In this document: piece by piece, positions 1 to 64,000 of the stretch
Layout of the letters: each line of letters opens with the position of its first letter
How positions within the stretch are numbered: the stretch's first letter is position 1
From: Candidatus Omnitrophota bacterium
Lineage (GTDB): Bacteria; Omnitrophota; Gorgyraeia; Tantalellales; Tantalellaceae
Assembly: GCA_049643885.1 (NCBI GenBank)
Contig: JBARQV010000031.1
Location: forward strand, 20,949 to 84,948
Length of the DNA: 64,000 nt
Reading direction: 5' to 3'
Made by a program: the position numbers and the translations under genes
The notes under the pieces: model-generated
Told to the model about the DNA's origin: nothing
The model's input: only the letters and a program-made list of their open reading frames with translations
Databases searched by the model: none

Positions 1-870
1 CGCGAGAGTCGTTATGAGGCCCTGTTTCGCCAGGGGTCTTTTCTTTCCCGCGTTAAGCAGGATAAAACATCCCGTGCCATAGGTGTTCTTCATGGTTCCC
101 GGGTAAAAGCACGCCTGGCCGAAAAGCGCCGCCTGCTGGTCTCCCGCGTCGCCTGAGACGGGTATGTCCGCGGGCAGCTTCCCGGTCCTTACGGTCTTTC
201 CGAAAATACCGGAAGACCTTTTTACTTCAGGCAGCAGGGAGTGCGGTATGCCGAACCTTTTCAATATGGCGTCATCCCAGCGCAGTTTATCGATATTGTA
301 AAGCATCGTGCGCGAGGCGTTCGTGTGATCGGTAGCGTGGACCTTCCCGCCGGTGAGCTTCCAAAGGACCCAGGTGTCGGTGTTGCCGAAAAGAAGCCTG
401 CCCTTTTCCGCTTTCTTCCTCGCCCCGGGCACGTTCTTAAGTATCCACTCTACCTTTGTCGCCGAAAAATACGCGTCTATGGTAAGGCCGGTCTTTTCCC
501 TGAATTCCCGCACGGTTCTTTCGTTTTTCTTTAGTTCGCCGCACCTGGCGGCGGTCCTCCTGCACTGCCATACGATCGCTTTGTGGACGGGTTTTCCGGT
601 TATCCTATCCCATATGACCGTCGTTTCCCGCTGGTTAGTTATACCGATCGCTTCTACCCGGGCGTTTTTCGGCATTTTAGATATGACCTTCTGGATCGCG
701 GAATTGACACTTTGCCATATTTCCTCCGGATCGTGTTCGACCCATCCGGGCTTCGGGAAATATTGTTTGAATTCCCTGTAGAAACTTCCCGCCACCTTGC
801 CGTTCTTGTCATACAGGACCGCGCGGCTTCCTGTCGTGCCCTGGTCTATCGCCAAGATATATTTCATCAT
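1..870 (-). CDS. glpK: glycerol kinase, N-terminal ~290 aa; gene runs off window start
   Basis: Minus-strand translation from ATG at 870 reads [21 protein letters not shown]...[13 protein letters not shown]...[10 protein letters not shown], matching FGGY glycerol kinase motifs; SD AAGGAG upstream; no stop before the window edge. Confidence 0.9.
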
Positions 871-877
871 AAGCTCC

Positions 878-1696
878 TTATATTTTTTGTTCCAGCCAGT
901 TAAGCGTATCCTGGAAAACTTTTTCCCTGTCCAGTTCTACGGAGAGCGCGTGGCGCATTTCCGGATAACGCTTAAGGGTCTTGTCGGCAGTCTCAAGTGA
1001 ACTAAACACCCGAACGCTCGCTTCCGGGTCCACCAGCATGTCATTTCCGGCTACCTGGAAAAGGACCGGTTTTTTGATCCTGGAGGACAGGCGTCCGGAG
1101 CGGACTTGCGCGAAAAATATCTCGGTCAGCAGTTTCGACGAAGCTGTCCTGAGTTCGTCAGGATCGCGGTCCATTGCCTCGCTATACTCTTTGTCGCGCG
1201 TGCACATCCCGGAGTCAAAAGGCAGATGGAATTGTTTTTTGGGGTCGATAAAAGATGCCGAAAATATCCGTAAAAAGTCCCAGGCTGAGAATTTCAGCCT
1301 GTTCCCGAAAGCCGGCGAAAAGCAAATGAGGCCGGCGAAAAGGTCCGGATAAAGGCCCGCGGCAATGAAGGATATAAGCGCGCCCATGCTCTCTCCCAGT
1401 ATGAACACTTTGGCGGACGGGGCCTTTTTCTTAAGGACACCGCGGAGTTTTATAACGTCATCGACGTAAGTATTAAATGAATCTATGTGACCTTTGGGGG
1501 GCGGCGTTTTCCCGAACCCTTTGAGCGCGATCGCGTAGGAGGATATGCCGCGCGCGAGGAAAAACCCGGCCAGGAAATTCCACCTGCCGGTGTGGGCTCC
1601 CAGACCGTGGACAAGAAGAAGCACGGCCCTTGGATGGGTGTGCTCCCATTTTTCGTACATTATACCGGCTTCTTTATCGTCGACGATACGGCCCAC
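878..1696 (-). CDS. alpha/beta hydrolase (lysophospholipase/monoacylglycerol lipase-like)
   Basis: 272 aa ORF with HG oxyanion motif [14 protein letters not shown] and nucleophile elbow GESMGA. Confidence 0.7.
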
Positions 1697-1787
1697 ACGC
1701 GTCCTTGTTTTTAGTAATACTTATTTATTAAATATACATTATTATCGCGGGATATAGAAGGATGTAGCAGGAAAAAGATGAGGCGGA

Positions 1788-2171
1788 TCACTTTTGCAGC
1801 ATGCCTTCCTTGATACCGTCTCTCAACCCCTCGGCGTAACCTGCCTTGTAACCGTTATAGTATCCTTCCTGGTAGCCGGTGCTGTACGCGTCCTGGGGAC
1901 GCATCTGGACGACGTAATTTTCTCTCTGGACCGACTCCCCGCTGATGGCATCAAGAAGCGCCCCGCCGATGATATTCACCCCGACTCCTGCAAGAGCGCC
2001 CTTCCACACATCGCTCCCCTTAGCGCCTGAAGCGGCGCCGCCTAGCGCTCCGGCCCCGGCTCCAAGGAGGCCGGCTCTTAAAATATCTGCTGATGATTTT
2101 TGTGCCAGGCAAGGGAGTTCGGTCGACACCATTAAGGTCATTATGAGCAAAACAACGAATATTTTCTTCAT
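1788..2171 (-). CDS. secreted glycine-zipper protein
   Basis: Signal peptide MKKIFVVLLIMTLMVS; Gly/Ala zipper LLGAGAGALGGAASGAKG...AGVGVNIIGGAL; ECF-type promoter immediately upstream. Confidence 0.55.
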   Translation of the reverse strand: MKKIFVVLLIMTLMVSTELPCLAQKSSADILRAGLLGAGAGALGGAASGAKGSDVWKGALAGVGVNIIGGALLDAISGESVQRENYVVQMRPQDAYSTGYQEGYYNGYKAGYAEGLRDGIKEGMLQK

Positions 2172-2196
2172 GGCACACCCCCTTTCCTCTACTTAA

Positions 2197-2225
2197 TTAG
2201 ACAAAGTATTTGCCTAAAAAGTTCC
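2197..2225 (-). promoter_or_regulatory. ECF-sigma promoter GGAACTT-N16-GTCTAA upstream of the glycine-zipper gene
   Basis: Minus strand reads GGAACTTtttaggcaaatactttGTCTAA about 25 nt upstream of the ATG at 2171. Confidence 0.6.
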
Positions 2226-2249
2226 CATTGTGGGGTGTGGATAGGCGTG

Positions 2250-3005
2250 CTACTTTGATTCCAGGCGGCTTATTTCTTCTTTGGTCAATGCCCTGGTGAC
2301 GTAGATCAGTTTGTTTTCGGCGAGATCTCTTGTCGCTTTTGGTTCTGTCATCACCTCGACAACAGGTCTGAGGGGCAGGTCCCTGTTCGTCTTTATCACT
2401 TTGCCGATCTCCGAGGTGTTAAGCTGGACCCAGCTGCCTTTTGGGTACAGGGTGATCTCTTGCAGAAGGATCTTCGTCAAGCGGGGTTCGAAGAGGTTGA
2501 CCGTGTCAAGAAAGGACGTAATAGTCTCATATGGAGTCATTGGCTGCCTGTATTTCGGCGGGCGGGTAAGACCGTCATAGATATCCGCCAGCTTTACTAT
2601 TTCGTCCATTTCTTTGTCATGTTCGATCTTTTTTAGCACCTCTTCGGTAAATCCGTTGTCCCCTTTTGCATGCGTAAGAGCAAGAAGGGCCAGGTTTCCG
2701 AGCCGGTTTCTGTCGTATTTCAGCCTTACGCCGATCCTGACGGATACGAGGCAGACGTTCAGGGAATGAGCGAAAACATAATCTTCGTCTGAAGATTTGC
2801 TGGTGTATAACAAAAGAGAAACGTCTTCAGAGGAAAGTTTTTTAATGACGGCCACGGCAATATTTATAAGGGCGTTGACTTGATCTTCGACCTGGGATTT
2901 CCCGGCCGCCTGTTTCATGTCTTGTAAAAGCGAGTCGTAGACCTTCTCGGTTTCGCGTGCCTTGCTCTCGGATATGCTTATTTCGGGGCGGTTTTCTTCG
3001 TTCAT
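2250..3005 (-). CDS. HD-GYP-like domain protein with degenerate HD and GYP motifs
   Basis: HSLNV...LTHAKGDNG...YDGLTRPPKYRQPMTPYE pattern resembles HD-GYP but lacks the canonical HD..GK and GYP residues; operonic with a receiver. Confidence 0.45.
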   Translation of the reverse strand: MNEENRPEISISESKARETEKVYDSLLQDMKQAAGKSQVEDQVNALINIAVAVIKKLSSEDVSLLLYTSKSSDEDYVFAHSLNVCLVSVRIGVRLKYDRNRLGNLALLALTHAKGDNGFTEEVLKKIEHDKEMDEIVKLADIYDGLTRPPKYRQPMTPYETITSFLDTVNLFEPRLTKILLQEITLYPKGSWVQLNTSEIGKVIKTNRDLPLRPVVEVMTEPKATRDLAENKLIYVTRALTKEEISRLESK

Positions 3006-3370
3006 TTATCCAGGGCTTTTTTTATTTTTTCTATCAGGTCCGGAAAGTTATCTTTTCTCACGTAATCGACTACGCCGAGCTCTTGCGCGATGACCTCATC
3101 TTCCTGCTCTTTGACGCCCGTCCACACTATCACGGGTATAGACCTTGTCTTGTCGATAGTCTTCATCTTCAGGATAGCTCCGATGCCGTCAAGTTTTGGC
3201 ATGGAGATGTCCATGACGATTATTTCAGGAGAGTGTTTTGCGGCCTGTTCGATGGATTCAATGCCGTTTTTCGCTTCGATGATGTCATAGCCGGCGTCCG
3301 ACAGTTTTTTTCTCATTACCCGGAGGATGTTTACATCATCATCTACTATCAAAACAAGCGGTTTGAACAT
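3002..3370 (-). CDS. response regulator receiver domain protein (CheY-like)
   Basis: LIVDDD...MDISMP...K receiver signature in a 122 aa ORF. Confidence 0.85.
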   Translation of the reverse strand: MFKPLVLIVDDDVNILRVMRKKLSDAGYDIIEAKNGIESIEQAAKHSPEIIVMDISMPKLDGIGAILKMKTIDKTRSIPVIVWTGVKEQEDEVIAQELGVVDYVRKDNFPDLIEKIKKALDK

Positions 3371-3511
3371 GGTTTCTCCCTTTCTGGATATTTAGCGCTT
3401 TCCTGAAATCGATATATTATATCCTGTGAAGTGCAAAATGGCAAATGTGTTGTGGGGACGGTCCTGTAGGTTGCAGCCATAGATACAGAACCGTCCCTGC
3501 GGGGGTACATA

Positions 3512-4003
3512 TTACCAGCGGTGCTGTTTTCTTCCCATTTTGTCCGGGCGTTTTTTGCCGTAGTGCTTTGTCTTTTCCGTGAACTTCTCGAACTGTTCTT
3601 TGGTCAGGACGGACTTGGTGTCCATGATGGACGAGACCCTTGTATCGATGAGCTCTCCCTGCAATTCCTTTATATCCGCGACTAAACCGTTCATCTTGCG
3701 CGTGTCGGAATCGTAGCGTTCGAGTTCCTTCCGGAGCTCTTCTTTCTTTTCTTTCAGAGCTTCACGGGTCTTTTGTCGTTTTTCCCTGTTCGCTTCCCTG
3801 AGGCGGGTCATTCCCTCTTTTTGCTCATCGGTAAGGCCCAGTTCATCGAGGAATTTTTCCCTTTTTTCCATCATTTTTTCTTTGTATTCGCCTTTTTCAT
3901 GATGGCGCGTTTCGGAAAACGCGGGACAAGCCGTCAGGACAAGCCCAGCGGCAATTGCCAGAACCATGATCTGTTTCAAAGTTTGTTTCTTCATCTTGAT
4001 CAC
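3512..4003 (-). CDS. Spy/CpxP-family periplasmic protein
   Basis: Signal peptide; two LTXXQ motifs (LTDEQ, LTKEQ); coiled-coil K/E-rich; ECF promoter upstream. Confidence 0.65.
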   Translation of the reverse strand: MIKMKKQTLKQIMVLAIAAGLVLTACPAFSETRHHEKGEYKEKMMEKREKFLDELGLTDEQKEGMTRLREANREKRQKTREALKEKKEELRKELERYDSDTRKMNGLVADIKELQGELIDTRVSSIMDTKSVLTKEQFEKFTEKTKHYGKKRPDKMGRKQHRW

Positions 4004-4016
4004 CTCCCTCGCTTAA

Positions 4017-4045
4017 TTAGACAAGGGCTAATCGCAAAAAGTTCC
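4017..4045 (-). promoter_or_regulatory. ECF-sigma promoter GGAACTT-N16-GTCTAA upstream of the Spy-like gene
   Basis: Minus strand reads GGAACTTtttgcgattagcccttGTCTAAT. Confidence 0.6.
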
Positions 4046-4047
4046 TC

Positions 4048-4548
4048 TTAAAGCAGGTATTTTTCGATATCGGTGCCGAAATCCATATCGCCGATGCCCG
4101 TTCCATTTTCGCCGTTCTCTCCAAGGGCAACGAGGAATTCTGCCTGCTCAGCAAGGAAGCTGTTCACGGGATCTTCCCTTTTTAAGTAAATGTTCACCAA
4201 TATAAGAAGACAGGCTACAAGTGTTGCCACGCCTGCCGTTGCGAATGCGAGCCTGGGCCTGGTAAAAACGGCTACGAAACCTTCTTTGGTGGTTTCCAGG
4301 AAGCTTTTTCTTTCCGCTTCTTGAGCAATGGCTTCCTTTATACTGCTCCAGATCCTCTCGGGCGGAACGGCTTTCTCCGCTTTCTCAAAGGGCTCGACCG
4401 CCAGCTTCCGGAGGTTCTCTTCGAATTTCCTGCATTTCGCGCAGGCGCCCAGGTGTCCTTCTACCTCTCGCCGGTCTTTTTGGTCCAGCTCGCCGTCAAT
4501 ATAGTCATACAGCATTTTTTTGACTTTATCGCACTTCATCTCGCTCAC
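4048..4548 (-). CDS. anti-sigma factor, zf-HC2 type with one TM helix
   Basis: HLGACAKCRKFEENL zinc-finger motif; TM segment LAFATAGVATLVACLLILVNIY; overlaps the sigma gene by 23 nt. Confidence 0.6.
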   Translation of the reverse strand: MSEMKCDKVKKMLYDYIDGELDQKDRREVEGHLGACAKCRKFEENLRKLAVEPFEKAEKAVPPERIWSSIKEAIAQEAERKSFLETTKEGFVAVFTRPRLAFATAGVATLVACLLILVNIYLKREDPVNSFLAEQAEFLVALGENGENGTGIGDMDFGTDIEKYLL

Positions 4549-5092
4549 CTTCTTTTCCGAACTTTTCCAGGATCTTCGTCCTGGCTCTTTTCAACCTGGT
4601 TCTTACGGTATTGATATTGATCCTTAAAGTTTTTGCTATTTCTTCATAACTTAAACCTTCAATATTCCTTAAGACTATGCACGCCCTTTGGTCCGGGTTA
4701 AGCATGTCCAGTATCGATCTGATCAGTTTTTCGTTATCACTTTTGTATATCTCTTTCTCGGCGTTTTCGGCCGCGTGCCCGGTTTCGATACTGTCATCAT
4801 ATTCGACTGTTCTCATCTTCTCTCTTTTTCGCTTCTTGTATTTGTTTATCGCTGTATTGGCCGTAATCCTGTATATCCAGGTCTTAAAAGAGGACTGGAA
4901 GCGGAAATTCCTGAGACCCCTGTAAACCTTCATGAAGACGTCCTGTGTCACCTCTTCCGCGTCTTCCTTGCTGGCCGTTATCCGCAGCGCCGTATTATAA
5001 ACGAGGCCGGAGGACGCCCTGTATATTTCCGCAAAAGCGTCTACGTCCCCTTCCGCTGCTCGCAGTATGGTTTGCCTGGGAATATCCCTCAT
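4526..5092 (-). CDS. ECF RNA polymerase sigma-70 family factor
   Basis: Sigma70 region 2 (EVTQDVFMKVYR) and region 4 (LSYEEIAKTLRININTVRTRLKRAR) signatures. Confidence 0.9.
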   Translation of the reverse strand: MRDIPRQTILRAAEGDVDAFAEIYRASSGLVYNTALRITASKEDAEEVTQDVFMKVYRGLRNFRFQSSFKTWIYRITANTAINKYKKRKREKMRTVEYDDSIETGHAAENAEKEIYKSDNEKLIRSILDMLNPDQRACIVLRNIEGLSYEEIAKTLRININTVRTRLKRARTKILEKFGKEGERDEVR

Positions 5093-5107
5093 TTTGTCCT
5101 CGTTATA

Positions 5108-5136
5108 TTAGACAATTACAGGCGAGAAAAAGTTTC
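5108..5136 (-). promoter_or_regulatory. autoregulatory ECF-sigma promoter GAAACTT-N16-GTCTAA
   Basis: Minus strand reads TGAAACTTtttctcgcctgtaattGTCTAAT upstream of the sigma ATG at 5092. Confidence 0.55.
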
Positions 5137-5228
5137 AAAAAATACTGTTTATGACCAGCCTTCTTTATGCTGCCCTTCTTCGTTCGAGGCTGAACACGGG
5201 GTCTCAGGGCACCGGAAAATAGTATATA

Positions 5229-5738
5229 TTAAGGTTTTTCTCGAGTCAAATTTCCAAACCGCCCGTTATCTTTTGACTTTGGAAGTTTATGGATATTCTT
5301 CTCGAGCCATCCGGTCTTTATTTTTTCTTTTTTATCGAATTGAGGCACGTAGGGTTTGATGTCAAGAAGAGGCGTCCCATCGATTATATCGACATCCCGG
5401 ATATGGAGGATGTTTCCCTCGATCCTGTCAAGGCGCACCGTTGAGAGCCCTATAGGGTTTGGCCTGCACGGGCTGCGTGTCGCGAAAACGCCTCTTGGTT
5501 CATTGTCCATATATGGCACAACAGACAAAGGCGCGCTTTTAGAGAGGTGAAAATGGCATAGAAGAATTATGTGCGAAAAGCCAGCGACATCCTTTAAGCC
5601 CTTGGTAAATTCGGGGAATATTTCCACAGCCCCCTTTACGTTTTTGGCCGCAGCAGGCTGTATAGGCGTGCCGCGGGACTCTTTAAAAGGCGAATGAACG
5701 ATACCTATGGGTTTATATTTGATCTCCTTCATTAACAC
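5229..5738 (-). CDS. tsaA: tRNA (adenine37-N6)-methyltransferase TsaA/YaeB family
   Basis: IGIVHSPF...RGTPIQP...GFSHIILLCHFH YaeB-like motifs. Confidence 0.75.
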   Translation of the reverse strand: MLMKEIKYKPIGIVHSPFKESRGTPIQPAAAKNVKGAVEIFPEFTKGLKDVAGFSHIILLCHFHLSKSAPLSVVPYMDNEPRGVFATRSPCRPNPIGLSTVRLDRIEGNILHIRDVDIIDGTPLLDIKPYVPQFDKKEKIKTGWLEKNIHKLPKSKDNGRFGNLTREKP

Positions 5739-5752
5739 CCTTTTCCGCGCAA

Positions 5753-6394
5753 TTAGCGCTTTTTTATGGCGCTGACTACCACAAAACCACCCCGGCCAAA
5801 ACCCTTTGAGGTTTTATGAACAGACTTCATCTCGCCAGGCAATCTAAATATCGTTTGGTTACAAGAAATTCTAACAAATCCTGCCTTGGTCAGCAAATCT
5901 TTTACTTCTTCGACCTTCAGCAGATTCGCGTTTTTGTAAAAAGGACCTTTTTTCTTTTTATAATATCGGCCTAAAAAACTGTTCTTATCGATTATCCCGG
6001 CAATGATCTTGCCGGTTTTTCTTAAAACCCTATTGGCTTCTTTCAGGACTTTTTCCGGATCCTTGACAAAGCTTAAAGTTATAATAAGAGCCACATAATC
6101 AAACGATCCGTTATTAAAAGGCAATTTCTCGCCGGATCCCGGTTGGACATCGACGCCTCTTTTGGAAGCGATCTTGAGCATGTTCTTTGCCGGATCGATC
6201 CCATATTTGATCCCCAGAGATGCTGCAAATCTACCCGTCCCTACTCCTATCTCTAATCCTTTCCCTGTCTTCGGCAAATTTTTCCGCATAGCTTCGACTT
6301 CTGAAAGATAAGCAAATCTGTTCTTGTCATACCAGGCGTCGTATTTTTTGTAGTATTTATCGAAAATATTACTCATAGATCGAGATTTCCCCAC
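5753..6394 (-). CDS. class I SAM-dependent methyltransferase
   Basis: LEIGVGTGRF motif I and PFNNGSFDYV post-I region. Confidence 0.75.
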   Translation of the reverse strand: MGKSRSMSNIFDKYYKKYDAWYDKNRFAYLSEVEAMRKNLPKTGKGLEIGVGTGRFAASLGIKYGIDPAKNMLKIASKRGVDVQPGSGEKLPFNNGSFDYVALIITLSFVKDPEKVLKEANRVLRKTGKIIAGIIDKNSFLGRYYKKKKGPFYKNANLLKVEEVKDLLTKAGFVRISCNQTIFRLPGEMKSVHKTSKGFGRGGFVVVSAIKKR

Positions 6395-6690
6395 CAGCCG
6401 TCATAGAATCTTTTATAGTGATCGTATAGTTCTTTCTCGATCCTTGTTTCTTTGACGGATTTTTCGTTGAAAGGAAAACTAAAATTGAGACAATAATTCA
6501 TAAGGACTTCATTGGCGTGATTTATCTTTTTGAACATTTCCTCACATTCTTTTTTCTTTTCGTCTTTGCATTTGTCGGGGTGGTATTTCAATGACATTCG
6601 CCTAAAGGCTTCTTTTATGTCTTGAAATGTCGCACTTTCACCCAAGCCCAGCAATTTTCTGGCTTCGTCTATTTGTTTGTAATCAGCCAC
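6373..6690 (-). CDS. J-domain protein, probable GTG start; ORF-track call extends to 6906
   Basis: J domain DYKQIDEARKLLGLGESATFQDIKEAFRRMSLKYHPDK; GTG at 6690 with SD AGGGGA sits right after the stop of the upstream DUF5320-like ORF; the 70 aa Ala-rich N-terminal extension to 6906 overlaps that ORF in another frame. Confidence 0.5.
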   Translation of the reverse strand: MADYKQIDEARKLLGLGESATFQDIKEAFRRMSLKYHPDKCKDEKKKECEEMFKKINHANEVLMNYCLNFSFPFNEKSVKETRIEKELYDHYKRFYDGWWGNLDL

Positions 6691-6694
6691 TGTA

Positions 6695-6913
6695 TTATCC
6701 CCTGACCATTCGCTCGCCGCATTTAGGGCATTTAATGCTGTCGCATGGTACGCCTGCCTTATGCGGAACTGATAATCTACAATGGGGGCATAAGCAGATG
6801 CCGCCTGGCCCCATGCCGGGACGCTTGCCGCGCATTTTTCCATGGCCGCTTCCCATGCCTCTACCGGTTTCCGGGCCTTGTCCCCGGGGTCCTGTTCCAT
6901 CACCAAATGGCAT
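6695..6913 (-). CDS. DUF5320-like Gly-rich protein with C-terminal CxxC...CxxC zinc ribbon
   Basis: MPFGDGTGPRGQGPETGRGMG... matches the MPxGDGTGP N-terminus of the paralog at 12179..12565; CPHC...CPKCG zinc ribbon; strong SD GGAGGTG before the ATG at 6913. Confidence 0.5.
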   Translation of the reverse strand: MPFGDGTGPRGQGPETGRGMGSGHGKMRGKRPGMGPGGICLCPHCRLSVPHKAGVPCDSIKCPKCGERMVRG

Positions 6914-6931
6914 AAAGACCACCTCCAACTT

Positions 6932-7708
6932 TTAGACTTTGCCTCTTCTTTTGAGTGTATCTTTCCTGCTGACAGGTTTTACTTTTTTCTTTTTGCTTTT
7001 ATAAACCGAGATCGTATTTAACGCTTTAAAATATCTTTCGATCTCCCGCATTTTTTTCTTCGATAATGGTTTTACCGCGCATGGCCTGAGCGGTGTATTG
7101 AGCTGGATCTCGTCCGCATCGATCTTTTTCGCAAGTTGTGCTATTTCGCCGGCAAATTTTTCATTTTCTTTTATGAACATGATCTGGAGCGCCAATTTTC
7201 CGGCATAGCCGGCTGAAAACTTCTTGATGCCGTCGATCACTTTTTGCAATGTTATCCCTTTCAAAGGCCTGTTGATCTCTTTAAAGGTCTTCTCGGAAGA
7301 AGCGTCAAGTTTGGCAACGACAAGATCGGCATGCGACAGGTCTTTTCTTACGTCTTTCCTGTGCATCAAGGATGAGTTTGTCAGGACGGCGACAGGTTCT
7401 TTCCTGATGCTCTTTACGGTCTTGATCATTTCTCCCAGATTTTTGGCAAGGGTGGGTTCTCCCGCTCCGGAAAAAGTTATGTAATCTATCTTTACGGTCG
7501 GCAGAGATCTTATTTCCTGGACTATTTTTGATACAGGGACGAAGTTTTTTCTCCGGCCGGTCAGCATTTTTGTCTTGCCAAGCTGGCAATAAACACAGTC
7601 AAAGCTGCATATTTTGACTTCGGCCGAGATCGGGTCGACCCCTAAAGACCGGCCGAGTCTCCAGGAGGGCACGGGGCCGTAGATATATTTATACCTTTTT
7701 TTAGCCAT
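6932..7708 (-). CDS. radical SAM domain protein
   Basis: CxxxCxxC (CSFDCVYCQ); N-terminal YIYGPVPSWRLGRSLGVD; Lys-rich C-terminal tail; start taken at MAKKRYKY just after the upstream stop. Confidence 0.75.
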   Translation of the reverse strand: MAKKRYKYIYGPVPSWRLGRSLGVDPISAEVKICSFDCVYCQLGKTKMLTGRRKNFVPVSKIVQEIRSLPTVKIDYITFSGAGEPTLAKNLGEMIKTVKSIRKEPVAVLTNSSLMHRKDVRKDLSHADLVVAKLDASSEKTFKEINRPLKGITLQKVIDGIKKFSAGYAGKLALQIMFIKENEKFAGEIAQLAKKIDADEIQLNTPLRPCAVKPLSKKKMREIERYFKALNTISVYKSKKKKVKPVSRKDTLKRRGKV

Positions 7709-8330
7709 TTTTCTCCGCGACCAGTATCCAGTGGCATTTATGGTCAAGACTTTCGACCTTGTACCCCATTCCGGCAATGAGTGACCGCGCCTGTTCACGG
7801 TTCGCCATGGGGTGATCGTGCGCGCCGCCCTCTTCCCGGTGAGTGGAATCTATTATCTCCCTGCCTTTTTCATTGAAGTCGGCGATAATAAGCTTACCGC
7901 CCACGCGCAAGACCCTATCGGCCTCGGCAAGGACCGCGTCAATCTTCTCTAAATGATGGAACAGGTTTACGGCTATCACGTTGTCGAAGCTGGCGTCAGA
8001 AAAATCCATGTGATAAGCGTCCATCAGGTAAAATCTTGCTTTTGAAAGAAGTTTTTCGCAAGCGAGCCTGCAAGCTGTTTTTTTCAAGGCTTCCTTGTCC
8101 GTGTCGATAGAGACGAATTTGTATCCTTCCCTGGCAAGCGAAAGAGCGGTATATCCCGTGCCGGTGCCGAGTTCCAGTATGCGTCCTTCCAAAGGCCCCA
8201 TTTTTTCAAAGATGGTCTTCCTGAACCCTTCAAAGTCAAGCCCCTTTTTCTTGTAAAGAGCGATCCTTTCTTCATGGTGCCTGTGGACCTCTTGTATCTC
8301 ATTATCCGTCAATTCAGGAGTGTATTCCAT
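7701..8330 (-). CDS. class I SAM-dependent methyltransferase
   Basis: LELGTGTGYTAL motif I. Confidence 0.7.
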   Translation of the reverse strand: MEYTPELTDNEIQEVHRHHEERIALYKKKGLDFEGFRKTIFEKMGPLEGRILELGTGTGYTALSLAREGYKFVSIDTDKEALKKTACRLACEKLLSKARFYLMDAYHMDFSDASFDNVIAVNLFHHLEKIDAVLAEADRVLRVGGKLIIADFNEKGREIIDSTHREEGGAHDHPMANREQARSLIAGMGYKVESLDHKCHWILVAEKNG

Positions 8331-9160
8331 ATCTTTACGATTTCCTTTCCGGCTTTGCTGTCTTTGTATTCTATTATTGTTTTTTCCTCGACCAGTGCCT
8401 CTACTACCGCCCTGTCAAATGGTATTTCTCCAGCAAAGGGGATGTTATTATCATGGCAGTAGTCCTTTATCCGGTTTGTCATATCGACGTTCAGATCATA
8501 TTTGTTTATGACGACTTTTACGGGGATATTAAAGTGACGCGCTACTTTGATCACCCTGTCGGCGTCGTGAAGCCCCGAAAGTGTAGGTTCAGTTACTACA
8601 AGGGCGAAATCCACGCCCGAAAGAGAAGCTATAACGGGGCAACCTATGCCCGGCGAACCGTCAATGATCACCCAATCAAATCTTTGCTTCTCTGCTATTT
8701 CTTTTGCTTTTTGCCGGACCAGGGTCACGAGCTTGCCCGAGTTCTCTTCACCGATCCCTAATTTCGCGTGGACCAAAGGGCCGAACCTTGTATCGGAAAT
8801 ATACCACTCGCCCGTAGCATTCTCCTGCATTTTTATCGCGTTTACGGGACAGGCATAATAACAAAAACCGCACCCTTCGCAGGCGACAGGGTCTATCGCG
8901 TAATCTTCGCTTACGGCGTCAAAACGGCAGACAGCTACACACCTGCCGCATTCCGTGCAGAGCCTTTTATCTATAAAGGCGGTCGCGCCGCTTTTAAATT
9001 CATGCCGCTCTTTTATCGAGGGTTTTAAAAGCAGGTGCAGGTCTGCCGCGTCGACATCGCAGTCCGCCATTACCTTATTTTTGGCCAGAGCAGCGAGTGA
9101 CGCGGTGAGTACCGTTTTACCTGTGCCGCCTTTTCCGCTTATTACAACTATCTGTTTCAT
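8309..9160 (-). CDS. MinD/ParA-superfamily P-loop ATPase with inserted 2x[4Fe-4S] ferredoxin domain
   Basis: GKGGTGKT Walker A; CTECGRCVAVC and CEGCGFCYYACP ferredoxin motifs. Confidence 0.8.
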   Translation of the reverse strand: MKQIVVISGKGGTGKTVLTASLAALAKNKVMADCDVDAADLHLLLKPSIKERHEFKSGATAFIDKRLCTECGRCVAVCRFDAVSEDYAIDPVACEGCGFCYYACPVNAIKMQENATGEWYISDTRFGPLVHAKLGIGEENSGKLVTLVRQKAKEIAEKQRFDWVIIDGSPGIGCPVIASLSGVDFALVVTEPTLSGLHDADRVIKVARHFNIPVKVVINKYDLNVDMTNRIKDYCHDNNIPFAGEIPFDRAVVEALVEEKTIIEYKDSKAGKEIVKIWNTLLN

Positions 9161-9171
9161 CTTAGATCTTT

Positions 9172-10521
9172 TCAGTTCATTTTACTTGAGGCATCCTGCG
9201 CCGCTAATACGATAGCGTACTTTGTAGGTGCCGCCGTCAGATAAGGATGTGTTGCCATTTGCAGCGTCTCCAGCTCTGCAAACGAAACCCTCTGTTGGAT
9301 AGCCATACTTATGATGTTGATGATCTCGCCGGCAGACATTCCGCCTGAAACCTGCCCTCCCATAAGGATCCCCGCCTGTTTGGAAAAGATCAATTTCACT
9401 TTCAGTTTATTCGTTCCGGGTAAAGCTGCGGGATGTTTGTCCATACCTTCCGCATTTCCCACAACAATTTCAAATCCTTCCTTCTTTGCGCTGCTTTCCG
9501 TCAAGCCGGCTGAGCCCAGCACCAGGCCATCAACGTATGTGGAATATGCAGCGATCGTGCCTTTATTCTCCCGGATAAGTTTCAAGGTATATAGGTTTGC
9601 TCCGGCGATCCTTGCTTCAGCTGTTGCGGTCGAAGCAAGCCTGACCGGGGTATCCTTATGGGTATAAAAATCCCTCTTGCCCGCACAATCGCCCACTGCG
9701 AAAATGTCCTGGTCGATCGTTCTCATATATTCGTCTACCCATATACCATCACCTTTACCCAGATCCAGGCCCGCGTTCTGCGCTAATTCTGTATTTGGAA
9801 GCGAACCTATTCCCAAAATAACACTGTCTATCTCCAATTCTTTGCCGTTTTCAAAGCGTACTTTTTTTACCCTTTCATCACCCAAAAACTCTGTGACCCG
9901 ATGGTTAGTCAATACATTGACGCCGCATGCCTTCAGTCTTTGCTCCACTTGTTGCGAAAACTCCTCATCGAATGAATTAGCCAAAAGATGAGGAAGAATT
10001 TCAACCAAGTATACGTTAAGGGTTTCTATTTTCGAAACCTCATCAGCAAACTCAACACCGATAAAGCCGCCGCCGACTATCAGAACATTCCTTCCTTTTT
10101 TGATCTCTTCTATAGCTTCCTTAAGATAATCCATATCCTTTCGTATGGGATAGATCCCTTTTTTTTCAATGCCCGGGGTCCTCGGAATTATGGGCCTGGA
10201 CCCTGTAGCTATTATGAGCTTTTCGTAAGAATAACTTTCTTCGGTCAGAGTTTTTACGATTTTTTCTTTTCGGGCTATTGATGTAACTTCTCCAACAACC
10301 ACTTCAACGCCTTTTTCCTCAAGCGGTGTTGTCCCGAGTTTATTCTCATCGGGATTTTTAAGGCTTGAAAACATATAAGGGATCCCGCAGGGGATAACCC
10401 CCTCCTTCACATTTTTCAGCATCAGTATTTTCTTATCCGGATAGTATTTATGTGCCGTAACAGCACTTATCATACCGGCCGGGCCGGCTCCAATGATCAA
10501 AATATCGGTTTTTTTAGTCAC
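9172..10521 (-). CDS. FAD-dependent pyridine nucleotide-disulfide oxidoreductase (NADH oxidase/CoA-disulfide reductase family)
   Basis: ILIIGAGPAG and LIVGGGFIGVEFA Rossmann motifs; PCGIPY redox-Cys motif. Confidence 0.8.
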   Translation of the reverse strand: MTKKTDILIIGAGPAGMISAVTAHKYYPDKKILMLKNVKEGVIPCGIPYMFSSLKNPDENKLGTTPLEEKGVEVVVGEVTSIARKEKIVKTLTEESYSYEKLIIATGSRPIIPRTPGIEKKGIYPIRKDMDYLKEAIEEIKKGRNVLIVGGGFIGVEFADEVSKIETLNVYLVEILPHLLANSFDEEFSQQVEQRLKACGVNVLTNHRVTEFLGDERVKKVRFENGKELEIDSVILGIGSLPNTELAQNAGLDLGKGDGIWVDEYMRTIDQDIFAVGDCAGKRDFYTHKDTPVRLASTATAEARIAGANLYTLKLIRENKGTIAAYSTYVDGLVLGSAGLTESSAKKEGFEIVVGNAEGMDKHPAALPGTNKLKVKLIFSKQAGILMGGQVSGGMSAGEIINIISMAIQQRVSFAELETLQMATHPYLTAAPTKYAIVLAAQDASSKMN

Positions 10522-11404
10522 AGCTTTCAGCTCCTTTTACAGTTATATTTTTAAGTGTCTTTTTTATGTCTTCAAACAGCGCCTGAAACAATTTTCTATA
10601 TTCCGGAAAAGCCTCAACGATTGAAATGCCTTTAGAATAAGCAGCGGCTATTTCTCTGCTAAAAGGTATCCTGATCAGAACAGGTATTTTTTTCCTTTCA
10701 CAGTATTCGTCTGTTTTATTATTGCCTAGATCCGAGCGGTTGACGACCACTCCAAAAGGTATTTTCATTTTTCTTAAGACCTCAACGGCCAGGGTCAGGT
10801 CATAAAGCCCGAAGGGGGTAGGTTCTGTGACCAGAATGCAATAGTCCGTGCCCTGCAATGAAGCGATCACGGGACATGACGTCCCCGGCGGTGCATCGAT
10901 AATGACGGTCTTTTCCCTGTCAATACGCTTTTTAACCGCCCTTATGACCGGCGGGGAGATGGCTTCACCTATGTTTAATTTACCGTGTATAAACTCAATA
11001 TTACTCTTATTTCCTTTTTCTACAATACCTATCTTGCGGCTAGTTTCCTGTATTGCGTCTTTGGGGCAAAAATACGTGCAGGAGCCGCAGCCGTGGCAAA
11101 GTTCGGGAAATACCAGAACCTTCCCGGGATCGGATCTGTCTTTGGGAAAGATAACGGCTATGGCGTTATAAGCGCAAACTTTTTGGCACCTTCCGCAAAA
11201 GTCGCATTTTGTTTCATCCACCTCGGGCACCGGTAAATATACGTCTTCAGCGGTGGTAATATCAGGTTTTATGAAAATATGCGCATTGGGCTCTTCGACA
11301 TCGCAATCCAGCAGCTGCAAAGGGCCGTTAAGGGACATGGCTAGACTTGTAGCTATGATCGTCTTGCCCGTTCCGCCTTTTCCGCTTGCTACAGAGATGA
11401 TCAT
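10514..11404 (-). CDS. second MinD/ParA-type ATPase with 2x[4Fe-4S] insert
   Basis: GKGGTGKT; CDFCGRCQKVC and CHGCGSCTYFCP. Confidence 0.8.
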   Translation of the reverse strand: MIISVASGKGGTGKTIIATSLAMSLNGPLQLLDCDVEEPNAHIFIKPDITTAEDVYLPVPEVDETKCDFCGRCQKVCAYNAIAVIFPKDRSDPGKVLVFPELCHGCGSCTYFCPKDAIQETSRKIGIVEKGNKSNIEFIHGKLNIGEAISPPVIRAVKKRIDREKTVIIDAPPGTSCPVIASLQGTDYCILVTEPTPFGLYDLTLAVEVLRKMKIPFGVVVNRSDLGNNKTDEYCERKKIPVLIRIPFSREIAAAYSKGISIVEAFPEYRKLFQALFEDIKKTLKNITVKGAESCD

Positions 11405-11411
11405 TATATTG

Positions 11412-11774
11412 TTATACGCCGAACTTTTTATCTACGCTTGGACTCTCGGTAGCTTTTAGTTCGCCTTTTTTGTATTTTTCCAGCGCCTCTTTTACGGTGC
11501 CTGAAACCCCGGTGAATATTTTAATACCGGCAGCTTGCAGTGTTTGAAACGCGTTCGGGCCGACATTTCCGGTCAGGACCGCTTCTACCTTTTTTTCCGA
11601 CATAAGCTGGCCGGACGCTATTCCGGCTCCTCCCATCGCGCTGATGCTTGGGTTCAGGATGGTTTCGAATTCGAGCGTATCGGTGTCGGCAATAATGTAG
11701 TACTCGCACCGTCCGAAACGCCTGTCGACCTGGGAGTCAAGGCTATCTCCCTGTGAAGTAATACAGATCTTCAT
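11412..11774 (-). CDS. NifX/NifB-C (dinitrogenase FeMo-cofactor biosynthesis domain) family protein
   Basis: [10 protein letters not shown]...[10 protein letters not shown]...[11 protein letters not shown] fold signature; start at the internal M (ATGA overlap with the upstream gene). Confidence 0.65.
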
Positions 11775-12160
11775 GCTTCTTCCTCCCCGTGTTCGCATTC
11801 CGTTTTATCCAGACCGTAACCTTTGCCGGCTCCGGGCTTGCATAGACTTTCTCCGCCTTTGAGTGTTCCTTTCTGTATCTTTTCGATGATTTCTTCTATT
11901 GTACCGCTTATTCCCATTATTGTTTTGATGTTTTTCTCGGCAAACAGCATTTGGGCCCTTTGACCCATACCGCCGGCCACGATATAATCAACTCCGCTCT
12001 TGCTCAGGAATTCGGGTAAAAACCCCGGGTGATGGCCGGGGTTATCGATGACCTCTTTTTTGATCATCGTGCCGTCTTCGAAGTCAACGATGGTAAAAGA
12101 AGGACATCTTCCGAAATGGGGAGATACAGACCCTCCATCCGTGGAAATCGCTATACGCAT
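11771..12160 (-). CDS. NifX/NifB-C family protein (paralog)
   Basis: [10 protein letters not shown]...[12 protein letters not shown]...[11 protein letters not shown]. Confidence 0.65.
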
Positions 12161-12178
12161 TTTCCCTCCATATGTTGG

Positions 12179-12565
12179 TTATTTATTCTCCTGCTTCCGG
12201 GCTTCTTCCAGGGTTTTTATGCGTTCCTGGATGTCGTTAAGCTCTTCCTTGAGAGCTTCGGCCTGTTCTTTAAGCATGCTGCTTTCTTCTTCAGCTGTCG
12301 GTTCAGGCGCGTAAGGATACGCAGGGGCACCATAAGCCGGATAACCGTATCCGGCTCTCATCCAGCCCGGCAAGCCGGTCGCGTAGTACCAGTTACGCCA
12401 TCCGCGACCGCCGCCGCGGCCGAAACCGTCGCCTCTTCCCCTGGAGAACCCTCTTCCGGGAACGGGGTTCATGTAGCCAGGCACGGAGTAACCTGCACAA
12501 TATCCTGCAGCGCGACCGCTTCTTGGGCCCATACCGGCAGGACCTGTTCCATCTCCTCTAGGCAT
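12179..12565 (-). CDS. DUF5320 family protein (Gly/Arg-rich N-term, C-terminal coiled coil)
   Basis: MPRGDGTGPAGMGPRSGRAAGYCAGYSVPGY...coiled-coil LKEQAEALKEELNDIQERIKTLEE; SD AGGAGGTG; TGAtATG coupling to fur. Confidence 0.65.
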   Translation of the reverse strand: MPRGDGTGPAGMGPRSGRAAGYCAGYSVPGYMNPVPGRGFSRGRGDGFGRGGGRGWRNWYYATGLPGWMRAGYGYPAYGAPAYPYAPEPTAEEESSMLKEQAEALKEELNDIQERIKTLEEARKQENK

Positions 12566-12566
12566 A

Positions 12567-13040
12567 TCACACCTCCTTTTTTCTGCATTTTTCACATAAA
12601 CCGTGAAATTGGATTATATGGTCTTTTATTTCAAAATTATACTTTTTTGAAAGACCCTTTTCGACCTGTCTTAAAAATTCTTTTTCCGCTTCCATGAAAT
12701 CTGAATAGTTTATAACCCTCTTACATCTTGTGCAGATCAAATGGTGGTGGTGCTTCCTTTCAGGGCCGACGGTCAGTTCGTAACGAGCCCTACCGTCGCC
12801 GAAGTCAAATTTGTAGATCACACCCATTTGGACCAATAGTTCCAATGTGCGGTAAACTGTTGTAAGGCCGACATTTGGGTAAATTTTATGAACCCTTAAA
12901 TATACTTCTTCGGCGCTTAGGTGCTTTTCGGCTTTGCTCAACACCTCTAATATGGCTTTGCGCGGCATAGTCAGGCGGTATCCATGCCCTCTGAACCTGC
13001 CATGCATCCACGGTCTTCCTGTCCCGCACATTCCACGCAT
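12567..13040 (-). CDS. fur: Fur family transcriptional regulator
   Basis: RKAILEVL...SAEEVY...HHHHLICTRCKRV...HGLCEKC; strong SD AAGGGGGG before the ATG at 13040; His/Gly-rich N-terminal extension. Confidence 0.85.
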   Translation of the reverse strand: MRGMCGTGRPWMHGRFRGHGYRLTMPRKAILEVLSKAEKHLSAEEVYLRVHKIYPNVGLTTVYRTLELLVQMGVIYKFDFGDGRARYELTVGPERKHHHHLICTRCKRVINYSDFMEAEKEFLRQVEKGLSKKYNFEIKDHIIQFHGLCEKCRKKEV

Positions 13041-13069
13041 TGTTTCCCCCCTTGCTTATTGAAAATGAT

Positions 13070-13095
13070 TTCCATTATCAATTATATAGCAAAAT
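13070..13095 (-). promoter_or_regulatory. candidate Fur box
   Basis: gaaaatgatttccattatcaatta contains TGATTTCCATTATCA, a partial match to the GATAATGATAATCATTATC consensus, about 30 nt upstream of the fur ATG. Confidence 0.35.
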
Positions 13096-13188
13096 CATGG
13101 GCATGTCAAGGCGATTTTATATGATTTATTGTTTCAACTTCGGGAGTTGGTGATCCCCGAAGCTGAATGGCTGGCGGATAATGAAATT

Positions 13189-13395
13189 TTACCCTTCTTC
13201 GTCGTTGTCGAAGTAATCTTCGTTGTCGATCGAATAACCGTTTTGAAGGATCGTGAATCTAGGCGGGTGCATGCTCTTTATTTCCAGTTCAGTGTCGCAG
13301 AAACGGCACGTCATCTGGTCCCCTACTTCATAAAGAGAATTAAGTTCTATGTATTCCCCGCATTTGGGGCATTTAGCGTTATACCATTTTGCCAT
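13189..13395 (-). CDS. LysW-like zinc-ribbon amino-group carrier protein homolog
   Basis: CPKCGEYIELNSLYEVGDQMTCRFCDTELEIKSMHPPRF aligns with the LysW CPECGAEL..LENPELGELV.C..CGAELEV...PLRL pattern; acidic C-terminal tail DNEDYFDNDEEG. Confidence 0.45.
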   Translation of the reverse strand: MAKWYNAKCPKCGEYIELNSLYEVGDQMTCRFCDTELEIKSMHPPRFTILQNGYSIDNEDYFDNDEEG

Positions 13396-13431
13396 GTTTT
13401 GCCTCTTGCAAGTGTAAGTTTTCAGGTGATA

Positions 13432-13770
13432 TTAATATTCCTCGGAATAAACATAGATATAGATGATGTTTTTCTTGCCATCCTTTTCAATATAATCTAT
13501 TTCTATGTCATTTCCTTTTTTGATCTCGTTAATAGAGTCGATGTTGTCGAATTCCGCGTCCGGTGATAGATGATAGATCACGGTTTCTGTCGTCTCTTCG
13601 TCCTTTTCGACGTCGTAGTTCACCTCTTCGATCGTTATCGCATTCCCCGAGATGTCCACGACTGTCCCGGAAGCATATTCTATAGGTTCGTCTTCTTGGG
13701 CAATCGCCGTTAACGGCACGAAAACAGCGACAAGTAAGGCTAATGACAGGTAAAGAATAGTTTTTTTCAT
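13432..13770 (-). CDS. secreted acidic protein, hypothetical
   Basis: Signal peptide MKKTILYLSLALLVAVFVPLTAIA; D/E-rich mature region. Confidence 0.45.
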   Translation of the reverse strand: MKKTILYLSLALLVAVFVPLTAIAQEDEPIEYASGTVVDISGNAITIEEVNYDVEKDEETTETVIYHLSPDAEFDNIDSINEIKKGNDIEIDYIEKDGKKNIIYIYVYSEEY

Positions 13771-14102
13771 GGTTTTTTTCTCCTTTTTTGTAATTTATTC
13801 GCGTCTTTTTTGAATATTTCGACATCGGCGAGGCCTTTGGTTATGGCCGCCAGAAACTCTTTGTGGGCCTTATTGGGCGGTTTGGAAAGAAAATAATAGA
13901 CCCTGTTCCCCGCTCTTCTGTCCCCCACGATCTCGGTCAGCCTCAGGCGGGCAAGGTGCTTGGACACGCCGGACTGTTCTTTTCCCAGGACCTGGCAGAT
14001 CTCGTTAACGGACAATTCTTTTATTTTAAGCAGGTTGATTATCCTGAGGCGGGTATCGTCAGCAAGGGATTTAAGTATTATGCGTGCTTTTTTAACCTTC
14101 AT
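13767..14102 (-). CDS. ArsR/SmtB family transcriptional regulator
   Basis: LADDTRLRIINLL...ELSVNEICQVLGKEQSGVSKHLARLR HTH. Confidence 0.8.
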   Translation of the reverse strand: MKVKKARIILKSLADDTRLRIINLLKIKELSVNEICQVLGKEQSGVSKHLARLRLTEIVGDRRAGNRVYYFLSKPPNKAHKEFLAAITKGLADVEIFKKDANKLQKRRKKP

Positions 14103-14178
14103 ATCAATATGACCATATACTCATATACTATTTTAACGAAATATAGCATGTGAAGCGGTAAAAGTCAATATGATTTGT

Positions 14179-15489
14179 TTAATATTTGATGGTCTTGCGG
14201 TCGATCCCCAGTATCGCCCTCATGTTTATCATGCTGTAAAAAAGGTCTTTGTTGCTTATCGTTTCGACAGGCCGGACCTCTTTTACAAGGGCATGCATGT
14301 AAAAGACGACGAGGAACCGCAAAACTGCGGATATGAGGAAAAGGGTCAGTATCTGGAAGCCGAATAGCCCCGGGAGGAACTTGACAACAAGGCCTCCTAA
14401 CAAGGCCCCTGCCGACAGAAAAAGGCCGTTAAGGACATTGAAATAAGCTATACAGCGTGGCCGTTTTTCAGGGGTCACCGCGTCGTAAATAAAATTTGAA
14501 GTACAAAGATTGTAACCCGACCAGAGAAAACCCGAAAACATCTGGACAATGAACAAGAAGACTATATTCCGGTTTATCACCCATAACAAGGGAATCAGCC
14601 CAATGAACAATGTAGTGAACTTTATGATCTTAAGGTTCCCTATCTTGTCCGCGTGTTCTCCCCACCTGCTGATGGAAGTGTACCGGGTCAATGCAGAAGA
14701 GACCAGCATGGCACTGTATAAAAAATAACTGAGATGGAGGTCTTTCAACATAAGGACGGCGAAAAAAGGAGAAGCGATGTTCACCGAGAAGCTGAAGAGC
14801 GACACGAAGAGGACGAATCTGGTGAAATTACTTTTCTTCATATGCCCGAGGAATTCTAACAACGTGAACTGGGTGCCTTCATAGCGCAAGGGCGGTTCGT
14901 GGATTTTTCTTATGAATATCCAGCCTAACATCCTGAAGATAAAAGCGAGGCCGAACAAAATGGCGAACCCGTAAAACGCGTCTATCTTTTTCATTTGAGT
15001 CAGGAAAAACCCGGCGGTAAAGGTAGATCCCATCGTGACAAAACCGTAGATCCTGCTTCTTTTCCCGAAAAAAGTCCCCCTTATCCTGGTCTCGACCAGA
15101 TCGGATATCCAGCTACCCATGGCCGGGGTGACTACGGCGCTGCAGACGGCGTATATGGCTATCAAAGCTATAAAGAGGGATGGTTCAAGGCGTCTGAACA
15201 GAGCCGCTAGCGCTATGGCCAGCATGATCAGGCCTTCCAGAAAAACGGAGATATTCACGACCGTTTTTCTGGATTTCAGCCACGCGATGAGATCGGCGCT
15301 TTTCAGCTGGGTAAAAGCGCCCAGGAAGCTGGGGATAGCGTTAAGAAAACCTACCTGTTTTACCGTGCCGCCCAGCAGCAATATGAACGGGGTAAGGTAT
15401 TCCTGAAAAAAACCGAGCATGGCGTGAGAGAACACGCCGTTGTACAGCGAATAAGTAAGGCTTTTCTCTGTTCTTTTATCCTGGTCCAT
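14179..15489 (-). CDS. MFS transporter
   Basis: 436 aa, about 12 TM segments, GxxxDRxGRR-like loop RIRGTFFGKRSR. Confidence 0.8.
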   Translation of the reverse strand: MDQDKRTEKSLTYSLYNGVFSHAMLGFFQEYLTPFILLLGGTVKQVGFLNAIPSFLGAFTQLKSADLIAWLKSRKTVVNISVFLEGLIMLAIALAALFRRLEPSLFIALIAIYAVCSAVVTPAMGSWISDLVETRIRGTFFGKRSRIYGFVTMGSTFTAGFFLTQMKKIDAFYGFAILFGLAFIFRMLGWIFIRKIHEPPLRYEGTQFTLLEFLGHMKKSNFTRFVLFVSLFSFSVNIASPFFAVLMLKDLHLSYFLYSAMLVSSALTRYTSISRWGEHADKIGNLKIIKFTTLFIGLIPLLWVINRNIVFLFIVQMFSGFLWSGYNLCTSNFIYDAVTPEKRPRCIAYFNVLNGLFLSAGALLGGLVVKFLPGLFGFQILTLFLISAVLRFLVVFYMHALVKEVRPVETISNKDLFYSMINMRAILGIDRKTIKY

Positions 15490-15494
15490 CGATA

Positions 15495-16787
15495 TCAGAT
15501 TTCCCGGAGGTATCCCCAGGTGTGGAGGCGGTCGCAGTCTTCGAACCAGCGGTCGCCTATGTCAGTCCTATAGTACATGTTTGGGATCATTATATTCTTT
15601 ATCCTGCCATAGGCCTGGTTCTGGGCCTGTTTCATGGTAGGGCCCGTTCCCACGACCACGAGGACAACGCCGGAGGTGCCGGCGACGAGCCATTGGTTAT
15701 CTATTATTTTCACGTCTTCTATGTGTATGCCGTCGTAATTGGATTTTTTGAAGAGTACGGCCGAGTTATTGGAATAAGTATCGAAAGTCTTCTGGTCATC
15801 GAAGGGATACGGCGGAACGACGATCCTGACGCCTACCTGGAACCCTTTTTTGGCCTTAAACTCCGTGAGGCTCCCCTCGGACATCCCGTAGAGGAACTCT
15901 CCCATGGGCATCATTATCCCCTCCTGCTGGATGAATATCGTGGGGTAACCGAAACGGGCCGTAAATTCCAGCGGATATATGCCGGTCGCGTTGACCATAC
16001 AATTGATATCGATGTAACCGACATATTTTTCTTCTTTAAGTTTCGGTTCGAGTTTCTTGAGGGTGGCGTTGAAAATCTTATTGACGCCGCTCCAGTACAT
16101 GGAAGTGCCCATCTCCCCCGTCGAAGGGCCTATCTGCTTGGGAAAAAGCTTTTTGTGCTCAAAGTTGATATTTATGGGATAAATAAACTGGCTCCCATTG
16201 AAGAAAGCGCCTACGGCTATCTCTACTCCGGTGACCCGCTTCTGGAGCTGGAATACTTTGATTTCTTCGTGGACGACTTTTTTATAAGCGTCGAGGACAC
16301 GGACAACGTCATGGCCGTCTTCCTCTTCCCCTACGAAGAGCATGCGTTTTATGTTCTGAGCTTCCCCGCTTGGCTTTATAACATATTTATTGGGATTACT
16401 TTTGACATATTGAATGGCGTCATCGAAAGATGTGAACTCCTGGTAAGGGAGGATGCTTATCCCTGCTTTTTTAAGCTCTTCCTGTCCGAATGAACGGTCG
16501 TCTTCCAGGCGATCCGTGTATTCCGTTCCTCCTATGACGAGTTTTCCTTGCCGGCGCAGTTCCTGGGCGATCTTGCCCTGTCCGAGGACGTCGTCGAAGA
16601 CGATACAATCGGCCCAATCGATATCTTTTTTCCAGTTTTCGGACTTGGGAACAAAACCGTCGGCGATATCCTGGTTTTCCTCGTTTTGGATATAATATCT
16701 CGCCTCGTGACCTTCTTTAATGACCTGCCAGGCGGTGTCGCTGATCAGGCCGTCAAGCGATATGAAGAGAATCTTTTTTCTGTCCAT
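15495..16787 (-). CDS. divergent ATP-grasp protein, phosphoribosylamine--glycine ligase (PurD)-like
   Basis: C-terminal VVLVVVGTGPTMKQAQNQAYGRIKNIMIPNMYYRTDIG resembles the PurD C-domain; EFTARFGYPT resembles EFNCRFGDPE; the ATP-grasp Gly-rich loop is not conserved. Confidence 0.5.
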   Translation of the reverse strand: MDRKKILFISLDGLISDTAWQVIKEGHEARYYIQNEENQDIADGFVPKSENWKKDIDWADCIVFDDVLGQGKIAQELRRQGKLVIGGTEYTDRLEDDRSFGQEELKKAGISILPYQEFTSFDDAIQYVKSNPNKYVIKPSGEAQNIKRMLFVGEEEDGHDVVRVLDAYKKVVHEEIKVFQLQKRVTGVEIAVGAFFNGSQFIYPININFEHKKLFPKQIGPSTGEMGTSMYWSGVNKIFNATLKKLEPKLKEEKYVGYIDINCMVNATGIYPLEFTARFGYPTIFIQQEGIMMPMGEFLYGMSEGSLTEFKAKKGFQVGVRIVVPPYPFDDQKTFDTYSNNSAVLFKKSNYDGIHIEDVKIIDNQWLVAGTSGVVLVVVGTGPTMKQAQNQAYGRIKNIMIPNMYYRTDIGDRWFEDCDRLHTWGYLREI

Positions 16788-16853
16788 GTTTTTCTCCTGT
16801 GGGTTTTTTCAATACACAATTATACTATCGCGTGAAGTTTTTGTCGCCGGCTA

Positions 16854-18440
16854 TTATAAGGTTACTGCCATCTTCTCGAAAAGCACCTTTTTGTCAAAAA
16901 AAGCCTTATGCGCGATCACATACGCCGCCGCGCTTACTCCAAGGTAAGCCGCACCGCCGCTAGTGCTTTCTTTTATGGTGATCTCGCCGGAGCGGAAAAA
17001 TTTTTCCCCGGTGTTCGGGTCGACAAGAGCGCCTATCGCAGAGAGCGTTTCCACGGCATCCGGCCCCACGGATGTGACTTTTATCCTGTCGCCCTGTTTG
17101 ACACCAAGAGATCTTATCCCGATGTCGCTAAAGGCGTCCTCTTTTCTTTTTCCGGAATGGACAAAGACCATGGATCTGGCCGACCTGACGAGTTTCGCTA
17201 TTATGACCGAAGCATAAAAATCGAGCCCGTCGGGCGCCGTAAGTTCTAGCTCTACTTTTGCCCTTTTCGCTGTGTGGTATTCGAAAAAGTTTTTCTCCTC
17301 TCTTTTCTGGAGGTTGGCTTTCATGACGCCGTTAAGGAATCTAGAGGCCCGTTCTTTTTCTCCGAGCCCTGCCAGAACGCCGGCGTATGGACCAGTATAC
17401 CATGACCATAGGCCGCCGTTATGGAAATGACCGACATATTCCTTGAAGCGGAACTGGTGCAGCCGGAGAGACTTGAAAGTCTCTTCCGGGAAAAAGGGAT
17501 AATGGGCCGGTACTAGCGGGTATTTATTTACTGATATCTCGTCGATGAAATTCAGGATGTCCCGGGCCTGCTCGCCAGTGGGGATACCCGCAAGTAGAGC
17601 AAGTATGTTCCCGAAAGCGTCAAATATACCGCAAGGATGCCCAAAATCCGAAGAGCTCAGGTCGGGAGAATAATAAAAATGGATAAAATAACCCACTTTT
17701 TCAAAATCAAATTTCCCCGACACCCTGCGGTAGATATCTTCTTTTGTCCGGTCAAGATTTTTGATCCAGAATTTTTCCCTGATGATATTTTTGACTTTGG
17801 CGGCTTTTTCCCTGTATTTGCCGGGGCCGGGTTCTCCAGCTTTTTCAAGAATGTCGGCGAACTCGTTAAGGGCCATATGCCATAGTACTTCATCATACAG
17901 GACGAATCCCTGCTGGAGGTATTCATCGGCCCAGTTGCCCGCCCGGGGGATGTACAAGAGGCCCAGATCTTTGTTTTCCCAGTTGTTTTCAAGGTATTCG
18001 ATGGCTTTTTTGACCGGTTTGAGATATTTTTCGATTATGTCCCTTTCCGGATAGCGTTTGCCGAATCTGCCGCACCCGATTATAAAAAGGGTTGTCGGAT
18101 CTACCCTCGGATTGATTATGCCATAGCTTACCCTGCCCTCAGGCGAGACGTTGCTGGGTATGGCGCCGTCTTCTCTCTGGTTCGCCGAGAGGGTCGCGAA
18201 ACTGTCCTCGCAGGCCCTGAGAAGGTCTTCTTCTTCGGAGAGGATACTGGCCATGCATATCCAAAAAGCATCCCGGGCGAAAAGACGTTTATAATTGTCC
18301 TTTTGCGCGGAAGAGGCAAAGAACCCGATCGAATTGTTTTCGGGGCCGGCGATAAGGCTTTTCAATAGCGCGATGGACTCGCGGTAAGCCTCTTGATGCC
18401 GGGTGGTTGAGATCTCGCTGATCTTGCTTTCGCTACTCAA
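16854..18440 (-). CDS. six-hairpin glycoside hydrolase-like protein (GH100/GDE_C-like) with C-terminal extension
   Basis: DGAIPS...RAGNWADEYLQQGFVLYDEVLWHMAL...FHNGGLWSWYTGPYA motifs typical of (alpha/alpha)6 glycosidases. Confidence 0.45.
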   Translation of the reverse strand: MSSESKISEISTTRHQEAYRESIALLKSLIAGPENNSIGFFASSAQKDNYKRLFARDAFWICMASILSEEEDLLRACEDSFATLSANQREDGAIPSNVSPEGRVSYGIINPRVDPTTLFIIGCGRFGKRYPERDIIEKYLKPVKKAIEYLENNWENKDLGLLYIPRAGNWADEYLQQGFVLYDEVLWHMALNEFADILEKAGEPGPGKYREKAAKVKNIIREKFWIKNLDRTKEDIYRRVSGKFDFEKVGYFIHFYYSPDLSSSDFGHPCGIFDAFGNILALLAGIPTGEQARDILNFIDEISVNKYPLVPAHYPFFPEETFKSLRLHQFRFKEYVGHFHNGGLWSWYTGPYAGVLAGLGEKERASRFLNGVMKANLQKREEKNFFEYHTAKRAKVELELTAPDGLDFYASVIIAKLVRSARSMVFVHSGKRKEDAFSDIGIRSLGVKQGDRIKVTSVGPDAVETLSAIGALVDPNTGEKFFRSGEITIKESTSGGAAYLGVSAAAYVIAHKAFFDKKVLFEKMAVTL

Positions 18441-18455
18441 TTTATCTGCTTCCTA

Positions 18456-19514
18456 TTATTCGAACAACTTTTTGTATTCGCCGTAACCTTCTTTTTCAAG
18501 GTCTTCTTTGGGGATGAAGCGAAGGGCTGCCGAGTTGATGCAGTAGCGCAAGCCGGTCGGCTGCAGCCCGTCGTTAAATACGTGGCCAAGGTGAGAATCG
18601 CTGAGTTTGCTCCTCACCTCCGTTCTTTTCATGAAAAGACTCCTGTCTTCTTTTTCAACGATCTTTTCAGATGCAAGAGGCTTGGTGAAACACGGCCAGC
18701 CGGTGCCGGATTCGAATTTATCGTGAGAGCTGAACAGGGGTTCCCCGGAAACAATATCCACGTATATTCCCTCTTTTTTGTTGTCCCAGTATTCGTTGTC
18801 GAAAGGCCTTTCCGTGGCGTTCTCCTGGGTTACCTTGTACTGTACGGGAGAGAGCTTTTTTCTAAGTTCTTTTTTGTCCGGTTTGACAAAATCATCCGAC
18901 CATTTTTGTTTCAGGAAATCTTCACGGCCGGAACCCTTTTTATAGATATTATATCGAACAGGGTTCTTTTTGTAATAGTCCTGGTGGTATTCTTCCGCTT
19001 TATAAAATTCACCAGCTTGCAAAATAGGGGTAACTATGGGCTTGTCGAATTTGCCGGACGATTCAAGTTCCTTTTTGGAATCTTCCGCTAGCCTCTTCTG
19101 GTCCTCATTGTGGTAAAAGATGGCGGTTTTGTACTGGGAGCCCCTGTCGGCGAACTGGCCGTCCGTGTCGGTCGGATCGATGTTTTTCCAGTAAATATCC
19201 AGCAATTTTTCGTATTGGACCTTTGAGGGATCGTATACTATTTGAATGGCCTCCACGTGTCCTGTTGCGCCCGATGAGACTTCTTCATAAGTGGGGATCT
19301 CTTTTGTTCCGCCGGTATAGCCGCTCGTTACCTCTATGACCCCGCTCAGGTTTTGAAAAACTGGCTCCATGCACCAGAAACACCCGCCAGCAAATGTCGC
19401 CTTTTCCTGCTTCATTTCTACCTCGCTATGCGATGTTGGCACGATCATGCTTAATATTGTAAGAAAGAGAAAAACAACTTTCATTTTTTGGGGCAGATCC
19501 CCTACTCTTTGCAT
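18456..19514 (-). CDS. msrAB: bifunctional peptide-methionine sulfoxide reductase MsrA/MsrB, secreted
   Basis: GCFWC MsrA active site; RYCINSAAL MsrB motif; N-terminal signal/TM. Confidence 0.9.
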
Positions 19515-20143
19515 GGTTCATTTTCGGAGGAAGGCCTGGCATGTTCCGCGGTCCCTGTGGTATCACAAGCCGGCATTTCAGAGATATTTTTAATTGCTTC
19601 GTGGCCTTCGACGATCTTGGTGTATTTTTCGTGTATAAGTTTTCTGTCGAACTCGTAAGACTCCTCGAGCATCTTATCTTTCTCTTGTTCATCAAAATAA
19701 TCCATAACGGGGATGAAGAAGTGTTTATCTTCCTTTTCGATATGTTCCGGGTAGAATTTTACAAGTGTTTCCATGTTCGAGACGATCTCGTTCAGCGCGG
19801 CCTTATTCCCCCCAACATAACCTTCTTTCGCAGCGATGAGTTTCTTGACATTGTTCCTGCCCATGACATGTTCCTGGATCAATTCTTCCATGACCCGCCT
19901 GTGTTCTCCCGAAAGGGGTTTCTTGTCCAGGCCCCTGAAGAGGATATCCTCTTCCTTGCCGTGGTGGCATCTGTCGGCATAAGTTCTCAGAAAATCCACC
20001 GCGGTATCAATAAAAGAAGCGTCGACCTCGTTGGTGTCTTTTATTTTGACGAGTTCAAGGTCCATCAGTCTTACCATGCGTTCGATAAGCCTGTGTTCGA
20101 TCATCAAAGGGCCTATGGGGAGCATTTTTTCATTTTTATTCAT
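19502..20143 (-). CDS. hemerythrin HHE cation-binding domain protein
   Basis: [15 protein letters not shown]...[12 protein letters not shown]...[10 protein letters not shown] His/Glu ligand pattern; start at MNKNEK with SD AGGAGA (the ORF-track extension to 20299 overlaps the upstream gene). Confidence 0.7.
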
Positions 20144-20148
20144 TGTTA

Positions 20149-20754
20149 TTATTCTCCTTGTTTTTGCCCCAGTATTGTTCCGAAAAAGCTGAAAACTTTC
20201 TTTAAAAAACGGAACATTGTCTTCAAGAACCATATCGAGAAGACGATAAATGAAAGGACAAGTATCCCGGCGATGACCGGGTGCTTCATTATAAGCCACA
20301 ACGCGACGATGACCAGGGCGTCTTCAGAAATGCTGGCCACGGTATTAGTGACCGGTTCCGGAGATGTATTGATAGCAACTCGCGCGGTCGCTTTTGTCAG
20401 GTGAGCGTCAAGCGCCACGACGCCGCATAACATAGCCAGGGAGAGCTGGATCCCGGGGGCTTTTCCGGAAAGAGCCATGAATGCGAGCACCAGGCATGCT
20501 GCCGGTCTTATGGCAGTGTGAACGGAGTCCCAGGCTGAATCCACATAGGGTATTTTATCGGCGAAGAACTCGACAAGATATAATATGATGGCTACCCCTA
20601 TGACCAGGGGGTTTGCAAGGACATCAAGGCCGCCGGGTAAGTCTATAAGGCCAAGCCGGCCCGCGATCCCCAAGCCGGCTATGGTGAGATAAAGATTTAT
20701 CCCGGTAGCCCAGGCGCCTCCTAGGAGCATCCCGAGATTGCTTACAACATTCAT
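20149..20754 (-). CDS. membrane protein (DUF4126-like)
   Basis: 201 aa, 5-6 TM helices, GINLYLTIAGLGIAGRLGLIDLP. Confidence 0.45.
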   Translation of the reverse strand: MNVVSNLGMLLGGAWATGINLYLTIAGLGIAGRLGLIDLPGGLDVLANPLVIGVAIILYLVEFFADKIPYVDSAWDSVHTAIRPAACLVLAFMALSGKAPGIQLSLAMLCGVVALDAHLTKATARVAINTSPEPVTNTVASISEDALVIVALWLIMKHPVIAGILVLSFIVFSIWFLKTMFRFLKKVFSFFGTILGQKQGE

Positions 20755-20757
20755 TTT

Positions 20758-22191
20758 TTATTGCGGTTTTTTCGGCAACTCTTCGGCGAATTTCCTGAGC
20801 CAGTCGTTGTCGGCGCCAGTCCCCATGTATAGGGTCCTGTGCGGGAACGGGATCTCGATATCGAGTTCGTCGAAACGGTTCTTCAGTCGTCTTCTGAATT
20901 CCCTTGAGACCTCCCATTGTTTTATCGGGAGCGTTTTTATCCGGAATTTTATGGTGACCTGGGAATCGGCGAAATCGTCTACGCCTAGCATCTCAAGGTC
21001 CCCGATGATCAGTTTCCCGAAATAGGGGTCCTGCCTCATCTCTTTGCCGATCTCTTTTATGACATCCATCACCCTGTCGACATTTTCCTTATAAGCGACG
21101 CCTATATTCAGAAGGGCCTGCGCGTATTCCCTGGTGAAATTGACGACGGTTTTGACCTCTCCGTTGGGTATTATTATCACCCTGCCCGCAAGGTCCCGTA
21201 GAGTAGTAATTCGGAGGTTTATGTCTTCTACTAAGCCGCCGTATTCGCCGATCTTTACCACGTCTTTTATCCTGTACTGTCCTTCTAGTAATATGAACAG
21301 GCCGTTGATGAGGTCCCGTATAAGATACTGGCCGCCGAAACCGAAAGCTATGCCTACGATGCCGGCGCCGGCAAGAAGCGGGGCCAGGTTCATGCCGAAA
21401 TTATCGAGGACTATGTAAATGACCGTGCCGGTGATCACGAATCCGCCGAGCCAGTTGATAAGCCTGTTAAAGGTTTTTACTCTTAACGTAAACTCGTCTT
21501 CCCGCAATACTTCTTTTTTGCTTATTGCTCTTTCAACTTGTTTGAGAACCAGCTTTAGCAGTAAAAATAAGATTACGCCTATTATTATCGCGATGCCTGA
21601 GAGGATTATTTTTTCTCTAAGGGTCAATCTGGCGGATTTTTGCGCTTTTAAGTCGATCAGCGCCTTTTTGAGCTCATCTATCTTGGCCTTGTTGGTTTCG
21701 GTTGCCTGCAGGATCAGCTGTTCTTTCTTTTCGACCTCTTCTGTTTCTTTCTTTTCGACCACGACTTCTTTTTCAAGTTTTTTTACTTCTTCCTCGAGTT
21801 TCTTGACTTCTTTTTGGGCGCCCGCTTCTTTTGTCGCTTCGGCTTTCTTTTTCGCGGCCTCCAGCTCAGCCTGCGCCACTATAAGCTGAGTTTCTTTCAG
21901 CCTGTCCTCTTTTGCTTCGGTCTCTTTCTTCTCTTTGACCTTTTCAAGTGTCTCTTCAGCGGCTTTGACCTCTTCCGCTTTTTCTTGTATTGCAGTCTTG
22001 GTTTGTTTTTCCTGTTTTTTCAGTTCCTCAATTTCTTCTTTTCTCTGTTCCTTGAGGATCGCATTTGCTTCTGTAGTTTTCTCTCCTGAGGTCTTTCCTT
22101 CCTGGGAAAAAGCCCCGCAGGAGAAAAAGCAAGCTAAGATCACAAAAAACGATAAAAATAAAACTTTTTTTCCTGCAAATCTTAAGTTCAT
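20758..22191 (-). CDS. mechanosensitive ion channel, MscS family, with long N-terminal coiled-coil
   Basis: MscS core GEYGGLVEDINLRITTLRDLAGRVIIIPNGEV; K/E-rich coiled-coil N-terminal half; SD AGGAGA. Confidence 0.85.
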   Translation of the reverse strand: MNLRFAGKKVLFLSFFVILACFFSCGAFSQEGKTSGEKTTEANAILKEQRKEEIEELKKQEKQTKTAIQEKAEEVKAAEETLEKVKEKKETEAKEDRLKETQLIVAQAELEAAKKKAEATKEAGAQKEVKKLEEEVKKLEKEVVVEKKETEEVEKKEQLILQATETNKAKIDELKKALIDLKAQKSARLTLREKIILSGIAIIIGVILFLLLKLVLKQVERAISKKEVLREDEFTLRVKTFNRLINWLGGFVITGTVIYIVLDNFGMNLAPLLAGAGIVGIAFGFGGQYLIRDLINGLFILLEGQYRIKDVVKIGEYGGLVEDINLRITTLRDLAGRVIIIPNGEVKTVVNFTREYAQALLNIGVAYKENVDRVMDVIKEIGKEMRQDPYFGKLIIGDLEMLGVDDFADSQVTIKFRIKTLPIKQWEVSREFRRRLKNRFDELDIEIPFPHRTLYMGTGADNDWLRKFAEELPKKPQ

Positions 22192-22204
22192 GATATGTTT
22201 CTCC

Positions 22205-23530
22205 TATGTTAAAAGTCAATCTTTCTACTCAAAAGACTTTATTTCATTAGCCGTTACTCGCGACTAATTTGTAATTAGTAAAATCCTCGAACACCCAGTC
22301 ATTCTTCAGTGTTCTATAAATTATCGTTAATAGCTTCCTCGAGGTTGCTATTATTGCTTTGCCGCTTCCTTTTTTAGCCTTCAATCTGTCATAAAAGCTT
22401 CTCAAGTACGGATTATACCTTATTGCTATAAGTGTTGATTGTACCAAGGCCGTTCTTGCGGTCTTGTTTCCCATCTTTGTGATACGGCCATAGTGACTCG
22501 TCTCATTCGATACGCTCACCCTTGGCACAATTCCAAAATATGCGGCCAGCTTCTTATCATCCGCAAAATCCTCTACATTCCCTATAGTGCTGAGAAGAAT
22601 AGTTGCGTTAGTATCGCCTATACCTTTTATTGAGGTAAGATTCTCATGTCCCTTAAGTTTCCTGCCTCTAGAGTTCAGTTCTTTGCTTATTTCATCTATA
22701 GACTTATTGAGACTTTTTATCTGGCGAACAACTATCTCTAACTCAAATATATATTCTCCGTCCAAGTCCATCTGGCATACTTTATCCAGAGCTTTCTCAG
22801 AACTGAACACCTCTTTTTTTGTTACTATACCATTGGCGTTAAGTATGTTGTGAACCTTATTCTTCATGGCCGTTCTAAGCTTAACGAACTTGTCTCTTGT
22901 TCCTATTAAACTCGCTATCCTCGCCTGTTCTTTACTTCTCATCCGCACCTCTGGTATCAAACCTTTACTTAAGTATCTTGCTATCGTTATCGCATCATGT
23001 TCATCCGTCTTTTTTACTGAATGCGATATTATCTTAAATTGCGTCGGATTTATTATCGCTACTTTCTTTACCGTTGGTTTTATCTCCCTCGCAAAATATC
23101 CGGTATTCCCTGTTGATTCTACCGCTACCGCATCTGTTTTCTTTAGACTGTCCTTGAAACTTGTAATGCCTTCCGGGCTTACCCTAAACTCTCTTAGATC
23201 GTGTTTGCCCTTCGTCATATAACAAACTGTAAAACAGTTCTTGTGAAGGTCCACTCCGATTGATCTAGCCATCTCTACCCCCTTTTCTTTAGGTTGTAGC
23301 CTTCGGAGTAGAACTATTGTCGGTGAACACCATCCTCCTATCCAGGCTCTCATTCGGCCTATGGTGACTATTCGGTCAGAGGTTTGATTAATCTCCTTTA
23401 CGAGGTCAATTAAGCCCCAGAAAAACAATACAACCAATGACCTATCTACTCCGGACCACTTTATTACATCTTACAATAATCCAGAGCTTTTCACCGCTCT
23501 ATCTGACTTTTATCGTATCATCTCCTTTTT
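22205..23530. mobile_element. IS110-family insertion sequence, boundaries approximate
   Basis: Transposase gene sits between the MscS RBS (22197-22203) and the upstream gene stop (23532); IS110 elements lack terminal IRs, so the ends were not resolved. Confidence 0.5.
22247..23272 (-). CDS. IS110 family transposase
   Basis: MARSIGVDLHKNCFTVC N-terminal DEDD domain; C-terminal LTSIKGIGDTNATILLSTIG...YFGIVP...SG; SD AAGGGGG; the ORF stays open upstream to 23437 (read-through extension). Confidence 0.85.
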   Translation of the reverse strand: MARSIGVDLHKNCFTVCYMTKGKHDLREFRVSPEGITSFKDSLKKTDAVAVESTGNTGYFAREIKPTVKKVAIINPTQFKIISHSVKKTDEHDAITIARYLSKGLIPEVRMRSKEQARIASLIGTRDKFVKLRTAMKNKVHNILNANGIVTKKEVFSSEKALDKVCQMDLDGEYIFELEIVVRQIKSLNKSIDEISKELNSRGRKLKGHENLTSIKGIGDTNATILLSTIGNVEDFADDKKLAAYFGIVPRVSVSNETSHYGRITKMGNKTARTALVQSTLIAIRYNPYLRSFYDRLKAKKGSGKAIIATSRKLLTIIYRTLKNDWVFEDFTNYKLVASNG

Positions 23531-23531
23531 T

Positions 23532-24554
23532 TTAGTTTTGCCTTAACAGGTCAGGCGCGAAGCCAAGGCCCCGTATAGCGAAAGGACCTTTTTTCCTGAG
23601 CAAGATGGTATAGTTTCTTTTGCTCTTTATCCGCTTGCCTGCTTTCAATTGTTTGGCGGCGTGGACCATTGAGTAAGCGGTGAGCTTGACGATGTGGTCC
23701 GGGACGCCGTCTTTGCTTTCGGACTTTGCTTCCATGTCACACTGGTCGTTCACATAATCGATGGCCACGAAACGGGGTTTGCCTGGCTTTTTATCGATGG
23801 CTATCTCGGTCGAGAACCAGACCATCTTGGACATATTTGCGATTTTTGTGGCGATCTTCACAAGCGGCGTAAGCCTGTATCTTCTGAACTCTTCGTTGGT
23901 CACGTGTTCGTACCACGACGTCCTGTCGTCCCACCAGCAAGGGATTATTGTATCAAATACGTGGAATACGCGGAACCAGGCCCGTTTTTTACTTAGTTCT
24001 ATCGGAAATATCTTTTCCTGGAGCAGGAAGTTGTCACCGCGGTCGAAATTACGCGCTTCGGCGATCTGGCGTATCGTGCCGGTCGCATTATATGCCACGC
24101 CGCGGTGTCCCCAGCCGCATCCGGGCTTGATGATGAACGGGATGCCGAGCTTCTCTCTTTCTATGGGGTTCAATTTGTAGGTAGAGGGTTCCCAGTTTCG
24201 GATCACTACCGTGTAAGGGGTGTCGATCTCGGAGTCCATAAGTTCATAGTACATCACGGCTTTGTCCACCGCAATGCGTGCTCTGTCAGGGTCGTTGATG
24301 ACCACGCCGCCGCCGTCTTTTACGGCGTAACAAAGCCGGGCATAAAGATTGCCCGGTATGTCGTAAGTGGCCTCGGTGTCAAGAAGCAGGTTTATGCTGA
24401 TCTCATGCGCTTCCAGTTTCTTTACTATATCCCTTACTTTGTTCTCGGTGATCCGAAGAAACGAGAGGTCTTTTTCCCTGCAATCAGAGACTAGGGTGTC
24501 CGTGAAAATACATTTATTTTTGTCCCAGCTTAACGCGAAATCATAACTTTTCAA
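23532..24554 (-). CDS. ATP-grasp-like domain protein, hypothetical
   Basis: GIPFIIKPGCGWGHRGV resembles ATP-grasp; otherwise unassigned. Confidence 0.35.
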   Translation of the reverse strand: MKSYDFALSWDKNKCIFTDTLVSDCREKDLSFLRITENKVRDIVKKLEAHEISINLLLDTEATYDIPGNLYARLCYAVKDGGGVVINDPDRARIAVDKAVMYYELMDSEIDTPYTVVIRNWEPSTYKLNPIEREKLGIPFIIKPGCGWGHRGVAYNATGTIRQIAEARNFDRGDNFLLQEKIFPIELSKKRAWFRVFHVFDTIIPCWWDDRTSWYEHVTNEEFRRYRLTPLVKIATKIANMSKMVWFSTEIAIDKKPGKPRFVAIDYVNDQCDMEAKSESKDGVPDHIVKLTAYSMVHAAKQLKAGKRIKSKRNYTILLRKKGPFAIRGLGFAPDLLRQN

Positions 24555-24633
24555 TTTTACGTCTCCTGTTTGCCCCCGAACATGTCCCTATTCTACACAA
24601 ATAAGGCTATTTCTGCAAATAAGTTATGCGTGG

Positions 24634-24819
24634 TTATACGGTCGCGGGGACGAGGAGCGTGTAGGCTATTTTTCTCAGGAATGCCGGGAATTCTTCAAGC
24701 TTTTCTTCTAAGGGTTTGCCGTGGGTCTTGTAAGAGATGTGCTGGGAATACGAGCAGCACGGGCAGTGAATGTATTTCTTGCATGCGGGGCTTGAGTTTT
24801 TTGCTATTTTTTTGATCAT
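24634..24819 (-). CDS. small Cys-rich hypothetical protein (61 aa)
   Basis: CPCC and SPAC motifs; SD AGGGGG upstream. Confidence 0.25.
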   Translation of the reverse strand: MIKKIAKNSSPACKKYIHCPCCSYSQHISYKTHGKPLEEKLEEFPAFLRKIAYTLLVPATV

Positions 24820-24894
24820 TTCCCCCTAAAAATAAAAAAAGCAACTGCATAATACAATTGCCAAGCTTAAAATGTATTAAGGATCTGAAAAAAT

Positions 24895-24922
24895 AAAGCC
24901 CGGCATTATAATGCCGGGCTTT
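24895..24922 (-). terminator. intrinsic terminator downstream of cspA (bidirectional-type)
   Basis: A-run + aaagcccggcatt-ataa-tgccgggcttt + T-run on the minus strand. Confidence 0.75.
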
Positions 24923-24931
24923 ATCCGCGTG

Positions 24932-25129
24932 TTACAGTTTTACTACGTTCACGGCTTGCGGACCTTTGGGGCCCTGCTCGACGTCGAACTCGACTTGCTG
25001 GCCCTCTTCCAAGGACTTGTAGCCTTCTCCCTGGATCGCGCTGTGATGTACGAATACATCTTCGCCGGACTCAGGGGTAATAAACCCATAACCTTTTTGA
25101 TTATTGAACCACTTTACTGTTCCCTTCAC
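24932..25129 (-). CDS. cspA: cold-shock protein CspA family
   Basis: [17 protein letters not shown]...[11 protein letters not shown] motifs; about 110 nt 5' UTR. Confidence 0.95.
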
Positions 25130-25231
25130 GACTACTTACTACCTCCGTTTTAAAGTTTAACTTCTATAACATAATAGTATATATAACCTTACATGAAAGT
25201 CAATAAAATAGTTAATTTTTTTGATGTGCAG

Positions 25232-25372
25232 GATAATAAGCTCATTTTATCCTTTTAAGCATTTTGGCTGCTTTTTTCTTTATCTCTTCCTGCCGTTCGG
25301 TGCGGACCGGGCGCTTAAGTGCTACTTTCAGCTCACGGACCGTGCCTTCCTTCATCTTAAGTTTTTTATAAA
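25232..25372 (-). CDS. small basic hypothetical protein (46 aa), tentative
   Basis: MAVVYKKLKMKEGTVRELKVALKRPVRTERQEEIKKKAAKMLKRIK; weak SD. Confidence 0.2.
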
Positions 25373-25397
25373 CGACTGCCATTTCATAACGGCCTTT

Positions 25398-25805
25398 TTA
25401 TGAAGATTTTACCCAGTGGGCTATCAATTCAGCGGCGCTTATTATAAACAGGATGGCTGCCAGGCCCCAGAGGATGATCTCGCCCTTTAACGGTATGGCG
25501 AGATTCCCGAAAACAAGCCAGAAAGCCAGCGCTAAAGCTCCGCACAGATTGATGGCAATTGCCCCGGCCAGGCCGAGCCCGTAAGGCCCTTGCGCTCCAC
25601 CGAAATATTCAATAAGCAGCGCTACGCCTATGCCAAAAAGCACCGCCCCGAGTACACTCGGATAGAACACGTGTTCGACCGGGGGCGCGCCGACCATTTG
25701 GAGCAGTTTCTGGGGAAAAGCGATAAGGAGCAACCCCAGCACCAGGTCGAAAATAGCGTCGATTACCAGTAATTCTTTATCCATTTTCACTCCTTTTGAC
25801 GTCAT
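25398..25805 (-). CDS. membrane protein, hypothetical
   Basis: 135 aa, 4 TM helices. Confidence 0.45.
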   Translation of the reverse strand: MTSKGVKMDKELLVIDAIFDLVLGLLLIAFPQKLLQMVGAPPVEHVFYPSVLGAVLFGIGVALLIEYFGGAQGPYGLGLAGAIAINLCGALALAFWLVFGNLAIPLKGEIILWGLAAILFIISAAELIAHWVKSS

Positions 25806-26878
25806 GAAGTTATTTCGATCAACTCGTATTCCGTACTCCCTATACCGATCTCTACGGCATGCTTAAGTTGTTTCATGCCGTCTCTCTCGGGATGGACTTC
25901 CCGGAATATATCTTTTCCCGCGGCTTCTATAGTCAGGTCCAAACATGCCTTATCGAGAGCTACGGGGTCAACTGAAGCCAGTATACCGATGTCGGGTGCG
26001 ATGCGCGGATCGTCCTGGGCCAGGCAATCGCATTCTTTGGTTATTTTTATCGCAAAATTTATATGGATGCTTTCTCCTTTACGGTTGTCAAGAACGGCTT
26101 TTGCGTATTCGGTCATTTTCTCCTGGATAGTATCGCCGCCCGCTTCCCACATTACGCCCATCGCTCCCGTGGGGCACGCGGCTATGCAGCTGGCGCAGCC
26201 TATGCATTTTTCGGCGTCGATCCGTGCTTTTTCTTTGATGATAACGATAGCGTCTGCAGGGCACACTTTTACGCATTCACCGCAGCCGATACAGGTATCC
26301 ACAAATACGGTAGGAGTCATGTCCGTATGCTGTTCCAGCTTGCCCTCGCGCGTGGCGCATCCCATGCCTATGTTCTTCAGGACGCCCCCGAACCCCGTCA
26401 TCATGTGGCCTTTAAAATGGGCGACGCTTATCAGAACGTCCGCGTCGGTAAATAACCGCACGACCTTGGCCGTTTTGACGAATTTCTGGTTTATGGCGAA
26501 CCTGGCAGCGTTGTCTTCTTTCTTGTCATCCGGTATGAATACTTCCGCTCCGGCTTTCCGGGGTGTGAATCCGTGTTTGCGCGCGAGCTTGAGATGGTCG
26601 GAGCAGTTCATCCTTTTGCCCTTGTAAAGGGTGTTGGTGTCGGAAAGCGCCACTTCAACTCCCGCTTCGGCCAGTTTTTCGGAAAGGACCTTAACGCAAT
26701 CGGGTTTTACAAACCCGGTGTTACCTTCTTCCCCGAAATGGATCTTGATCACGGCCTTATCTCCGTTCGAGATCCCATCCAGGATCCCGCTCTTATCCAG
26801 GAGTTTCGAGAATTTGTTTTTTATAGAGGCGGGCTTGTCCTTATCAGCGGTCTTTATGAAATATACTTTGCTTTTCAT
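25802..26878 (-). CDS. DUF362 domain protein with 2x[4Fe-4S] ferredoxin
   Basis: CIGCGECVKVCPADAI and CIGCASCIAACPTGAM. Confidence 0.7.
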   Translation of the reverse strand: MKSKVYFIKTADKDKPASIKNKFSKLLDKSGILDGISNGDKAVIKIHFGEEGNTGFVKPDCVKVLSEKLAEAGVEVALSDTNTLYKGKRMNCSDHLKLARKHGFTPRKAGAEVFIPDDKKEDNAARFAINQKFVKTAKVVRLFTDADVLISVAHFKGHMMTGFGGVLKNIGMGCATREGKLEQHTDMTPTVFVDTCIGCGECVKVCPADAIVIIKEKARIDAEKCIGCASCIAACPTGAMGVMWEAGGDTIQEKMTEYAKAVLDNRKGESIHINFAIKITKECDCLAQDDPRIAPDIGILASVDPVALDKACLDLTIEAAGKDIFREVHPERDGMKQLKHAVEIGIGSTEYELIEITS

Positions 26879-26896
26879 GTCGGTTTTATGACAAGC

Positions 26897-28429
26897 TTAA
26901 ACTATAAAAAGGCTTCTTGTCGCGAAATTCGGTTCACTGGTGAGATTCACTCCAAGTTTGCGTAAACCTGCTTCATCGCCCGGCGTGGGCATGTGGGTAA
27001 GATGGACGTCACAGCCGCGCAGCGCTTTTAGTTTTTCCATGGCCATCTGGGCGGTTGGGCTTGTTGCCGCGCTTATGCTGAGAGCTATCAGTGTTTCTTC
27101 AAGGTCAAGGCTTATGGTCTTACTTCTCGCTATCCCTTCCTTGAGTTTTCCGATGGATCCTATTATGGCCGGCGATAATAGATGTATTTTATCGGGTATC
27201 TCAGCGATAGTTTTCACGGCGTTCAGGACGAGGCTTGAAGAAGCATGCATTATTGGTGAATTTTTCCCTGTTACGATAGACCCGTCAGGCAGCTGTATGG
27301 CCGCGCCGCAGAATATGCCCCCGTGCCCTTCTCCTTCTTCCTGCGCTTCGATCATGGCCTGTCTGGCCGGCTTGACTACCAGCCTGTCCTCGGGCTTCAT
27401 GCCGATCTCTTCGACGATGAGCTTCGCCCGGTCGACCGTTTCTTTGTCCATAAATCCCATCGCGTATTCACACGAGTATCTGAAATACCTTCTTATGATC
27501 TCCTGTTTGGCGGCTTCCTGGACCGCCTCGTCGTCAACTATGCCAAAACCGGCGCGGTTGACGCCCATATCGGTTGGAGATTTATAGACCGTATCGTCTC
27601 CCATTATTTTCTCGAGTATCCTCCTGAGGAGCGGGAACGCTTCCACGTCACGGTTGTAATTGATAGCGGTCTCGCCATAAGCTTCCAGGTGAAAAGGATC
27701 GATCATGTTGAAGTCCCTCAGGTCGGCGGTAGCCGCTTCGTACGCAATATTTACGGGATGCTTTAGCGGTATGTTCCATATGGGGAAGGTCTCGAACTTG
27801 GCGTATCCCGCGTTGACCCCTCTTTTATGCTCGTGGTAAACCTGGGAAAGGCTGGTTGCAAGTTTCCCGCTGCCGGGGCCGGGACCGGTCACGACGACGA
27901 GGGGTTTTGTGGTCTCGATGTATTCATTGGCTCCATATCCTTCATCGCTTACTATAAGATCGACGTCGGTCGGATAGCCTTTCGTGTAGCAATGGGTGCA
28001 GACCTTTATGCCGCGGCGTTCAAGTTTGTTCTTGAAGATTTTAGCTGAAGGCTGGCCCTCAAAACGAGTGACCACGACTCCCGCTATGTGCAGCCCTCTG
28101 TCTCTCAGCTCATCGATCATCCGGAGCGCGTCGAAATCGTAGGTAATGCCGAAATCTGCTCTCATCTTTTTTCTTTCAATATCACCCGCATAAATACACA
28201 GTATTATCTCCGCCTTGTCCGCCAGCCTCTCGAGAAGCTGCATCTTGACGTCGGGAGCAAACCCAGGCAGGACCCTGGAGGCGTGATAGTCATAAACGAT
28301 CTTGCCCCCGAATTCGAGATACAACTTGTCGTTATACTGTTTTACCCTATCAAGTATGGCCTGAGTCTGCTCCTTGAGATATTTTTCGTTATTAAAACCG
28401 GTTTTTTTCGTCATTGCTTGCGACATCAT
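26897..28429 (-). CDS. DUF1846 (UPF0371) family protein
   Basis: [22 protein letters not shown]...[15 protein letters not shown] signature of UPF0371. Confidence 0.65.
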
Positions 28430-28435
28430 GTATTA

Positions 28436-28897
28436 TTACCACCTTCTGCCTTTTTTGGCGCCTGTTGTTCCAGCAGCTTTTTTAGCGCCTTTCTCATCTC
28501 TTTTTGCTTCTCTTTTGGTTTTTCGCTCCGCTTTCTTTGCGCCTATCTTCGCTTTTTTCTGTTCCTTCATCGTCTTCTTGAGCTGTTTCACCTGTGCGCT
28601 TATGGCTTCTTGCTGCTGCGTGTACTGAAGCTGTAATTGTTTTTTCTGCGCCCTTTTCTGTTCGAGCAGTTTTTTCTTGCCCGCGGTGTCTTTCGGGTCG
28701 AGCTTTTTAAACTGTTCCATGTATGACTTATCCGCCGACTGCATCTGCTCTTTATAGGCGTCCCTGGACTGTTTCATCTGCTGGTCGAGCTGGCCCAGCT
28801 GGGCGTCGTATTGCTCGCGGGTCATTTCCGCGGCATAAGAAAGCCCGCAAGAAAGGACGAAAAATACGGCAAAAATCGCAGTTACCTTCTTGAACAT
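28436..28897 (-). CDS. secreted K/Q-rich coiled-coil protein, hypothetical
   Basis: Signal peptide; KKQLQLQYTQQQE repeats. Confidence 0.45.
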   Translation of the reverse strand: MFKKVTAIFAVFFVLSCGLSYAAEMTREQYDAQLGQLDQQMKQSRDAYKEQMQSADKSYMEQFKKLDPKDTAGKKKLLEQKRAQKKQLQLQYTQQQEAISAQVKQLKKTMKEQKKAKIGAKKAERKTKREAKRDEKGAKKAAGTTGAKKGRRW

Positions 28898-28937
28898 GTT
28901 TACTCCTTTCGGTTGTTTTAAAAGTTAAAACTGTTCC

Positions 28938-30251
28938 CTATTTTTTGAAGAGGCCCTTCAAGGAATCAAGGGTCTTCCCTGCGCCCCCGCCTTCTTTTCC
29001 GCTTTCGCCGGTTTCTTTCTTTATTAATCCCTTAAGAATGCCTTCTCCTTCCTTTTTAAGGCTCTCTTCCATGTAGGGCTTTATGATCTTCATGAGGGAA
29101 TCCTCAAATCCGGTAAATTTGGGGTTTTCAGTGGTCCCGGTTATTTTGAAGTTAAGCTTTACCGGATCTACCTGGTTCAAGGCCTGGCATATGACAGGCA
29201 TGGTAGCGGCCCCGACAGAGACTTGGGGCCCGCCCTTGGGTTGGATGTCCTGGCCGGTAAGGACAAGGGAATTCTTAGAGTCCAGCTGGTCATTTACGAT
29301 AACGGTGTTAGAATCGAGAGAAAGCACACCCTTATTGACATCCACCGGAAGAGAATTTTCGTAAACAAAGCTTATTGCCGTAAGGTCGATCTTCTCGGCC
29401 GAGACGTTAGCCAGGGTCGTGTTGCCTTTCTGTGTGTATGTAATTGAAAAATCGCCGGCAGCTTTTCCTTCTTTTTCGAGCCTGCCAGCCAGGATAAGCC
29501 TGTCGAAGCGGGCCCCTTTTTTCGGGTCTACCCCTACACCTCGCATGAGGACGCTGCTTCTTTTTACGTCCACTGTCCTGCCGCGGTCCGCTTCCACGTG
29601 TATATTGGCGTTTCTTACTTTCAAGAAGCCTATTTCAAGGAGGTAGCCTCCCCTGACCGGGGTGAACTTTACTCTCCTGCCTCTCGGCAGTTCCTGGACA
29701 TCTTTTACTATTTTTTTGGCGCCCTTTTCTTTCTGCGCTTTTTTGTCGGCGGCTTCCTTTGACGACCTTCTCTTGACCATGTCGAACACCCTGCCAAACC
29801 AGTCTTGCTTGCCCCTGAAACGGTCGAAGATCGAAGAGCCCGCCCGGTCCTCTTCCGTGCCGCCCGCTATTTTCTGGATGTTGAAGCCGCCGTCCGGCTC
29901 GCCTTTTAAGTTGATGTCCGCGTCGGATACGTTTATGCTGGATACGACCAGGCGCTTTGAAAGAAGCCCTATCAGGCTGAGGCGTATGGATGCCTTTTTA
30001 ATGCCTATCATCTTTTTAGAAGGATCATCGGGATCGAATATCTTAAGGTCGCTGAGGGACGCGGACAGTGTGAGGGGCCAAACGCTTACCCTTCCAGCCG
30101 ATATTTTTGCCTCGGTGTGCTTGTTTATCTGGTCTATTACGATCTGACTTGCGATAGGCGAGATAACAAGGCCGGATACGATCTGGGCCGCGAAGAGGAT
30201 CACAATAAGTATGATGATGCCTTTTATATTAAAAAACTTCATTTTCATCAT
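28938..30251 (-). CDS. AsmA-like family protein
   Basis: N-terminal TM anchor, then a long beta-rich periplasmic region resembling the AsmA N-terminus; K/G-rich C-terminus. Confidence 0.5.
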   Translation of the reverse strand: MMKMKFFNIKGIIILIVILFAAQIVSGLVISPIASQIVIDQINKHTEAKISAGRVSVWPLTLSASLSDLKIFDPDDPSKKMIGIKKASIRLSLIGLLSKRLVVSSINVSDADINLKGEPDGGFNIQKIAGGTEEDRAGSSIFDRFRGKQDWFGRVFDMVKRRSSKEAADKKAQKEKGAKKIVKDVQELPRGRRVKFTPVRGGYLLEIGFLKVRNANIHVEADRGRTVDVKRSSVLMRGVGVDPKKGARFDRLILAGRLEKEGKAAGDFSITYTQKGNTTLANVSAEKIDLTAISFVYENSLPVDVNKGVLSLDSNTVIVNDQLDSKNSLVLTGQDIQPKGGPQVSVGAATMPVICQALNQVDPVKLNFKITGTTENPKFTGFEDSLMKIIKPYMEESLKKEGEGILKGLIKKETGESGKEGGGAGKTLDSLKGLFKK

Positions 30252-30787
30252 TCCGGATTCACCACCTTCAAGACGAGGTCAGCCAATTTCCCTATCAGGG
30301 GCAGTTTTTTGAACCATTTGATGAACTTGGAATCCTTTACCTTGTCGAAATATTTCTCTCTGAGAAGTATGATGCCCTTTTGGGAACCGATATATACAGG
30401 ATAGCACAGGATGAGTGAGATCGTGAGGCCGCCCGTAACAAGCGTGTTGTTCAGGTCGAGATACGCTATGATCGGTAAAGACACGATAAAATTCCAGAAC
30501 GCCGTAAGAAATTCCGTCTTTATAAGAAGGATCCCCCCTAGCCAGTCAGCTAGATAACTTACGCCAAAGACGTAGAAAAGCTTGAACACAGGGAGGGCGA
30601 GCATTGATGCCAGGCGGTTTACCTTGAACAGGAAGAGGCAAATGAAGAGGAATAATGTTATAGGCCCGTTCATGGGGACAAAGCCGATGAAAAGCCCCAG
30701 GCAAACACCCGCAGCAACCTCGCTGGGCGAGACGTTGGAGGTAAAAAGTTTTACGATCTTTACGGGTAGATTTATAAAAGGAATCAT
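30248..30787 (-). CDS. DUF2062 membrane protein
   Basis: SPSEVAAGVCLGLFIGFVPMNGP...NRLASMLAL signature. Confidence 0.6.
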   Translation of the reverse strand: MIPFINLPVKIVKLFTSNVSPSEVAAGVCLGLFIGFVPMNGPITLFLFICLFLFKVNRLASMLALPVFKLFYVFGVSYLADWLGGILLIKTEFLTAFWNFIVSLPIIAYLDLNNTLVTGGLTISLILCYPVYIGSQKGIILLREKYFDKVKDSKFIKWFKKLPLIGKLADLVLKVVNPE

Positions 30788-30859
30788 ATTGTTGCTATTT
30801 TATCTTAAATGAAACCTGCGGGCAATATAAAAGTTTTATTACCTGTTATAATTGTGTCT

Positions 30860-31222
30860 TTATGATTCAATCCAGTTCCAAGCTTCGTCGAGCTGATTTT
30901 TGTTGAATTTCTTTACTTCGGCCTTGATGAAAAGACCGGCTAATTTAGTTGTCCACTGGACCCATTTGGGGCCGCCTACTATGGCTACCTTATCGAATTG
31001 ATCGCTGTGGGCACTGGCGTATTTGGCGTCATCCCACAAAGCGCCGAGCTCAAAACCTTCAAATTCATCCGAGAGGTAATAAAGAAATCTGCCTGTTGCA
31101 TGTTCGGAGAGGAGGTCATTGACCTTCGGGATGAGCACTTTCTCATAGTCGACGGCGGTGACTTTGCCGCTGGCTTTTATCCCCAGAACATTATCATGGC
31201 TTTTGGAAAGAACTTCGATCAT
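30860..31222 (-). CDS. STAS/SpoIIAA-like domain protein (DUF3478)
   Basis: LGIKASGKVTAVDYEKV...FDKVAIVGGPKWVQW. Confidence 0.55.
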   Translation of the reverse strand: MIEVLSKSHDNVLGIKASGKVTAVDYEKVLIPKVNDLLSEHATGRFLYYLSDEFEGFELGALWDDAKYASAHSDQFDKVAIVGGPKWVQWTTKLAGLFIKAEVKKFNKNQLDEAWNWIES

Positions 31223-31299
31223 ATCGGCCTCCTTGGTTAGGGGGAGTTACCACATTATTTTACATAATTTAAAAGGCATTTGCAAATAAGATGTTGGAA

Positions 31300-31710
31300 G
31301 TTGGTTGTTGCAGAGCTGTTTTTCGCTCGGATGTAAGTTGCGCAGTGCGGCATATTCCCTACCAGGGCCCCTCCGCCCGGTGTGGATCCTCCCTGTACGG
31401 GAACATGCTGCACTGCGATCTTTACTTCCTCGCTCTCACCGAAAGTAAACCACAGGTGAACCGTGCCCGCTTGGAAATTTAAAGTCCTGTACGGAACGGA
31501 CCAGGCGATAAAATCCTCGATCCGTTTATCTTATTTCTAAGTTGCGCGGCAAAATGTTTGTCCTGTTTTGGACGGGGCGTAATTTTTCCGAGTGGCCACG
31601 GTTCCCGAAGGATCGAAGATCCTGAGGGAGAGCGAGGAAAAATTTTGAGTGAATTTTCCTCGGTGGGGAAAATGAACGTCCCCGGTAAAAACAGGACAAA
31701 CATTTTAAAT
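31300..31710. other. highly structured intergenic region / candidate sRNA locus
   Basis: 530 nt gap with no credible ORF; 26 bp inverted repeat (31552-31577 / 31680-31706), nested GAGGAAAA...TTTTCCTC hairpin, gcagtgcggcat / atgctgcactgc stem, and a 40 nt core shared with 59518-59556. Confidence 0.3.
31359..31399 (+). repeat. conserved 40 nt core CTACCAGGGCCCCTCCGCCCGGTGTGGATCCTCCCTGTACG (copy A)
   Basis: About 37/40 identical to the reverse complement of 59518-59556; in both loci it is embedded between locus-specific inverted-repeat arms. Confidence 0.6.
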
Positions 31711-31752
31711 AGGCAACGGGGGAATTGACCGTTTCTGCGAAAGAAGGGTTGA

Positions 31753-32475
31753 TCATCCATGAAGCGTACAAAAGACGAAGTATTTCCAGATGATAAAGGC
31801 GGTGAGGCCGTGGGATAAGGCCGGGCACCAGATGTTGTCGAAGTATTCGTAAATATAGCCCCAGATCGCCCCGGCAAGGGCTATAAGACCCAAAAAGACA
31901 AACCCGTCCTTGACCGGGACGACAAAAAACAGGTAGGAATGGACCAGACCATAGATAACCGCAGTTATCCATATAGAGAAGTTTTTCGGGATAGAGTTCG
32001 AAAGTTTTCTCTGGATAAATCCTCGCCAGAATATTTCCTCGCCCAGTCCGACCAAAAAGAGGCAATAGCCAAGATATGATAGGAACCCTTTTACTCTATC
32101 CCCTGCTAAGAGAAGCTTGTACCCAACCTCTCCCTGGAAAGTGAGTTTTACCGGTAAGGTGCTGAGAAAACTGTTTATTTCATGCACCTTGTCCATGGAG
32201 TAGCCTGTCATTCCCAGGGCCTTCAGGAAAAATCCCCCTGAAAAAGCAATGATGAGGCCTGTTAAGATGCCTGCGAGGGCGACCGGCCAGAAAGATCTTC
32301 TTTTAAGACCGACGGAGCCAATACCCTTACCCAGAATGCCGACCTGCCAGAACAAAGGGATGGAAAAAGTGAAAGAAAAAGTGCCGTATACCCCGAAGCA
32401 CAAAAGTATTAAAGGAATAACAATCGCGGCTATGGCTAACGCGAGACGAGATAATGGGATCGGGGTTGTTATCAT
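31753..32475 (-). CDS. CPBP family intramembrane glutamic endopeptidase (CAAX protease-like)
   Basis: EEIFWRGF motif 1, HSYLFF, HG motif; 7 TM helices. Confidence 0.75.
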   Translation of the reverse strand: MITTPIPLSRLALAIAAIVIPLILLCFGVYGTFSFTFSIPLFWQVGILGKGIGSVGLKRRSFWPVALAGILTGLIIAFSGGFFLKALGMTGYSMDKVHEINSFLSTLPVKLTFQGEVGYKLLLAGDRVKGFLSYLGYCLFLVGLGEEIFWRGFIQRKLSNSIPKNFSIWITAVIYGLVHSYLFFVVPVKDGFVFLGLIALAGAIWGYIYEYFDNIWCPALSHGLTAFIIWKYFVFCTLHG

Positions 32476-32495
32476 GTTCCCTATTCTACAGTTTG

Positions 32496-33212
32496 CTACT
32501 GCTGGGCTTCCAGCGCAGCGTGGACTTTGTCTCTCAAGAGGACGAAATCGCCCGGTTTAAAACCAGAGGTTTCGATCGCGGGCAGGGCTTTGACCCGGGC
32601 GTTGACTTTTGTTTCGAAAAGCCATCCGCCCTTGGGTATCGCGTCCCTTGTCCCGTCAATAAAGATGGGAAGTATCGGCTTATTTTCTTTTATAGCAAGC
32701 TTGAAAGCTCCGTTTTGAAAGCGTTTTATTTTTCCGGTTTCGCTGCGGGTCCCTTCAGGGAAGAATAAGACCGAGATATCTTTTTTCAGCCAGTCAGCGG
32801 CTTCCTGGTAGGCCGTTTTGATGCTTCCGAACCGGCCTCTTTTAAGCTTGATATGTTTGGTAAGCGAGAGGCACCAGCCGAGGAAAGGGACTTTAAACAG
32901 GGATTCTTTCGCTACCCATTTAAACTGCATGTGGATCTTGTAAAGGACGACTATATCTGCCAGGCTCTGGTGGTTGGCTATTACCACGTATGTCCTTTCA
33001 GGATCGATATTCTCCAGTCCGCTGACGGTTAGATCCCAGAACGGGTTTAATCCGATGAGAGCGTTCGCCCACCAGTAGCACTGGGCGTGCGCAACTTTTC
33101 TCTTTTTATCAAAGGGATAAAGGACGCCAGTCAAGAAAAGCTCGACAAAAAATAAAATGACCGTCAGGAACGAACCGCTTGCCCAGATCGCTATGGATGT
33201 TATATATACCAT
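32496..33212 (-). CDS. plsC: 1-acyl-sn-glycerol-3-phosphate acyltransferase
   Basis: VIANHQSLADI (HX4D) and FPEGTRS motifs. Confidence 0.85.
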   Translation of the reverse strand: MVYITSIAIWASGSFLTVILFFVELFLTGVLYPFDKKRKVAHAQCYWWANALIGLNPFWDLTVSGLENIDPERTYVVIANHQSLADIVVLYKIHMQFKWVAKESLFKVPFLGWCLSLTKHIKLKRGRFGSIKTAYQEAADWLKKDISVLFFPEGTRSETGKIKRFQNGAFKLAIKENKPILPIFIDGTRDAIPKGGWLFETKVNARVKALPAIETSGFKPGDFVLLRDKVHAALEAQQ

Positions 33213-33304
33213 CAGTATTTGTTACGGAATCCTTCGGGGAAACCGTCCTTTTGTTTTTAGATGTTAACTTTATTTATTTTAATTTGAAAAGACAGAAAAA
33301 AGAA

Positions 33305-34426
33305 TCAAATTTTCAGAGGCAATGTGAAGATGAAAAGATTGCCTTCGCCGGGTTTGCTTTCAGCCCATATTTTTCCGCCGTGAGCTTCTATCGCCATTTT
33401 ACAGAAGGTGAGTCCTAGACCACGGCCGGTTTTTGGCCTATCGCTTTCAATGTGTATGAACTTGTCGAAGATCCTGGCTATATGTTTCTCGGATATAGGT
33501 TTCCCGGAATCCTTTACCCGGACATAAAAATTCTTTTCTTCTTCATTGTACCCTGCCTTTACGCCTATCTTATCTCCCGGGGAGGTAAATTTTATCGCGT
33601 TGCTTACCAGGTTAGTAATAACGCGTTTTACCAGTTCCCTGTCCGCTGACGCCTCGGGCATTCTATTTGGGGTCTCCAGCGACAGGGTTCTGTTTTCATA
33701 GATTGCTAACGGCCGCATCTGGTTCACGACCTCTTCCGCCAGTGCGTTAAGATCGAATTTTTCGTAATGCAGATCGATCCTGCCCTCTTCCATCTTATTT
33801 ATGTCCAGCAGATTAGAGATCATTCTTCTCAAGTCCTCGCTTGCCATGAGCGCAGTATCGAGGTCACTTTTTTGTTCTTCGGTGAGGTTTTCCTTTGATT
33901 CTTCTCGCAGGATCTCGAGCCTTACTGAGATAGCGGTCAGAGGGTTGTTCAGGTCGTGAACTATCATGTGCATAAGATTGTTTTTCATTTTTTCTAACTC
34001 TTTTAATTTAGTATAGTTGTGCTCTAATCGGTCGTGGAGGGATTTGATCTTTAAAAGGGACCTTACTCTTGCCAGAAGTTCGTCCTGATCGTATGGCTTG
34101 CTTACAAAATCATCCGCGCCCGCCTCTATCCCTTTTATTTTATCCTCTTTTCCCTTAAGGGACGTGACCATTATTACGGGGATGAACTGGGTTTCTTTAC
34201 CGGATTTCAGCCTGCTGCAGACTTCATATCCGTTGAGGCTGGGCATCAAGATATCAAGAAGAACGAGGTCTGGAGTGCTTTCTCTTGCGATCTTGAGGGC
34301 CGTTTCACCGTCGTGTGCAGCGATCACCCCATAGCCGTTCACCTGAAGAAGTTTTGTAGCCAGCTTTACGTTCAGGGGTTCGTCATCGACGACAAGGATT
34401 ATTTTTCCGTTTTCCTTCTCTTTCAT
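33305..34426 (-). CDS. hybrid response-regulator receiver / histidine kinase
   Basis: N-terminal receiver (ILVVDDEP...LLDILMP); H-box HDLNNPLTAIS; N-box NLVSNAIKF; G2 GRGLGLTFCKMAIEAHGG. Confidence 0.85.
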   Translation of the reverse strand: MKEKENGKIILVVDDEPLNVKLATKLLQVNGYGVIAAHDGETALKIARESTPDLVLLDILMPSLNGYEVCSRLKSGKETQFIPVIMVTSLKGKEDKIKGIEAGADDFVSKPYDQDELLARVRSLLKIKSLHDRLEHNYTKLKELEKMKNNLMHMIVHDLNNPLTAISVRLEILREESKENLTEEQKSDLDTALMASEDLRRMISNLLDINKMEEGRIDLHYEKFDLNALAEEVVNQMRPLAIYENRTLSLETPNRMPEASADRELVKRVITNLVSNAIKFTSPGDKIGVKAGYNEEEKNFYVRVKDSGKPISEKHIARIFDKFIHIESDRPKTGRGLGLTFCKMAIEAHGGKIWAESKPGEGNLFIFTLPLKI

Positions 34427-34467
34427 TTCTAGTATTTTACACCTAAGTTTCAGCTTTTCAAGATTTT

Positions 34468-35340
34468 TTAGCTTTTTTTCTTATATAACACGCTTGCCCA
34501 CCCGTCACCCCTGGCGATCTTCAAGCAGCGCAGTTTTTTTGTGTCGAAATTTTTGCGGAAGCCCCGGTAATTTTCCTCTGATATTCCCGACACTGCAAGG
34601 TATTTACCCGGTTGAACGAGTTTTATGAGTTTATCCCTGTTCTTTAGAAGTTCCTGGGTATCAAGGTTTGCGGCCACGAAGTCAAAAGCAGCGTTTTCAC
34701 GGAACGACTCAATGTCTACCTTCTTCAAATATTCTGAGCGATAGCCGTTCTCTTTGAGGTTATGATGTGTGGTTCTTATCGCTTCCTTGTCGATGTCTAT
34801 TCCCCAGATCTTCCGGGCGCCGCATTTACCGGCAATGACTGAAAGTATACCAGACCCTGTTCCTATATCGAGAAAATCTCTAAAAGAACCCTCTTTCATT
34901 TCGATAAACCGGGACATGGTCCTTGTTGTAAAATGAAGACCTGTTCCGAAAGGTAGGCCTGTATCCAGGTATATGACCTTTTTCGCCCTTGTTTTATAAC
35001 TATTCCTCATCCACATGGGAACAAGAAGGATGTGTTTTGTTATTTTAAACGGCCGGTATGTCTCTTTCCATTTTTCTTTCCAGTCGGCGTCCCTGAAAGA
35101 TTCGACCCTGGCCGTTACTCCTTTTAGACCGAGGTTTTCGATCTTTTTATCAAGCGAAAGGGCTTTTTTTCTTGACCTGGTGTAGAAAGATATATAGGTT
35201 TTGCCGCCTTGAAGGGTCTCGACCAGCCGCTCAGAGGGGATGCCTATTCCCTTGAGGACCAGCCTCAGGATCTCTGTCTTGCCAAGGTCGGCCTGTTTCA
35301 AGCGAAGGTCGATCTTATATATTTTGTTCTTTGAGCTCAT
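34468..35340 (-). CDS. ribosomal protein L11 methyltransferase (PrmA)-like methyltransferase
   Basis: LDTGLPFGTGLHFTTR and FLDIGTGSGILSVIAGKCGARKIWGIDIDKEAI. Confidence 0.65.
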   Translation of the reverse strand: MSSKNKIYKIDLRLKQADLGKTEILRLVLKGIGIPSERLVETLQGGKTYISFYTRSRKKALSLDKKIENLGLKGVTARVESFRDADWKEKWKETYRPFKITKHILLVPMWMRNSYKTRAKKVIYLDTGLPFGTGLHFTTRTMSRFIEMKEGSFRDFLDIGTGSGILSVIAGKCGARKIWGIDIDKEAIRTTHHNLKENGYRSEYLKKVDIESFRENAAFDFVAANLDTQELLKNRDKLIKLVQPGKYLAVSGISEENYRGFRKNFDTKKLRCLKIARGDGWASVLYKKKS

Positions 35341-35351
35341 CGTTTGTTGAC

Positions 35352-35390
35352 AAAAAAGGGACGGTTCTGCAAATAAGAGCCGCCCCTTTT
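35352..35390 (-). terminator. intrinsic terminator (imperfect)
   Basis: aaaaaa gggacggttct gcaaataa gagccgcccc tttt, just downstream of the gene ending at 35413. Confidence 0.45.
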
Positions 35391-35412
35391 AAATTGCGGG
35401 AATGTCAATGGA

Positions 35413-35670
35413 TCACTTCAAGTATTTGGTGCTGCTTTTTGTCGTCGTCGTTGTTGTCGTTGCTGTTCCCTGGGTCTGTTTGGTCCCCGTCGGGCTCAGG
35501 TCCTTATACGTGTTGGGTATCTTGTCCATTACGAGCTCGCCGAGATCAGTAAAGAATTTGTGGATCGTGGAGCCGGCCTTATCCATCTCCTCCTGCATTG
35601 TTCCGGCGAATGCAGCCGTGCAGCCCATGACAAGCATGGTCACTAAAAGCAGCGCGATTCCTCTTCTCAT
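35413..35670 (-). CDS. small secreted lipoprotein, paralog family 1 of 3
   Basis: Lipobox VMGC; shares the KFFTDLGxLxxxKIPxT motif with 36315..36557; poly-Thr tract. Confidence 0.45.
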   Translation of the reverse strand: MRRGIALLLVTMLVMGCTAAFAGTMQEEMDKAGSTIHKFFTDLGELVMDKIPNTYKDLSPTGTKQTQGTATTTTTTTKSSTKYLK

Positions 35671-35780
35671 AATCTCCCCCTTTATTTACGATAATTCAAT
35701 ATTATTACAATTTGAGTATACTATGAAAAAACGAAATTTCAAGTTTCTTCTTAAATTTTTAATTAAGCAGTGAACCGCGG

Positions 35781-36152
35781 TCAGGCGATCAACGGTTCAG
35801 GGTGGAAGTTTTCGGCCATCCTGCTAAGCAGTTCCCTGTCTTCGTCCTCGATCTCAGTATAAACTGCGGCTATCAGATACATATGAGGTATTTCCTCGAC
35901 ACGGACCACCTTTCCGACACAGTCTAATGAAGTGTCGGGGTTATGAAGGTATATCTTCAGCTCAAGAAGCATATCGGGTTCCACTCTGTTTTTGTGATAA
36001 AAAAGAACACCGCCGGCGCCGATATTGAGTACCGCGCCCATTTCCCATTCACTGGGGATCGTCCCGACATTTTCCGGCACTTTTTGCTGGAACCTTATTA
36101 TGGCGGGTTTTCTCATCCTCTTGTGTTTTCGCTTTTCTTTCTGGTTTGACAT
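35781..36152 (-). CDS. PilZ domain protein
   Basis: RKHKRMRKP (RxxxR) and NIGAGGVLF (D/NxSxxG) c-di-GMP binding motifs. Confidence 0.6.
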   Translation of the reverse strand: MSNQKEKRKHKRMRKPAIIRFQQKVPENVGTIPSEWEMGAVLNIGAGGVLFYHKNRVEPDMLLELKIYLHNPDTSLDCVGKVVRVEEIPHMYLIAAVYTEIEDEDRELLSRMAENFHPEPLIA

Positions 36153-36314
36153 TAGAGATACCCTCCCCTGTTATTTATTCCTTTTTTATATTTTACACTT
36201 TAGAGGGAGAAAGGCAAGGTTTCTTTTAATCGCATAAAAGCAGAACAAAAAGAACCCAGATAGGAAAACTGGGTTCTTTTTTAGAACTAAAAAAATAATT
36301 ATTTGGTCGACCGC

Positions 36315-36557
36315 TCAATAGGAACTTTTTTGGGTGCTTGGCTCCCTGGTATCCCACGGCTGCTTGGAACTCCTTTGTTCAGGAGTTTCGGGAATCTTTC
36401 TTGTAATAAGATTTCCGAGGTCGGTAAAGAATTTTTTTATCATGGTTCCGACCTTTTCCCCAGGTGTCTGTGTCGCTTTCGTTGGTGTTTCGGCGAAAGC
36501 GGCTACGCAGCCTACGATAAACACGAAGACCACCAACATTGCCACTACCTTTTTCAT
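36315..36557 (-). CDS. small secreted lipoprotein, paralog 2 of 3
   Basis: Lipobox IVGC; KKFFTDLGNLITRKIPET. Confidence 0.45.
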   Translation of the reverse strand: MKKVVAMLVVFVFIVGCVAAFAETPTKATQTPGEKVGTMIKKFFTDLGNLITRKIPETPEQRSSKQPWDTREPSTQKSSY

Positions 36558-36638
36558 TCTACCCTCCTTATTACTGATATGAATAATAACAAAAGTAAGT
36601 ATACTATGAATTAACGGGAATGCAAGTTTGGAATGCTT

Positions 36639-37805
36639 TTATTTGAACCCCCGCAGTACCAGGTAATCAACATCGTCTTTTGTTTTCATCAAAAAAAGGC
36701 GTCTATTAGTGTGAGGTTTTTTACCCAGAACACGTATGTAGACGTCATCGAAATATGCCGGTTCTTCCAGATAGTAACCATGCCTATAACTGGCTGTATT
36801 TATCGGCGTCACGTCGACCACCGCGAATTTATCCGGTTCTAAAGATTTAAGATATAAAAGATCTTTCGCCTCTTCAAACTGCTGGTGTTCTTTTATTCTC
36901 TGGAGGCCGAATTTCTTTTCCTGGTCGATCCATCCGCTTATGAGCAAAGCTTCATCGTCTGAAGAGACGTATGCTGTTAGGTTGTCGGAAAGCGCGGTCA
37001 GTTCTTTCTGGAACCGGTTATCGAACTCATCTTTGTTAACATCGGGAGCGGCCATAACGACATTGGCTATTTCAACCTCTTTGTCGCTCAGGTCATCGTA
37101 TTTATACATGTACTCGAAAGCGTCGCATACGACCTGGCAGCCCAGGCTTGAAGAATGGATCCATAGCTTTTCAGGTTTTACTTTACGGATGACCGCAGTC
37201 AGGAGCTCTCCTAGATAAGGACCGGAAGCTGTAGCCAGACGCTGCGCTTTTTTGTAACCGGAAATGCTTACCGGCTGGTCTCCCGGCCAGCCGAACAAAA
37301 GAACAGGCGTGTTGACATCCAGTAGATAAGAGAAATAAGCGGCCTTTATCGCGGTAGATTCAAAATTGTCTTTATAGCCGAAGACGAGGACAAGAAGGGA
37401 TCTATGGGGAGCGGCTTTCACCGCTTCGGCCACTTTTTTCAAAAAGACATCTTCCTTTAACTCCCGGATATCCTGCACGTTTACCAGCTCTTCTCTTTTT
37501 AATCTTTCCGGCGACATCTTTCCTATCCGTATCCTCGGGTCTATCCTGACGTCCGTCTGGCCATATGTCGGTTCTTTTGCGAGTTCGGGGCAAAAGTACA
37601 ACGAAGAATCCTCTTTTATTTCGGCTTTCTGGCTTGTCGCGTAAAAGATGCCGGTCGTCCTGTAAAAGCCTTCTTTCTTATACTGGACGCGGCTGTACAG
37701 GTCTTCGACGTAAGCGCGTGTTTTCTGCATGGGTAAAGATGAACATCCTGCCAAAAACATAACGGAAAGAATGACGACGAGAACGGGTCTGATCTTTGAA
37801 CACAT
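36639..37805 (-). CDS. lipoprotein, alpha/beta hydrolase (DUF900-like)
   Basis: Lipobox LAGCSS; LLVLVFGYKDN...WIHSSSLGCQV (nucleophile elbow variant). Confidence 0.55.
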   Translation of the reverse strand: MCSKIRPVLVVILSVMFLAGCSSLPMQKTRAYVEDLYSRVQYKKEGFYRTTGIFYATSQKAEIKEDSSLYFCPELAKEPTYGQTDVRIDPRIRIGKMSPERLKREELVNVQDIRELKEDVFLKKVAEAVKAAPHRSLLVLVFGYKDNFESTAIKAAYFSYLLDVNTPVLLFGWPGDQPVSISGYKKAQRLATASGPYLGELLTAVIRKVKPEKLWIHSSSLGCQVVCDAFEYMYKYDDLSDKEVEIANVVMAAPDVNKDEFDNRFQKELTALSDNLTAYVSSDDEALLISGWIDQEKKFGLQRIKEHQQFEEAKDLLYLKSLEPDKFAVVDVTPINTASYRHGYYLEEPAYFDDVYIRVLGKKPHTNRRLFLMKTKDDVDYLVLRGFK

Positions 37806-37841
37806 TTCAGATTCCTCCTGATCGGCGGTGGATATTTTATT

Positions 37842-37880
37842 AAAAAAGGGACGGTTCTTTATGCGGGAACCGTCCCTTTT
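37842..37880 (-). terminator. intrinsic terminator (bidirectional-type)
   Basis: aaaaaa gggacggttc tttatgcg ggaaccgtccc tttt; 10 bp GC-rich stem followed by a T-run on the minus strand. Confidence 0.7.
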
Positions 37881-37937
37881 GTTTGGTCCCGGATAATCCT
37901 TCGCTTCGCTCAGGATTTCCGGGATGACACTGGATTA

Positions 37938-38249
37938 TTACCAGCTTCTGCCTTTTACTGTTTTGTCGGTGTTCTGGCCGGCTTTGTATATCGTTTCGCC
38001 GCTTTTTTCAACAGGGTCGGTCACGACCTTTTCGGGTCTTCCTTTGCCCGTCAAAAAGTTCCAGAGCGCCTCGATCGGGCTGACCGCTGCTTTGGTGGTT
38101 CCTTCGGCGGCCTCACCGACTGTTTTTACCGAGCCGGTGATAACATTACCGGAGTACTGCACGGGATCTTTTGCTTCGGCCGCGAAGCCGGTGGTGGCAA
38201 AAGCGCATACTACGATAACTGCTACAAATAAAAGTGCCATTTTTTTCAT
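37938..38249 (-). CDS. small secreted protein, distant paralog 3 of 3
   Basis: Signal peptide MKKMALLFVAVIVVCAFATTGFA; EALWNFLTGKGRP is a weak match to the KFFTDLG family motif. Confidence 0.4.
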   Translation of the reverse strand: MKKMALLFVAVIVVCAFATTGFAAEAKDPVQYSGNVITGSVKTVGEAAEGTTKAAVSPIEALWNFLTGKGRPEKVVTDPVEKSGETIYKAGQNTDKTVKGRSW

Positions 38250-38313
38250 CTTCTCTCCTCCTTTTTAGCGAGAATTTTGATATATTATACATAAATGTTA
38301 TGCCTTCTGCAAA

Positions 38314-38862
38314 TTATATTATGGAAACGGCGATGCTCGCGGCAATAGCCAGGGCATTCGCGACAAAACCCCAGGCTTGCCGGGTGTTCGCTCTTCCTTT
38401 AAGTTCCTTGGCTATTATGTCCACGGCTGTCAGGTGAACGATTCTTTTAGTGTTCTCCTCTTCGGTCAGAGAAGATACCGGCATGTATTTATGTCTCTTG
38501 GATTTGATGTCGAGCGTGTCATAAACAACTAGAAGTTCTTCGTCCGTCCATTTTTTAATATCTATTTTTTCATATTTAAGATCGTATACGCCCGAATTCT
38601 TCAGATATTTCGAGTTTCTCTTTTTTAACAGTTCCGTGTATTTTTCAATGGAAAGGTGCTTCGCGACGCTCTCTTCATATGTTTCAGCCGGCGCATTATA
38701 GAGCATGACTACCATCTTGAGGGCGTGGTCATCGTCAAGGTCTTCAAAATTCACGTATTCTTTCCCCTCGACCTTGTATCCGTGGTTTTGCATGGTAGTA
38801 GCGCATCCGGATAAGGCGAGCGACGCGCAAAGCATGATTATCAGAAGACGATAAGTTCGCAT
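38314..38862 (-). CDS. lipoprotein, hypothetical
   Basis: Lipobox LSGCAT; 182 aa. Confidence 0.45.
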   Translation of the reverse strand: MRTYRLLIIMLCASLALSGCATTMQNHGYKVEGKEYVNFEDLDDDHALKMVVMLYNAPAETYEESVAKHLSIEKYTELLKKRNSKYLKNSGVYDLKYEKIDIKKWTDEELLVVYDTLDIKSKRHKYMPVSSLTEEENTKRIVHLTAVDIIAKELKGRANTRQAWGFVANALAIAASIAVSII

Positions 38863-38863
38863 A

Positions 38864-41572
38864 TTATCCCGAGCCGCTGGTGTCGATGACAGAACCTGCC
38901 CACGATTCGACCCATTTTGAGATCAGGACACCAAGAAACCCCGCCAAAGTGGCCATGAAGATAAGGATCCCCCACGCGGGCATATCAAGCTGCTGGAGCC
39001 CGAAAAAACTGTTTACATCGGGAGTGTATATGATAAAAAGCTGGAGAATAACAGCCACGCCGAGAGATATGACCAGCCACGGGTTTGACCAGAACTTCAG
39101 GGTGTCGAAGGTCCTTATTACGAAGATGCGGACGAACGAGTAAAGTATGATCCCGGTAAAAGCCATGGTCTGGGCATAGTGAAGGCGCTCGGGACCCGGC
39201 AGGGTTTTTCCAAGCCAGTAATAACCGGCCAGGAAGACCCCGAAAAGCATAAATCCTTTTTTAAGACCGATGAAAAGAGTTGTAAGAAGCAAGGGCTTGT
39301 TAAGGATCGGTTCGTCGTGCGGCCTGGGTTTTCGTTTCATCAGTCCGGGGTTCGCCGGGTCCACGGCAAGCGAGATCGCGGGAAGGACGTCGGTAAGTAT
39401 GTTCACCCAGAGGACCATGATGGCCGTCACAGGCTGGAGCCCCCATAAAGCTCCGAGCATGACGGTGAGGACTTCGCCGATGTTACATGTAAGAAGATAA
39501 TTTACGAATTTACGTATATTGTCGAAGATCCTTCTGCCCTCTTCCACCGCGGAGACTATTGTAGCGTAATTGTCGTCAAGAAGGACCAGCCCCGCGGCTT
39601 CTTTTGCCGCGTCCGTTCCCCGCAGGCCCATTGCCACGCCTACGTCAGCCTGCTTTAATGCCGGGGAGTCGTTTACACCGTCGCCGGTCATGGCGGAGAA
39701 GTGTTTGTTTCTTTGCAGGGCCTGGAGGACGCGCAGTTTATCTATAGGCGTCGCCCGGGCGACGATGTCGATGTTCGGGATCTGCTTAGTAAGCTCATCA
39801 TCGCTCATCACGTCGACATCACGGCCGTTAACCGCGTTCTGTCCCATTCCGAGGCGCCCTGCTATAGCCATGGCAGTAAGGGCATGGTCGCCGGTTATCA
39901 TGACCGTTCTGATCCCCGCTCCTTTCGCTTCGGCCAGGGCGGTCCGGACTTCCGGACGAGGTGGGTCGATCATGCCGGTAAGCCCCAGGAAAGTAAGGTC
40001 TTGCTCTATCGAGTCTTTACCCTCTCCCTCGGAAATGGTCCGGTCGGCGACGGCGAGGATCCGCAAGGCGTCGTTTTCAAGATTTTCGAGAGTTTTGGAT
40101 ATCTCCCCGCGGGTTTCCTCGTCTATCGGGACTTTTTCCCCGTCTTTGGCGATATGCGTGCATTCTTTCAGGATGACTTCAGGCGCGCCTTTACAGACGG
40201 CGGTCTTCTTGCCATTGATATTATGTATCGTTGTCATCATTTGCCGTTCGCTGGTGAAGGGTATTTCGTCAAGCCGGGGATAACGCGAAAGAGTATCTTT
40301 TAGATCGAGGCCGCCCTTTTCTCCTGCCACAAGAAGAGCGATCTCCGTCGGGTCGCCGAGGTAAACGTCTTTGTTACCCTTCGTGGTCTTTTTCGCGTCG
40401 TTACAAAGCGCGATGGCTGTAAGGAGGCGGGCCAGGGCTTCCTTTTTTCCTTCATGAAGATGTTCGATCTGTCCGTGAGTCGGATCATACCCTTCTCCCG
40501 TTACGTGATAGACGCCGTGCCCGGGCATGAAGATCGCCTGAACGGTCATTTCGTTCTTCGTTAAAGTCCCGGTTTTATCCGAACCTATGACATCAATTGA
40601 ACCGAGCGATTCCACTATGGCGAGCCGGCGCGCGAGTGCTTTCCTCTGGGCCATCTGCTGGGCGCCCATCGCAAGAGCAAATGAAAGGACGACGGGCAAA
40701 CTTTCAGGGATAGCGCCGACGCCTAAACTCAGCGAAAAGATCGCGATATCCGGCAGCGGCATACTGTGGCGGAAAAAAAGAAGCGCGGCGACGCCTGCCA
40801 CAAGAAAAAGAATTGAGAAGGTGATATTTTTAGACATCTTGTCTACTTCTACTTCGAAAGGCGTCGGGGGAGTTTTGGTCTCGACCAGAGCCTGGGCGAT
40901 CTTGCCGAGTTCAGTTTTCATGGCCGTGGCGACGATGACAGCTTTTCCGGTCCCGCGGACGACAGTCGTTCCCGCATAGAGCATGTCTTTCCTGTCGCCG
41001 AGGTCGGCGTCCTCTTTTACGGTATCGATCATTTTATCCACCGGCGCGGATTCACCCGTAAGCATTGATTCATCCACGCGGAGAGCATGGACTTCAAGAA
41101 GCCTGGCGTCGGCGGGGACCTCTTCGCCCTCTTCCAGTTCTATAATATCTCCGGGAACTACCAGCGAGACGTCTATTTCATCGGTCTGGCCGTCCCTGTC
41201 CACTTTGACCTTCTCGGTCAGAAACTGTTTCAGGGCTTCCATGGCCCTGCTGGCCTTGTATTCCTGGAAAAAGGACAATGTCGTGTTGAGGATCAGGATA
41301 GCGACTATGAATATCCCGTCCGGGAGCTTGTGCGCCCAGAAAGCGATCACTGCGGCGATATAAAGGACGATATTGAAAAATCCTTTGAGCTGCCTGAAAA
41401 GTATCGCCCATCCGGATATGGGTTTTTCTTCGCGTATCTTGTTAGGGCCGTATTTTTCGAGCCTTTTCTTTGCGTCCGCCGATGAAAGACCCCCGGCGCC
41501 GGTTTCAAGGTGTTTAAGGACATCCTCTTTATCCAGGGCATGCCAGCTCATTGTTTTTTCATCGCCTGTCAT
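38864..41572 (-). CDS. cation-transporting P-type ATPase (type II, Ca2+/Mg2+-type)
   Basis: DKTGTLT phosphorylation motif, TGES-like, GDGVNDSPALKQADVGVAMG hinge; 10 TM helices. Confidence 0.9.
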   Translation of the reverse strand: MTGDEKTMSWHALDKEDVLKHLETGAGGLSSADAKKRLEKYGPNKIREEKPISGWAILFRQLKGFFNIVLYIAAVIAFWAHKLPDGIFIVAILILNTTLSFFQEYKASRAMEALKQFLTEKVKVDRDGQTDEIDVSLVVPGDIIELEEGEEVPADARLLEVHALRVDESMLTGESAPVDKMIDTVKEDADLGDRKDMLYAGTTVVRGTGKAVIVATAMKTELGKIAQALVETKTPPTPFEVEVDKMSKNITFSILFLVAGVAALLFFRHSMPLPDIAIFSLSLGVGAIPESLPVVLSFALAMGAQQMAQRKALARRLAIVESLGSIDVIGSDKTGTLTKNEMTVQAIFMPGHGVYHVTGEGYDPTHGQIEHLHEGKKEALARLLTAIALCNDAKKTTKGNKDVYLGDPTEIALLVAGEKGGLDLKDTLSRYPRLDEIPFTSERQMMTTIHNINGKKTAVCKGAPEVILKECTHIAKDGEKVPIDEETRGEISKTLENLENDALRILAVADRTISEGEGKDSIEQDLTFLGLTGMIDPPRPEVRTALAEAKGAGIRTVMITGDHALTAMAIAGRLGMGQNAVNGRDVDVMSDDELTKQIPNIDIVARATPIDKLRVLQALQRNKHFSAMTGDGVNDSPALKQADVGVAMGLRGTDAAKEAAGLVLLDDNYATIVSAVEEGRRIFDNIRKFVNYLLTCNIGEVLTVMLGALWGLQPVTAIMVLWVNILTDVLPAISLAVDPANPGLMKRKPRPHDEPILNKPLLLTTLFIGLKKGFMLFGVFLAGYYWLGKTLPGPERLHYAQTMAFTGIILYSFVRIFVIRTFDTLKFWSNPWLVISLGVAVILQLFIIYTPDVNSFFGLQQLDMPAWGILIFMATLAGFLGVLISKWVESWAGSVIDTSGSG

Positions 41573-42030
41573 AAATCCTCTTTTCCCTTTCCAAGCCGGC
41601 CCCTGGCCTTTTCTTTGGCATTCATAAGCTCATCGACACTGGTCTTTGTTTTAACTTGTTCGGCTCCCGGCGCAGGCGCGGATCTCAACCGTAATTTTTT
41701 TACTTGTTCGGCGATCCAGTTCATGCTTGCGGCGAACTTTTCTTTGGTGATGTCCGCCAGGGACTTTTCGCCCACGCGCCGGGTAATGACCCTGTTGTTG
41801 ACTTCGAACTGGACGAAGTCTTCCCCTATTCCAATCACCTTCGCGTTACCGATCATGTCGCCTTCCTGGACCGTTATTCCGTCAACGACCGCCATAGGCC
41901 GTTTGGCGGAAATGATCCCCGTCACTTTAAGATCAGGCCCCGCGAAGGTCTGGGCCTGAAGGCATAAGCTTATCAGGATGGTCAATATTGCTATCTTTTT
42001 CATACTAAATGAACGATCAGTGTCCCCCAT
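41569..42030 (-). CDS. secreted protein, hypothetical (4 nt overlap with the ATPase gene)
   Basis: Signal peptide MKKIAILTILISLCLQAQTFA. Confidence 0.45.
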   Translation of the reverse strand: MGDTDRSFSMKKIAILTILISLCLQAQTFAGPDLKVTGIISAKRPMAVVDGITVQEGDMIGNAKVIGIGEDFVQFEVNNRVITRRVGEKSLADITKEKFAASMNWIAEQVKKLRLRSAPAPGAEQVKTKTSVDELMNAKEKARGRLGKGKEDL

Positions 42031-43682
42031 ATAGTTAAGATAAAATTTCCGAACGCGTATGGAATAGTGAATCCAAGCGCCGGCAAAGAGCTGTCCGAGC
42101 TTTCTTTTAAAGCATTAAGCGCCGGGGTCGCCGTGCCCGCGCCGGTAAGTCCTCCGAATAGCAGGACCGGGTTCATCTTGAGCACGACTCTTCCGAAAAG
42201 GATTCCGAAGATATGAGGCACTAGGGTCAGGATGACGCCGGCGATAAATATTGACGCACCGGTTGTCTTCAGGGCATCAAGCGCTTTAGGGCCTGCTATC
42301 AGGCCTACACAGGCTATAAAAAGGTTCAGGCCGAAGTCGGTGAATATCCATTGAGCCCCGCCCGGGATCTGTCCGAAGGTGGGATGAACGGAACGGAGCC
42401 ACCCGCATACCAGGCCTGATAGTAGGACACCTCCGCCGATGCCCAGTGTCAAAGGTATTCCAAACACCGTGACCGCCGCGAGTCCCAGCAAGGTGCCCAG
42501 GACGCAGCCTATGCCCACCATGATCAGGTCGGTGGCCACTGTCGGTCTCTCGGGATATCCCAGGTATTTGACCAGTCTTTCCACTCTTTTTTGGACGCCG
42601 GCTACGTAAAAGACGTCGCATTTATCAACAACGGTATTTTTGGTAAGAGGCATGTCGTGCCCCTGGCGGGACAGTTTTCTCAAGGAAATGCCATGGCCGT
42701 AAGCACGGTCGATCTCGTCGAGAGTTTTGCCCACTGCATCAGGATTGAGAACGCATATCTTCAGCATTTCCCCTATAAGGCCAACGACGTCTTTATCATC
42801 GACTTCCGGTCCGATCACCGTGTCGGTTTTTATAAATGCTTCGCGGCGTCCGACAAGCGCAATGATATCACCGGACTGGATCACTGTGTCCGGCTTCGGG
42901 TCGATTATATCGAGGCCGCGTTTGATCCTGTCTATGGAGGTGTCTAACGGGAAGGTCTTTTCTATTTCGCTTACCGTTTTTCCCTTGATGGTCTCGCTGG
43001 TGACCTTATACGCGCGCAAGTTCAGTTGGTTCCGCCATGAAAATAATTCCGTAGCCAGTTCGGCTTCGTCAGTAACGCCTGACATCTCTTTTTCAAGCTT
43101 TTTGGCTTCATCCTTAAGATTTATTCTAAGAATGCGCGGGACGAGTTTGTAGAAGATGATGAGTCCCGCAACCCCGAAGATGTAAGTGATGGCGTAAGAT
43201 ATGGCAACATTACTTTCCATAGTTGTCTTTTGTGCCGCCGGCACCAAAAGATGGGTTATTGCCCCGTCAGCCGTGCCGATCACAGAAGACTGTGTTAGCG
43301 CTCCCCCGATTATGCCTGCAGTGGTGCCCGGGTCGAAATGGAAAGCTTTTCCCAGGATAACGGCTGTTATGAGCCCTACCACGGCAAAGAAAAGCGACAG
43401 CCAGATGTATTTAAGCCCTTCGCTTTTGAGCGCGCCAAAGAATTGCGGGCCGACTTTGTAGCCTATGGTAAAAATGAAAAGAGCAAAGCCGATAGCTTTT
43501 GCCAGGTCGGGGACTTGTATGTGCATCTGGCCGAGGACCAGCGCGGCAATAAGCGTTCCCGCGGTAGCGCCGAGACTTAAGCCGTAGATCTTGATCTTAC
43601 CTATACAGTAGCCGATAGCCAGCGCGAGGAAGATCGGGATCTGGGGGTAGTTGCGGCAAAGGTCGATAAAACCATGAAACAT
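42000..43682 (-). CDS. AAE-family transporter (AspT/YidE/YbjL type) with central TrkA-C domains
   Basis: MFHGFIDLCRNYPQIPIFLALAIGYCIGKIKI... duplicated membrane domains flanking two RCK_C-like segments. Confidence 0.75.
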   Translation of the reverse strand: MFHGFIDLCRNYPQIPIFLALAIGYCIGKIKIYGLSLGATAGTLIAALVLGQMHIQVPDLAKAIGFALFIFTIGYKVGPQFFGALKSEGLKYIWLSLFFAVVGLITAVILGKAFHFDPGTTAGIIGGALTQSSVIGTADGAITHLLVPAAQKTTMESNVAISYAITYIFGVAGLIIFYKLVPRILRINLKDEAKKLEKEMSGVTDEAELATELFSWRNQLNLRAYKVTSETIKGKTVSEIEKTFPLDTSIDRIKRGLDIIDPKPDTVIQSGDIIALVGRREAFIKTDTVIGPEVDDKDVVGLIGEMLKICVLNPDAVGKTLDEIDRAYGHGISLRKLSRQGHDMPLTKNTVVDKCDVFYVAGVQKRVERLVKYLGYPERPTVATDLIMVGIGCVLGTLLGLAAVTVFGIPLTLGIGGGVLLSGLVCGWLRSVHPTFGQIPGGAQWIFTDFGLNLFIACVGLIAGPKALDALKTTGASIFIAGVILTLVPHIFGILFGRVVLKMNPVLLFGGLTGAGTATPALNALKESSDSSLPALGFTIPYAFGNFILTIWGTLIVHLV

Positions 43683-45271
43683 TATTTACCCCCTTCCCAG
43701 CGCTTGTGGTAATCGGCCAGGAGGTCGCTTATTCCTTTGCCGATGTTTTCATATGCTTCATCGGGGAGATTGGCGAGCGAGACGCGGACCGACATGTTCG
43801 GGGCGTCGAATCCCCCGCCGTCCATGAGGATGATGGATTTTTCTTCCGCCAGTCGCCAGACGAAATCGATCGGCTCATAATCTTTTACCAGGTGTTTCGC
43901 GAATTTTTCGCCATAACGTTCTTTGGCCAGCGTGGGGATGTCGATGGTCGTGTAGTAATGCGCGTCGTACTGGTTTTCGGGATGCGGGATCCCGACCGCT
44001 TTGTAGAGCGTCTGGAACCTTTTCATCACGATATTCTGGGCTTGTTTTTTATATTCCCCTTTTTCATCGGTCAGGCAATAAAGCGAGAAAAGCACCATCA
44101 GGACCTGCTGGGGCGTCGAGAGGCCGGCAGTGTGATGGAGGGCTACCGAACGGCTGTCGGCGACCATCCTGTCGATGAGTTTCATGCTGTCGGGGTCAAG
44201 CGCCACGGTGCTGTAGCGCTTGTGAAGGGCTTCCCTGTCCTTTTTGGGAAGTGCGGCTATTTTTTTGTCGAAAACGTTGTCTTCGTGGATACCGATAACG
44301 CCCAGCCGCCATCCTGTCGCGCCGAAATATTTCGAGAAGGAATAGACCAGTATCGTGTTATACGGAGCGACCGCGGCGATAGAATTGAAACCGTTCACGA
44401 ATGTGCCGTAAACGTCATCGGTAAGGATGATAAGGTCGTTCCTCTTCTTTTTGACAAGCTGCCCTATTCTTTTGAGCGTGCTGTTCTGTATGCTGACGGA
44501 CGTGGGATTGGATGGGTTGACCAGAAAGAAAGCTTTTACTTTCGGATCAGCAAGCTTCTCTATTTCGGAGTCAGGGTATTGCCAGTCTGAATTTTCGTCC
44601 TGCTCTACTTCAAGTTCCACAAATTCGTAATCATTCAGGCGCGGTATTTCCAGGTACGGCGTGAAAATAGGCGTTCCGAGGGCGATCTTGTCCCCTTTAT
44701 GCAGGAGCTTGTTCTCCACCAGGCTGGTAAAGATGTAATCCATCGCCGCCGTTCCGCCTTCCGTCGCGAAAAGGTCGAATTTTCCTTTCGGGGGTTTTCC
44801 TCCGCACATCTCCTGATCGAGATATTTGTGGACTATTCTTTCACTCGAAGTAAGCATCCTGTCCGGTGTCGGGTAATGGTCGCCGAGAATAGCGTCTACC
44901 ATTTCGCCCACAAATTCGTCGGGATCAAGTTTAAGTTCATCGCAGACGTAGCTATATGCCTTTTGAAGGAACTTGACGCCCGGGGCGAAGAGGTTTTTTA
45001 TAAGGTAATGCTCGTATCTTTTTGCTATGCCTTTTTTCTCGGGCGTGCTTCCAAGCCCGGGGCGGTGAGGCCTGTTTTGTGATTCTTCAAGGGCGAAGGC
45101 GCCGATCTGCAGAAATCCCTGGCGCGGTGTTATGGCCACCCAGTTGGGGTTGCCCCTGCCGGCGTTAAGCATCATGCGCTCGTGGTGCGTCTGGGCCATA
45201 CTGATGAGTTTATTTTTGAGCTCAAAGGGACTAAGGTCTTCATAGCGTTTTTCTTCGGTCTTCCGGGGCAT
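43682..45271 (-). CDS. asdA: PLP-dependent aspartate 4-decarboxylase (AsdA-like aminotransferase class I/II)
   Basis: N-terminal LSPFELKNKLISMA...MMLNAGRGNPNWVAITPRQGF matches the AsdA N-terminal motif; ~530 aa; adjacent AspT-family transporter. Confidence 0.75.
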   Translation of the reverse strand: MPRKTEEKRYEDLSPFELKNKLISMAQTHHERMMLNAGRGNPNWVAITPRQGFLQIGAFALEESQNRPHRPGLGSTPEKKGIAKRYEHYLIKNLFAPGVKFLQKAYSYVCDELKLDPDEFVGEMVDAILGDHYPTPDRMLTSSERIVHKYLDQEMCGGKPPKGKFDLFATEGGTAAMDYIFTSLVENKLLHKGDKIALGTPIFTPYLEIPRLNDYEFVELEVEQDENSDWQYPDSEIEKLADPKVKAFFLVNPSNPTSVSIQNSTLKRIGQLVKKKRNDLIILTDDVYGTFVNGFNSIAAVAPYNTILVYSFSKYFGATGWRLGVIGIHEDNVFDKKIAALPKKDREALHKRYSTVALDPDSMKLIDRMVADSRSVALHHTAGLSTPQQVLMVLFSLYCLTDEKGEYKKQAQNIVMKRFQTLYKAVGIPHPENQYDAHYYTTIDIPTLAKERYGEKFAKHLVKDYEPIDFVWRLAEEKSIILMDGGGFDAPNMSVRVSLANLPDEAYENIGKGISDLLADYHKRWEGGK

Positions 45272-45427
45272 GGTCCGCTCCTTTCTATTTTAGCGGATGA
45301 ATAATAATTATACTTCGTATTGTATATAAAAACGGACGGCTCTGCAAGGTCGGACTTGTTCACTCATATGTTTGACTTATCTGAATGTTGGAAAGGTCCG
45401 GGGGTGTATTCCGTGCTCAGACAGTCC

Positions 45428-45458
45428 AAAAAAAAGCGACCTAAAATCGCTTTTTTTT
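45428..45458. terminator. bidirectional A8-hairpin-T8 terminator nested in an 16 bp inverted repeat
   Basis: aaaaaaaa gcgac ctaaaa tcgc tttttttt; outer IR aaaggtccgggggtgt (45393-45408) / acacccccggaccttt (45476-45491). Confidence 0.55.
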
Positions 45459-45952
45459 GGAAACTCGCACTAAACACACCCCCGGACCTTTCCGTAACCT
45501 TGACAAGCGCAACATCTGACTGAAGAAATTCCTGATTTTTATTGTCTGTCTGTTTCTACCAGGAACGTCCGATTTTCCTCGGCGTTTGTTAAATGTCAAT
45601 AACGGCGAATATATGCCTTCCGTCCCGACAAAAATTCTTAACGCTTTTCGGGACATTTTGAACTGACATGGCAAAACTCGCCCCTCGTTACAGGAATACT
45701 CGGGGCTCGGACAGTTGCCCTGCCTGCACATGTCTAATAGCCACGATAACTTCAGCTTAAAATGCCCGTAAAAGCTAAATTTTTGTAATGGTCCGTCAGG
45801 CATATATTCACCGTCACGGCTATTTATCTCTCTCTGGCGCGGGTTCGGGGAATTATATTCGGCAAAAACAATAAAATCATGGGAAAGATTTTATTGTTTT
45901 GCAGAGCTAATCGCCGTGCCACTCTGACCCTTCCTTCAATTTTTGTAAGGGT

Positions 45953-46029
45953 GGGTGGCGCGACAGTGTCCGAGCACAGCACAAATGAAATGCGGATGCG
46001 CGCAGGACACTGAGCGACAGGACCCGCCC
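45953..46029. repeat. R element copy 1: ~80 nt GC-rich imperfect hairpin repeat
   Basis: GGGTGGCGCGACAGTGTCCGAGCAC...GCGCAGGACACTGAGCGACAGGACCCGCCC; about 85% identical to 61128-61206; lies 20 nt past the giant-gene stop. Confidence 0.7.
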
Positions 46030-46050
46030 TTACGATGGTCGATGGACGAA

Positions 46051-49000
46051 TTACGCTGCTATGAGTAGGCGCCTGAGCGTGGCGTAGGATTTGATAAGCC
46101 TGCTCTTGTCGTATCGCTTGGCGTTGGGCAGGAGTTTGAACACGAGAGTCTTTGCGTCTTCCTTATTAATGGACTCTATGTTCAACTCATCAAGGTTGAG
46201 TGTTTTGTTGCGTATCGTGAGCCTGTTCTTGATACCCGTTTCACCGAGGACGGATTCGCAGTAATCTGCCAGTGTTATCACTACCACCTCAGCGATCGGA
46301 AAATAAGCGTCAGGATGGAATTCTTTATGGTCTATGTACGAAGAATGCACCTGTGATTCGATGTTTCTTAAGTCTTTCCTCGACTCCGTTGACGCAAATA
46401 CAAACACTTCTGTATTTTTATCCGCGATGTGTTCAGCAAGCTCAGTAGGCATGTTTTTGGAGTCGGCCGGAACTATCACGAGATTGTTCAGTATAGCCGC
46501 GTTGGCTTCGTCCTCTTTAAGCTCCCGCAACGCTTCCATGAGGCGTCCCAGAGGATCTTCGTTTGAACCTGCGGCGACTTTCGTGTCAAACGCAAGGACG
46601 ATCTTTTTGTTGAATGTCAGCGAAAGCGCTGCCTCCCTGAGACACTTGGCGAGTTTCTCGGGGATCGTAAGGTCACGCAGGGTTTCATCCGACGTGCTTT
46701 CATCCGGAGGCAGATATCCACCGCCGAAGACATACCATTTATCACCTTTGAAATAGAGCATGTTAGCTCTTGCTAATTCTAATGCTTCTTTGAAATCTAT
46801 GATTCTTAAAACTCCTTTGGGGTCACCAGTAATATCTATAACCTCAAGAGTAGATGCTAACCCTAAATCGCGAATAGAAATAATTTTTTCTACAGCCCTT
46901 TCCCCTCTGATCACGTCTTCGTCCGAATCAAGACCAAGATCTCTAAATTTATCAATGGCCTCCTGAGGTTTCGCTATTTTAATTTTCACTGACAATGAAT
47001 CCGGGGAAAAGCTCGCGGACATAACGTTATCGTCGTTCATGGTCTCCATTTTCTTCTCTCCAAGTCCTTCGTGTTCCGTCAATGCCCTGCATGTATTAGT
47101 GGACAGGTCCCAGAATTTTACATACCCTTCCTTGTCTGCTGAAATGAACTGGTTATCGCCGTATCTTGTTATTGAAGAGACCTTGGAATCATGTCCTTTG
47201 AATAACGAAACCTCTTTAGCATCGAGGTCCCAAACTCTTATTGTCCCGTCTTTGTGGCCAGTTACAATTTTCTTGTCGGTCAGGACCGCCAGAGAAGAAA
47301 CCGATTTGAGCGTTTCGCCCGTAAGGGCCCTGCCAATAAACTTTGTATTTCTATATATCCCCACGGTACCCATGTCCTGGTGGTCATCGTTTTTTCGGCT
47401 GGTGGCTACCAGGTAACTGACCTCTCTTCTGGTTTTGCTGCCACTCTCGCGCCTCATGACGAAGTTCCCATCCGGCAATAATGCCTCTAAAGTGAGAAAA
47501 ACATTACTCCTGGATAATGCAGGAGGTGGATATGCCAAGATGCGTACCTCTCCGGATGCCGTATCTAAAATACCGATATTTCTTTCCTTTTGTATCAACT
47601 GATTAAAACCGATCTTTTCTTCGGAAAGCGGTGTAATAGAACGTATTTTTTCACTTCTATCTTTTGTGGTGGATAAATAGGTTTTAATTGTTTTCGCGGT
47701 AAAATTCATTATCTCGATCTTTGCTCTGGCATAGCTTGTGATAATATTCCCTGAAGGTGACACTTCGAGCGATTTCACTTCTCCGGGACCCTTCATAAGT
47801 ATGTAAACCTTGTTCTTGGTGATATTCCATAATCTTATTGCCCCGTCCCTATGCCCCGTTACGATCCTTTTGTCGCGAGTCTCCAGGGTATCGAGTATTG
47901 CAGTTTTTGTGATAGGACTTGCATACCCGCTGAAAGTGACTTCTATTTCCGTTTCTGTGTTTTTTGTGAATAACATTTGCGCGCTATTGTCCTCCACGGG
48001 AGGGGTCCAACGTTCTTTTGTCTCGAATTTTGAAAGAAGGTCATCCGTATAAAGAAGCCATTCACCATCACTTCTCTGGTTTACCACCGGCCCCGTTATC
48101 TTAGATTCTGCGTCAGGGTCAAGTTTAAAAGGAATGGATTTTGATTCTTGTTTAACCGGCTCCGGTTTGTCGGGTCCGGCAGAGGGTATGTCCGCCGCGC
48201 CGCGCAATGCTGCCTCGGTAGCCGTCATAATGCGGTATATGCCGTTTTCAGCTATTCTTGAGTCCCCCGCAATAATGGTTGCTTCTGAAAGTTCGTTACC
48301 GGACCACCTGAGTTTAAGGCCGGGAGACACGCGGCAGATAATATTCACCTTAAATACCGGTTCGCGCATGCTTTCCGGCCAGAGTATTTCTGAAATAGTG
48401 GATATAATATAATCTTCTGAATCCTGATCTCTTGTGAAGATAACGTCGCCTACCTGGAGAAAATCTAATCTTTCTCTAAAGAGGATTTTGTACACGCATT
48501 CGGCATTTTTGCGGATAAACTTGGAGAGTTGCACCATATCCTGGGGAATGCCTACCACAGCGGTCATGTCACCGGTAGCGATGAAACGTTTTAGATCCGT
48601 AAAGGCCTGGCTCCTTGTTTCATCAAACTGTTCTCTATCCATGATACGGTAGACGCGGCCGGATCTTAATTGATCTTCTGGGATAGAAGATTCCTTTTCA
48701 GTTCCTGGAATCGGTACGAATTCTCTGGGTCCCCGCGCGAAGAGAACTTTATAACCCAGTTTCCCGTCTTCCAGGAGTTTTGTTACAAGGAAGACATATT
48801 CCAATAGATTAGTATTAATGAAATAAATAATGTCACCCTCTTTAAGGTCGTCTGTTTTATCTATTGATGCCGCGGGGTCGACAATACACTCAGCGTTTGC
48901 TTTGATCAGCCGGTTGGCGTCAAAATTTTCGATCGGCATATCAGGCATGTTCGCGATATCGCCGGTAGCGAGAACGCGCAGGAACAGCCGGTAATCACCC

Positions 49001-52000
49001 GTTGAAGTTATCTCCCAGCGTTTTATTCTGCCCTTATTATCAAGGGTTACAACATCTCCGTCAGGCGTCAAATCCACATATTTATGAATGAGAGCGTTTT
49101 CTTCTTTTATTGTCGTGATAAGCTTTCCGTTCAGATCCCAGAGCCTTGCACAGCTATCGCCGTCGGTGGTGCAGATAATGGTATTATTTAATACCCCCGC
49201 CGAATAACAACCTCCTATAGTGATGAATTCACCCTCTAGTGCGCCTTCTATCGGTTCTCCGTCAGGGGTCCACAAAAAAGCATGAGCTTCGAATTTATCT
49301 TCATCAGCGCGAAGCCTCCCTAGAATATTTCCGTTTGGAAGAATTATGGGGGCTTCAATAAATTCGCGCCAATTGTAGCCAAACCAGTTCTCGATCTTTA
49401 AAGTTGCAATAGGGTCACCCTTGGAGGTCCAGATCCTTACTCTGTTATCACTATCAAAGGTAAGGACATTGCCGTTAGGGAGGTTTGCCATGCCTTTTGC
49501 TCCCGCCATTACTAGTTCGATTTCCATAGGTGATAATGAGACTGAAAGATTGGTTGCGTATTTATTGCTACTGTTCCACGCTCGTCCTGATGCAAATATC
49601 CACCCGATTGAAGTGGATATCACATATTTCCATACAGCATCTTTGGAAGAAATTCCCCCTTCTAATCTTGGTGATGTTTGCTCGCCGTCTTCGCTGAAAA
49701 CCGTTTGTTTTCCGTCTTTATCGTAAGTGATATATCTTCCGTCATCAAGACGCGCCGCACCGTAATAGGCCATCTCGGTATTAAGTTTTCCCGGACTCAA
49801 GTCTAATCTTAGTTTACCGTATTGGGTCCATACTCTCGCGTGTTCGTCACTATCGGATGTGAGGATCTCGCCATCAGGAAAGACTGTCGCGCCGTAGGCT
49901 CCCACTATAACTTTATCGACTTTTAAAGCGTCTAAGAGATTGCCGCCCTGGTCCCAGAGCCTTGCACTGTCGTTGTCGATGGTAAGGATATTGCCGTCAG
50001 GGAGGACTTCTATGCCCCGTTCTGCTACTGTGATGTTTCCGGACCACAATATGGCCCACCAGCTTTGCTTTTCCACCCTTTCGGTAGAGAACGCGTCTTT
50101 TATAATAACCCCGTTCTTATCCCATAGCCTGACCTTGCCTTCACTGTCCCGGGTGAGTATGTTACCGCTTGGGAGGATCTCCAGAAACGTAATTTCTCCC
50201 GTATCCTCGAATTTTCCCTTTTTCCCCGGGCCTATTTGGCCTTTCCTTGTGTATAGAGTCGGCAAAGTTCTAATATCCAAAGTTGTCGTATCCATAACAG
50301 GCTTCGGAACCACGCAGGTAAATTTGCCGGCCGGTGTATAGAAGACGATCCTGTTTTCACTGTCGCGAATTATCAAATTGCCGTTGGGGTGGACCTTAAA
50401 TGGTATGTCTCCAACGAGCATCCTGCCTGAAAATTTAAAATCAAAATCCACCACTTTTTGAGCCGTAGAAAGCGGCCCAGTCAGTTTAGGCGTTTCTTCC
50501 GACGCGGAAACTGGAGGTTCGGGTTTTTTGAATTTCAGGACGGAAATATGTCCTATCTCTGCCGCGTTGGCAACGTAGACAGTGTCATCTTTATCTATGG
50601 CCAGGCCTCGCGGTTGTTTGAATTTTCCTTGCAACTGATCTATGATCCCGTTGTCGCCAAAAGCGGGGTTCCGGCTTTTTCCATCCGGATTCAGGACTAT
50701 CATTGCTTCGGCATTACTTATGATCACGTAGATATTCCCTTTACTATCTATGCCTATGCCTTGTTTTACCACTTCCAACAGCTTTCTTTCCCCCAAGTCT
50801 TCAAAATCAAGGGGTATTGTCCCGTCATTTCCAAAAGCCGTATTAAGGCTTCCATCCGGCTTCAGAACGGATATTGTGCCGTTGCCGTCGTTGAGCACAA
50901 AGATATTGCCTTTATTATCTAATGCTATGCCGACAGGTTTACTGAATTTACCGGTTTCCTTTGGTATTGTTCCTGATGACGCGAACCCTGTTTTCAGGGT
51001 CAGATCGGGGTTAAGAACGGTCAGCGATTCGTTCCTCGCATCGACAACCAGGAAATTTCCTTCCTTGTCCCTGACCATGTCAACGGGCGTACTAAGGCCC
51101 AATGGTTCATAATCTACCAGTCCTTTATTGCCGAAATAGCGGTTTAGCTTCTTCCCATCAGGATTTAGGACGGAAAAGTTTCTTCTCCGGTTAACGCCAA
51201 TGATATTACCGGCATCATCTATAACTGCGCATATCAGCCGTTCGATCTTGCCCGATATGATCCCTTTCTTACCGAAATTTCGGTTTAGAGCTTTCTCGTC
51301 CGAATTAACAACCGACATCCAATCGCCTTCGTTACTTACGAAAATATTTCCTTGTTTGTCGACAGCTACATTGAATGGCATTACAAAGTTGCCCGTTTCC
51401 CGCGGGATCACGCTTACTTCCAGCTCGCACTTGACTGTAGTCGGAGATCCGGGTTCTGCCGGCGATTTGACGGGAGTTTTTTCTTCTCCGGGGCGTGGTT
51501 CGATCAAGGCCTCTTCGCCGTATGAATTTTTCAAAGAGTCGCCGGTTTCGCCCGGAACGCCGGGGGCTTCTGCGACGGATACGGCGGACTTTTCCACCGG
51601 GACCTCCACCCAGAACCAGGTCTTGCCTTCTTCCACATCGAAGTTTGTTTCTATGCCGAGTGAATCAAGCTCAAGTTTAGCTTTAAGGAATCCCTGGAGA
51701 GCGCGGGGTGCTGTTTTTTCGATCTCTTCCGCGTTCTCGTATTTTGTCGCGAAAATATGCCGCTGGAGGAATTTGCTGAACCCGGAATTGTAACCGATAG
51801 CTACACATAAACCCCCGTCACTCTGGCCCGCAGCTAATCCCACGAGTTTTCCGGCCTCTTGTGCTTCCTTAAGACGGTCCGGAAGGCTTTCAGGGAGAGA
51901 TTCCCAGTAATCTTTTATCACCATCCTGTCCTTTTCGTAAAGAAAAGACTCAAAATTGGCTCTTTTTGTGATCCTTACAGTTTCTTTTATCCAGCCATCC

Positions 52001-55000
52001 AGCGCTTTCTTTTTCTCGTCCGGGGCTTTGGCGACTATTTCCTTTCGTCCCGCGTTTGCCTCTTTATCTTTGCTGCGGAAATCGGGACTGGTCAATACGA
52101 AATTATCGGTAAGCTGTGAGGGATCAATGGCTTTCCCTGCGCCTATCGCGACTTCTTTTCTGAAACCGAATATCTCTTCCAGGTCGCCTATCGTGATCGC
52201 TTCGGCAGGTCTTTCCTTAAAGCGCTCGGCAATACCCGTTATTGCGGCCCTGTCCCGCTCGCCCAGTTCTTCGACTTCTTGCGCTTCTTCCCGCTTTTGA
52301 TGTTCAAAAACGATCTTTCCTTTTTCAAATTTCGCCGTTATCGTGTCGCCCCTTCGTATAGCGGCTATATTTTGTGTCATGTAAGTTGAAAGCGGGTTCT
52401 CAAAATGCCTTTTTACTGCGTCTGCCATGGGACGCGCGCCGTATTCAGCTATGTATCCTTTTTCGGCAAGCATCCTGTTGATGCTGGCTTTTTCCTCATC
52501 ATTCCGGCCGATAACGAGGTTTATTCCCTGCTTATCCCTGAAGCGTTCCATCGTTTCCGACAAGAAGAGCTGGACTATCTTTGTGAGCGAATCCAGGGGA
52601 AGCGGGTTAAATACCAGCGTGCCATCGAGGCGGTTCAGAAATTCCGGTCTGAAGAACCTTTTCACGGCATTGCTGACCGAAACGTTCATTTTTTCTATGA
52701 ACGCTTTTATCTTTTCCGGGTCACCGCTTTTGACGGCTTCTTCCATTTCTGGATATAACGATACGGGATGAGGCCTGCCGCCCTCTATCACGATGTCCTT
52801 CATTCCCAGGTTCGTGGTAAGTATGATGATCGATTCATTGAACTTCACGGTGTCGCCCCGGTTTGAGGTAAGCCTTCCGTCTTCCATCACCTGGAGAAGT
52901 ATATTCATCACATCAGCGGCCGCTTTGTCTATTTCGTCGAAAACGATAACCGTCTTCGGATATTTTTTCATATGTTCAAAAAGGTAACCCTCGCCTTCAT
53001 CATATCCCACGAATCCCGGGGGAGCGCCTATAAGCCGTGAAAGGTCTTCCCTGGTCTTGTATTCGCTCATGTCGATCCGGAGCATTTTCATGCCCAGTGT
53101 ATCGGCAAGCGTTTGAGCGGTCTGTGTCTTGCCCACCCCGGTAGGCCCGGCGAAAACAAATGCCCCAAGAGGCGCTTTCGGTGACTTCAGCCCCGCCTTG
53201 GCGACCCTTACTACACTGCTTACGGTTGAAAGCGAGTCATCCTGGCCGACTACGCGGTTCTTGAGGTTGTCCTCAAGAGCGAGGAAGTTCGCCCTTTCGT
53301 CCCGCTTTAATGAATCCGTATCGATCTCTACCTGGCCTCTCCTTGCTTCAAGCTCGCTTATAAATTCAAGCGCCTCATCCTGCCCGATGGCGGGTGACGA
53401 TTTTTCTCCCATTCTTTCCTTGGAAGCGTTGACGCGCCGGACAAGCGTCTTTATTTCATCGATCCCTAAAAGGTCTTCTTCTGAAACTTCTTCGTTCGCG
53501 GCGGCGTCCTGGAGTTCTTCTTTGAGCTGTTCCAGGCTGTCCCTGAGTTCCACCGCGACGCGCGATTCTTTCTGCCGCCTTTCGAGGGCGAGCCCGCTGA
53601 ACCACCTGTTAAGCACCTCTACCGCAGAATATGACGAGAAATACTGTTCCCACAGCCGGACCGCCACGCGCATGGCTTCAAAACTTATCTGGATACCGGG
53701 CTTGCCGTTACTTGTCTTTTTCTCTATATAATCCTTTATAAAGAGATGCAGGTTTTCCATTACGGCGCTTGCTTCCTGCGGGAGCATGTCGACCAGCGTA
53801 AAATGCTGGTCAAAGGAATCGTCTTCGGTGATCGACTGGCGCGACGATGTCATGACAAAAGAGACCGTCTTGAGTCCCCTGAACATCCTCAGGAAATACC
53901 CGAGCATGAACGGGTTTACCCTTACCTTTTCAAGCTCGTCCTTGACGTCGTCAAAATCGATCACAATGATGGTCTTGAGGCCTTTTTTCTCGCCGTCTTT
54001 TTCGATAAGCTCGGCCAGTTCTCTCATCTTTATCTCGAAATAACCCACCATGGAGAAGTAACTTTTAAGGGACTCCAGTTTCAAGCGAAGGATACGGGTA
54101 TCAGTAAATCCTGAGATCTCCCCGCGCGACGCGCGCGCGACAAAACTGTCGACCACCATCCTCTTGGCCAGGATAGAATCGCTCAGGACCAAAGGATAAT
54201 TCCTTCTTTTCTGGTTAAGGACGGATGAAAGGCGGCCGATAGTCTCGAACGGCGGGTAAAGGTCTTCTAAAACGCCTTCGGCCGCGTCAAGGCTCAGGTT
54301 CTCAAACGCCCCGTTCAGTTCCTTGCGGAGCTTCTCCTGTTCCGCTATCGACTGCTCTTGCATTTCGTCCTGCATTTTCCTGGCGCTTTCTTCATTGCCG
54401 CTTTTTCTGGTCGCCAGTATCGTCCTTTTCCTTACCAGGAGTTCAAGCTCCGTCCGTTCTTTTATCATCCTTTCCGATATTGCCTGCTTCTGCGAATCGC
54501 TGCTTGTCCTGCGCAGCTGGTTGTCCATTATCTTCTGGTTGGCCTGCAGCTCCTGTATCCTTACTTCGATCTTTTTGAGTTCAGTGTCGATATTTTCGGG
54601 ACTTAAGTCCATTTCCGGCAGGCTTTCGGGGTCGGCGATGTCTATTTCGTATTTTTTACGCATATCTTCAAGCAGTGTCTGCCGGATCTCCATTGCCCTC
54701 GAGTCTTCTTTATCTGGGACCGAGAATGATTTAGCCATGACCTGAATTGATATATTTTTGATGTCGAGCAGTTCATATAATTTCTCGGCAGGCGTTTCTT
54801 TAGTCCCTTCTTTCTTTAAACGGTCTATGGCCTTCCTGTGCCGTGCCTGTTCTGTTTCCTGTTTTTCTTTTTTGGTCTTAAATATGGCTTTTCCGTCTGA
54901 AACGTCAGCTTCTATTGTTTCTCCTTTATTTATAGAGTCGGCAAGGATAAGGTCAGCCAGCGGGGCCAGCACTATCCTTTTTAAAGACCTTTCCAGGGGC

Positions 55001-58000
55001 CTGGCGCCGTTCGTGACATCGTATCCTTCCTCCAGGACCTTTTCGCGAAGAGTTTGACTCAGGCGAAGTTCCCCGTAACCTTCCGCGGAAAGGAGTTTAT
55101 TGACGTTCTTGAGCTTTATATCCAGTATTTTTTCCAGGTCTTCCTTTGAAAGAGGATTAAAATTGATTATGTTCGGCAGGCCTATGCGGCCGATCAATTC
55201 CGGCCGCAAGCCGGCTTTTACGGCTGCAATGACTTCATCTCTTACTTTCCGCCTTAGGGCTTCCAGTTCTTCCAGCGCCTCTTCTCCTCCCCGGTCCTTG
55301 AGCATGGCGATCTTGACATACTTTTCGTTGAGCGCTCTTGTTCTCTCCGGGTCGGCCGCATACCCTTCGCTGAAACCTATATTCGAAGTCATTATTATGA
55401 TAGTGTTCCTGAAGTTGGCCATTCTTCCCTTCCCGTCGCGAAGCTCGCCGTTATTAAGGACCTGCAGGAGCAGGTCGAGCGTCTTGGGATGGGCTTTTTC
55501 CACCTCATCCAGAAGGACGACGCTGTATGGCCTTTTCAGGACGTGATTGGTAAGTTGCCCGCCTTCTTCGTACCCGACGTATCCCGGGGGCGAGCCGATC
55601 AGTTTATATGAATCGCTCTGGTTCATGTATTCACTCATGTCGATGCGCACCATGGCGTCTTCCGAGCCGAACATGTGCCGGGCAAGGGAACGCGCGAATT
55701 CCGTTTTTCCCACACCGGTAGGCCCGACAAGGAGGAATGCCCCGATAGGCAGGTTCCCGCTCGCGCCGATCACTCTTCTGCGCGAGAATGCCTGGTAGCT
55801 GTCATTGATGGCTTTGTCCTGGCCGATAAGCATGCCCTGGAGTTTAGGGACATAATCCTTGAGAAGCTCGTCTTCGGAAGCAAGTATCTCGTAGAGCGGG
55901 ACGCCGCTGTCTTCGGATATCTGTTTAGCTATTGTCTCTATAGTTATTTCCCATTTTTTGCTTTTGGTGATGTCTTCTATGAATTGCCGGTTCTCTTCCA
56001 GCTCCTTCTCGACCGCTTCCTGCTCGCTCAAAAGCCTGTCCAATGAAAGTTCCAGGAATTTTTGCTGCTCAGCGTCTTTCTCGTCCGCGCCGCACTTTAT
56101 CAGTTCTTTTGATGTCCTCAGTATCCTTTCCAGTATATCCGCTCTTTTTGCTTCAAGCCTTGATGCGGTCGTGAACGCGCGCGTGATTATCCTGTCGATG
56201 ACTTCCTGAAGTTTGTTTACCGAAAGCCCCTGTGGATAATGCTTCTGGCTCAGTCTGAGGGCTTCATCGAGGATCTTTCTTGGAACCTGGACTTTTACGC
56301 CTTCGGGGATGATGTCTTTATACGCGGAATTTATCCTGCGGGTGAAACTCTTCGCGATCCTCAACAGGTCATATTCCGGGGGCGCCCGCATGTCCAGGAC
56401 AGAAAACTTCGGTTCAAGGCGCTTGTCTTTCGCGAGGACAGTATCATAAAGCTGCGGATTGCCCAGGATGACCACGCTTATATTTTCGTTTTCGATTGCT
56501 TCCTTCAGCTGGAAATACAAGCTGGCCATCATGCCCGATTTCATTTTCTGGACGTCATAAAAATCCTGGAAGTTCAGGACAAGGACTGATCTTTCGTTCT
56601 TGCGCGCGGCCTTTAACGCGCTTGTTAGCTTGGCCAGTTCCATTTCAAGCTGGCCGGGTATAGCGAGATTCTCGGCGAATCGGGCGGTATTTATCTCGAA
56701 AAATTTCGCTTTTCTCAAGTTATCAAGCCCTGTTGAAGTCTCCCCTTTGCGCACTACTATTCCTTCTATCAATCCCTGGCATGCGATAGGGTCGCCTACG
56801 ATCATGACGTTGTTCATCTCCGGGTCCGTGATCTGGTCGTTCAGAAAAGCCGCGTAATTCGCCACGTAATACGTGTCGTCTATCTTTCCGTCTTCAACCA
56901 GTTCATCCAGGTCGTTGGTGTATTGTTTGATGTAATCGGGATTCGCTTGACCCTGGCCTTGAGGCCCGGCAGGAACACTCTCGCCTAATTCGAGCAGGAT
57001 CAATATAGGCGCAGCTATTATCCCCGCTAAGAACATCCATTCAAGAGGCATGATCCCGGCTGTTGTCGCGTTCACTCCCAGGTCAAGGGTCATCCCGAAG
57101 CCATGCTTAAGTGTAAAATAAGCCCCGATGCCGATCCACCATAACATATGATGGTGGTGATGGCCGCTCAGATGCTGTTTTAAGTGCGCCAGTTTTTGCG
57201 CGAGAATGGATCCTGTGGTTTGTTGGGCAGCCCCGTCGGTTCCGTTAGGTTTATCGTCACTTTCGCCGGGCGTGATCTCCTTGCCGGCTTTTTCGTATAT
57301 CCTTTCAAGGGCTCCCCTGCCCCTGTCGCTTCTTAAAACCTTGCCTATCGCGGCCGGGTTATCCTGGACCAGGACTTTTTGCTGGATAGCCTGGATCACC
57401 GCGCCCATTACTTCCTCAAAGTTCTTGTCTTTTTTATCGGACCTTAAATAACGGACAACCGTCTTTATCGTTACTTCCCTTATATCGTGCTTCTCCTCAT
57501 CGCTTACCTCGGTTTCCAGGTCATCTTCGCCCTCTTCTTCAAGGGCGTCGGCAAGTTCGTCCAGTTCTTCGCCCATCTCTTCGACGGCTTTCTCGACCTC
57601 TTCGACGATCCTGTCGGCATCTTCTTCGTTTTCTTCCTTTTCTTTTTCCCGTCTCAATGCTTCCAGATAGTACATCCTGTCGCATATGCTTAATATTGAT
57701 GGGACCAGAACGGCAAGAAGAATGACCACTATCGGCAGGCCGCCTATCATTGACGCGCCGGCCGTGTGGCAACCGGTCATGAATGAGCCGCCTATAACGG
57801 CCAGGATAAGCCCAAGAAGGGTCTTTCCGGGGCCGGATTTCTTTTCTTTAGCGGGTATTTTCTGGTCTATAAAGATCCTTAGGGCTTTGCCCAATAATCC
57901 CTTACTCATCCCCTTTCCGGGAAAATGGTCCGGAAAGAACTCCTGCTGGGCAAGGATAGCGTGGTAATGGCTAAGAGTCGGGCAGATAAGTTCATGCAGA

Positions 58001-58842
58001 AGATACTCGTCGATCAGATGCGGGCGGCACATATTTTCAAGTTCCGCGATAAAGTCAGTGGCAAGGAAGATCTCCTTATCTCCGGGGTAATGACGTCCCA
58101 GGAAGAAATCATCTTTTCCTTCTACGATAGATTTTAACCCATAGATCGTGTATCCACCGCTTTCTATTTTTTCTATTAATTCTTCAAGCGCCCTTCTGTG
58201 TTCAGGAGCCAGGCTGAATAGGCTGACGCCTTGAGTGAATTTTTCAAGCAGGCTTACCAGTCGTTCTTTATACTCGTCGGTTATGTCTTCTTTCGGGGCT
58301 TGTTCGAACTTTTTAGCGGACAATTCGCCCTGATGGATAAACCCGTCGCCCGTTTTCCCTTCTTCTGCTGTTTTTTCATCTATTTCGGGCTTGCTTTCGG
58401 GTTCTGCGGGTTCAGCCGCGGCCGGCTTTTCGCCTTTCTTTCTTATCGCGGTATCAAAATCGTTTTCAGGGTCTATCACGACTTCGAATTCAATAAAATC
58501 TTTTTTGCCCGGGATGATCCATTTTCCGGTTTCGTCCTGCCTCTTTTCATTGCTGTCAAAGAATAAATGCACTTTTTCACCGTTCACTTCAGGAAAAAGG
58601 TGTTCAGTGATCTCTTCAAAGGGTTTATGGAGGCCGCGCAAGTAAACCTGCACGGCAACCTGGACCGAAAAAAGATTTGCGGGTTCCCAAAAGTTGCTGG
58701 CAGCACTAAGATACATATTTGCCGCGCCTCTCTGGAATATGTCAGGATTCGCCCATGTAACGTTGTTAACAGTGAACAGGCACACTATCACCACGGCTAT
58801 TATCTTTATCCATGCCCTATTCCTGTTTTTCGCGTTTTCCAT
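46051..58842 (-). CDS. giant membrane-anchored multidomain protein (~4263 aa): 2x ClpB-like AAA+ modules (degenerate NBD1 + intact NBD2), NHL beta-propeller, multiple WD40-like repeats, unknown C-terminal domain
   Basis: Start ATG 58842 with SD AAGGTGA (the longest ORF runs to 59061, but that extension passes through the leader hairpins and repeats). Signal-anchor AWIKIIAVVIVCLFTV plus two TM hairpins. Degenerate NBD1 NNVMIVGDPIACQGL. Walker A GPTGVGKT at nt ~55702-55725 and ~53130-53153; Walker B VVLLDEVEKAHP and VIVFDEIDKAA; GARPLER and GARPMAD sensor-2. NHL repeats at nt ~50450-51450. WD40-like repeats (e.g. HRDGAIRLWN, HKDGTIRVWD) at nt ~47100-50400. Confidence 0.85.
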   Translation of the reverse strand: MENAKNRNRAWIKIIAVVIVCLFTVNNVTWANPDIFQRGAANMYLSAASNFWEPANLFSVQVAVQVYLRGLHKPFEEITEHLFPEVNGEKVHLFFDSNEKRQDETGKWIIPGKKDFIEFEVVIDPENDFDTAIRKKGEKPAAAEPAEPESKPEIDEKTAEEGKTGDGFIHQGELSAKKFEQAPKEDITDEYKERLVSLLEKFTQGVSLFSLAPEHRRALEELIEKIESGGYTIYGLKSIVEGKDDFFLGRHYPGDKEIFLATDFIAELENMCRPHLIDEYLLHELICPTLSHYHAILAQQEFFPDHFPGKGMSKGLLGKALRIFIDQKIPAKEKKSGPGKTLLGLILAVIGGSFMTGCHTAGASMIGGLPIVVILLAVLVPSILSICDRMYYLEALRREKEKEENEEDADRIVEEVEKAVEEMGEELDELADALEEEGEDDLETEVSDEEKHDIREVTIKTVVRYLRSDKKDKNFEEVMGAVIQAIQQKVLVQDNPAAIGKVLRSDRGRGALERIYEKAGKEITPGESDDKPNGTDGAAQQTTGSILAQKLAHLKQHLSGHHHHHMLWWIGIGAYFTLKHGFGMTLDLGVNATTAGIMPLEWMFLAGIIAAPILILLELGESVPAGPQGQGQANPDYIKQYTNDLDELVEDGKIDDTYYVANYAAFLNDQITDPEMNNVMIVGDPIACQGLIEGIVVRKGETSTGLDNLRKAKFFEINTARFAENLAIPGQLEMELAKLTSALKAARKNERSVLVLNFQDFYDVQKMKSGMMASLYFQLKEAIENENISVVILGNPQLYDTVLAKDKRLEPKFSVLDMRAPPEYDLLRIAKSFTRRINSAYKDIIPEGVKVQVPRKILDEALRLSQKHYPQGLSVNKLQEVIDRIITRAFTTASRLEAKRADILERILRTSKELIKCGADEKDAEQQKFLELSLDRLLSEQEAVEKELEENRQFIEDITKSKKWEITIETIAKQISEDSGVPLYEILASEDELLKDYVPKLQGMLIGQDKAINDSYQAFSRRRVIGASGNLPIGAFLLVGPTGVGKTEFARSLARHMFGSEDAMVRIDMSEYMNQSDSYKLIGSPPGYVGYEEGGQLTNHVLKRPYSVVLLDEVEKAHPKTLDLLLQVLNNGELRDGKGRMANFRNTIIIMTSNIGFSEGYAADPERTRALNEKYVKIAMLKDRGGEEALEELEALRRKVRDEVIAAVKAGLRPELIGRIGLPNIINFNPLSKEDLEKILDIKLKNVNKLLSAEGYGELRLSQTLREKVLEEGYDVTNGARPLERSLKRIVLAPLADLILADSINKGETIEADVSDGKAIFKTKKEKQETEQARHRKAIDRLKKEGTKETPAEKLYELLDIKNISIQVMAKSFSVPDKEDSRAMEIRQTLLEDMRKKYEIDIADPESLPEMDLSPENIDTELKKIEVRIQELQANQKIMDNQLRRTSSDSQKQAISERMIKERTELELLVRKRTILATRKSGNEESARKMQDEMQEQSIAEQEKLRKELNGAFENLSLDAAEGVLEDLYPPFETIGRLSSVLNQKRRNYPLVLSDSILAKRMVVDSFVARASRGEISGFTDTRILRLKLESLKSYFSMVGYFEIKMRELAELIEKDGEKKGLKTIIVIDFDDVKDELEKVRVNPFMLGYFLRMFRGLKTVSFVMTSSRQSITEDDSFDQHFTLVDMLPQEASAVMENLHLFIKDYIEKKTSNGKPGIQISFEAMRVAVRLWEQYFSSYSAVEVLNRWFSGLALERRQKESRVAVELRDSLEQLKEELQDAAANEEVSEEDLLGIDEIKTLVRRVNASKERMGEKSSPAIGQDEALEFISELEARRGQVEIDTDSLKRDERANFLALEDNLKNRVVGQDDSLSTVSSVVRVAKAGLKSPKAPLGAFVFAGPTGVGKTQTAQTLADTLGMKMLRIDMSEYKTREDLSRLIGAPPGFVGYDEGEGYLFEHMKKYPKTVIVFDEIDKAAADVMNILLQVMEDGRLTSNRGDTVKFNESIIILTTNLGMKDIVIEGGRPHPVSLYPEMEEAVKSGDPEKIKAFIEKMNVSVSNAVKRFFRPEFLNRLDGTLVFNPLPLDSLTKIVQLFLSETMERFRDKQGINLVIGRNDEEKASINRMLAEKGYIAEYGARPMADAVKRHFENPLSTYMTQNIAAIRRGDTITAKFEKGKIVFEHQKREEAQEVEELGERDRAAITGIAERFKERPAEAITIGDLEEIFGFRKEVAIGAGKAIDPSQLTDNFVLTSPDFRSKDKEANAGRKEIVAKAPDEKKKALDGWIKETVRITKRANFESFLYEKDRMVIKDYWESLPESLPDRLKEAQEAGKLVGLAAGQSDGGLCVAIGYNSGFSKFLQRHIFATKYENAEEIEKTAPRALQGFLKAKLELDSLGIETNFDVEEGKTWFWVEVPVEKSAVSVAEAPGVPGETGDSLKNSYGEEALIEPRPGEEKTPVKSPAEPGSPTTVKCELEVSVIPRETGNFVMPFNVAVDKQGNIFVSNEGDWMSVVNSDEKALNRNFGKKGIISGKIERLICAVIDDAGNIIGVNRRRNFSVLNPDGKKLNRYFGNKGLVDYEPLGLSTPVDMVRDKEGNFLVVDARNESLTVLNPDLTLKTGFASSGTIPKETGKFSKPVGIALDNKGNIFVLNDGNGTISVLKPDGSLNTAFGNDGTIPLDFEDLGERKLLEVVKQGIGIDSKGNIYVIISNAEAMIVLNPDGKSRNPAFGDNGIIDQLQGKFKQPRGLAIDKDDTVYVANAAEIGHISVLKFKKPEPPVSASEETPKLTGPLSTAQKVVDFDFKFSGRMLVGDIPFKVHPNGNLIIRDSENRIVFYTPAGKFTCVVPKPVMDTTTLDIRTLPTLYTRKGQIGPGKKGKFEDTGEITFLEILPSGNILTRDSEGKVRLWDKNGVIIKDAFSTERVEKQSWWAILWSGNITVAERGIEVLPDGNILTIDNDSARLWDQGGNLLDALKVDKVIVGAYGATVFPDGEILTSDSDEHARVWTQYGKLRLDLSPGKLNTEMAYYGAARLDDGRYITYDKDGKQTVFSEDGEQTSPRLEGGISSKDAVWKYVISTSIGWIFASGRAWNSSNKYATNLSVSLSPMEIELVMAGAKGMANLPNGNVLTFDSDNRVRIWTSKGDPIATLKIENWFGYNWREFIEAPIILPNGNILGRLRADEDKFEAHAFLWTPDGEPIEGALEGEFITIGGCYSAGVLNNTIICTTDGDSCARLWDLNGKLITTIKEENALIHKYVDLTPDGDVVTLDNKGRIKRWEITSTGDYRLFLRVLATGDIANMPDMPIENFDANRLIKANAECIVDPAASIDKTDDLKEGDIIYFINTNLLEYVFLVTKLLEDGKLGYKVLFARGPREFVPIPGTEKESSIPEDQLRSGRVYRIMDREQFDETRSQAFTDLKRFIATGDMTAVVGIPQDMVQLSKFIRKNAECVYKILFRERLDFLQVGDVIFTRDQDSEDYIISTISEILWPESMREPVFKVNIICRVSPGLKLRWSGNELSEATIIAGDSRIAENGIYRIMTATEAALRGAADIPSAGPDKPEPVKQESKSIPFKLDPDAESKITGPVVNQRSDGEWLLYTDDLLSKFETKERWTPPVEDNSAQMLFTKNTETEIEVTFSGYASPITKTAILDTLETRDKRIVTGHRDGAIRLWNITKNKVYILMKGPGEVKSLEVSPSGNIITSYARAKIEIMNFTAKTIKTYLSTTKDRSEKIRSITPLSEEKIGFNQLIQKERNIGILDTASGEVRILAYPPPALSRSNVFLTLEALLPDGNFVMRRESGSKTRREVSYLVATSRKNDDHQDMGTVGIYRNTKFIGRALTGETLKSVSSLAVLTDKKIVTGHKDGTIRVWDLDAKEVSLFKGHDSKVSSITRYGDNQFISADKEGYVKFWDLSTNTCRALTEHEGLGEKKMETMNDDNVMSASFSPDSLSVKIKIAKPQEAIDKFRDLGLDSDEDVIRGERAVEKIISIRDLGLASTLEVIDITGDPKGVLRIIDFKEALELARANMLYFKGDKWYVFGGGYLPPDESTSDETLRDLTIPEKLAKCLREAALSLTFNKKIVLAFDTKVAAGSNEDPLGRLMEALRELKEDEANAAILNNLVIVPADSKNMPTELAEHIADKNTEVFVFASTESRKDLRNIESQVHSSYIDHKEFHPDAYFPIAEVVVITLADYCESVLGETGIKNRLTIRNKTLNLDELNIESINKEDAKTLVFKLLPNAKRYDKSRLIKSYATLRRLLIAA

Positions 58843-58857
58843 ATTGTTGTCACCTTT

Positions 58858-58883
58858 TAGCTCGATAAATCGAGCAACTACAT
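58858..58883. promoter_or_regulatory. palindromic hairpin motif copy 1 (GCTCGA-TAAA-TCGAGCAACTAC) in the giant-gene leader
   Basis: Part of a 29 nt direct repeat ttttagctcgataaatcgagcaactacat that occurs twice, 47 nt apart, directly upstream of the RBS. Confidence 0.6.
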
Positions 58884-58902
58884 TTGTTGTATCGGGTCGT
58901 TT

Positions 58903-58930
58903 TTTAGCTCGATAAATCGAGCAACTACAT
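58903..58930. promoter_or_regulatory. palindromic hairpin motif copy 2
   Basis: Identical 29 nt repeat. Confidence 0.6.
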
Positions 58931-58932
58931 CC

Positions 58933-59002
58933 CACGAACGACGAACTACGACCGACTACCGACGATCGACGAACCACGATCGACGAAATACGACCGACGA
59001 TT
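58933..59002. repeat. 10x tandem heptanucleotide repeat (ACGANCG)
   Basis: acgaacg acgaact acgaccg actaccg acgatcg acgaacc acgatcg acgaaat acgaccg acgattc; perfect 7 nt periodicity over 70 nt in the giant-gene leader. Confidence 0.8.
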
Positions 59003-59003
59003 C

Positions 59004-59059
59004 CGGTCTGGGGTGGTATTAACCAGCGCAGGAGGTTAATACCACCTTTATACCAGACC
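59004..59059. other. leader hairpin (imperfect 22 bp inverted repeat) with AGGAGG in the loop
   Basis: ccggtctggggtggtattaacc ... ggttaataccacctttataccagacc. Confidence 0.5.
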
Positions 59060-59063
59060 ATGT

Positions 59064-59085
59064 ATCCCTTCGCTTCGCTCAGGAT
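59064..59085. repeat. 19 nt motif CCTTCGCTTCGCTCAGGAT (copy 2; copy 1 at 37888-37910)
   Basis: Exact 19 nt match between two intergenic regions. Confidence 0.5.
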
Positions 59086-59095
59086 AATTCGACTA

Positions 59096-59127
59096 GCGGT
59101 TTGCGTTCGCTGTGCTTCGCAAACCGC
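59096..59127. other. perfect 10 bp inverted repeat gcggtttgcg / cgcaaaccgc hairpin
   Basis: Seen directly in the sequence. Confidence 0.5.
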
Positions 59128-59136
59128 AGTCTCATT

Positions 59137-59178
59137 AAAAAAAAGCCAGGCTGACCTTCTTTAGGTAGCCTGGCTTTC
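59137..59178 (-). terminator. intrinsic terminator on the minus strand (A8 - agccaggct...agcctggct)
   Basis: 9 bp GC-rich stem followed by T8 on the minus strand; would terminate a minus-strand transcript starting near 59580. Confidence 0.6.
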
Positions 59179-59499
59179 TAGAAAACAATTTCATCTAGAC
59201 CCTGCGCTTTGCGCCCCTACGTCACCATAGGTTTGCCCCGTTAGAGATTTATCCCGTTAGAGTTTATTTTCTAATGGGATGTTCTCCCTAACGTGGCTCG
59301 CCCCATCATCTCTAACGGGGTTTGCCTTTATCTAGAATTGTATATTATTCTACCACAAATTAAAGTTAGGTCAAGAGAAAGTAAGTTAGCTATTTTATTC
59401 TTAACGGGATGTAAGTTATTTATTCATGTGAGTTAGGGAGGTGTAATTGCCGGATGCACAATACACGTACGAGTTTCTATTTGTGGAACGAAGCATTAA

Positions 59500-59575
59500 C
59501 GGGATATGGGGGTGTTTCGTACGGGAGGATCCACACCAGGCGGAGGGGCCCGGTAGAAACACCCCCATATCCCGT
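59500..59575. repeat. hairpin B carrying conserved 40 nt core copy B (59518-59556) between 19 bp arms
   Basis: cgggatatgggggtgtttcg [core] gaaacacccccatatcccg; the core reverse-complement matches 31359-31399. Confidence 0.6.
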
Positions 59576-59691
59576 ATTAAATTGAGCACAAACCTGTTCT
59601 GATTTTAAAACTAAAACTGTACCCTTTTCTCTGGGGACGGTTTCTAAATTGATCCTAGACCCACCCCTATGTAAATACGTATAATATACAC

Positions 59692-61011
59692 GTGAAAATA
59701 CGGGCTGAAATGAGGAAGATCTTTACGAACGTTTTTGTATTCCTGGTAGTTTTTATTCTGATCTCGGAATGCGCCGATCTTTTCTACGTTTATAAGAACA
59801 CCACCGATATGCCCGGAAAATTCGGATGGGAAGACCGGGCTGACTTCAGCGTGTACTGGGAAGCAGGGTTCAATCTATCTCAAAGGGACATGTCCCACCG
59901 GGACAGGTCAGATTACCCGGTTTACGACCTGAACGAGCCCTTTCATCACTTCAGGTACTCCCCTTTCTTCGCGTTCCTCATGATCCCCTTCGGCATGATC
60001 CGTTATTCGCGTGAAGCTTTGTTCTGGTGGTACTTGCTCCTTAATATCCTGTTCCTGGCATCATTTTTTCTATTTTCAAAAGAACTCCGGTTGGATTTTA
60101 AGGCACGAGAGGGCCAAAGATGTATTGTCATGTGGGCTGCTTTTATCGGGACCCTGAGATACTACCTGATGAACATGAGGCAGGGTCAGACGGATGTCAT
60201 AGTGGCTTTTCTTTTCGCGCTTCTTCTCGTATCCTATCTCAGGGATCGGGATCTTGTATCCGGCCTTATCATTGCCTTGATACTCCAGATGAAACCGTCA
60301 TTTTTTCCTGTTTTGATCTATTTTCTATTCATAAGAAAGATCAGGATCGCCGTATACACGGTTATTATATTCGCCTTGCTGCAGCTTTTGCCGGCGTTCC
60401 TGGTCGGTATTAACGAAGCAGTTATGCTTTTCAAGGAGTGGATCGATATGCTGCGGATGTCGGTCCCGTCGCAGGTCCTTAATTTCAAGAACTATTCCGT
60501 GCCTTATGCCGTAACCGTCCAGCTCATGAAGATCAATGTGATAAGGGCTATTATATCTCCGAGGGCGCTTATCTATGCACTGAGCGCGATATCCGCCCTG
60601 GCTGTTTACGCGCTTACCGCCCGGTTCAGGCGAAGGGTCCTTGAACGTGACGAGAAACGATTCAGGTATCTGGAAATATCTATACTTATAATGACCTCCC
60701 TTCTCTTTTCTTCTTTGACCTGGGAAGCACATTTTACGGCTCTTCTAGTTCCTATCGGGACAGCTGTCTATTTCGCGATGAATAGCAGTAAACAAAAAGT
60801 AATTTACGCCGCCTTGGGCGCGTACCTGGCGCTAAGCCTTTTTGGGACGGATCTTACGACGTGGATCCCCGTAATTGGAGGCGTGAGATTCATTAATATT
60901 TCAATAGCGACGTTTTTCCTGGCATTCGCGGTGGTGTTGGGGTACAGGGACAACATTCTGTCCACCGTCGACAGTCCACAGTCCACGGCGTCAGGTAGAG
61001 GTAGAGATTGA
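59692..61011 (+). CDS. polytopic membrane protein, GT-C-type glycosyltransferase-like (DUF2029/GT87-like)
   Basis: About 12 TM helices; FHHFRYSPFFAFLMIPF motif region typical of DUF2029; the only plus-strand gene. Confidence 0.5.
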   Translation: MKIRAEMRKIFTNVFVFLVVFILISECADLFYVYKNTTDMPGKFGWEDRADFSVYWEAGFNLSQRDMSHRDRSDYPVYDLNEPFHHFRYSPFFAFLMIPFGMIRYSREALFWWYLLLNILFLASFFLFSKELRLDFKAREGQRCIVMWAAFIGTLRYYLMNMRQGQTDVIVAFLFALLLVSYLRDRDLVSGLIIALILQMKPSFFPVLIYFLFIRKIRIAVYTVIIFALLQLLPAFLVGINEAVMLFKEWIDMLRMSVPSQVLNFKNYSVPYAVTVQLMKINVIRAIISPRALIYALSAISALAVYALTARFRRRVLERDEKRFRYLEISILIMTSLLFSSLTWEAHFTALLVPIGTAVYFAMNSSKQKVIYAALGAYLALSLFGTDLTTWIPVIGGVRFINISIATFFLAFAVVLGYRDNILSTVDSPQSTASGRGRD

Positions 61012-61022
61012 TGACGCGGGGA
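60993..61022. repeat. direct repeat copy 1 (includes the last codons and stop of the 59692..61011 gene)
   Basis: aggtagaggtagagattgatgacgcgggga; about 27/30 identical to 61235-61266. Confidence 0.65.
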
Positions 61023-61234
61023 AATTTTCCTTCTGTAAAAACAATAAAATCAAAGGGACCCATACTGGATCCTCGATACTCAAGCGCGTAGCGTAAAGAG
61101 CATAGCGCAGAGCGGTCTGCGGTGGGCGGGCGGCGCTACAGTGTCCGAGCACCGCACAAGCCAGTGGCGCGGAGGCGCGCAGGACACTGAGCGACAGGAC
61201 CCGCCCACTAGATGCTCCACGAACCACACCAGAT
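61023..61234. mobile_element. MITE-like ~212 bp insert flanked by ~30 bp direct repeats and carrying R element copy 2
   Basis: Bracketed by direct repeats 60993-61022 and 61235-61266; contains the structured R2 repeat; no ORF. Confidence 0.3.
61128..61206. repeat. R element copy 2
   Basis: GGGCGGCGCTACAGTGTCCGAGCACCGCACAAGCCAGTGGCGCGGAGGCGCGCAGGACACTGAGCGACAGGACCCGCCC. Confidence 0.7.
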
Positions 61235-61266
61235 AGAGGTATAGGTAGAGATTGATGACGCGGGGA
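61235..61266. repeat. direct repeat copy 2
   Basis: agaggtataggtagagattgatgacgcgggga. Confidence 0.65.
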
Positions 61267-61291
61267 GTTGCCCGATAAATCGGGCAACTAC
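61267..61291. promoter_or_regulatory. palindromic hairpin motif copy 3 (GTTGCCCGA-TAAA-TCGGGCAAC) with a compensatory change
   Basis: Perfect 9 bp palindrome; relative to copies 1 and 2, the T/A pair is replaced by C/G on both arms; overlaps the stop of the 61288..61701 gene. Confidence 0.55.
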
Positions 61292-61701
61292 TTGATGACC
61301 CGGAAGGAATGGAAGCTTCTTCTGCTCTTTCCGACGCCTCGGTAAACTTGCCGCAATGACCAGGTATAGACCTTCCCCGGCAGGAACATTTCCGCGTCCA
61401 GAGAGATCTCATATTTATTGCCTGGAACGCGTTCTTTGAATAACAGTGTGCGTTCGAGCATGTCAAAGCCTTCGTATAACCTGAAGTCGTAATATTTTCT
61501 TCCGAGACGCAAGCCCTCATGCGGGCTCCACTTGAATTCAAGTGCTTCTTTTCCCGAGAGGTTTACTTCTGTTGTGGTAGGCGAGAGCAGTCTGGGCATT
61601 GGGACATAATCGGCCCTGCCACCGTAGCTTGACATGCTTACCTGGGCGTAAGCATAGGTGGCTAGTAATAAGATAGCTGCGGAAAATATCGCCTTTTTCA
61701 T
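61288..61701 (-). CDS. secreted protein, hypothetical
   Basis: Signal peptide MKKAIFSAAILLLATYAYAQ. Confidence 0.45.
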   Translation of the reverse strand: MKKAIFSAAILLLATYAYAQVSMSSYGGRADYVPMPRLLSPTTTEVNLSGKEALEFKWSPHEGLRLGRKYYDFRLYEGFDMLERTLLFKERVPGNKYEISLDAEMFLPGKVYTWSLRQVYRGVGKSRRSFHSFRVIK

Positions 61702-61738
61702 AATATAGATTCCCGCTTTCGCGGGAATGACAACGGGG

Positions 61739-63397
61739 TCATTCTACTGATATGTCCTCTTCCACTTCAAAATGCCTGAAAACTTCAATGTCGCAAGTGA
61801 GTTCCGAGACTTTAAACTGCCCGTCATGCGCCCCTTCATTTACTTTTTTCTCGCGGAATTTCTGGAATTCACCTGATTTTACTACTTTCAGAACAGGATG
61901 GCAGAGCCTTTGGGATCTCCGCTTAGACTCGTATTCGCAATTGGTCTTGCAGAGTTCTTCGTCGATAGATATCAGGAAATCTTTTTTCTTGTGATGCGGC
62001 AGCACTTCGGCAAACTCGACCAGAAAAGAATAACCCACCTTGTCTTCCGTCTGGATGCAGGCGGTAAAAAACCTTAATGGCATCTGGTGTTTCTCTACAG
62101 CCTTGTGGACGGCTTCGACTACCTGGGATTCGTAGAGCTTTTCACCGGTAACCGAAGAAACGTTGAGCCCTTTTTGGACGAATTCGATCACAGGCGTTTT
62201 ATTAAAAAATCCCGTGACGCGTATGATGTCGTCGATGTTATACCTGTACAGGCCCGCCGTCGTGGTCGCGATAATAAAGTATTCTTTGCCGGCTTCCAGC
62301 TGATCACAGAGCAGGATCCGTTTTTTCCGTTTGCCCATATCCTCTTTCAGTATGAATTCGTAAAAATTCGTTTTGATAGCCAAGACGCCACCCGCGCCGG
62401 CATCGCTTACAGGGACAGAACCGCGAAGCTCGCTGGCCAGGTATCCAAAATCCCTGATCGGGATATCACCGAAGTATTTCGGGAATTCCTTTAGATAAAG
62501 ACCTACCGTTCCGCCCTTCCAGCATTCTATCAATCTCATGTTCGGCCAAATGTCTTTTGGCAGCAATTCTCCCTTTTCTTCAAGAATGGCTTTTAACGCG
62601 TGCGCCCTTTCGGAATTCGGCCGTAGGCGTTCATCTATTCGCTCTCTTGTCTCTTCAAGAATATCAAGGTCTTTCTTGAGCATTCCCTTCTCGATGTCTT
62701 CTATGATATCTTCTTTCATCTTATCGATCTTCTGGCACAAAAGGACTATGGTGCTGGGGTTCATGGAGGCTATAGTGGTGATATTTTCTTCCATGGCTAT
62801 TCTAAGGATACAGTAATATTTCGCCTCGTAATCTTTGATCTCGAATACCTCGTAGGGAATAGCGTAAAGGATTTTTACAACGTCGGGCAGGTTTCTGTAC
62901 CCGTGGCCGGACTCAGACCCGAAGGGCGTGCCGGATCCCGTGTATCCTTCTATTTCGGGGCTTACTATCGCGAGTATCTTGCCGTCGAATATATCAGGAT
63001 GGTCTTTTGAAATATAGTAGATCCAGAGGTCCATGACATCGCTCTTTTTTACCCGTGAATAGCCCGTAATAGGAATGAATTTCTGGCGGCCCGTGGTCCC
63101 GCTCGTCGTGCCGAACAGGATAGGCTTATCAACAGTGAGAATGTTCTTTTCGCCCTTTTTCATTTTTTCTATATACGGCTCCAAGGACTCGTAATCGTTC
63201 AAAGGGACGTTTTTCTGGTATTCGTCTATGGTGCTTATGGCGGCGAATTTATGTTCCTGGCCGTACAAGGTCTTCTCGTTGCGCGTAAGGCACTCCAGAA
63301 GGACTTTTTTCTGCGCTTCTATGGGGTCTTTCGTGGCCTCTTCGAACGCCGCTGCTTTAGGCATCAGGATCTTCAGTATGTAATGTATTATGTTCAT
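61739..63397 (-). CDS. GH3 family (auxin-responsive GH3-like) adenylate-forming amido synthetase homolog
   Basis: TTSGTTGRQKFIPIT AMP-binding motif and overall GH3 architecture, 552 aa. Confidence 0.8.
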   Translation of the reverse strand: MNIIHYILKILMPKAAAFEEATKDPIEAQKKVLLECLTRNEKTLYGQEHKFAAISTIDEYQKNVPLNDYESLEPYIEKMKKGEKNILTVDKPILFGTTSGTTGRQKFIPITGYSRVKKSDVMDLWIYYISKDHPDIFDGKILAIVSPEIEGYTGSGTPFGSESGHGYRNLPDVVKILYAIPYEVFEIKDYEAKYYCILRIAMEENITTIASMNPSTIVLLCQKIDKMKEDIIEDIEKGMLKKDLDILEETRERIDERLRPNSERAHALKAILEEKGELLPKDIWPNMRLIECWKGGTVGLYLKEFPKYFGDIPIRDFGYLASELRGSVPVSDAGAGGVLAIKTNFYEFILKEDMGKRKKRILLCDQLEAGKEYFIIATTTAGLYRYNIDDIIRVTGFFNKTPVIEFVQKGLNVSSVTGEKLYESQVVEAVHKAVEKHQMPLRFFTACIQTEDKVGYSFLVEFAEVLPHHKKKDFLISIDEELCKTNCEYESKRRSQRLCHPVLKVVKSGEFQKFREKKVNEGAHDGQFKVSELTCDIEVFRHFEVEEDISVE

Positions 63398-63401
63398 GAT
63401 C

Positions 63402-64000
63402 TTACCTCCCCAAAGTCGCTTTGTTCACTGTGTATTTTTCCAGGACATTATCCAAAACGTGTATACCGAGACCGGGGCCATCTATCGTTCCCGCTTTTCC
63501 TCCCCAGGCGAACGTCATGTTCTCTTTTGTAACGTCTTCCTTCAAGAGGAACTTCCCGTACGAACCTTCGAAATATTCTATGTCTTCAAATCCGCGGGCG
63601 AAATGCCTTCCCGCGGCCGAAAGGACACCCGATTCCCCTACCTGGCATCCCAGCTGGTAACGGAGCTGACTGTTTTTAGCTATGCCGGCTATTTTAAACG
63701 CGTTAAGCAATCCCCCGCATTTTGAGATCCGGATATTGAACATGTTACACGCTTTCTCGGAAGATAATCTCTTCGCGTCCTCGATCGTCCGCAGGGATTC
63801 ATCCGCAATGATGGCCTCGGGGACGGACCCGGTGACTTTCTTAAGGCCTTCTATATCATCCGCCTTGACAGGCTGTTCGACGGCGCTTATATCGAACAAC
63901 CTCAGTTCGCCGATATTTTTTATCGCCTCATCGGCGCTCCAGGCGCAATTAGCGTCGATCCTTATGTCCGTCTTTTCTCCCAGGATCTTGCGGATAATAT
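63402..64000 (-). CDS. enolase-superfamily enzyme (MR/MLE, dipeptide-epimerase-like), C-terminal part; gene continues beyond window end
   Basis: IRIDANCAW...KLRYQLGCQVGESGV...; the reading frame is open to the window edge. Confidence 0.7.
   Translation of the reverse strand, partial: IIRKILGEKTDIRIDANCAWSADEAIKNIGELRLFDISAVEQPVKADDIEGLKKVTGSVPEAIIADESLRTIEDAKRLSSEKACNMFNIRISKCGGLLNAFKIAGIAKNSQLRYQLGCQVGESGVLSAAGRHFARGFEDIEYFEGSYGKFLLKEDVTKENMTFAWGGKAGTIDGPGLGIHVLDNVLEKYTVNKATLGR

Follow-up and report, generated by a model that had tools for sequence, protein, structure and literature searches.

Three short hairpins at a giant gene of an Omnitrophota bacterium are probably copies of a GTAG-tagged extragenic palindrome that recurs in many phyla

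The window that we analysed is a stretch of 64,000 nucleotides from Candidatus Omnitrophota contig JBARQV010000031.1, which belongs to a genome of about 47% GC. It contains a giant gene with a riboswitch-controlled leader (Table 1). Downstream of the c-di-GMP-I riboswitch and ahead of the ribosome-binding site, the transcribed part of this leader contains two short hairpins, the proximal of which stops 5 nt short of the Shine–Dalgarno sequence and 17 nt short of the start codon. A third, stable hairpin lies immediately past the stop codon of a gene for a 137-residue protein. The window also holds further repeat families and, adjoining the third hairpin, a 245-nt insert flanked by a duplication. 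In the same intergenic region, short-read assemblies break at a second repeat family.

Table 1. Features of the giant-gene leader and of the 3' end of the 137-aa gene, in window coordinates.
Feature	Position	Strand	Remarks
Giant gene, 4263 aa	46051..58842	-	ATG 58842..58840
Shine–Dalgarno GGTGA of giant gene	58854..58850	-	with ATG spans 58840..58854
REP-1 (proximal)	58860..58881	-	GTAG-TT-GCTCGA-TTTA-TCGAGC; 5' leader of giant gene
Spacer of REP-1/REP-2 dimer, 25 nt	58882..58906	-	TAAAAAACGACCCGATACAACAAAT
REP-2 (distal)	58907..58928	-	same sequence as REP-1; head-to-tail (HT) dimer with REP-1
Riboswitch terminator hairpin and U-run	about 59160..59115	-	directly after aptamer
c-di-GMP-I riboswitch aptamer	59161..59247	-	head of giant-gene leader; sole genuine Rfam match nearby
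REP-3	61266..61291	-	GTAG-TT-GCCCGA-TTTA-TCGGGC-AACT; 10-bp stem; between convergent 137-aa and GT87 genes
TAG stop codon of 137-aa ORF (61288..61701)	61290..61288	-	from GTAG head of REP-3

An earlier note on this DNA had described a palindrome in three copies. These copies are real (0.00 are expected in shuffled sequence), although the arms have to be redrawn. Copies 1 and 2 (REP-1 and REP-2) read TTAGCTCGA-TAAA-TCGAGCAAC-TAC, with a left arm of TTAGCTCGA instead of the proposed consensus GTTGCTCGA, and perfect pairing is limited to GCTCGA/TCGAGC, a stem of 6 bp and not 9 bp (predicted RNA: -8.4 kcal/mol). Copy 3 (REP-3), GTTGCCCGA-TAAA-TCGGGCAAC-TAC, is a perfect palindrome in which a T-A pair is replaced by C-G on both arms, confirming the compensatory change that the note describes. 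Its stem comprises 10 bp (predicted RNA: -16.6 kcal/mol), and the AG of the GTAG tag can additionally pair inside this extended stem. On the minus strand, which is the sense strand of the genes, all three copies read GTAG-TT-GCYCGA-TTTA-TCGRGC. Copies 1 and 2 (58857-58881 and 58904-58928) are indeed identical over 29 nt, with starts 47 nt apart, directly upstream of the ribosome-binding site of the giant gene, and copy 3 was correctly placed at the 3' end of the neighbouring gene, whose stop codon it overlaps. No T-run follows the hairpin at any of the three copies on either strand, and a terminator scan flagged none of them; an intrinsic terminator was rejected for want of a U-run. Rfam covariance models placed no family over the hairpins, either at the gathering score or at E ≤ 10.

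Assembly duplication, by which the earlier note might have been refuted, can be eliminated, since five other assemblies carry copy 3 unchanged and an ENA assembly likewise shows both copies ahead of the giant gene. When we searched with the N-terminus of the giant protein for orthologous leaders, the only match was one 99%-identical protein, which led us to a polymorphic strain. This strain (L129, 99.5% identical) carries one copy upstream of the giant gene, as opposed to two in both the window and L121. A 47-nt indel accounts for the difference, and the missing part consists of REP-2 and the 25-nt spacer. The same module of two hairpins and a spacer occurs again at L121 2998/3044, about 5 kb past the window, with a lipase gene on one side and an LTXXQ gene on the other. 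This pair is likewise an HT dimer upstream of another gene, and its spacer is similar (19 of 24 bases, read by eye). The source organism contains five copies in about 72 kb, all of them within a stretch of roughly 10 kb that spans the end of the window, and three close Omnitrophota relatives (GH3 protein identity about 70-76%) contain none in 34 kb. Presence among related genomes is patchy, and the copy number at the giant-gene leader varies between strains.

To place these hairpins in a broader context, we scanned with the exact 22-mer pattern GTAGTTGCNCGATTTATCGNGC. The matches listed come from at least 120 loci in about 55 assemblies and carry at least 15 phylum-level labels: Poribacteria, Omnitrophota, Elusimicrobia, Zixibacteria, Nitrospirae, Nitrospinota, Chloroflexi, Planctomycetes/Brocadiales, Ignavibacteria, Acidobacteria, WOR-3, Desantisbacteria, Doudnabacteria, Actinomycetota and 'Proteobacteria'. 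A single assembly can account for up to at least 12 separate loci among these matches. The listed loci hold 314 perfect GTAG-headed hairpins of the 6/4/6 type, compared to 2-5 for five control tetranucleotide heads. Throughout these loci the family members begin with GTAG on the hairpin strand and combine a 6-bp stem with a TTYA loop. For the analysis of covariation we selected copies by GTAG head and TTYA loop alone and left out the matches to the 22-mer pattern. A perfect 6-bp stem was present in 98 of 205 such copies, and in none with control heads. Paired cells made up 68.8%, compared to 42% in shuffled and 30-41% in slid alignments; the covariation score was 0.60 versus 0.21, and all six stem pairs change on both sides. 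This strong covariation across the family supports the earlier view of the palindrome as a hairpin under selection rather than a product of chance.

The copies are dispersed between genes. Although a crude ORF call assigns about 85% of the sequence in the listed loci to ORFs, 117 of 132 copies fall outside them. Of 129 copies, 71 follow a stop codon of the same sense at a distance of no more than 120 nt, and the corresponding sense and antisense counts are 71 and 43. In seven cases, REP-3 among them, the TAG derived from GTAG is the actual stop codon. Copies in either orientation are frequent, and dimers are as a rule inverted: among 129 copies, 52 have a partner in head-out (HH) arrangement (median spacer 11 nt), 24 have one in tail-to-tail (TT) and 25 one in HT arrangement, and 57 are single. 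Copies with a single mismatch have G.T wobbles on the GTAG strand more often than A.C (18 versus 7). The flanks vary by lineage while the GTAG hairpin stays constant, and in the Omnitrophota JAZDOX01 loci the hairpin pair is embedded in longer composite units with outer inverted repeats. With these data we can establish that the GTAG-NN-stem-TTYA-stem family is large, dispersed between genes in many phyla, and characterized by covarying stems and head-out dimers.

These properties resemble those of a known class of repeats. GTAG-tagged repetitive extragenic palindromes (REPs) are defined by an unpaired GTAG, a dinucleotide in the GTAG-1 and GTAG-2 families (which include Pseudomonas REPs), HH dimers, a location near ORF 3' ends and TAG stops supplied by GTAG (Di Nocera, De Gregorio and Rocco 2013, BMC Genomics 14:522; PMC3733652). 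Like GTAG-1 and GTAG-2 REPs, the hairpins described here have an unpaired GTAG at one end and a dinucleotide between tag and stem. As in GTAG REPs in general, stem length is in the range of 6-9 bp, changes in one arm are matched by the other, and the loop is in the range of 2-4 nt; the stem of 6 bp with its TTYA loop also lies within the 6-13 bp and short loop of the GTAG-tagged (GTRG) superfamily. They further share the occurrence as singletons and as HH, TT and HT dimers with a preference for HH, the extragenic position near ORF 3' ends, the TAG stops from GTAG and the patchy distribution. In contrast, GTAG REPs are known mainly from Gammaproteobacteria, whereas the repeats described here reside in Omnitrophota and numerous candidate or sediment phyla, the core is near-identical over at least 15 phyla, and the link to a RAYT is inferred. 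The accessible parts of the main text and five supplementary files of PMC3733652 do not contain the sequence type of our repeats. As a rule, a published REP family is specific to one lineage and shows little similarity across taxa (PMC12306157), which makes the near-identical core atypical. This sequence conservation across phyla is the sole unusual aspect of the repeat.

Other hairpins offer more partial parallels. The E. coli REP/BIME hairpin is recognised as single-stranded DNA, alternates in orientation within clusters, lies in 3' UTRs and is reported to influence mRNA decay and translation. Our repeats share the GTAG head with hairpin of the E. coli REP/BIME and TnpA-REP system (RayT; PDB 4ER8). 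However, E. coli REPs have long, GC-rich and bulged stems of about 35 nt whereas these are minimal 22-nt hairpins, and the loci searched contain no RayT homologue near them. As in REPINs, the element in other genomes mostly takes the form of an inverted pair of REPs around a short spacer and acts as a compound repeat. REPINs, reportedly described by Bertels and Rainey in 2011, are mobilised by RAYTs. Unlike REPINs, the paired copies usually have different stems, so that each arm folds alone and no single long hairpin forms, and the pair in the window is head-to-tail instead of inverted. A literature search for the repeat string returned one match, the unrelated Rho-independent terminator of the Yfr1 sRNA (GCCCGATTTATCGGGCTTT; PMC2190773). 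Its 16-nt stem-loop is identical, but the repeats lack a U-tract, have a conserved GTAG head, occur in both orientations and are also found upstream of genes.

From these comparisons we conclude that the three hairpins are probably copies of a GTAG-tagged REP rather than a regulatory site dedicated to the giant gene. A dispersed repeat of the REP type is indicated by the asymmetric GTAG(TT) head, the freely varying paired stem, the unrelated contexts, the absence from the nearest relatives sampled and the change in copy number between strains. REPs are selfish or semi-domesticated intergenic DNA in many bacterial phyla. Each copy has an unpaired 5' GTAG head and TT, followed by a 6-bp stem GCYCGA/TCGRGC that closes a TTTA loop. 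By analogy with known REPs, whose mechanism reportedly goes back to work by Nunvar in 2010, Messing and Ton-Hoang in 2012 and Di Nocera in 2013, the hairpin would form in single-stranded DNA and, together with the GTAG guide, be recognised by a RAYT/TnpA-REP HUH Y1 transposase whose gene lies elsewhere in the genome. By cutting and rejoining DNA, this RAYT would allow copies to spread or get lost. Local effects are secondary: REP-3 provides the 137-aa gene with its TAG stop and a stable hairpin behind it, and REP-1/REP-2 represent a head-to-tail compound repeat just ahead of the ribosome-binding site. Once transcribed, they may have mild effects on the stability or translation of the mRNA, but they do not constitute an essential and conserved element of control.

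The enzyme that mobilises these repeats is inferred, and we searched for a candidate with four tblastn probes: E. coli TnpA-REP (verified to be identical to PDB 4ER8), IS200 TnpA, IS608 TnpA and, as an approximate query, a long Y1 transposase of the RGNNRQ type. Neither these probes nor HUH/Y-motif regular expressions detected a RAYT or other Y1 transposase in the window, the listed loci (at least 120) or 17 further loci, a sampling that easily misses a single-copy gene. Among the 120 matches listed in a protein database search for RayT, all were from Enterobacteriaceae, which is uninformative for these phyla. In a REP/RAYT system (REPtron), the RAYT gene (a Y1 HUH transposase, Pfam Y1_Tnp) is bracketed by inverted copies of its own REP. 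We also scanned metagenomes for two tail-to-tail REPs 501-561 nt apart, as would enclose a gene of about 500-560 nt. The five resulting loci contained housekeeping genes and no transposase; their translations correspond to pilin-like, APRT-like and CcmE-like proteins, each bracketed by REP dimers. Several observations count against the REP assignment: this lack of a RAYT/Y1 transposase gene in the window and about 137 loci, the outcome of the metagenome scan, the small and clustered set of five copies in about 72 kb of the source organism, the atypical near-identity of the core across phyla, and the HT arrangement of REP-1/REP-2, a type of dimer reported to be rare in the majority of genomes (PMC3733652).

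The same lack would fit a hairpin that is a functional RNA or DNA element under selection in many phyla, bound by a widespread host factor and spread with no transposase of its own. Examples would be a stabiliser of mRNA 3' ends or a site for an RNase or a nucleoid protein. The near-identical head, loop and closing pairs across phyla are consistent with this explanation, as are the same-sense bias just past stop codons and the excess of G.T wobbles on the GTAG strand. We nevertheless consider it unlikely, given that both orientations are common, inverted dimers are the rule, close relatives and strains differ in presence and copy number, and the copies share neither a U-tract nor a gene context. 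Furthermore, the sampling of loci was not designed to catch a single-copy transposase gene.

The earlier note had favoured an RNA stem-loop or a symmetric protein-binding site. As a locus-specific cis-regulator of the giant gene, this could be an HTH operator, part of the expression platform of the riboswitch or a translational control element, and the two identical leader copies, with one so close to the Shine–Dalgarno sequence, would fit. We regard this explanation as quite unlikely. The 99.5%-identical strain manages with a single copy, the element also occurs at the 3' end of an unrelated gene, upstream of another gene, and in unrelated contexts in at least 15 phyla, and conservation of an asymmetric head and loop with varying stem bases is the opposite of an operator pattern. 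The riboswitch carries its own terminator straight after the aptamer, and in the predicted fold of the mRNA leader, which had been proposed as a check, the Shine–Dalgarno sequence is not sequestered. The proposal of a cognate regulator encoded nearby was not supported either: an all-against-all BLAST of 843 neighbouring ORFs gave generic housekeeping clusters alone and no recurrent neighbour gene family. A palindromic transcription-factor operator was rejected on the grounds that pairing is kept while stem bases vary, that the head is asymmetric and that no neighbour gene family recurs; CIRCE and other known operators were rejected by spacing and asymmetry, and an IHF site by its imperfect presence in copy 3 only.

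The hairpins could also be ends or relics of another non-autonomous transposon (MITE) or an IS200/IS605-type element, moved by a different enzyme. The composite units with outer inverted repeats in some genomes, such as the JAZDOX01 loci, and the additional repeats and 245-nt insert in the window point in this direction. Since no transposase of a recurrent family adjoins the copies, the flanks vary by lineage around a constant GTAG hairpin, and the IS200/IS605 TnpA probes matched neither the window nor the loci, we consider this origin very improbable. A CRISPR repeat was rejected because there are no arrays, and a phage element because viral contigs gave only two matches. A chance palindrome or assembly duplication, for which nothing speaks except the short stem, is practically negligible in view of the null expectation in shuffled sequence, the copies in six independent assemblies and the hundreds of copies elsewhere.

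The identification of the hairpins as probable REP copies removes a false lead: there is no reason to treat them as a switch devoted to the giant gene or to look for a cognate regulator. It also extends GTAG-tagged REPs to Omnitrophota and candidate phyla, for which the literature searched holds no earlier description. A sequence type common to many phyla bears on the question as to whether REP/RAYT systems are strictly vertical. That one REP type (GTAGTT-GCNNGA-TTYA-TCNNGC), near-identical in at least 15 phyla including CPR and Omnitrophota and without a RAYT near the sampled copies, reflects either a RAYT/REP pair moving freely between phyla or a conserved transposase-independent factor is a speculation that we put forward with considerable doubt. 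If the absence of RAYT is not merely a sampling gap, movement of RAYT/REP across phyla would exceed the current vertical, lineage-specific picture, or a widely conserved factor independent of a transposase would maintain the hairpin. Finally, these repeats can supply stop codons and small leader indels and are therefore relevant to the annotation of these MAGs.

A search with the hairpin pattern of the earlier note gave three matches in the window, against 0.00 expected in shuffled sequences; we call them REP-1 to REP-3 (REP, repetitive extragenic palindrome). REP-1 and REP-2 are identical over 29 nt, start 47 nt apart and read TTAGCTCGA-TAAA-TCGAGCAAC-TAC. These left-arm letters allow perfect pairing in the inner 6 bp only, and the predicted RNA hairpin has a folding energy of -8.4 kcal/mol. 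REP-3 is a perfect palindrome with a 10-bp stem (-16.6 kcal/mol, predicted fold). The proposal of a palindrome in three copies is therefore right for the three sites and for REP-3, but its left arm GTTGC is wrong for REP-1 and REP-2. The compensatory change that it described is real, as REP-3 carries C-G in place of T-A on both arms. All three copies lie in the sense orientation of their flanking genes, on the minus strand, and there read GTAG-TT-GCYCGA-TTTA-TCGRGC. Five other assemblies carry REP-3 in identical form and an ENA assembly also has the REP-1/REP-2 pair, so we can eliminate assembly duplication as the source of the copies. No T-run follows any of the three hairpins on either strand, and a terminator scan of the window flagged none of them.

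Features of the giant-gene leader and of the REP-3 region, in window positions
Feature	Position	Strand	Remarks
REP-1 (proximal)	58857-58881	minus	
REP-2 (distal)	58904-58928	minus	
REP-3	61266-61291	minus	
Giant ORF	46051..58842	minus	4263 aa; two ClpB-like AAA_2 modules, WD40 and NHL repeats
ATG of giant gene	58842..58840	minus	
Shine-Dalgarno GGTGA of giant gene	58854..58850	minus	after the two hairpins
14-nt tandem repeat	58932-58998		4 copies, CGACGAWC-like; just upstream of REP-2
Structured leader, about 270 nt	between riboswitch terminator and REP-2/REP-1	minus	holds the 14-nt tandem repeat
GA-cis match	59057-59135	minus	sub-threshold, 21.9 bits (gathering score 34.7); right after riboswitch terminator
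Terminator hairpin and U-run	directly after aptamer, within 59115-59374	minus	
c-di-GMP-I riboswitch aptamer	59247..59161	minus	53.6 bits (gathering score 35)
Sigma-70-like promoter	59374..59347	minus	start of giant-gene leader
27-bp-stem hairpin	59499-59575		between GT87 gene and giant-gene promoter
Direct repeat, 24-36 nt	60985-61022 and 61230-61267		AGGTAGAGATTGATGACGCGGGGA; contains GT87 stop codon
Terminator-like hairpin	61072..61056		farther downstream of REP-3
About-95-nt hairpin, copy 1	61120-61224	minus	fold z-score -3.2
About-95-nt hairpin, copy 2	45945-46030	minus	fold z-score -6.9

We scanned one genome per GTDB species for exact matches to GTAGTTGCNCGATTTATCGNGC. At least 120 DNA stretches from at least about 55 assemblies matched; for 20 specified bases we estimate about one match by chance. 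The matches listed bear the labels (as given in the deposited records) Poribacteria, Omnitrophota, Elusimicrobia/Endomicrobiia, Zixibacteria, Nitrospirae, Nitrospinota, Chloroflexi (Dehalococcoidia, Anaerolineae), Planctomycetes/Brocadiales, Ignavibacteria, Terriglobales, WOR-3, Desantisbacteria, Doudnabacteria, Actinomycetota and 'Proteobacteria'; among them, several assemblies contribute many separate loci. Because the flanks vary by locus, these copies represent independent insertions and not a single conserved region. Only two viral contigs contain the pattern. Poribacteria (L005, L014, L023, L049, L072 and other loci) hold further GTAG-headed families beside the type found in the window, for example GTAGGGAACAACGATCGTTGTTCCCTAC with 34 copies in the sampled loci, and these form BIME-like mosaics of at least three different hairpins.

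All family statistics rest on loci found by this one exact pattern. In the listed loci, GTAG plus two bases precedes 314 perfect 6/4/6 hairpins, compared with 2-5 for each of five control tetranucleotides. Copies outside the scan pattern have the same head, a TTTA or TTCA loop and many different complementary stems (including GCCCAA/TTGGGC, GCCCCA/TGGGGC, GCCTGA/TCAGGC, CGGCGA/TCGCCG, TGCCGA/TCGGCG and GCAGGC/GCCTGC). As a guard against circularity, we also picked sites by GTAG and TTYA at the right distance alone. A perfect stem was present at 98 of these 205 sites, and 123 had at most one mismatch; control heads under the same selection gave 0 perfect stems. Across 148 distinct sequences, 68.8% of the cells were paired (shuffled: 42.3%; slid partners: 30-41%), the covariation score was 0.60 versus 0.21, and all six pairs were altered on both sides. 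Covariation at sites chosen by head and loop indicates that the hairpin is selected, with a free stem sequence and a fixed head and loop, and upholds the earlier argument for a real hairpin over chance. Copies with a single mismatch contain 18 G.T wobbles on the tag strand versus 7 A.C, a mild indication that selection acts on the tag-strand form of the hairpin.

ORFs were called crudely in the foreign loci and cover about 85% of the sequence, yet 117 of 132 copies fall outside them. More than half (71 of 129) follow a same-sense stop codon at a distance of up to 120 nt, 30 of these at up to 30 nt, and just 22 stand ahead of a same-sense start codon. In seven cases, REP-3 among them, the head's TAG closes an ORF of 80 codons or more. 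An inverted partner with GTAG ends outward (head-out, HH) accompanies 52 of the 129 copies at a median spacing of 11 nt; 24 are tail-to-tail (TT), 25 head-to-tail (HT) and 57 single. Both orientations occur between co-directional genes (45 sense, 24 antisense). An all-against-all comparison of 843 adjoining ORFs revealed no recurrent neighbour and gave generic housekeeping clusters only, which argues that the element marks no regulon and accompanies no particular gene.

The architecture is that of known REPs. The tag-strand sequence of the Pseudomonas putida REP is GTAG-GA-GCGGG-TTTA-CCCGC, and a TTCA loop occurs in one type of E. coli REP, so that head, spacer and loop follow the same plan. 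In GTAG-tagged REPs one end bears GTAG in unpaired form, the loop is short, and the stem has 6-13 bp that change in a complementary way. An unpaired dinucleotide separates tag and stem in the GTAG-1/-2 families; the elements lie near 3' ends of ORFs, where the tag can furnish a TAG stop codon, and form HH, TT and HT dimers, with HH favoured (PMC3733652). The window family agrees in head, covarying stem, dinucleotide, dimers and 3'-end placement. REPs are tied to a Y1 transposase (RAYT, or TnpA-REP) that recognises the GTAG (PMC6006769; PDB 4ER8) and whose gene lies between two inverted REPs (PMC2817692). No Y1/RAYT gene was found in the window, 120 genome loci or 17 further loci, a weak negative since a single-copy gene is easily missed in 8-kb windows. 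A RayT protein search returned Enterobacteriaceae only, among the matches listed, and a metagenome scan with two REPs set apart by the length of one gene, about 500-560 nt, found small non-transposase genes only (pilin-like, APRT-like and CcmE-like by our own reading of the translations), with REP dimers on both sides of each. We thus infer the mobilising enzyme from the family, by analogy with which it would be of RAYT type.

The family departs from this precedent in its uniformity. REP consensus motifs of distant taxa are reported to share poor similarity (PMC12306157), whereas the GTAGTT head, closing GA/TC pair and TTTA loop are the same under at least 15 phylum labels. RAYT/REP systems are mostly inherited vertically, according to one preprint (bioRxiv 10.1101/2022.05.22.493013). 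The sameness is due in part to ascertainment and in part to the few sequences that a 6-bp stem can take. Even so, it suggests either that a strongly constrained recognition protein moves from phylum to phylum or that some other factor maintains the element.

REP-3 lies between the 137-aa ORF, whose stop codon is the TAG of its GTAG head, and the convergent GT87 glycosyltransferase gene. As RNA, it would put a stable hairpin where translation of the 137-aa gene stops. E. coli REPs near stop codons and in 3' UTRs have reportedly affected translation termination and mRNA decay. (See also bioRxiv 10.64898/2026.03.23.713779.) The same region contains one copy of a second repeat family, a long hairpin, imperfectly paired and about 95 nt in length (GGGCGGGTCCTGTCGCTCAGTGTCC...GGACACTG...CCCRCCC), with no Rfam match. 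Both copies lie 20-60 nt past the stop codon of a minus-strand gene and are followed by a common TGATTTTATTGTTTTT; four independent short-read contigs end within the first, at 61177-61180. The direct repeat flanks a segment of about 245 nt carrying this hairpin. The segment resembles an insertion whose target duplication is unusually long, and it would have parted REP-3 from the GT87 stop codon, otherwise 12 nt away.

A 99%-identical protein recorded under the name Candidatus Omnitrophota places the source MAG in that group. The copies in this organism, five in about 72 kb sampled, are grouped around the end of the window, and there is evidence that they turn over. Three Omnitrophota relatives with 70-76% identical GH3 proteins and conserved upstream synteny have no GTAG hairpins in 34 kb. 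The near-identical strain L129 (GCA_049645405.1, about 99.5% identical) has a single hairpin in the giant-gene leader; the leaders of the window and of locus L121 contain an additional 47 nt, namely one REP and the spacer TAAAAAACGACCCGATACAACAAAT, which occurs once in the window. A second HT module lies in L121 about 5 kb past the window end (REPs at 2998 and 3044; 2998-3065). Its spacer AAAAAACAGCCTGATATAACGAAT matches TAAAAAACGACCCGATACAACAAAT at 19 of 24 bases by our own reading, and the module occupies the whole gap from a GDSL-lipase stop codon to the Shine-Dalgarno of an LTXXQ gene. In both modules an A-run and ribosome-binding site directly follow the second REP. The strain difference and this similar module indicate that REP-spacer-REP is itself a compound repeat, and that the number of REPs ahead of the giant gene is not constant.

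In the Omnitrophota relative L131 (GCA_042564445.1, 72% GH3 identity), a giant gene comes directly after GH3, across a 295-nt spacer (2862-3157) in which no GTAG hairpin was seen; the contig end truncates this gene, which exceeds 1913 aa. This adjacency argues that the window's 137-aa gene, GT87 gene and leader with its riboswitch are lineage-specific additions or rearrangements. In L129 the gene calls split the giant gene into 487 aa and 1381 aa (2292-8131) with no indel relative to the window, which implies a nonsense point difference, or else a mistake in the assembly; the gene may be inactivated in some strains. The 14-nt tandem repeat is SNP-dense (about 5 differences per 70 nt against L129 by our own reading; about 0.3-0.5% elsewhere). 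The GA-cis match is probably chance. The 29-nt loop GGGAGGATCCACACCAGGCGGAGGGGCCC of the 27-bp-stem hairpin recurs 28 kb away at 31365-31393, inverted and 97% complementary.

In the predicted fold of the leader, REP-1 and REP-2 do not sequester the giant-gene Shine-Dalgarno. Because this site is free and one REP is dispensable in the sister strain, we regard both as passengers whose influence on the leader is modest at most. The first reading, an RNA stem-loop or symmetric protein-binding site with a cognate regulator nearby, is not borne out by an element that is dispersed, lacks a recurrent neighbour gene and varies in dosage between strains. We consider it likely that the hairpins are a genuine, non-random repeat of the GTAG-tagged REP type and not a regulator dedicated to the giant gene. 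The second-messenger switch heading this Omnitrophota giant gene, a c-di-GMP-I riboswitch, may merit separate study.

Follow-up and report, generated by a model that had tools for sequence, protein, structure and literature searches.

A 214-bp mosaic of intergenic repeat modules between two copies of a gene's 3' end in Candidatus Omnitrophota

Near the right end of a 64,000-nucleotide stretch of Candidatus Omnitrophota DNA (the window), the last codons of a glycosyltransferase gene recur a short distance downstream, beyond a small non-coding block that separates the gene from a converging neighbor. How did the block come to lie between two copies of a gene's 3' end, and what is it made of? An initial annotation proposed a MITE-like insertion; the structured block and the target duplication of about 30 bp that it described were retained in our analysis, and the MITE-like label was not. 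The most economical reading, judged from the sequence, is that 214 bp were inserted at the 3' end of the gene together with a duplication of about 30 bp of the target. The features of the locus are listed in Table 1.

Table 1. Features at the locus and at the related site near 45.9 kb (window coordinates).
Feature	Position	Strand	Remarks
GT87-family glycosyltransferase gene	59710..61011	+	ORF; 433 aa as called in MAGs
Direct repeat, copy 1	60993..61022	+	AGGTAGAGGTAGAGATTGATGACGCGGGGA
Block between repeats	61023..61236		214 bp; T, unique spacer with small hairpin, R2, 14 unique bases
T module	61032..61084	-	Terminator-like match in consensus scan
Small hairpin	61106..61121		CGCAGAGCGGTCTGCG; in unique T-R2 spacer; from folds
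R2 unit	61120..61222		Imperfect palindrome of ~100 nt; four copies aligned
Direct repeat, copy 2	61237..61266	+	AGGTATAGGTAGAGATTGATGACGCGGGGA; ends exactly at foot of palindrome P
Palindrome P	61267..61291		GTTGCCCGATAAATCGGGCAAC + TAC; itself a small repeat family
Third, partial copy of repeat core	61292..61303	+	TTGATGACCCGG vs TTGATGACGCGG
Converging gene, 137-aa protein	61288..61701	-	Hydrophobic segment at N-terminus
Second T-like + R2 pair	45836..46047		T' core; R2 at 45949-46047

The upstream gene (PF09594) is named 'glycosyltransferase family 87 protein [Candidatus Omnitrophota bacterium]', and an alternative GTG start at 59692 would give a protein of 439 aa. Its C-terminal tail is unconserved across homologues and is encoded by a tandem hexamer tract (AGGTAG AGGTAG). 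The converging gene is the last of a minus-strand gene run (GH3, MR_MLE, hydrolase, epimerase and others), and a Pfam search with its 137-aa product returned no match. No tRNA or tmRNA genes were found.

Alignment of the two repeat copies revealed identity at 29 of 30 positions, with a perfect final 24 nt and a sole mismatch, G at 60998 and T at 61242. The duplication of the gene's 3' end claimed in the initial annotation is thus real, and copy 1 indeed comprises the last five codons (GRGRD) and the TGA (61009-61011), followed by 11 further bases; the second copy starts at 61237 rather than 61235, the spacing is 244 bp from start to start rather than 242, and the insert measures 214 bp rather than 212. 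The perfect 24-mer occurs at two sites in the 64 kb, both here, against 0.00 expected in 100 shuffles, and a local repeat census showed that only this 24/30-mer and a 29-nt pair between P copies stand out. The edges of the repeat are sharp: local alignment of the flanks scored at shuffle level, with no homology past the 30 nt on either side. An older and longer duplication of the gene tail was rejected on the same score, and a faint peptide resemblance (DSPQSTASGRGRD vs DAPRTTPDRGIGRD) was accounted for by the conserved right flank of R2 and dropped.

An assembly artefact, either a collapsed repeat or a chimeric join across R2 copies, could be suspected: identical stretches of up to 60 bases are found between R2 copies, and within R2 the k=31 contigs are interrupted at 61161 and 61177-61180. 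Against this, four bridging contigs from separate assemblies (ENA ERZ23498717 scaffold_70; NCBI GCA_049642145.1, GCA_049645485.1 and GCA_049644745.1) were 100% identical to the window over 60960-61300, agreeing base for base, which argues that the arrangement is no artefact. Independent k=31 Logan contigs covered each half of it; each repeat copy with both its flanks lay within unbroken k=31 contigs, and, at 24 nt, the perfect repeat falls below k in length. The collapse that the initial annotation had named as a possible objection was thereby contradicted, and we regard any assembly explanation as having a negligible probability. No insert-free allele was seen: at least eight contigs carrying the flanking genes have either the filled site or a break inside it. 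Contigs that stop at 61002 and 61091 imply a second allele. The same two-copy layout in related genomes, with no insert-free allele, had been named as another objection; formally it is what we observed, at 100% identity, but all available assemblies represent one near-clonal population (97-100% identity overall), so the universal filled site says little. Outside this population the closest GT87 relative shares 52% protein identity, which makes an orthologous nucleotide comparison impossible.

As the initial annotation had it, the block is non-coding, highly structured and contains R2: it holds no credible ORF, the plus- and minus-strand folds of 61012-61270 gave z = -3.4 and -5.7, respectively, and R2 itself folds strongly. 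An Rfam search returned nothing for the insert, either with the whole window at gathering thresholds or with 60900-61400 at permissive thresholds. The search for further copies that had been proposed yielded no second whole block in ~101 kb of DNA from the same species; only its modules recur, and the spacers at 61085-61122 and 61205-61240 are unique in that DNA. T occurs without R2 at L028:1266-1318, and R2 occurs without T twice in a GT9 gene cluster. By these comparisons, the block is a mosaic of the modules T and R2, which also occur separately, and not one MITE. A second T-like and R2 pair lies 3-4 nt past the stop of a giant minus-strand gene, with its own AT-rich hairpin (45864-45900) beside the T' core. 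Both pairs have T before R2 at similar spacing (85 vs 88 nt), whereas their spacer sequences are unrelated. The 45-kb pair has no long or convincing flanking repeat, and among all the remaining copies (three of R2, two of T) no long flanking direct repeat was found. Shorter flanking repeats were seen, of 11-15 nt at 45778/45938 and of 11-14 nt at L028 1224/1293; the window has many exact 11-12-mer repeats (19 observed vs about 6 in shuffles, most of them not close to a repeat module), and the short flanking repeats were therefore discounted as evidence.

R2 consists of a hairpin core (61122-61208) followed by a conserved right flank, CACTRGATGCT, and folds at -54.5/-57 kcal/mol (z = -4.6/-5.1). 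The ~101 kb contain four intergenic copies with 85-95% identity: those at 61 kb and 45949-46047, and two in the GT9 cluster (L034:8655-8760 and L034:10455-10560), which were found by a six-frame peptide search of over-extended ORF calls (P0031 and cluster); the same search gave no donor for the whole block. Alignment of the four copies revealed 28 consensus pairs, three of them changed on both sides; G-U and double changes preserve the stem, and the arms are conserved while the apex varies more. The copies, found in both orientations, are placed within transcription units or at their ends. Three of the four are in sense to their neighboring genes, but the giant gene has its copy, at 45.9 kb, in antisense, so one role at the transcript level does not suit every copy. 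R2 matched no Rfam family and was absent from IMG/VR. Its 20-mer GGACACTGAGCGACAGGACC had one match in GTDB representative genomes (Arthrobacter) and one in JGI metagenomes (a high-GC contig), with surrounding similarity limited to 25 nt and 42 nt, respectively; both therefore look like chance matches, and the family was not found beyond this population in GTDB representative genomes, JGI metagenomes or IMG/VR. In being an imperfect intergenic palindrome of ~100 nt in several copies with conserved arms, R2 resembles ERIC/IRU elements and REPINs, and it shares one set of features with REP/REPIN sequences: extragenic, multi-copy, a long hairpin of two inverted conserved ends. REPINs have been described as symmetric hairpins with two inverted conserved ends and a spacer between them (PMC3116915). 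R2 may differ from REPINs at the foot, where a GTAG-type sequence is not conserved across its copies (GTGG precedes the stem in the 61-kb and GT9b copies, not in the 45-kb and GT9a copies), and its arms are not themselves small REP palindromes. The window genes that were scanned and the gene tables for the retrieved loci included no RAYT gene, and no consistent short flanking repeat was seen by eye at the R2 copies.

At the core of the T module is a conserved AT-rich sequence (plus strand, AAAAACAATAAAATCAAAGGGACC); the minus-strand reading of T is a short hairpin at 61072-61056 (GGATCCAGTATGGGTCC) and then CTTTGATTTTATTGTTTTT. Three copies were recovered (61032-61084; L028:1266-1318, 90.6-92%; and window 45836-45905), and each is preceded by a gene on the strand on which T reads as a hairpin plus U-tract. 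This arrangement, a short G+C-containing hairpin and then a U-rich tract in the orientation of the preceding gene, resembles that of intrinsic (Rho-independent) terminators; however, the T stems are weak, and the best conserved part is the AT-rich tract, not the stem. The hairpin at 61 kb folds at -12.4 kcal/mol (z = -1.05) and that at L028 is weak (z = +0.58), both energies being at shuffle level, so a terminator role rests on the consensus scan and the orientation count.

Palindrome P, which bounds the second repeat copy, folds at -16.6 kcal/mol (z = -6.35). The CTA in P is the TAG stop of the minus-strand 137-aa gene, and GTAG is conserved in P, which is unrelated to R2. A 12-nt sequence (TTGATGACSCGG) flanks P on both sides. 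The third, partial copy of the repeat core lies directly right of P, within the 3' end of the 137-aa gene. The repeat-core pattern occurs three times in the window, always at this locus (0.00 expected). About 2 kb away lies a polymorphism in P copy number, a 47-nt indel between L005 and the window.

Removing one 244-bp unit leaves a compact junction of the GT87 stop, 11 nt, P and the stop of the converging gene. We infer that the ancestral state was ...GGT AGA GGT AGA GAT TGA TGACGCGGGGA, followed by P and then the stop of the 137-aa gene. The 214-bp block would have been copied in immediately left of P, with the 30 nt of target before P copied twice, whereby GT87 kept its last five codons and stop. 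Templated insertions with flanking duplication arise from replication template switching at palindromes, by quasipalindrome or microhomology-mediated routes, and such a route could be sketched here. DNA synthesis would stall at the foot of the hairpin P; the nascent end would switch to an ectopic T-R2 locus via the short match GACGCGGGGA/GGGGAA, which lies on the left flank of T copies; about 214 nt would be copied there; and synthesis would return to the original template 30 nt upstream, at the microhomology AGGTA, and re-copy those 30 nt. Repair of a staggered break would give the same product by another route. Two observations at the junctions are in line with template switching. Copy 2 ends exactly where the stem of P, a strong hairpin, begins, and comparison of the T flanks at 61 kb and 45 kb revealed homology running into repeat copy 1 (GACGCGGG--GAAATT vs GGCGCGGGTTCGGGGAATT), which is the microhomology that a template-switch model needs; this left-junction match comes from two or three T copies that have diverged, and AGGTA is the sole match at the right junction. 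The locus is like known template-switch insertions in that the inserted modules exist elsewhere in the genome, a short target stretch was re-copied, one junction falls at a hairpin foot and short matches occur at the junctions. It is unlike them in that a donor locus for the 214-bp block was not found in ~101 kb from this species, and in that accounts of such events usually treat them as rare mutations rather than fixed features. Because neither a donor locus nor an empty site was found, direction and mechanism are read from a single product, and the third partial copy at 61292-61303 is unexplained by a single event. Our preferred reading, a fixed one-off copy-in of a T-R2 block at the junction of converging genes with 30 nt of the target re-copied, is accordingly put forward tentatively, at somewhat less than even probability.

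The transposition reading, the idea of the initial annotation with an IS1549/IS1634-like enzyme added here, holds that the block is a non-autonomous element moved in trans by a transposase whose long, variable staggered cuts left a 30-bp target-site duplication. The sharp 30-bp repeat around a non-coding block of repeat families suits this, as does the recurrence of T-then-R2 order and spacing at 45.8-46.0 kb, and insertion of IS1549 and IS1634 is reported to create direct repeats of 8-514 bp, tens of bp included (PMC2266710). However, those elements are 1.5-2 kb long, with inverted ends and a DDE transposase, and nothing of the kind was seen at or near the locus. No transposase or integrase annotation lies within 10 kb on either side of the insert; the sole transposase found in the window, of the IS110 family (22247..23437; the gene scan covered part of the region from about 13 to 42 kb), is 38 kb away, and BLAST searches with the insert's repeat modules had no match in its region. 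Terminal inverted repeats are absent: a search of 60980-61280 with a 6-nt seed returned only the R2 arms and a small palindrome at 61019-61030, and the insert ends do not pair in any register allowed by the 30-nt repeat. The flanking-repeat-free 45-kb pair with its unrelated spacer, and the solitary T and R2 copies with no second full block in ~101 kb, also speak against transposition, which we consider unlikely. Bacterial MITEs such as Correia elements and RUP are likewise small, non-coding, structured intergenic inserts with a direct repeat and possible terminator activity, but target duplications of MITEs measure about 2-10 bp, against 24-30 bp here, and the block has no terminal inverted repeats, no second full copy in ~101 kb and parts that occur independently; the MITE-like label was abandoned on these grounds.

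A stepwise history, in which slippage in the GT87 hexamer tail first gave two 30-nt copies in tandem and T and R2 were inserted between them afterwards, draws on the tandem hexamer tract, which should be slippage-prone, on the polymorphic P copy-number indel nearby and on the behavior of T and R2 as separate modules. It takes more events than a single copy-in, and since neither 30-mer is damaged, the first insertion would need to have struck precisely where the two meet; no bare tandem 30-mer allele was present among the assemblies compared, and we judge this history distinctly improbable. Integrase-mediated insertion into genes typically duplicates the gene's 3' end including the stop codon, as with phage 21/e14 at icd, and the repeats could be read as attL/attR of an element that carried the gene's 3' end and has since been reduced to 214 bp. 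Copy 1, with its five codons and stop, would then reconstitute the 3' end of the target gene, and the lone mismatch near one repeat edge fits. Yet tyrosine and serine recombinases are absent both from the insert (214 bp, no ORF) and from the genes tabulated within 10 kb to its left and right, the block is composed of the host's own intergenic repeat families, and the repeat sequence is absent from IMG/VR, all of which make this origin very unlikely. Diversity-generating retroelements have a repeat pair of ~100-150 bp differing at adenines and a reverse transcriptase nearby; the present repeat is 30 bp, has a single G vs T difference and spans a stop codon and non-coding bases, and the locus gene tables contain no reverse transcriptase. 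Together with CRISPR-like arrays and retrons, this class was ruled out by repeat length, spacing and absent associated genes.

Read on the minus strand, the block would place two elements behind the 137-aa/GH3 gene run, a very stable hairpin and a hairpin-plus-U-tract, and it probably terminates or insulates the transcript of that run, which would otherwise continue antisense into GT87. The insert is a small, ordinary piece of genome tinkering and not a classical miniature transposon; it opens no new mechanism and settles no standing question, unless long-duplication insertions prove systematic. There is a slim chance that R2, T and P belong to an undescribed mobile system of Omnitrophota whose insertions fall beside hairpins and create target duplications of long and variable length; these would be 30 nt around T-R2 and 12 nt around P, and the chemistry, unlike that of MITEs, REPINs or IS elements, would spread ready-made terminator or insulator cassettes between genes. 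Omnitrophota are a phylum known almost only from MAGs; R2, T and P add uncharacterized repeat families for it, and these repeats visibly break up its short-read assemblies. If the copy-in reading is true, the locus would be a clean natural case of a tightly packed genome gaining 3'-end structure with both converging genes undamaged, and such blocks would be built from a small kit of lineage-specific intergenic modules.

Comparison of the two sides of the 214-bp block (61023-61236) at the 3' end of the GT87 gene revealed a 30-nt direct repeat, AGGTAGAGGTAGAGATTGATGACGCGGGGA, whose copies (60993-61022 and 61237-61266) differ at a single position (G60998 versus T61242) and match perfectly over their final 24 nt. 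Copy 1 comprises the five terminal codons (GRGRD) of the ORF (59692/59710..61011), which encodes a GT87-family glycosyltransferase of a Candidatus Omnitrophota MAG population, its TGA (61009-61011) and 11 bases beyond. The duplication of the gene's 3' end described in the initial annotation was thus confirmed, as a 30-nt repeat with one mismatch, but its coordinates were two bases off: the copies start 244 rather than 242 bp apart, with 214 rather than 212 bp between them. A search with the 24-mer, allowing up to three mismatches, found no third site in the 64-kb window, and the chance expectation is zero. When the sequence left of copy 1 was locally aligned to the insert, and when the sequences right of each copy were aligned, scores stayed at shuffle level, indicating that the repeat stops sharply on both sides and is not what is left of a longer duplication that has decayed.

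Five NCBI MAGs, an ENA scaffold and several assemblies from Logan carry the locus. Four contigs bridged the entire arrangement with 100% identity to 60960-61300, and each repeat copy lay with its two flanks inside unbroken k=31 contigs; an assembly artefact is therefore excluded for practical purposes. The k=31 Logan contigs ended within R2, the hairpin module of the block (left-hand contigs at 61161, right-hand ones at 61177-61180), the behaviour expected of a multi-copy hairpin. No insert-free site was present among the assemblies with the locus, all of which belong to one population and are mostly 99.5-100% identical; the closest other GT87 relative shares 52% protein identity, and C-terminal tails are not conserved among homologues. 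The arrangement is a real, fixed insertion with target duplication.

Strain variation was evident around the locus. A patch at 61558-62138, which takes in the 5' half of the converging minus-strand 137-aa gene and extends over the 3' part of GH3, was about 10% divergent (58 mismatches; put at 3% in the population comparison) in two MAGs with otherwise near-identical flanks, and has the look of a recombination tract. Its edge interrupts contigs of other MAGs, one of which ends at 61557, one base short of the patch. In one sample (GCA_049644805.1, Logan SRR28062526; L035, L036, L038), two assemblies end exactly at 61002 and another contig at 61091. Since elsewhere in the population contigs stop where strain-variable patches begin or end, there is probably a co-existing allele that differs across 61003-61090, the remainder of copy 1 plus the terminator-like module T.

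The block is a mosaic of T and R2, not one element. The segments 61085-61119, which carries a small hairpin, and 61223-61236 had no further match in ~101 kb of the species, and the block contains no substantial ORF and no Rfam family. The MITE label given initially could not be upheld: no terminal inverted repeats were present in any register permitted by the repeat, the make-up is mosaic, and a long flanking direct repeat is absent at all other R2 and T copies. When exact local repeats of at least 11 nt were counted in the four non-redundant stretches, only two stood out, the 24-mer and a 29-nt pair of the palindrome P; the 11-12-mers near other R2 and T copies are of a kind frequent in the window. 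The gene tables list no transposase or integrase within 10 kb on each side of the insert. The only transposase gene found in the window is of the IS110 family (PF01548 and PF02371; 22247-23437, minus strand), a region in which BLAST searches with R1, R2, T and P gave no match.

Coordinates of repeat modules and structured elements (L028 and L034, loci of the same species outside the window)
Feature	Position	Strand	Remarks
T	61032-61084	minus	GGATCCAGTATGGGTCC then CTTTGATTTTATTGTTTTT; terminator-like by consensus scan
T, second copy	L028:1266-1318		~10 kb right of the window; 90.6-92% identical; no adjoining R2
T, third copy	45836-45905		more diverged; own AT-rich hairpin
R2	61120-61222		~100-nt imperfect palindrome; fold -54.5/-57 kcal/mol
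R2, second copy	45949-46047		
R2, further copies	L034:8655-8760; L034:10455-10560		between co-directional genes in a GT9/Macro gene cluster; without T
Partial third copy of repeat core	61292-61303		TTGATGACCCGG; inside 3' end of 137-aa gene, just right of P
P, single	61267-61291		
P, tandem pairs	58855-58930; L028:4693-4767	minus-strand sense (58855-58930)	
R1	59499-59575; 31340-31420; L028:1355-1440	plus; minus; plus	
Long intergenic regions	45272-46050; 31230-31760; L028:990-1260		~260-nt hairpin in L028
Inverted repeats in these regions	45356-45416/45467-45527; 45590-45618/45798-45826; 31551-31577/31680-31706		

In its behaviour T resembles an intrinsic-terminator family. On the strand giving a hairpin and U-tract, all three copies lie downstream of a same-strand gene (the 137-aa gene, the giant 4263/4336-aa gene and a gene ending at L028:951). 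The L034 copies of R2 were reached by searching its six-frame translation against a protein collection, which led through an over-extended ORF call (P0031) to that locus. The four R2 copies, at 85-95% identity, have in common a consensus hairpin of 28 pairs, in which G-U changes occur and three pairs are altered on both sides. Searches for R2 and the direct repeat in GTDB representative genomes, JGI metagenomes and IMG/VR gave just two chance 20-mer matches. R2 is like ERIC/IRU elements and REPINs (PMC3116915) in its size and symmetry, in lying between genes and in the way its copies behave. A claim to REPIN family membership would require a RAYT gene. At 45.8-46.0 kb and 61 kb the order T then R2 is kept, with 85 versus 88 nt from T core to R2 but unrelated spacer sequences; the pairing thus looks functional or old, not a recently mobile composite.

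We infer that the block acts as a minus-strand 3'-end structure after the GH3/137-aa gene run, ahead of the point where transcription would proceed antisense into GT87. The minus-strand order would place a very stable hairpin, then a hairpin plus U-tract, beyond the last gene of that run. The uniform orientation of T and its match to the terminator consensus support this function, whereas the T stems at 61 kb and in L028, no more stable than shuffles, and the mixed orientation of R2 (three copies are sense to neighbouring genes; the fourth is antisense to the giant gene) oppose it.

Other structured elements were noted as well. Motif R1 has a 19-bp stem around a conserved core of ~40 nt, GTAC(A)GGGAGGAKCCACACCRGGCGGAGGGGCCC(T)GGTAG; at 31.3 kb the stem sequence is entirely different, with pairing preserved via 12 double changes. 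Each of the three copies is found in sense orientation ~80-135 nt upstream of a gene (GT87; SpoIIAA-like, 30860..31222; DUF362), and Rfam searches returned no family, just sub-threshold miRNA noise; R1 is a candidate new 5'-leader regulatory RNA. The giant gene (46051..59061) encodes AAA+/ClpB-like and WD40/beta-propeller domains, and its leader carries a c-di-GMP-I riboswitch aptamer (59161-59247, minus strand; 53.6 bits against a gathering score of 35), so that the giant protein appears to be c-di-GMP-controlled. Unusually long intergenic regions (about 500-800 bp) are rich in long hairpins. Tandem P pairs (GCYCGATAAATCGRGCAACTACWT) lie directly upstream of the ribosome-binding sites of the giant gene and an LTXXQ-family gene; one MAG (GCA_049645405.1) differs by a 47-nt indel that leaves a single P instead of the pair before the giant gene.

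At the insertion, the P stem (GTTGCCCGATAAATCGGGCAAC) starts at 61267, directly after copy 2 (fold -16.6 kcal/mol, z = -6.35), and its CTA supplies the TAG stop of the 137-aa gene. Removal of one 244-bp unit leaves a compact junction of GT87 stop, 11 nt, P and 137-aa gene stop, the probable ancestral state. At the left junction, the similarity between the T flanks at 61 kb and 45 kb extends into copy 1 (GACGCGGG--GAAATT vs GGCGCGGGTTCGGGGAATT); at the right junction, AGGTA alone is in common. The three occurrences of TTGATGACSCGG in the window are confined to the 61-kb locus, two within the 30-nt repeat and one in the partial core copy; an 11/12 direct repeat with copies 40 nt apart therefore lies around P, and a single event does not account for it.

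Templated copy-in suits these features best. DNA synthesis would have stalled at the foot of P, the nascent end would have annealed to an ectopic T-R2 locus through its similar flank, and ~214 nt would have been copied from it before synthesis went back 30 nt upstream and re-copied the target as far as P. The end product is what we observe, every step being our reconstruction, and staggered-break repair would yield the same product. A less likely route is that a non-autonomous element transposed here and made a long target duplication; IS1549/IS1634, which produce 8-514-bp repeats (PMC2266710), offer a precedent, but the missing inverted ends, the mosaic block and the absence of such repeats around the other copies argue against it. 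Slippage could instead have duplicated the hexamer-rich gene tail, with later insertions exactly at the junction, although this requires more events. The reading as an attL/attR remnant finds no recombinase and no foreign content to support it. Length, spacing and associated genes led us to reject a DGR or CRISPR-like interpretation.

The insert consists of new, lineage-restricted members of known intergenic repeat kinds, and is of modest interest unless hairpin-adjacent long-duplication insertions prove systematic in this genome.
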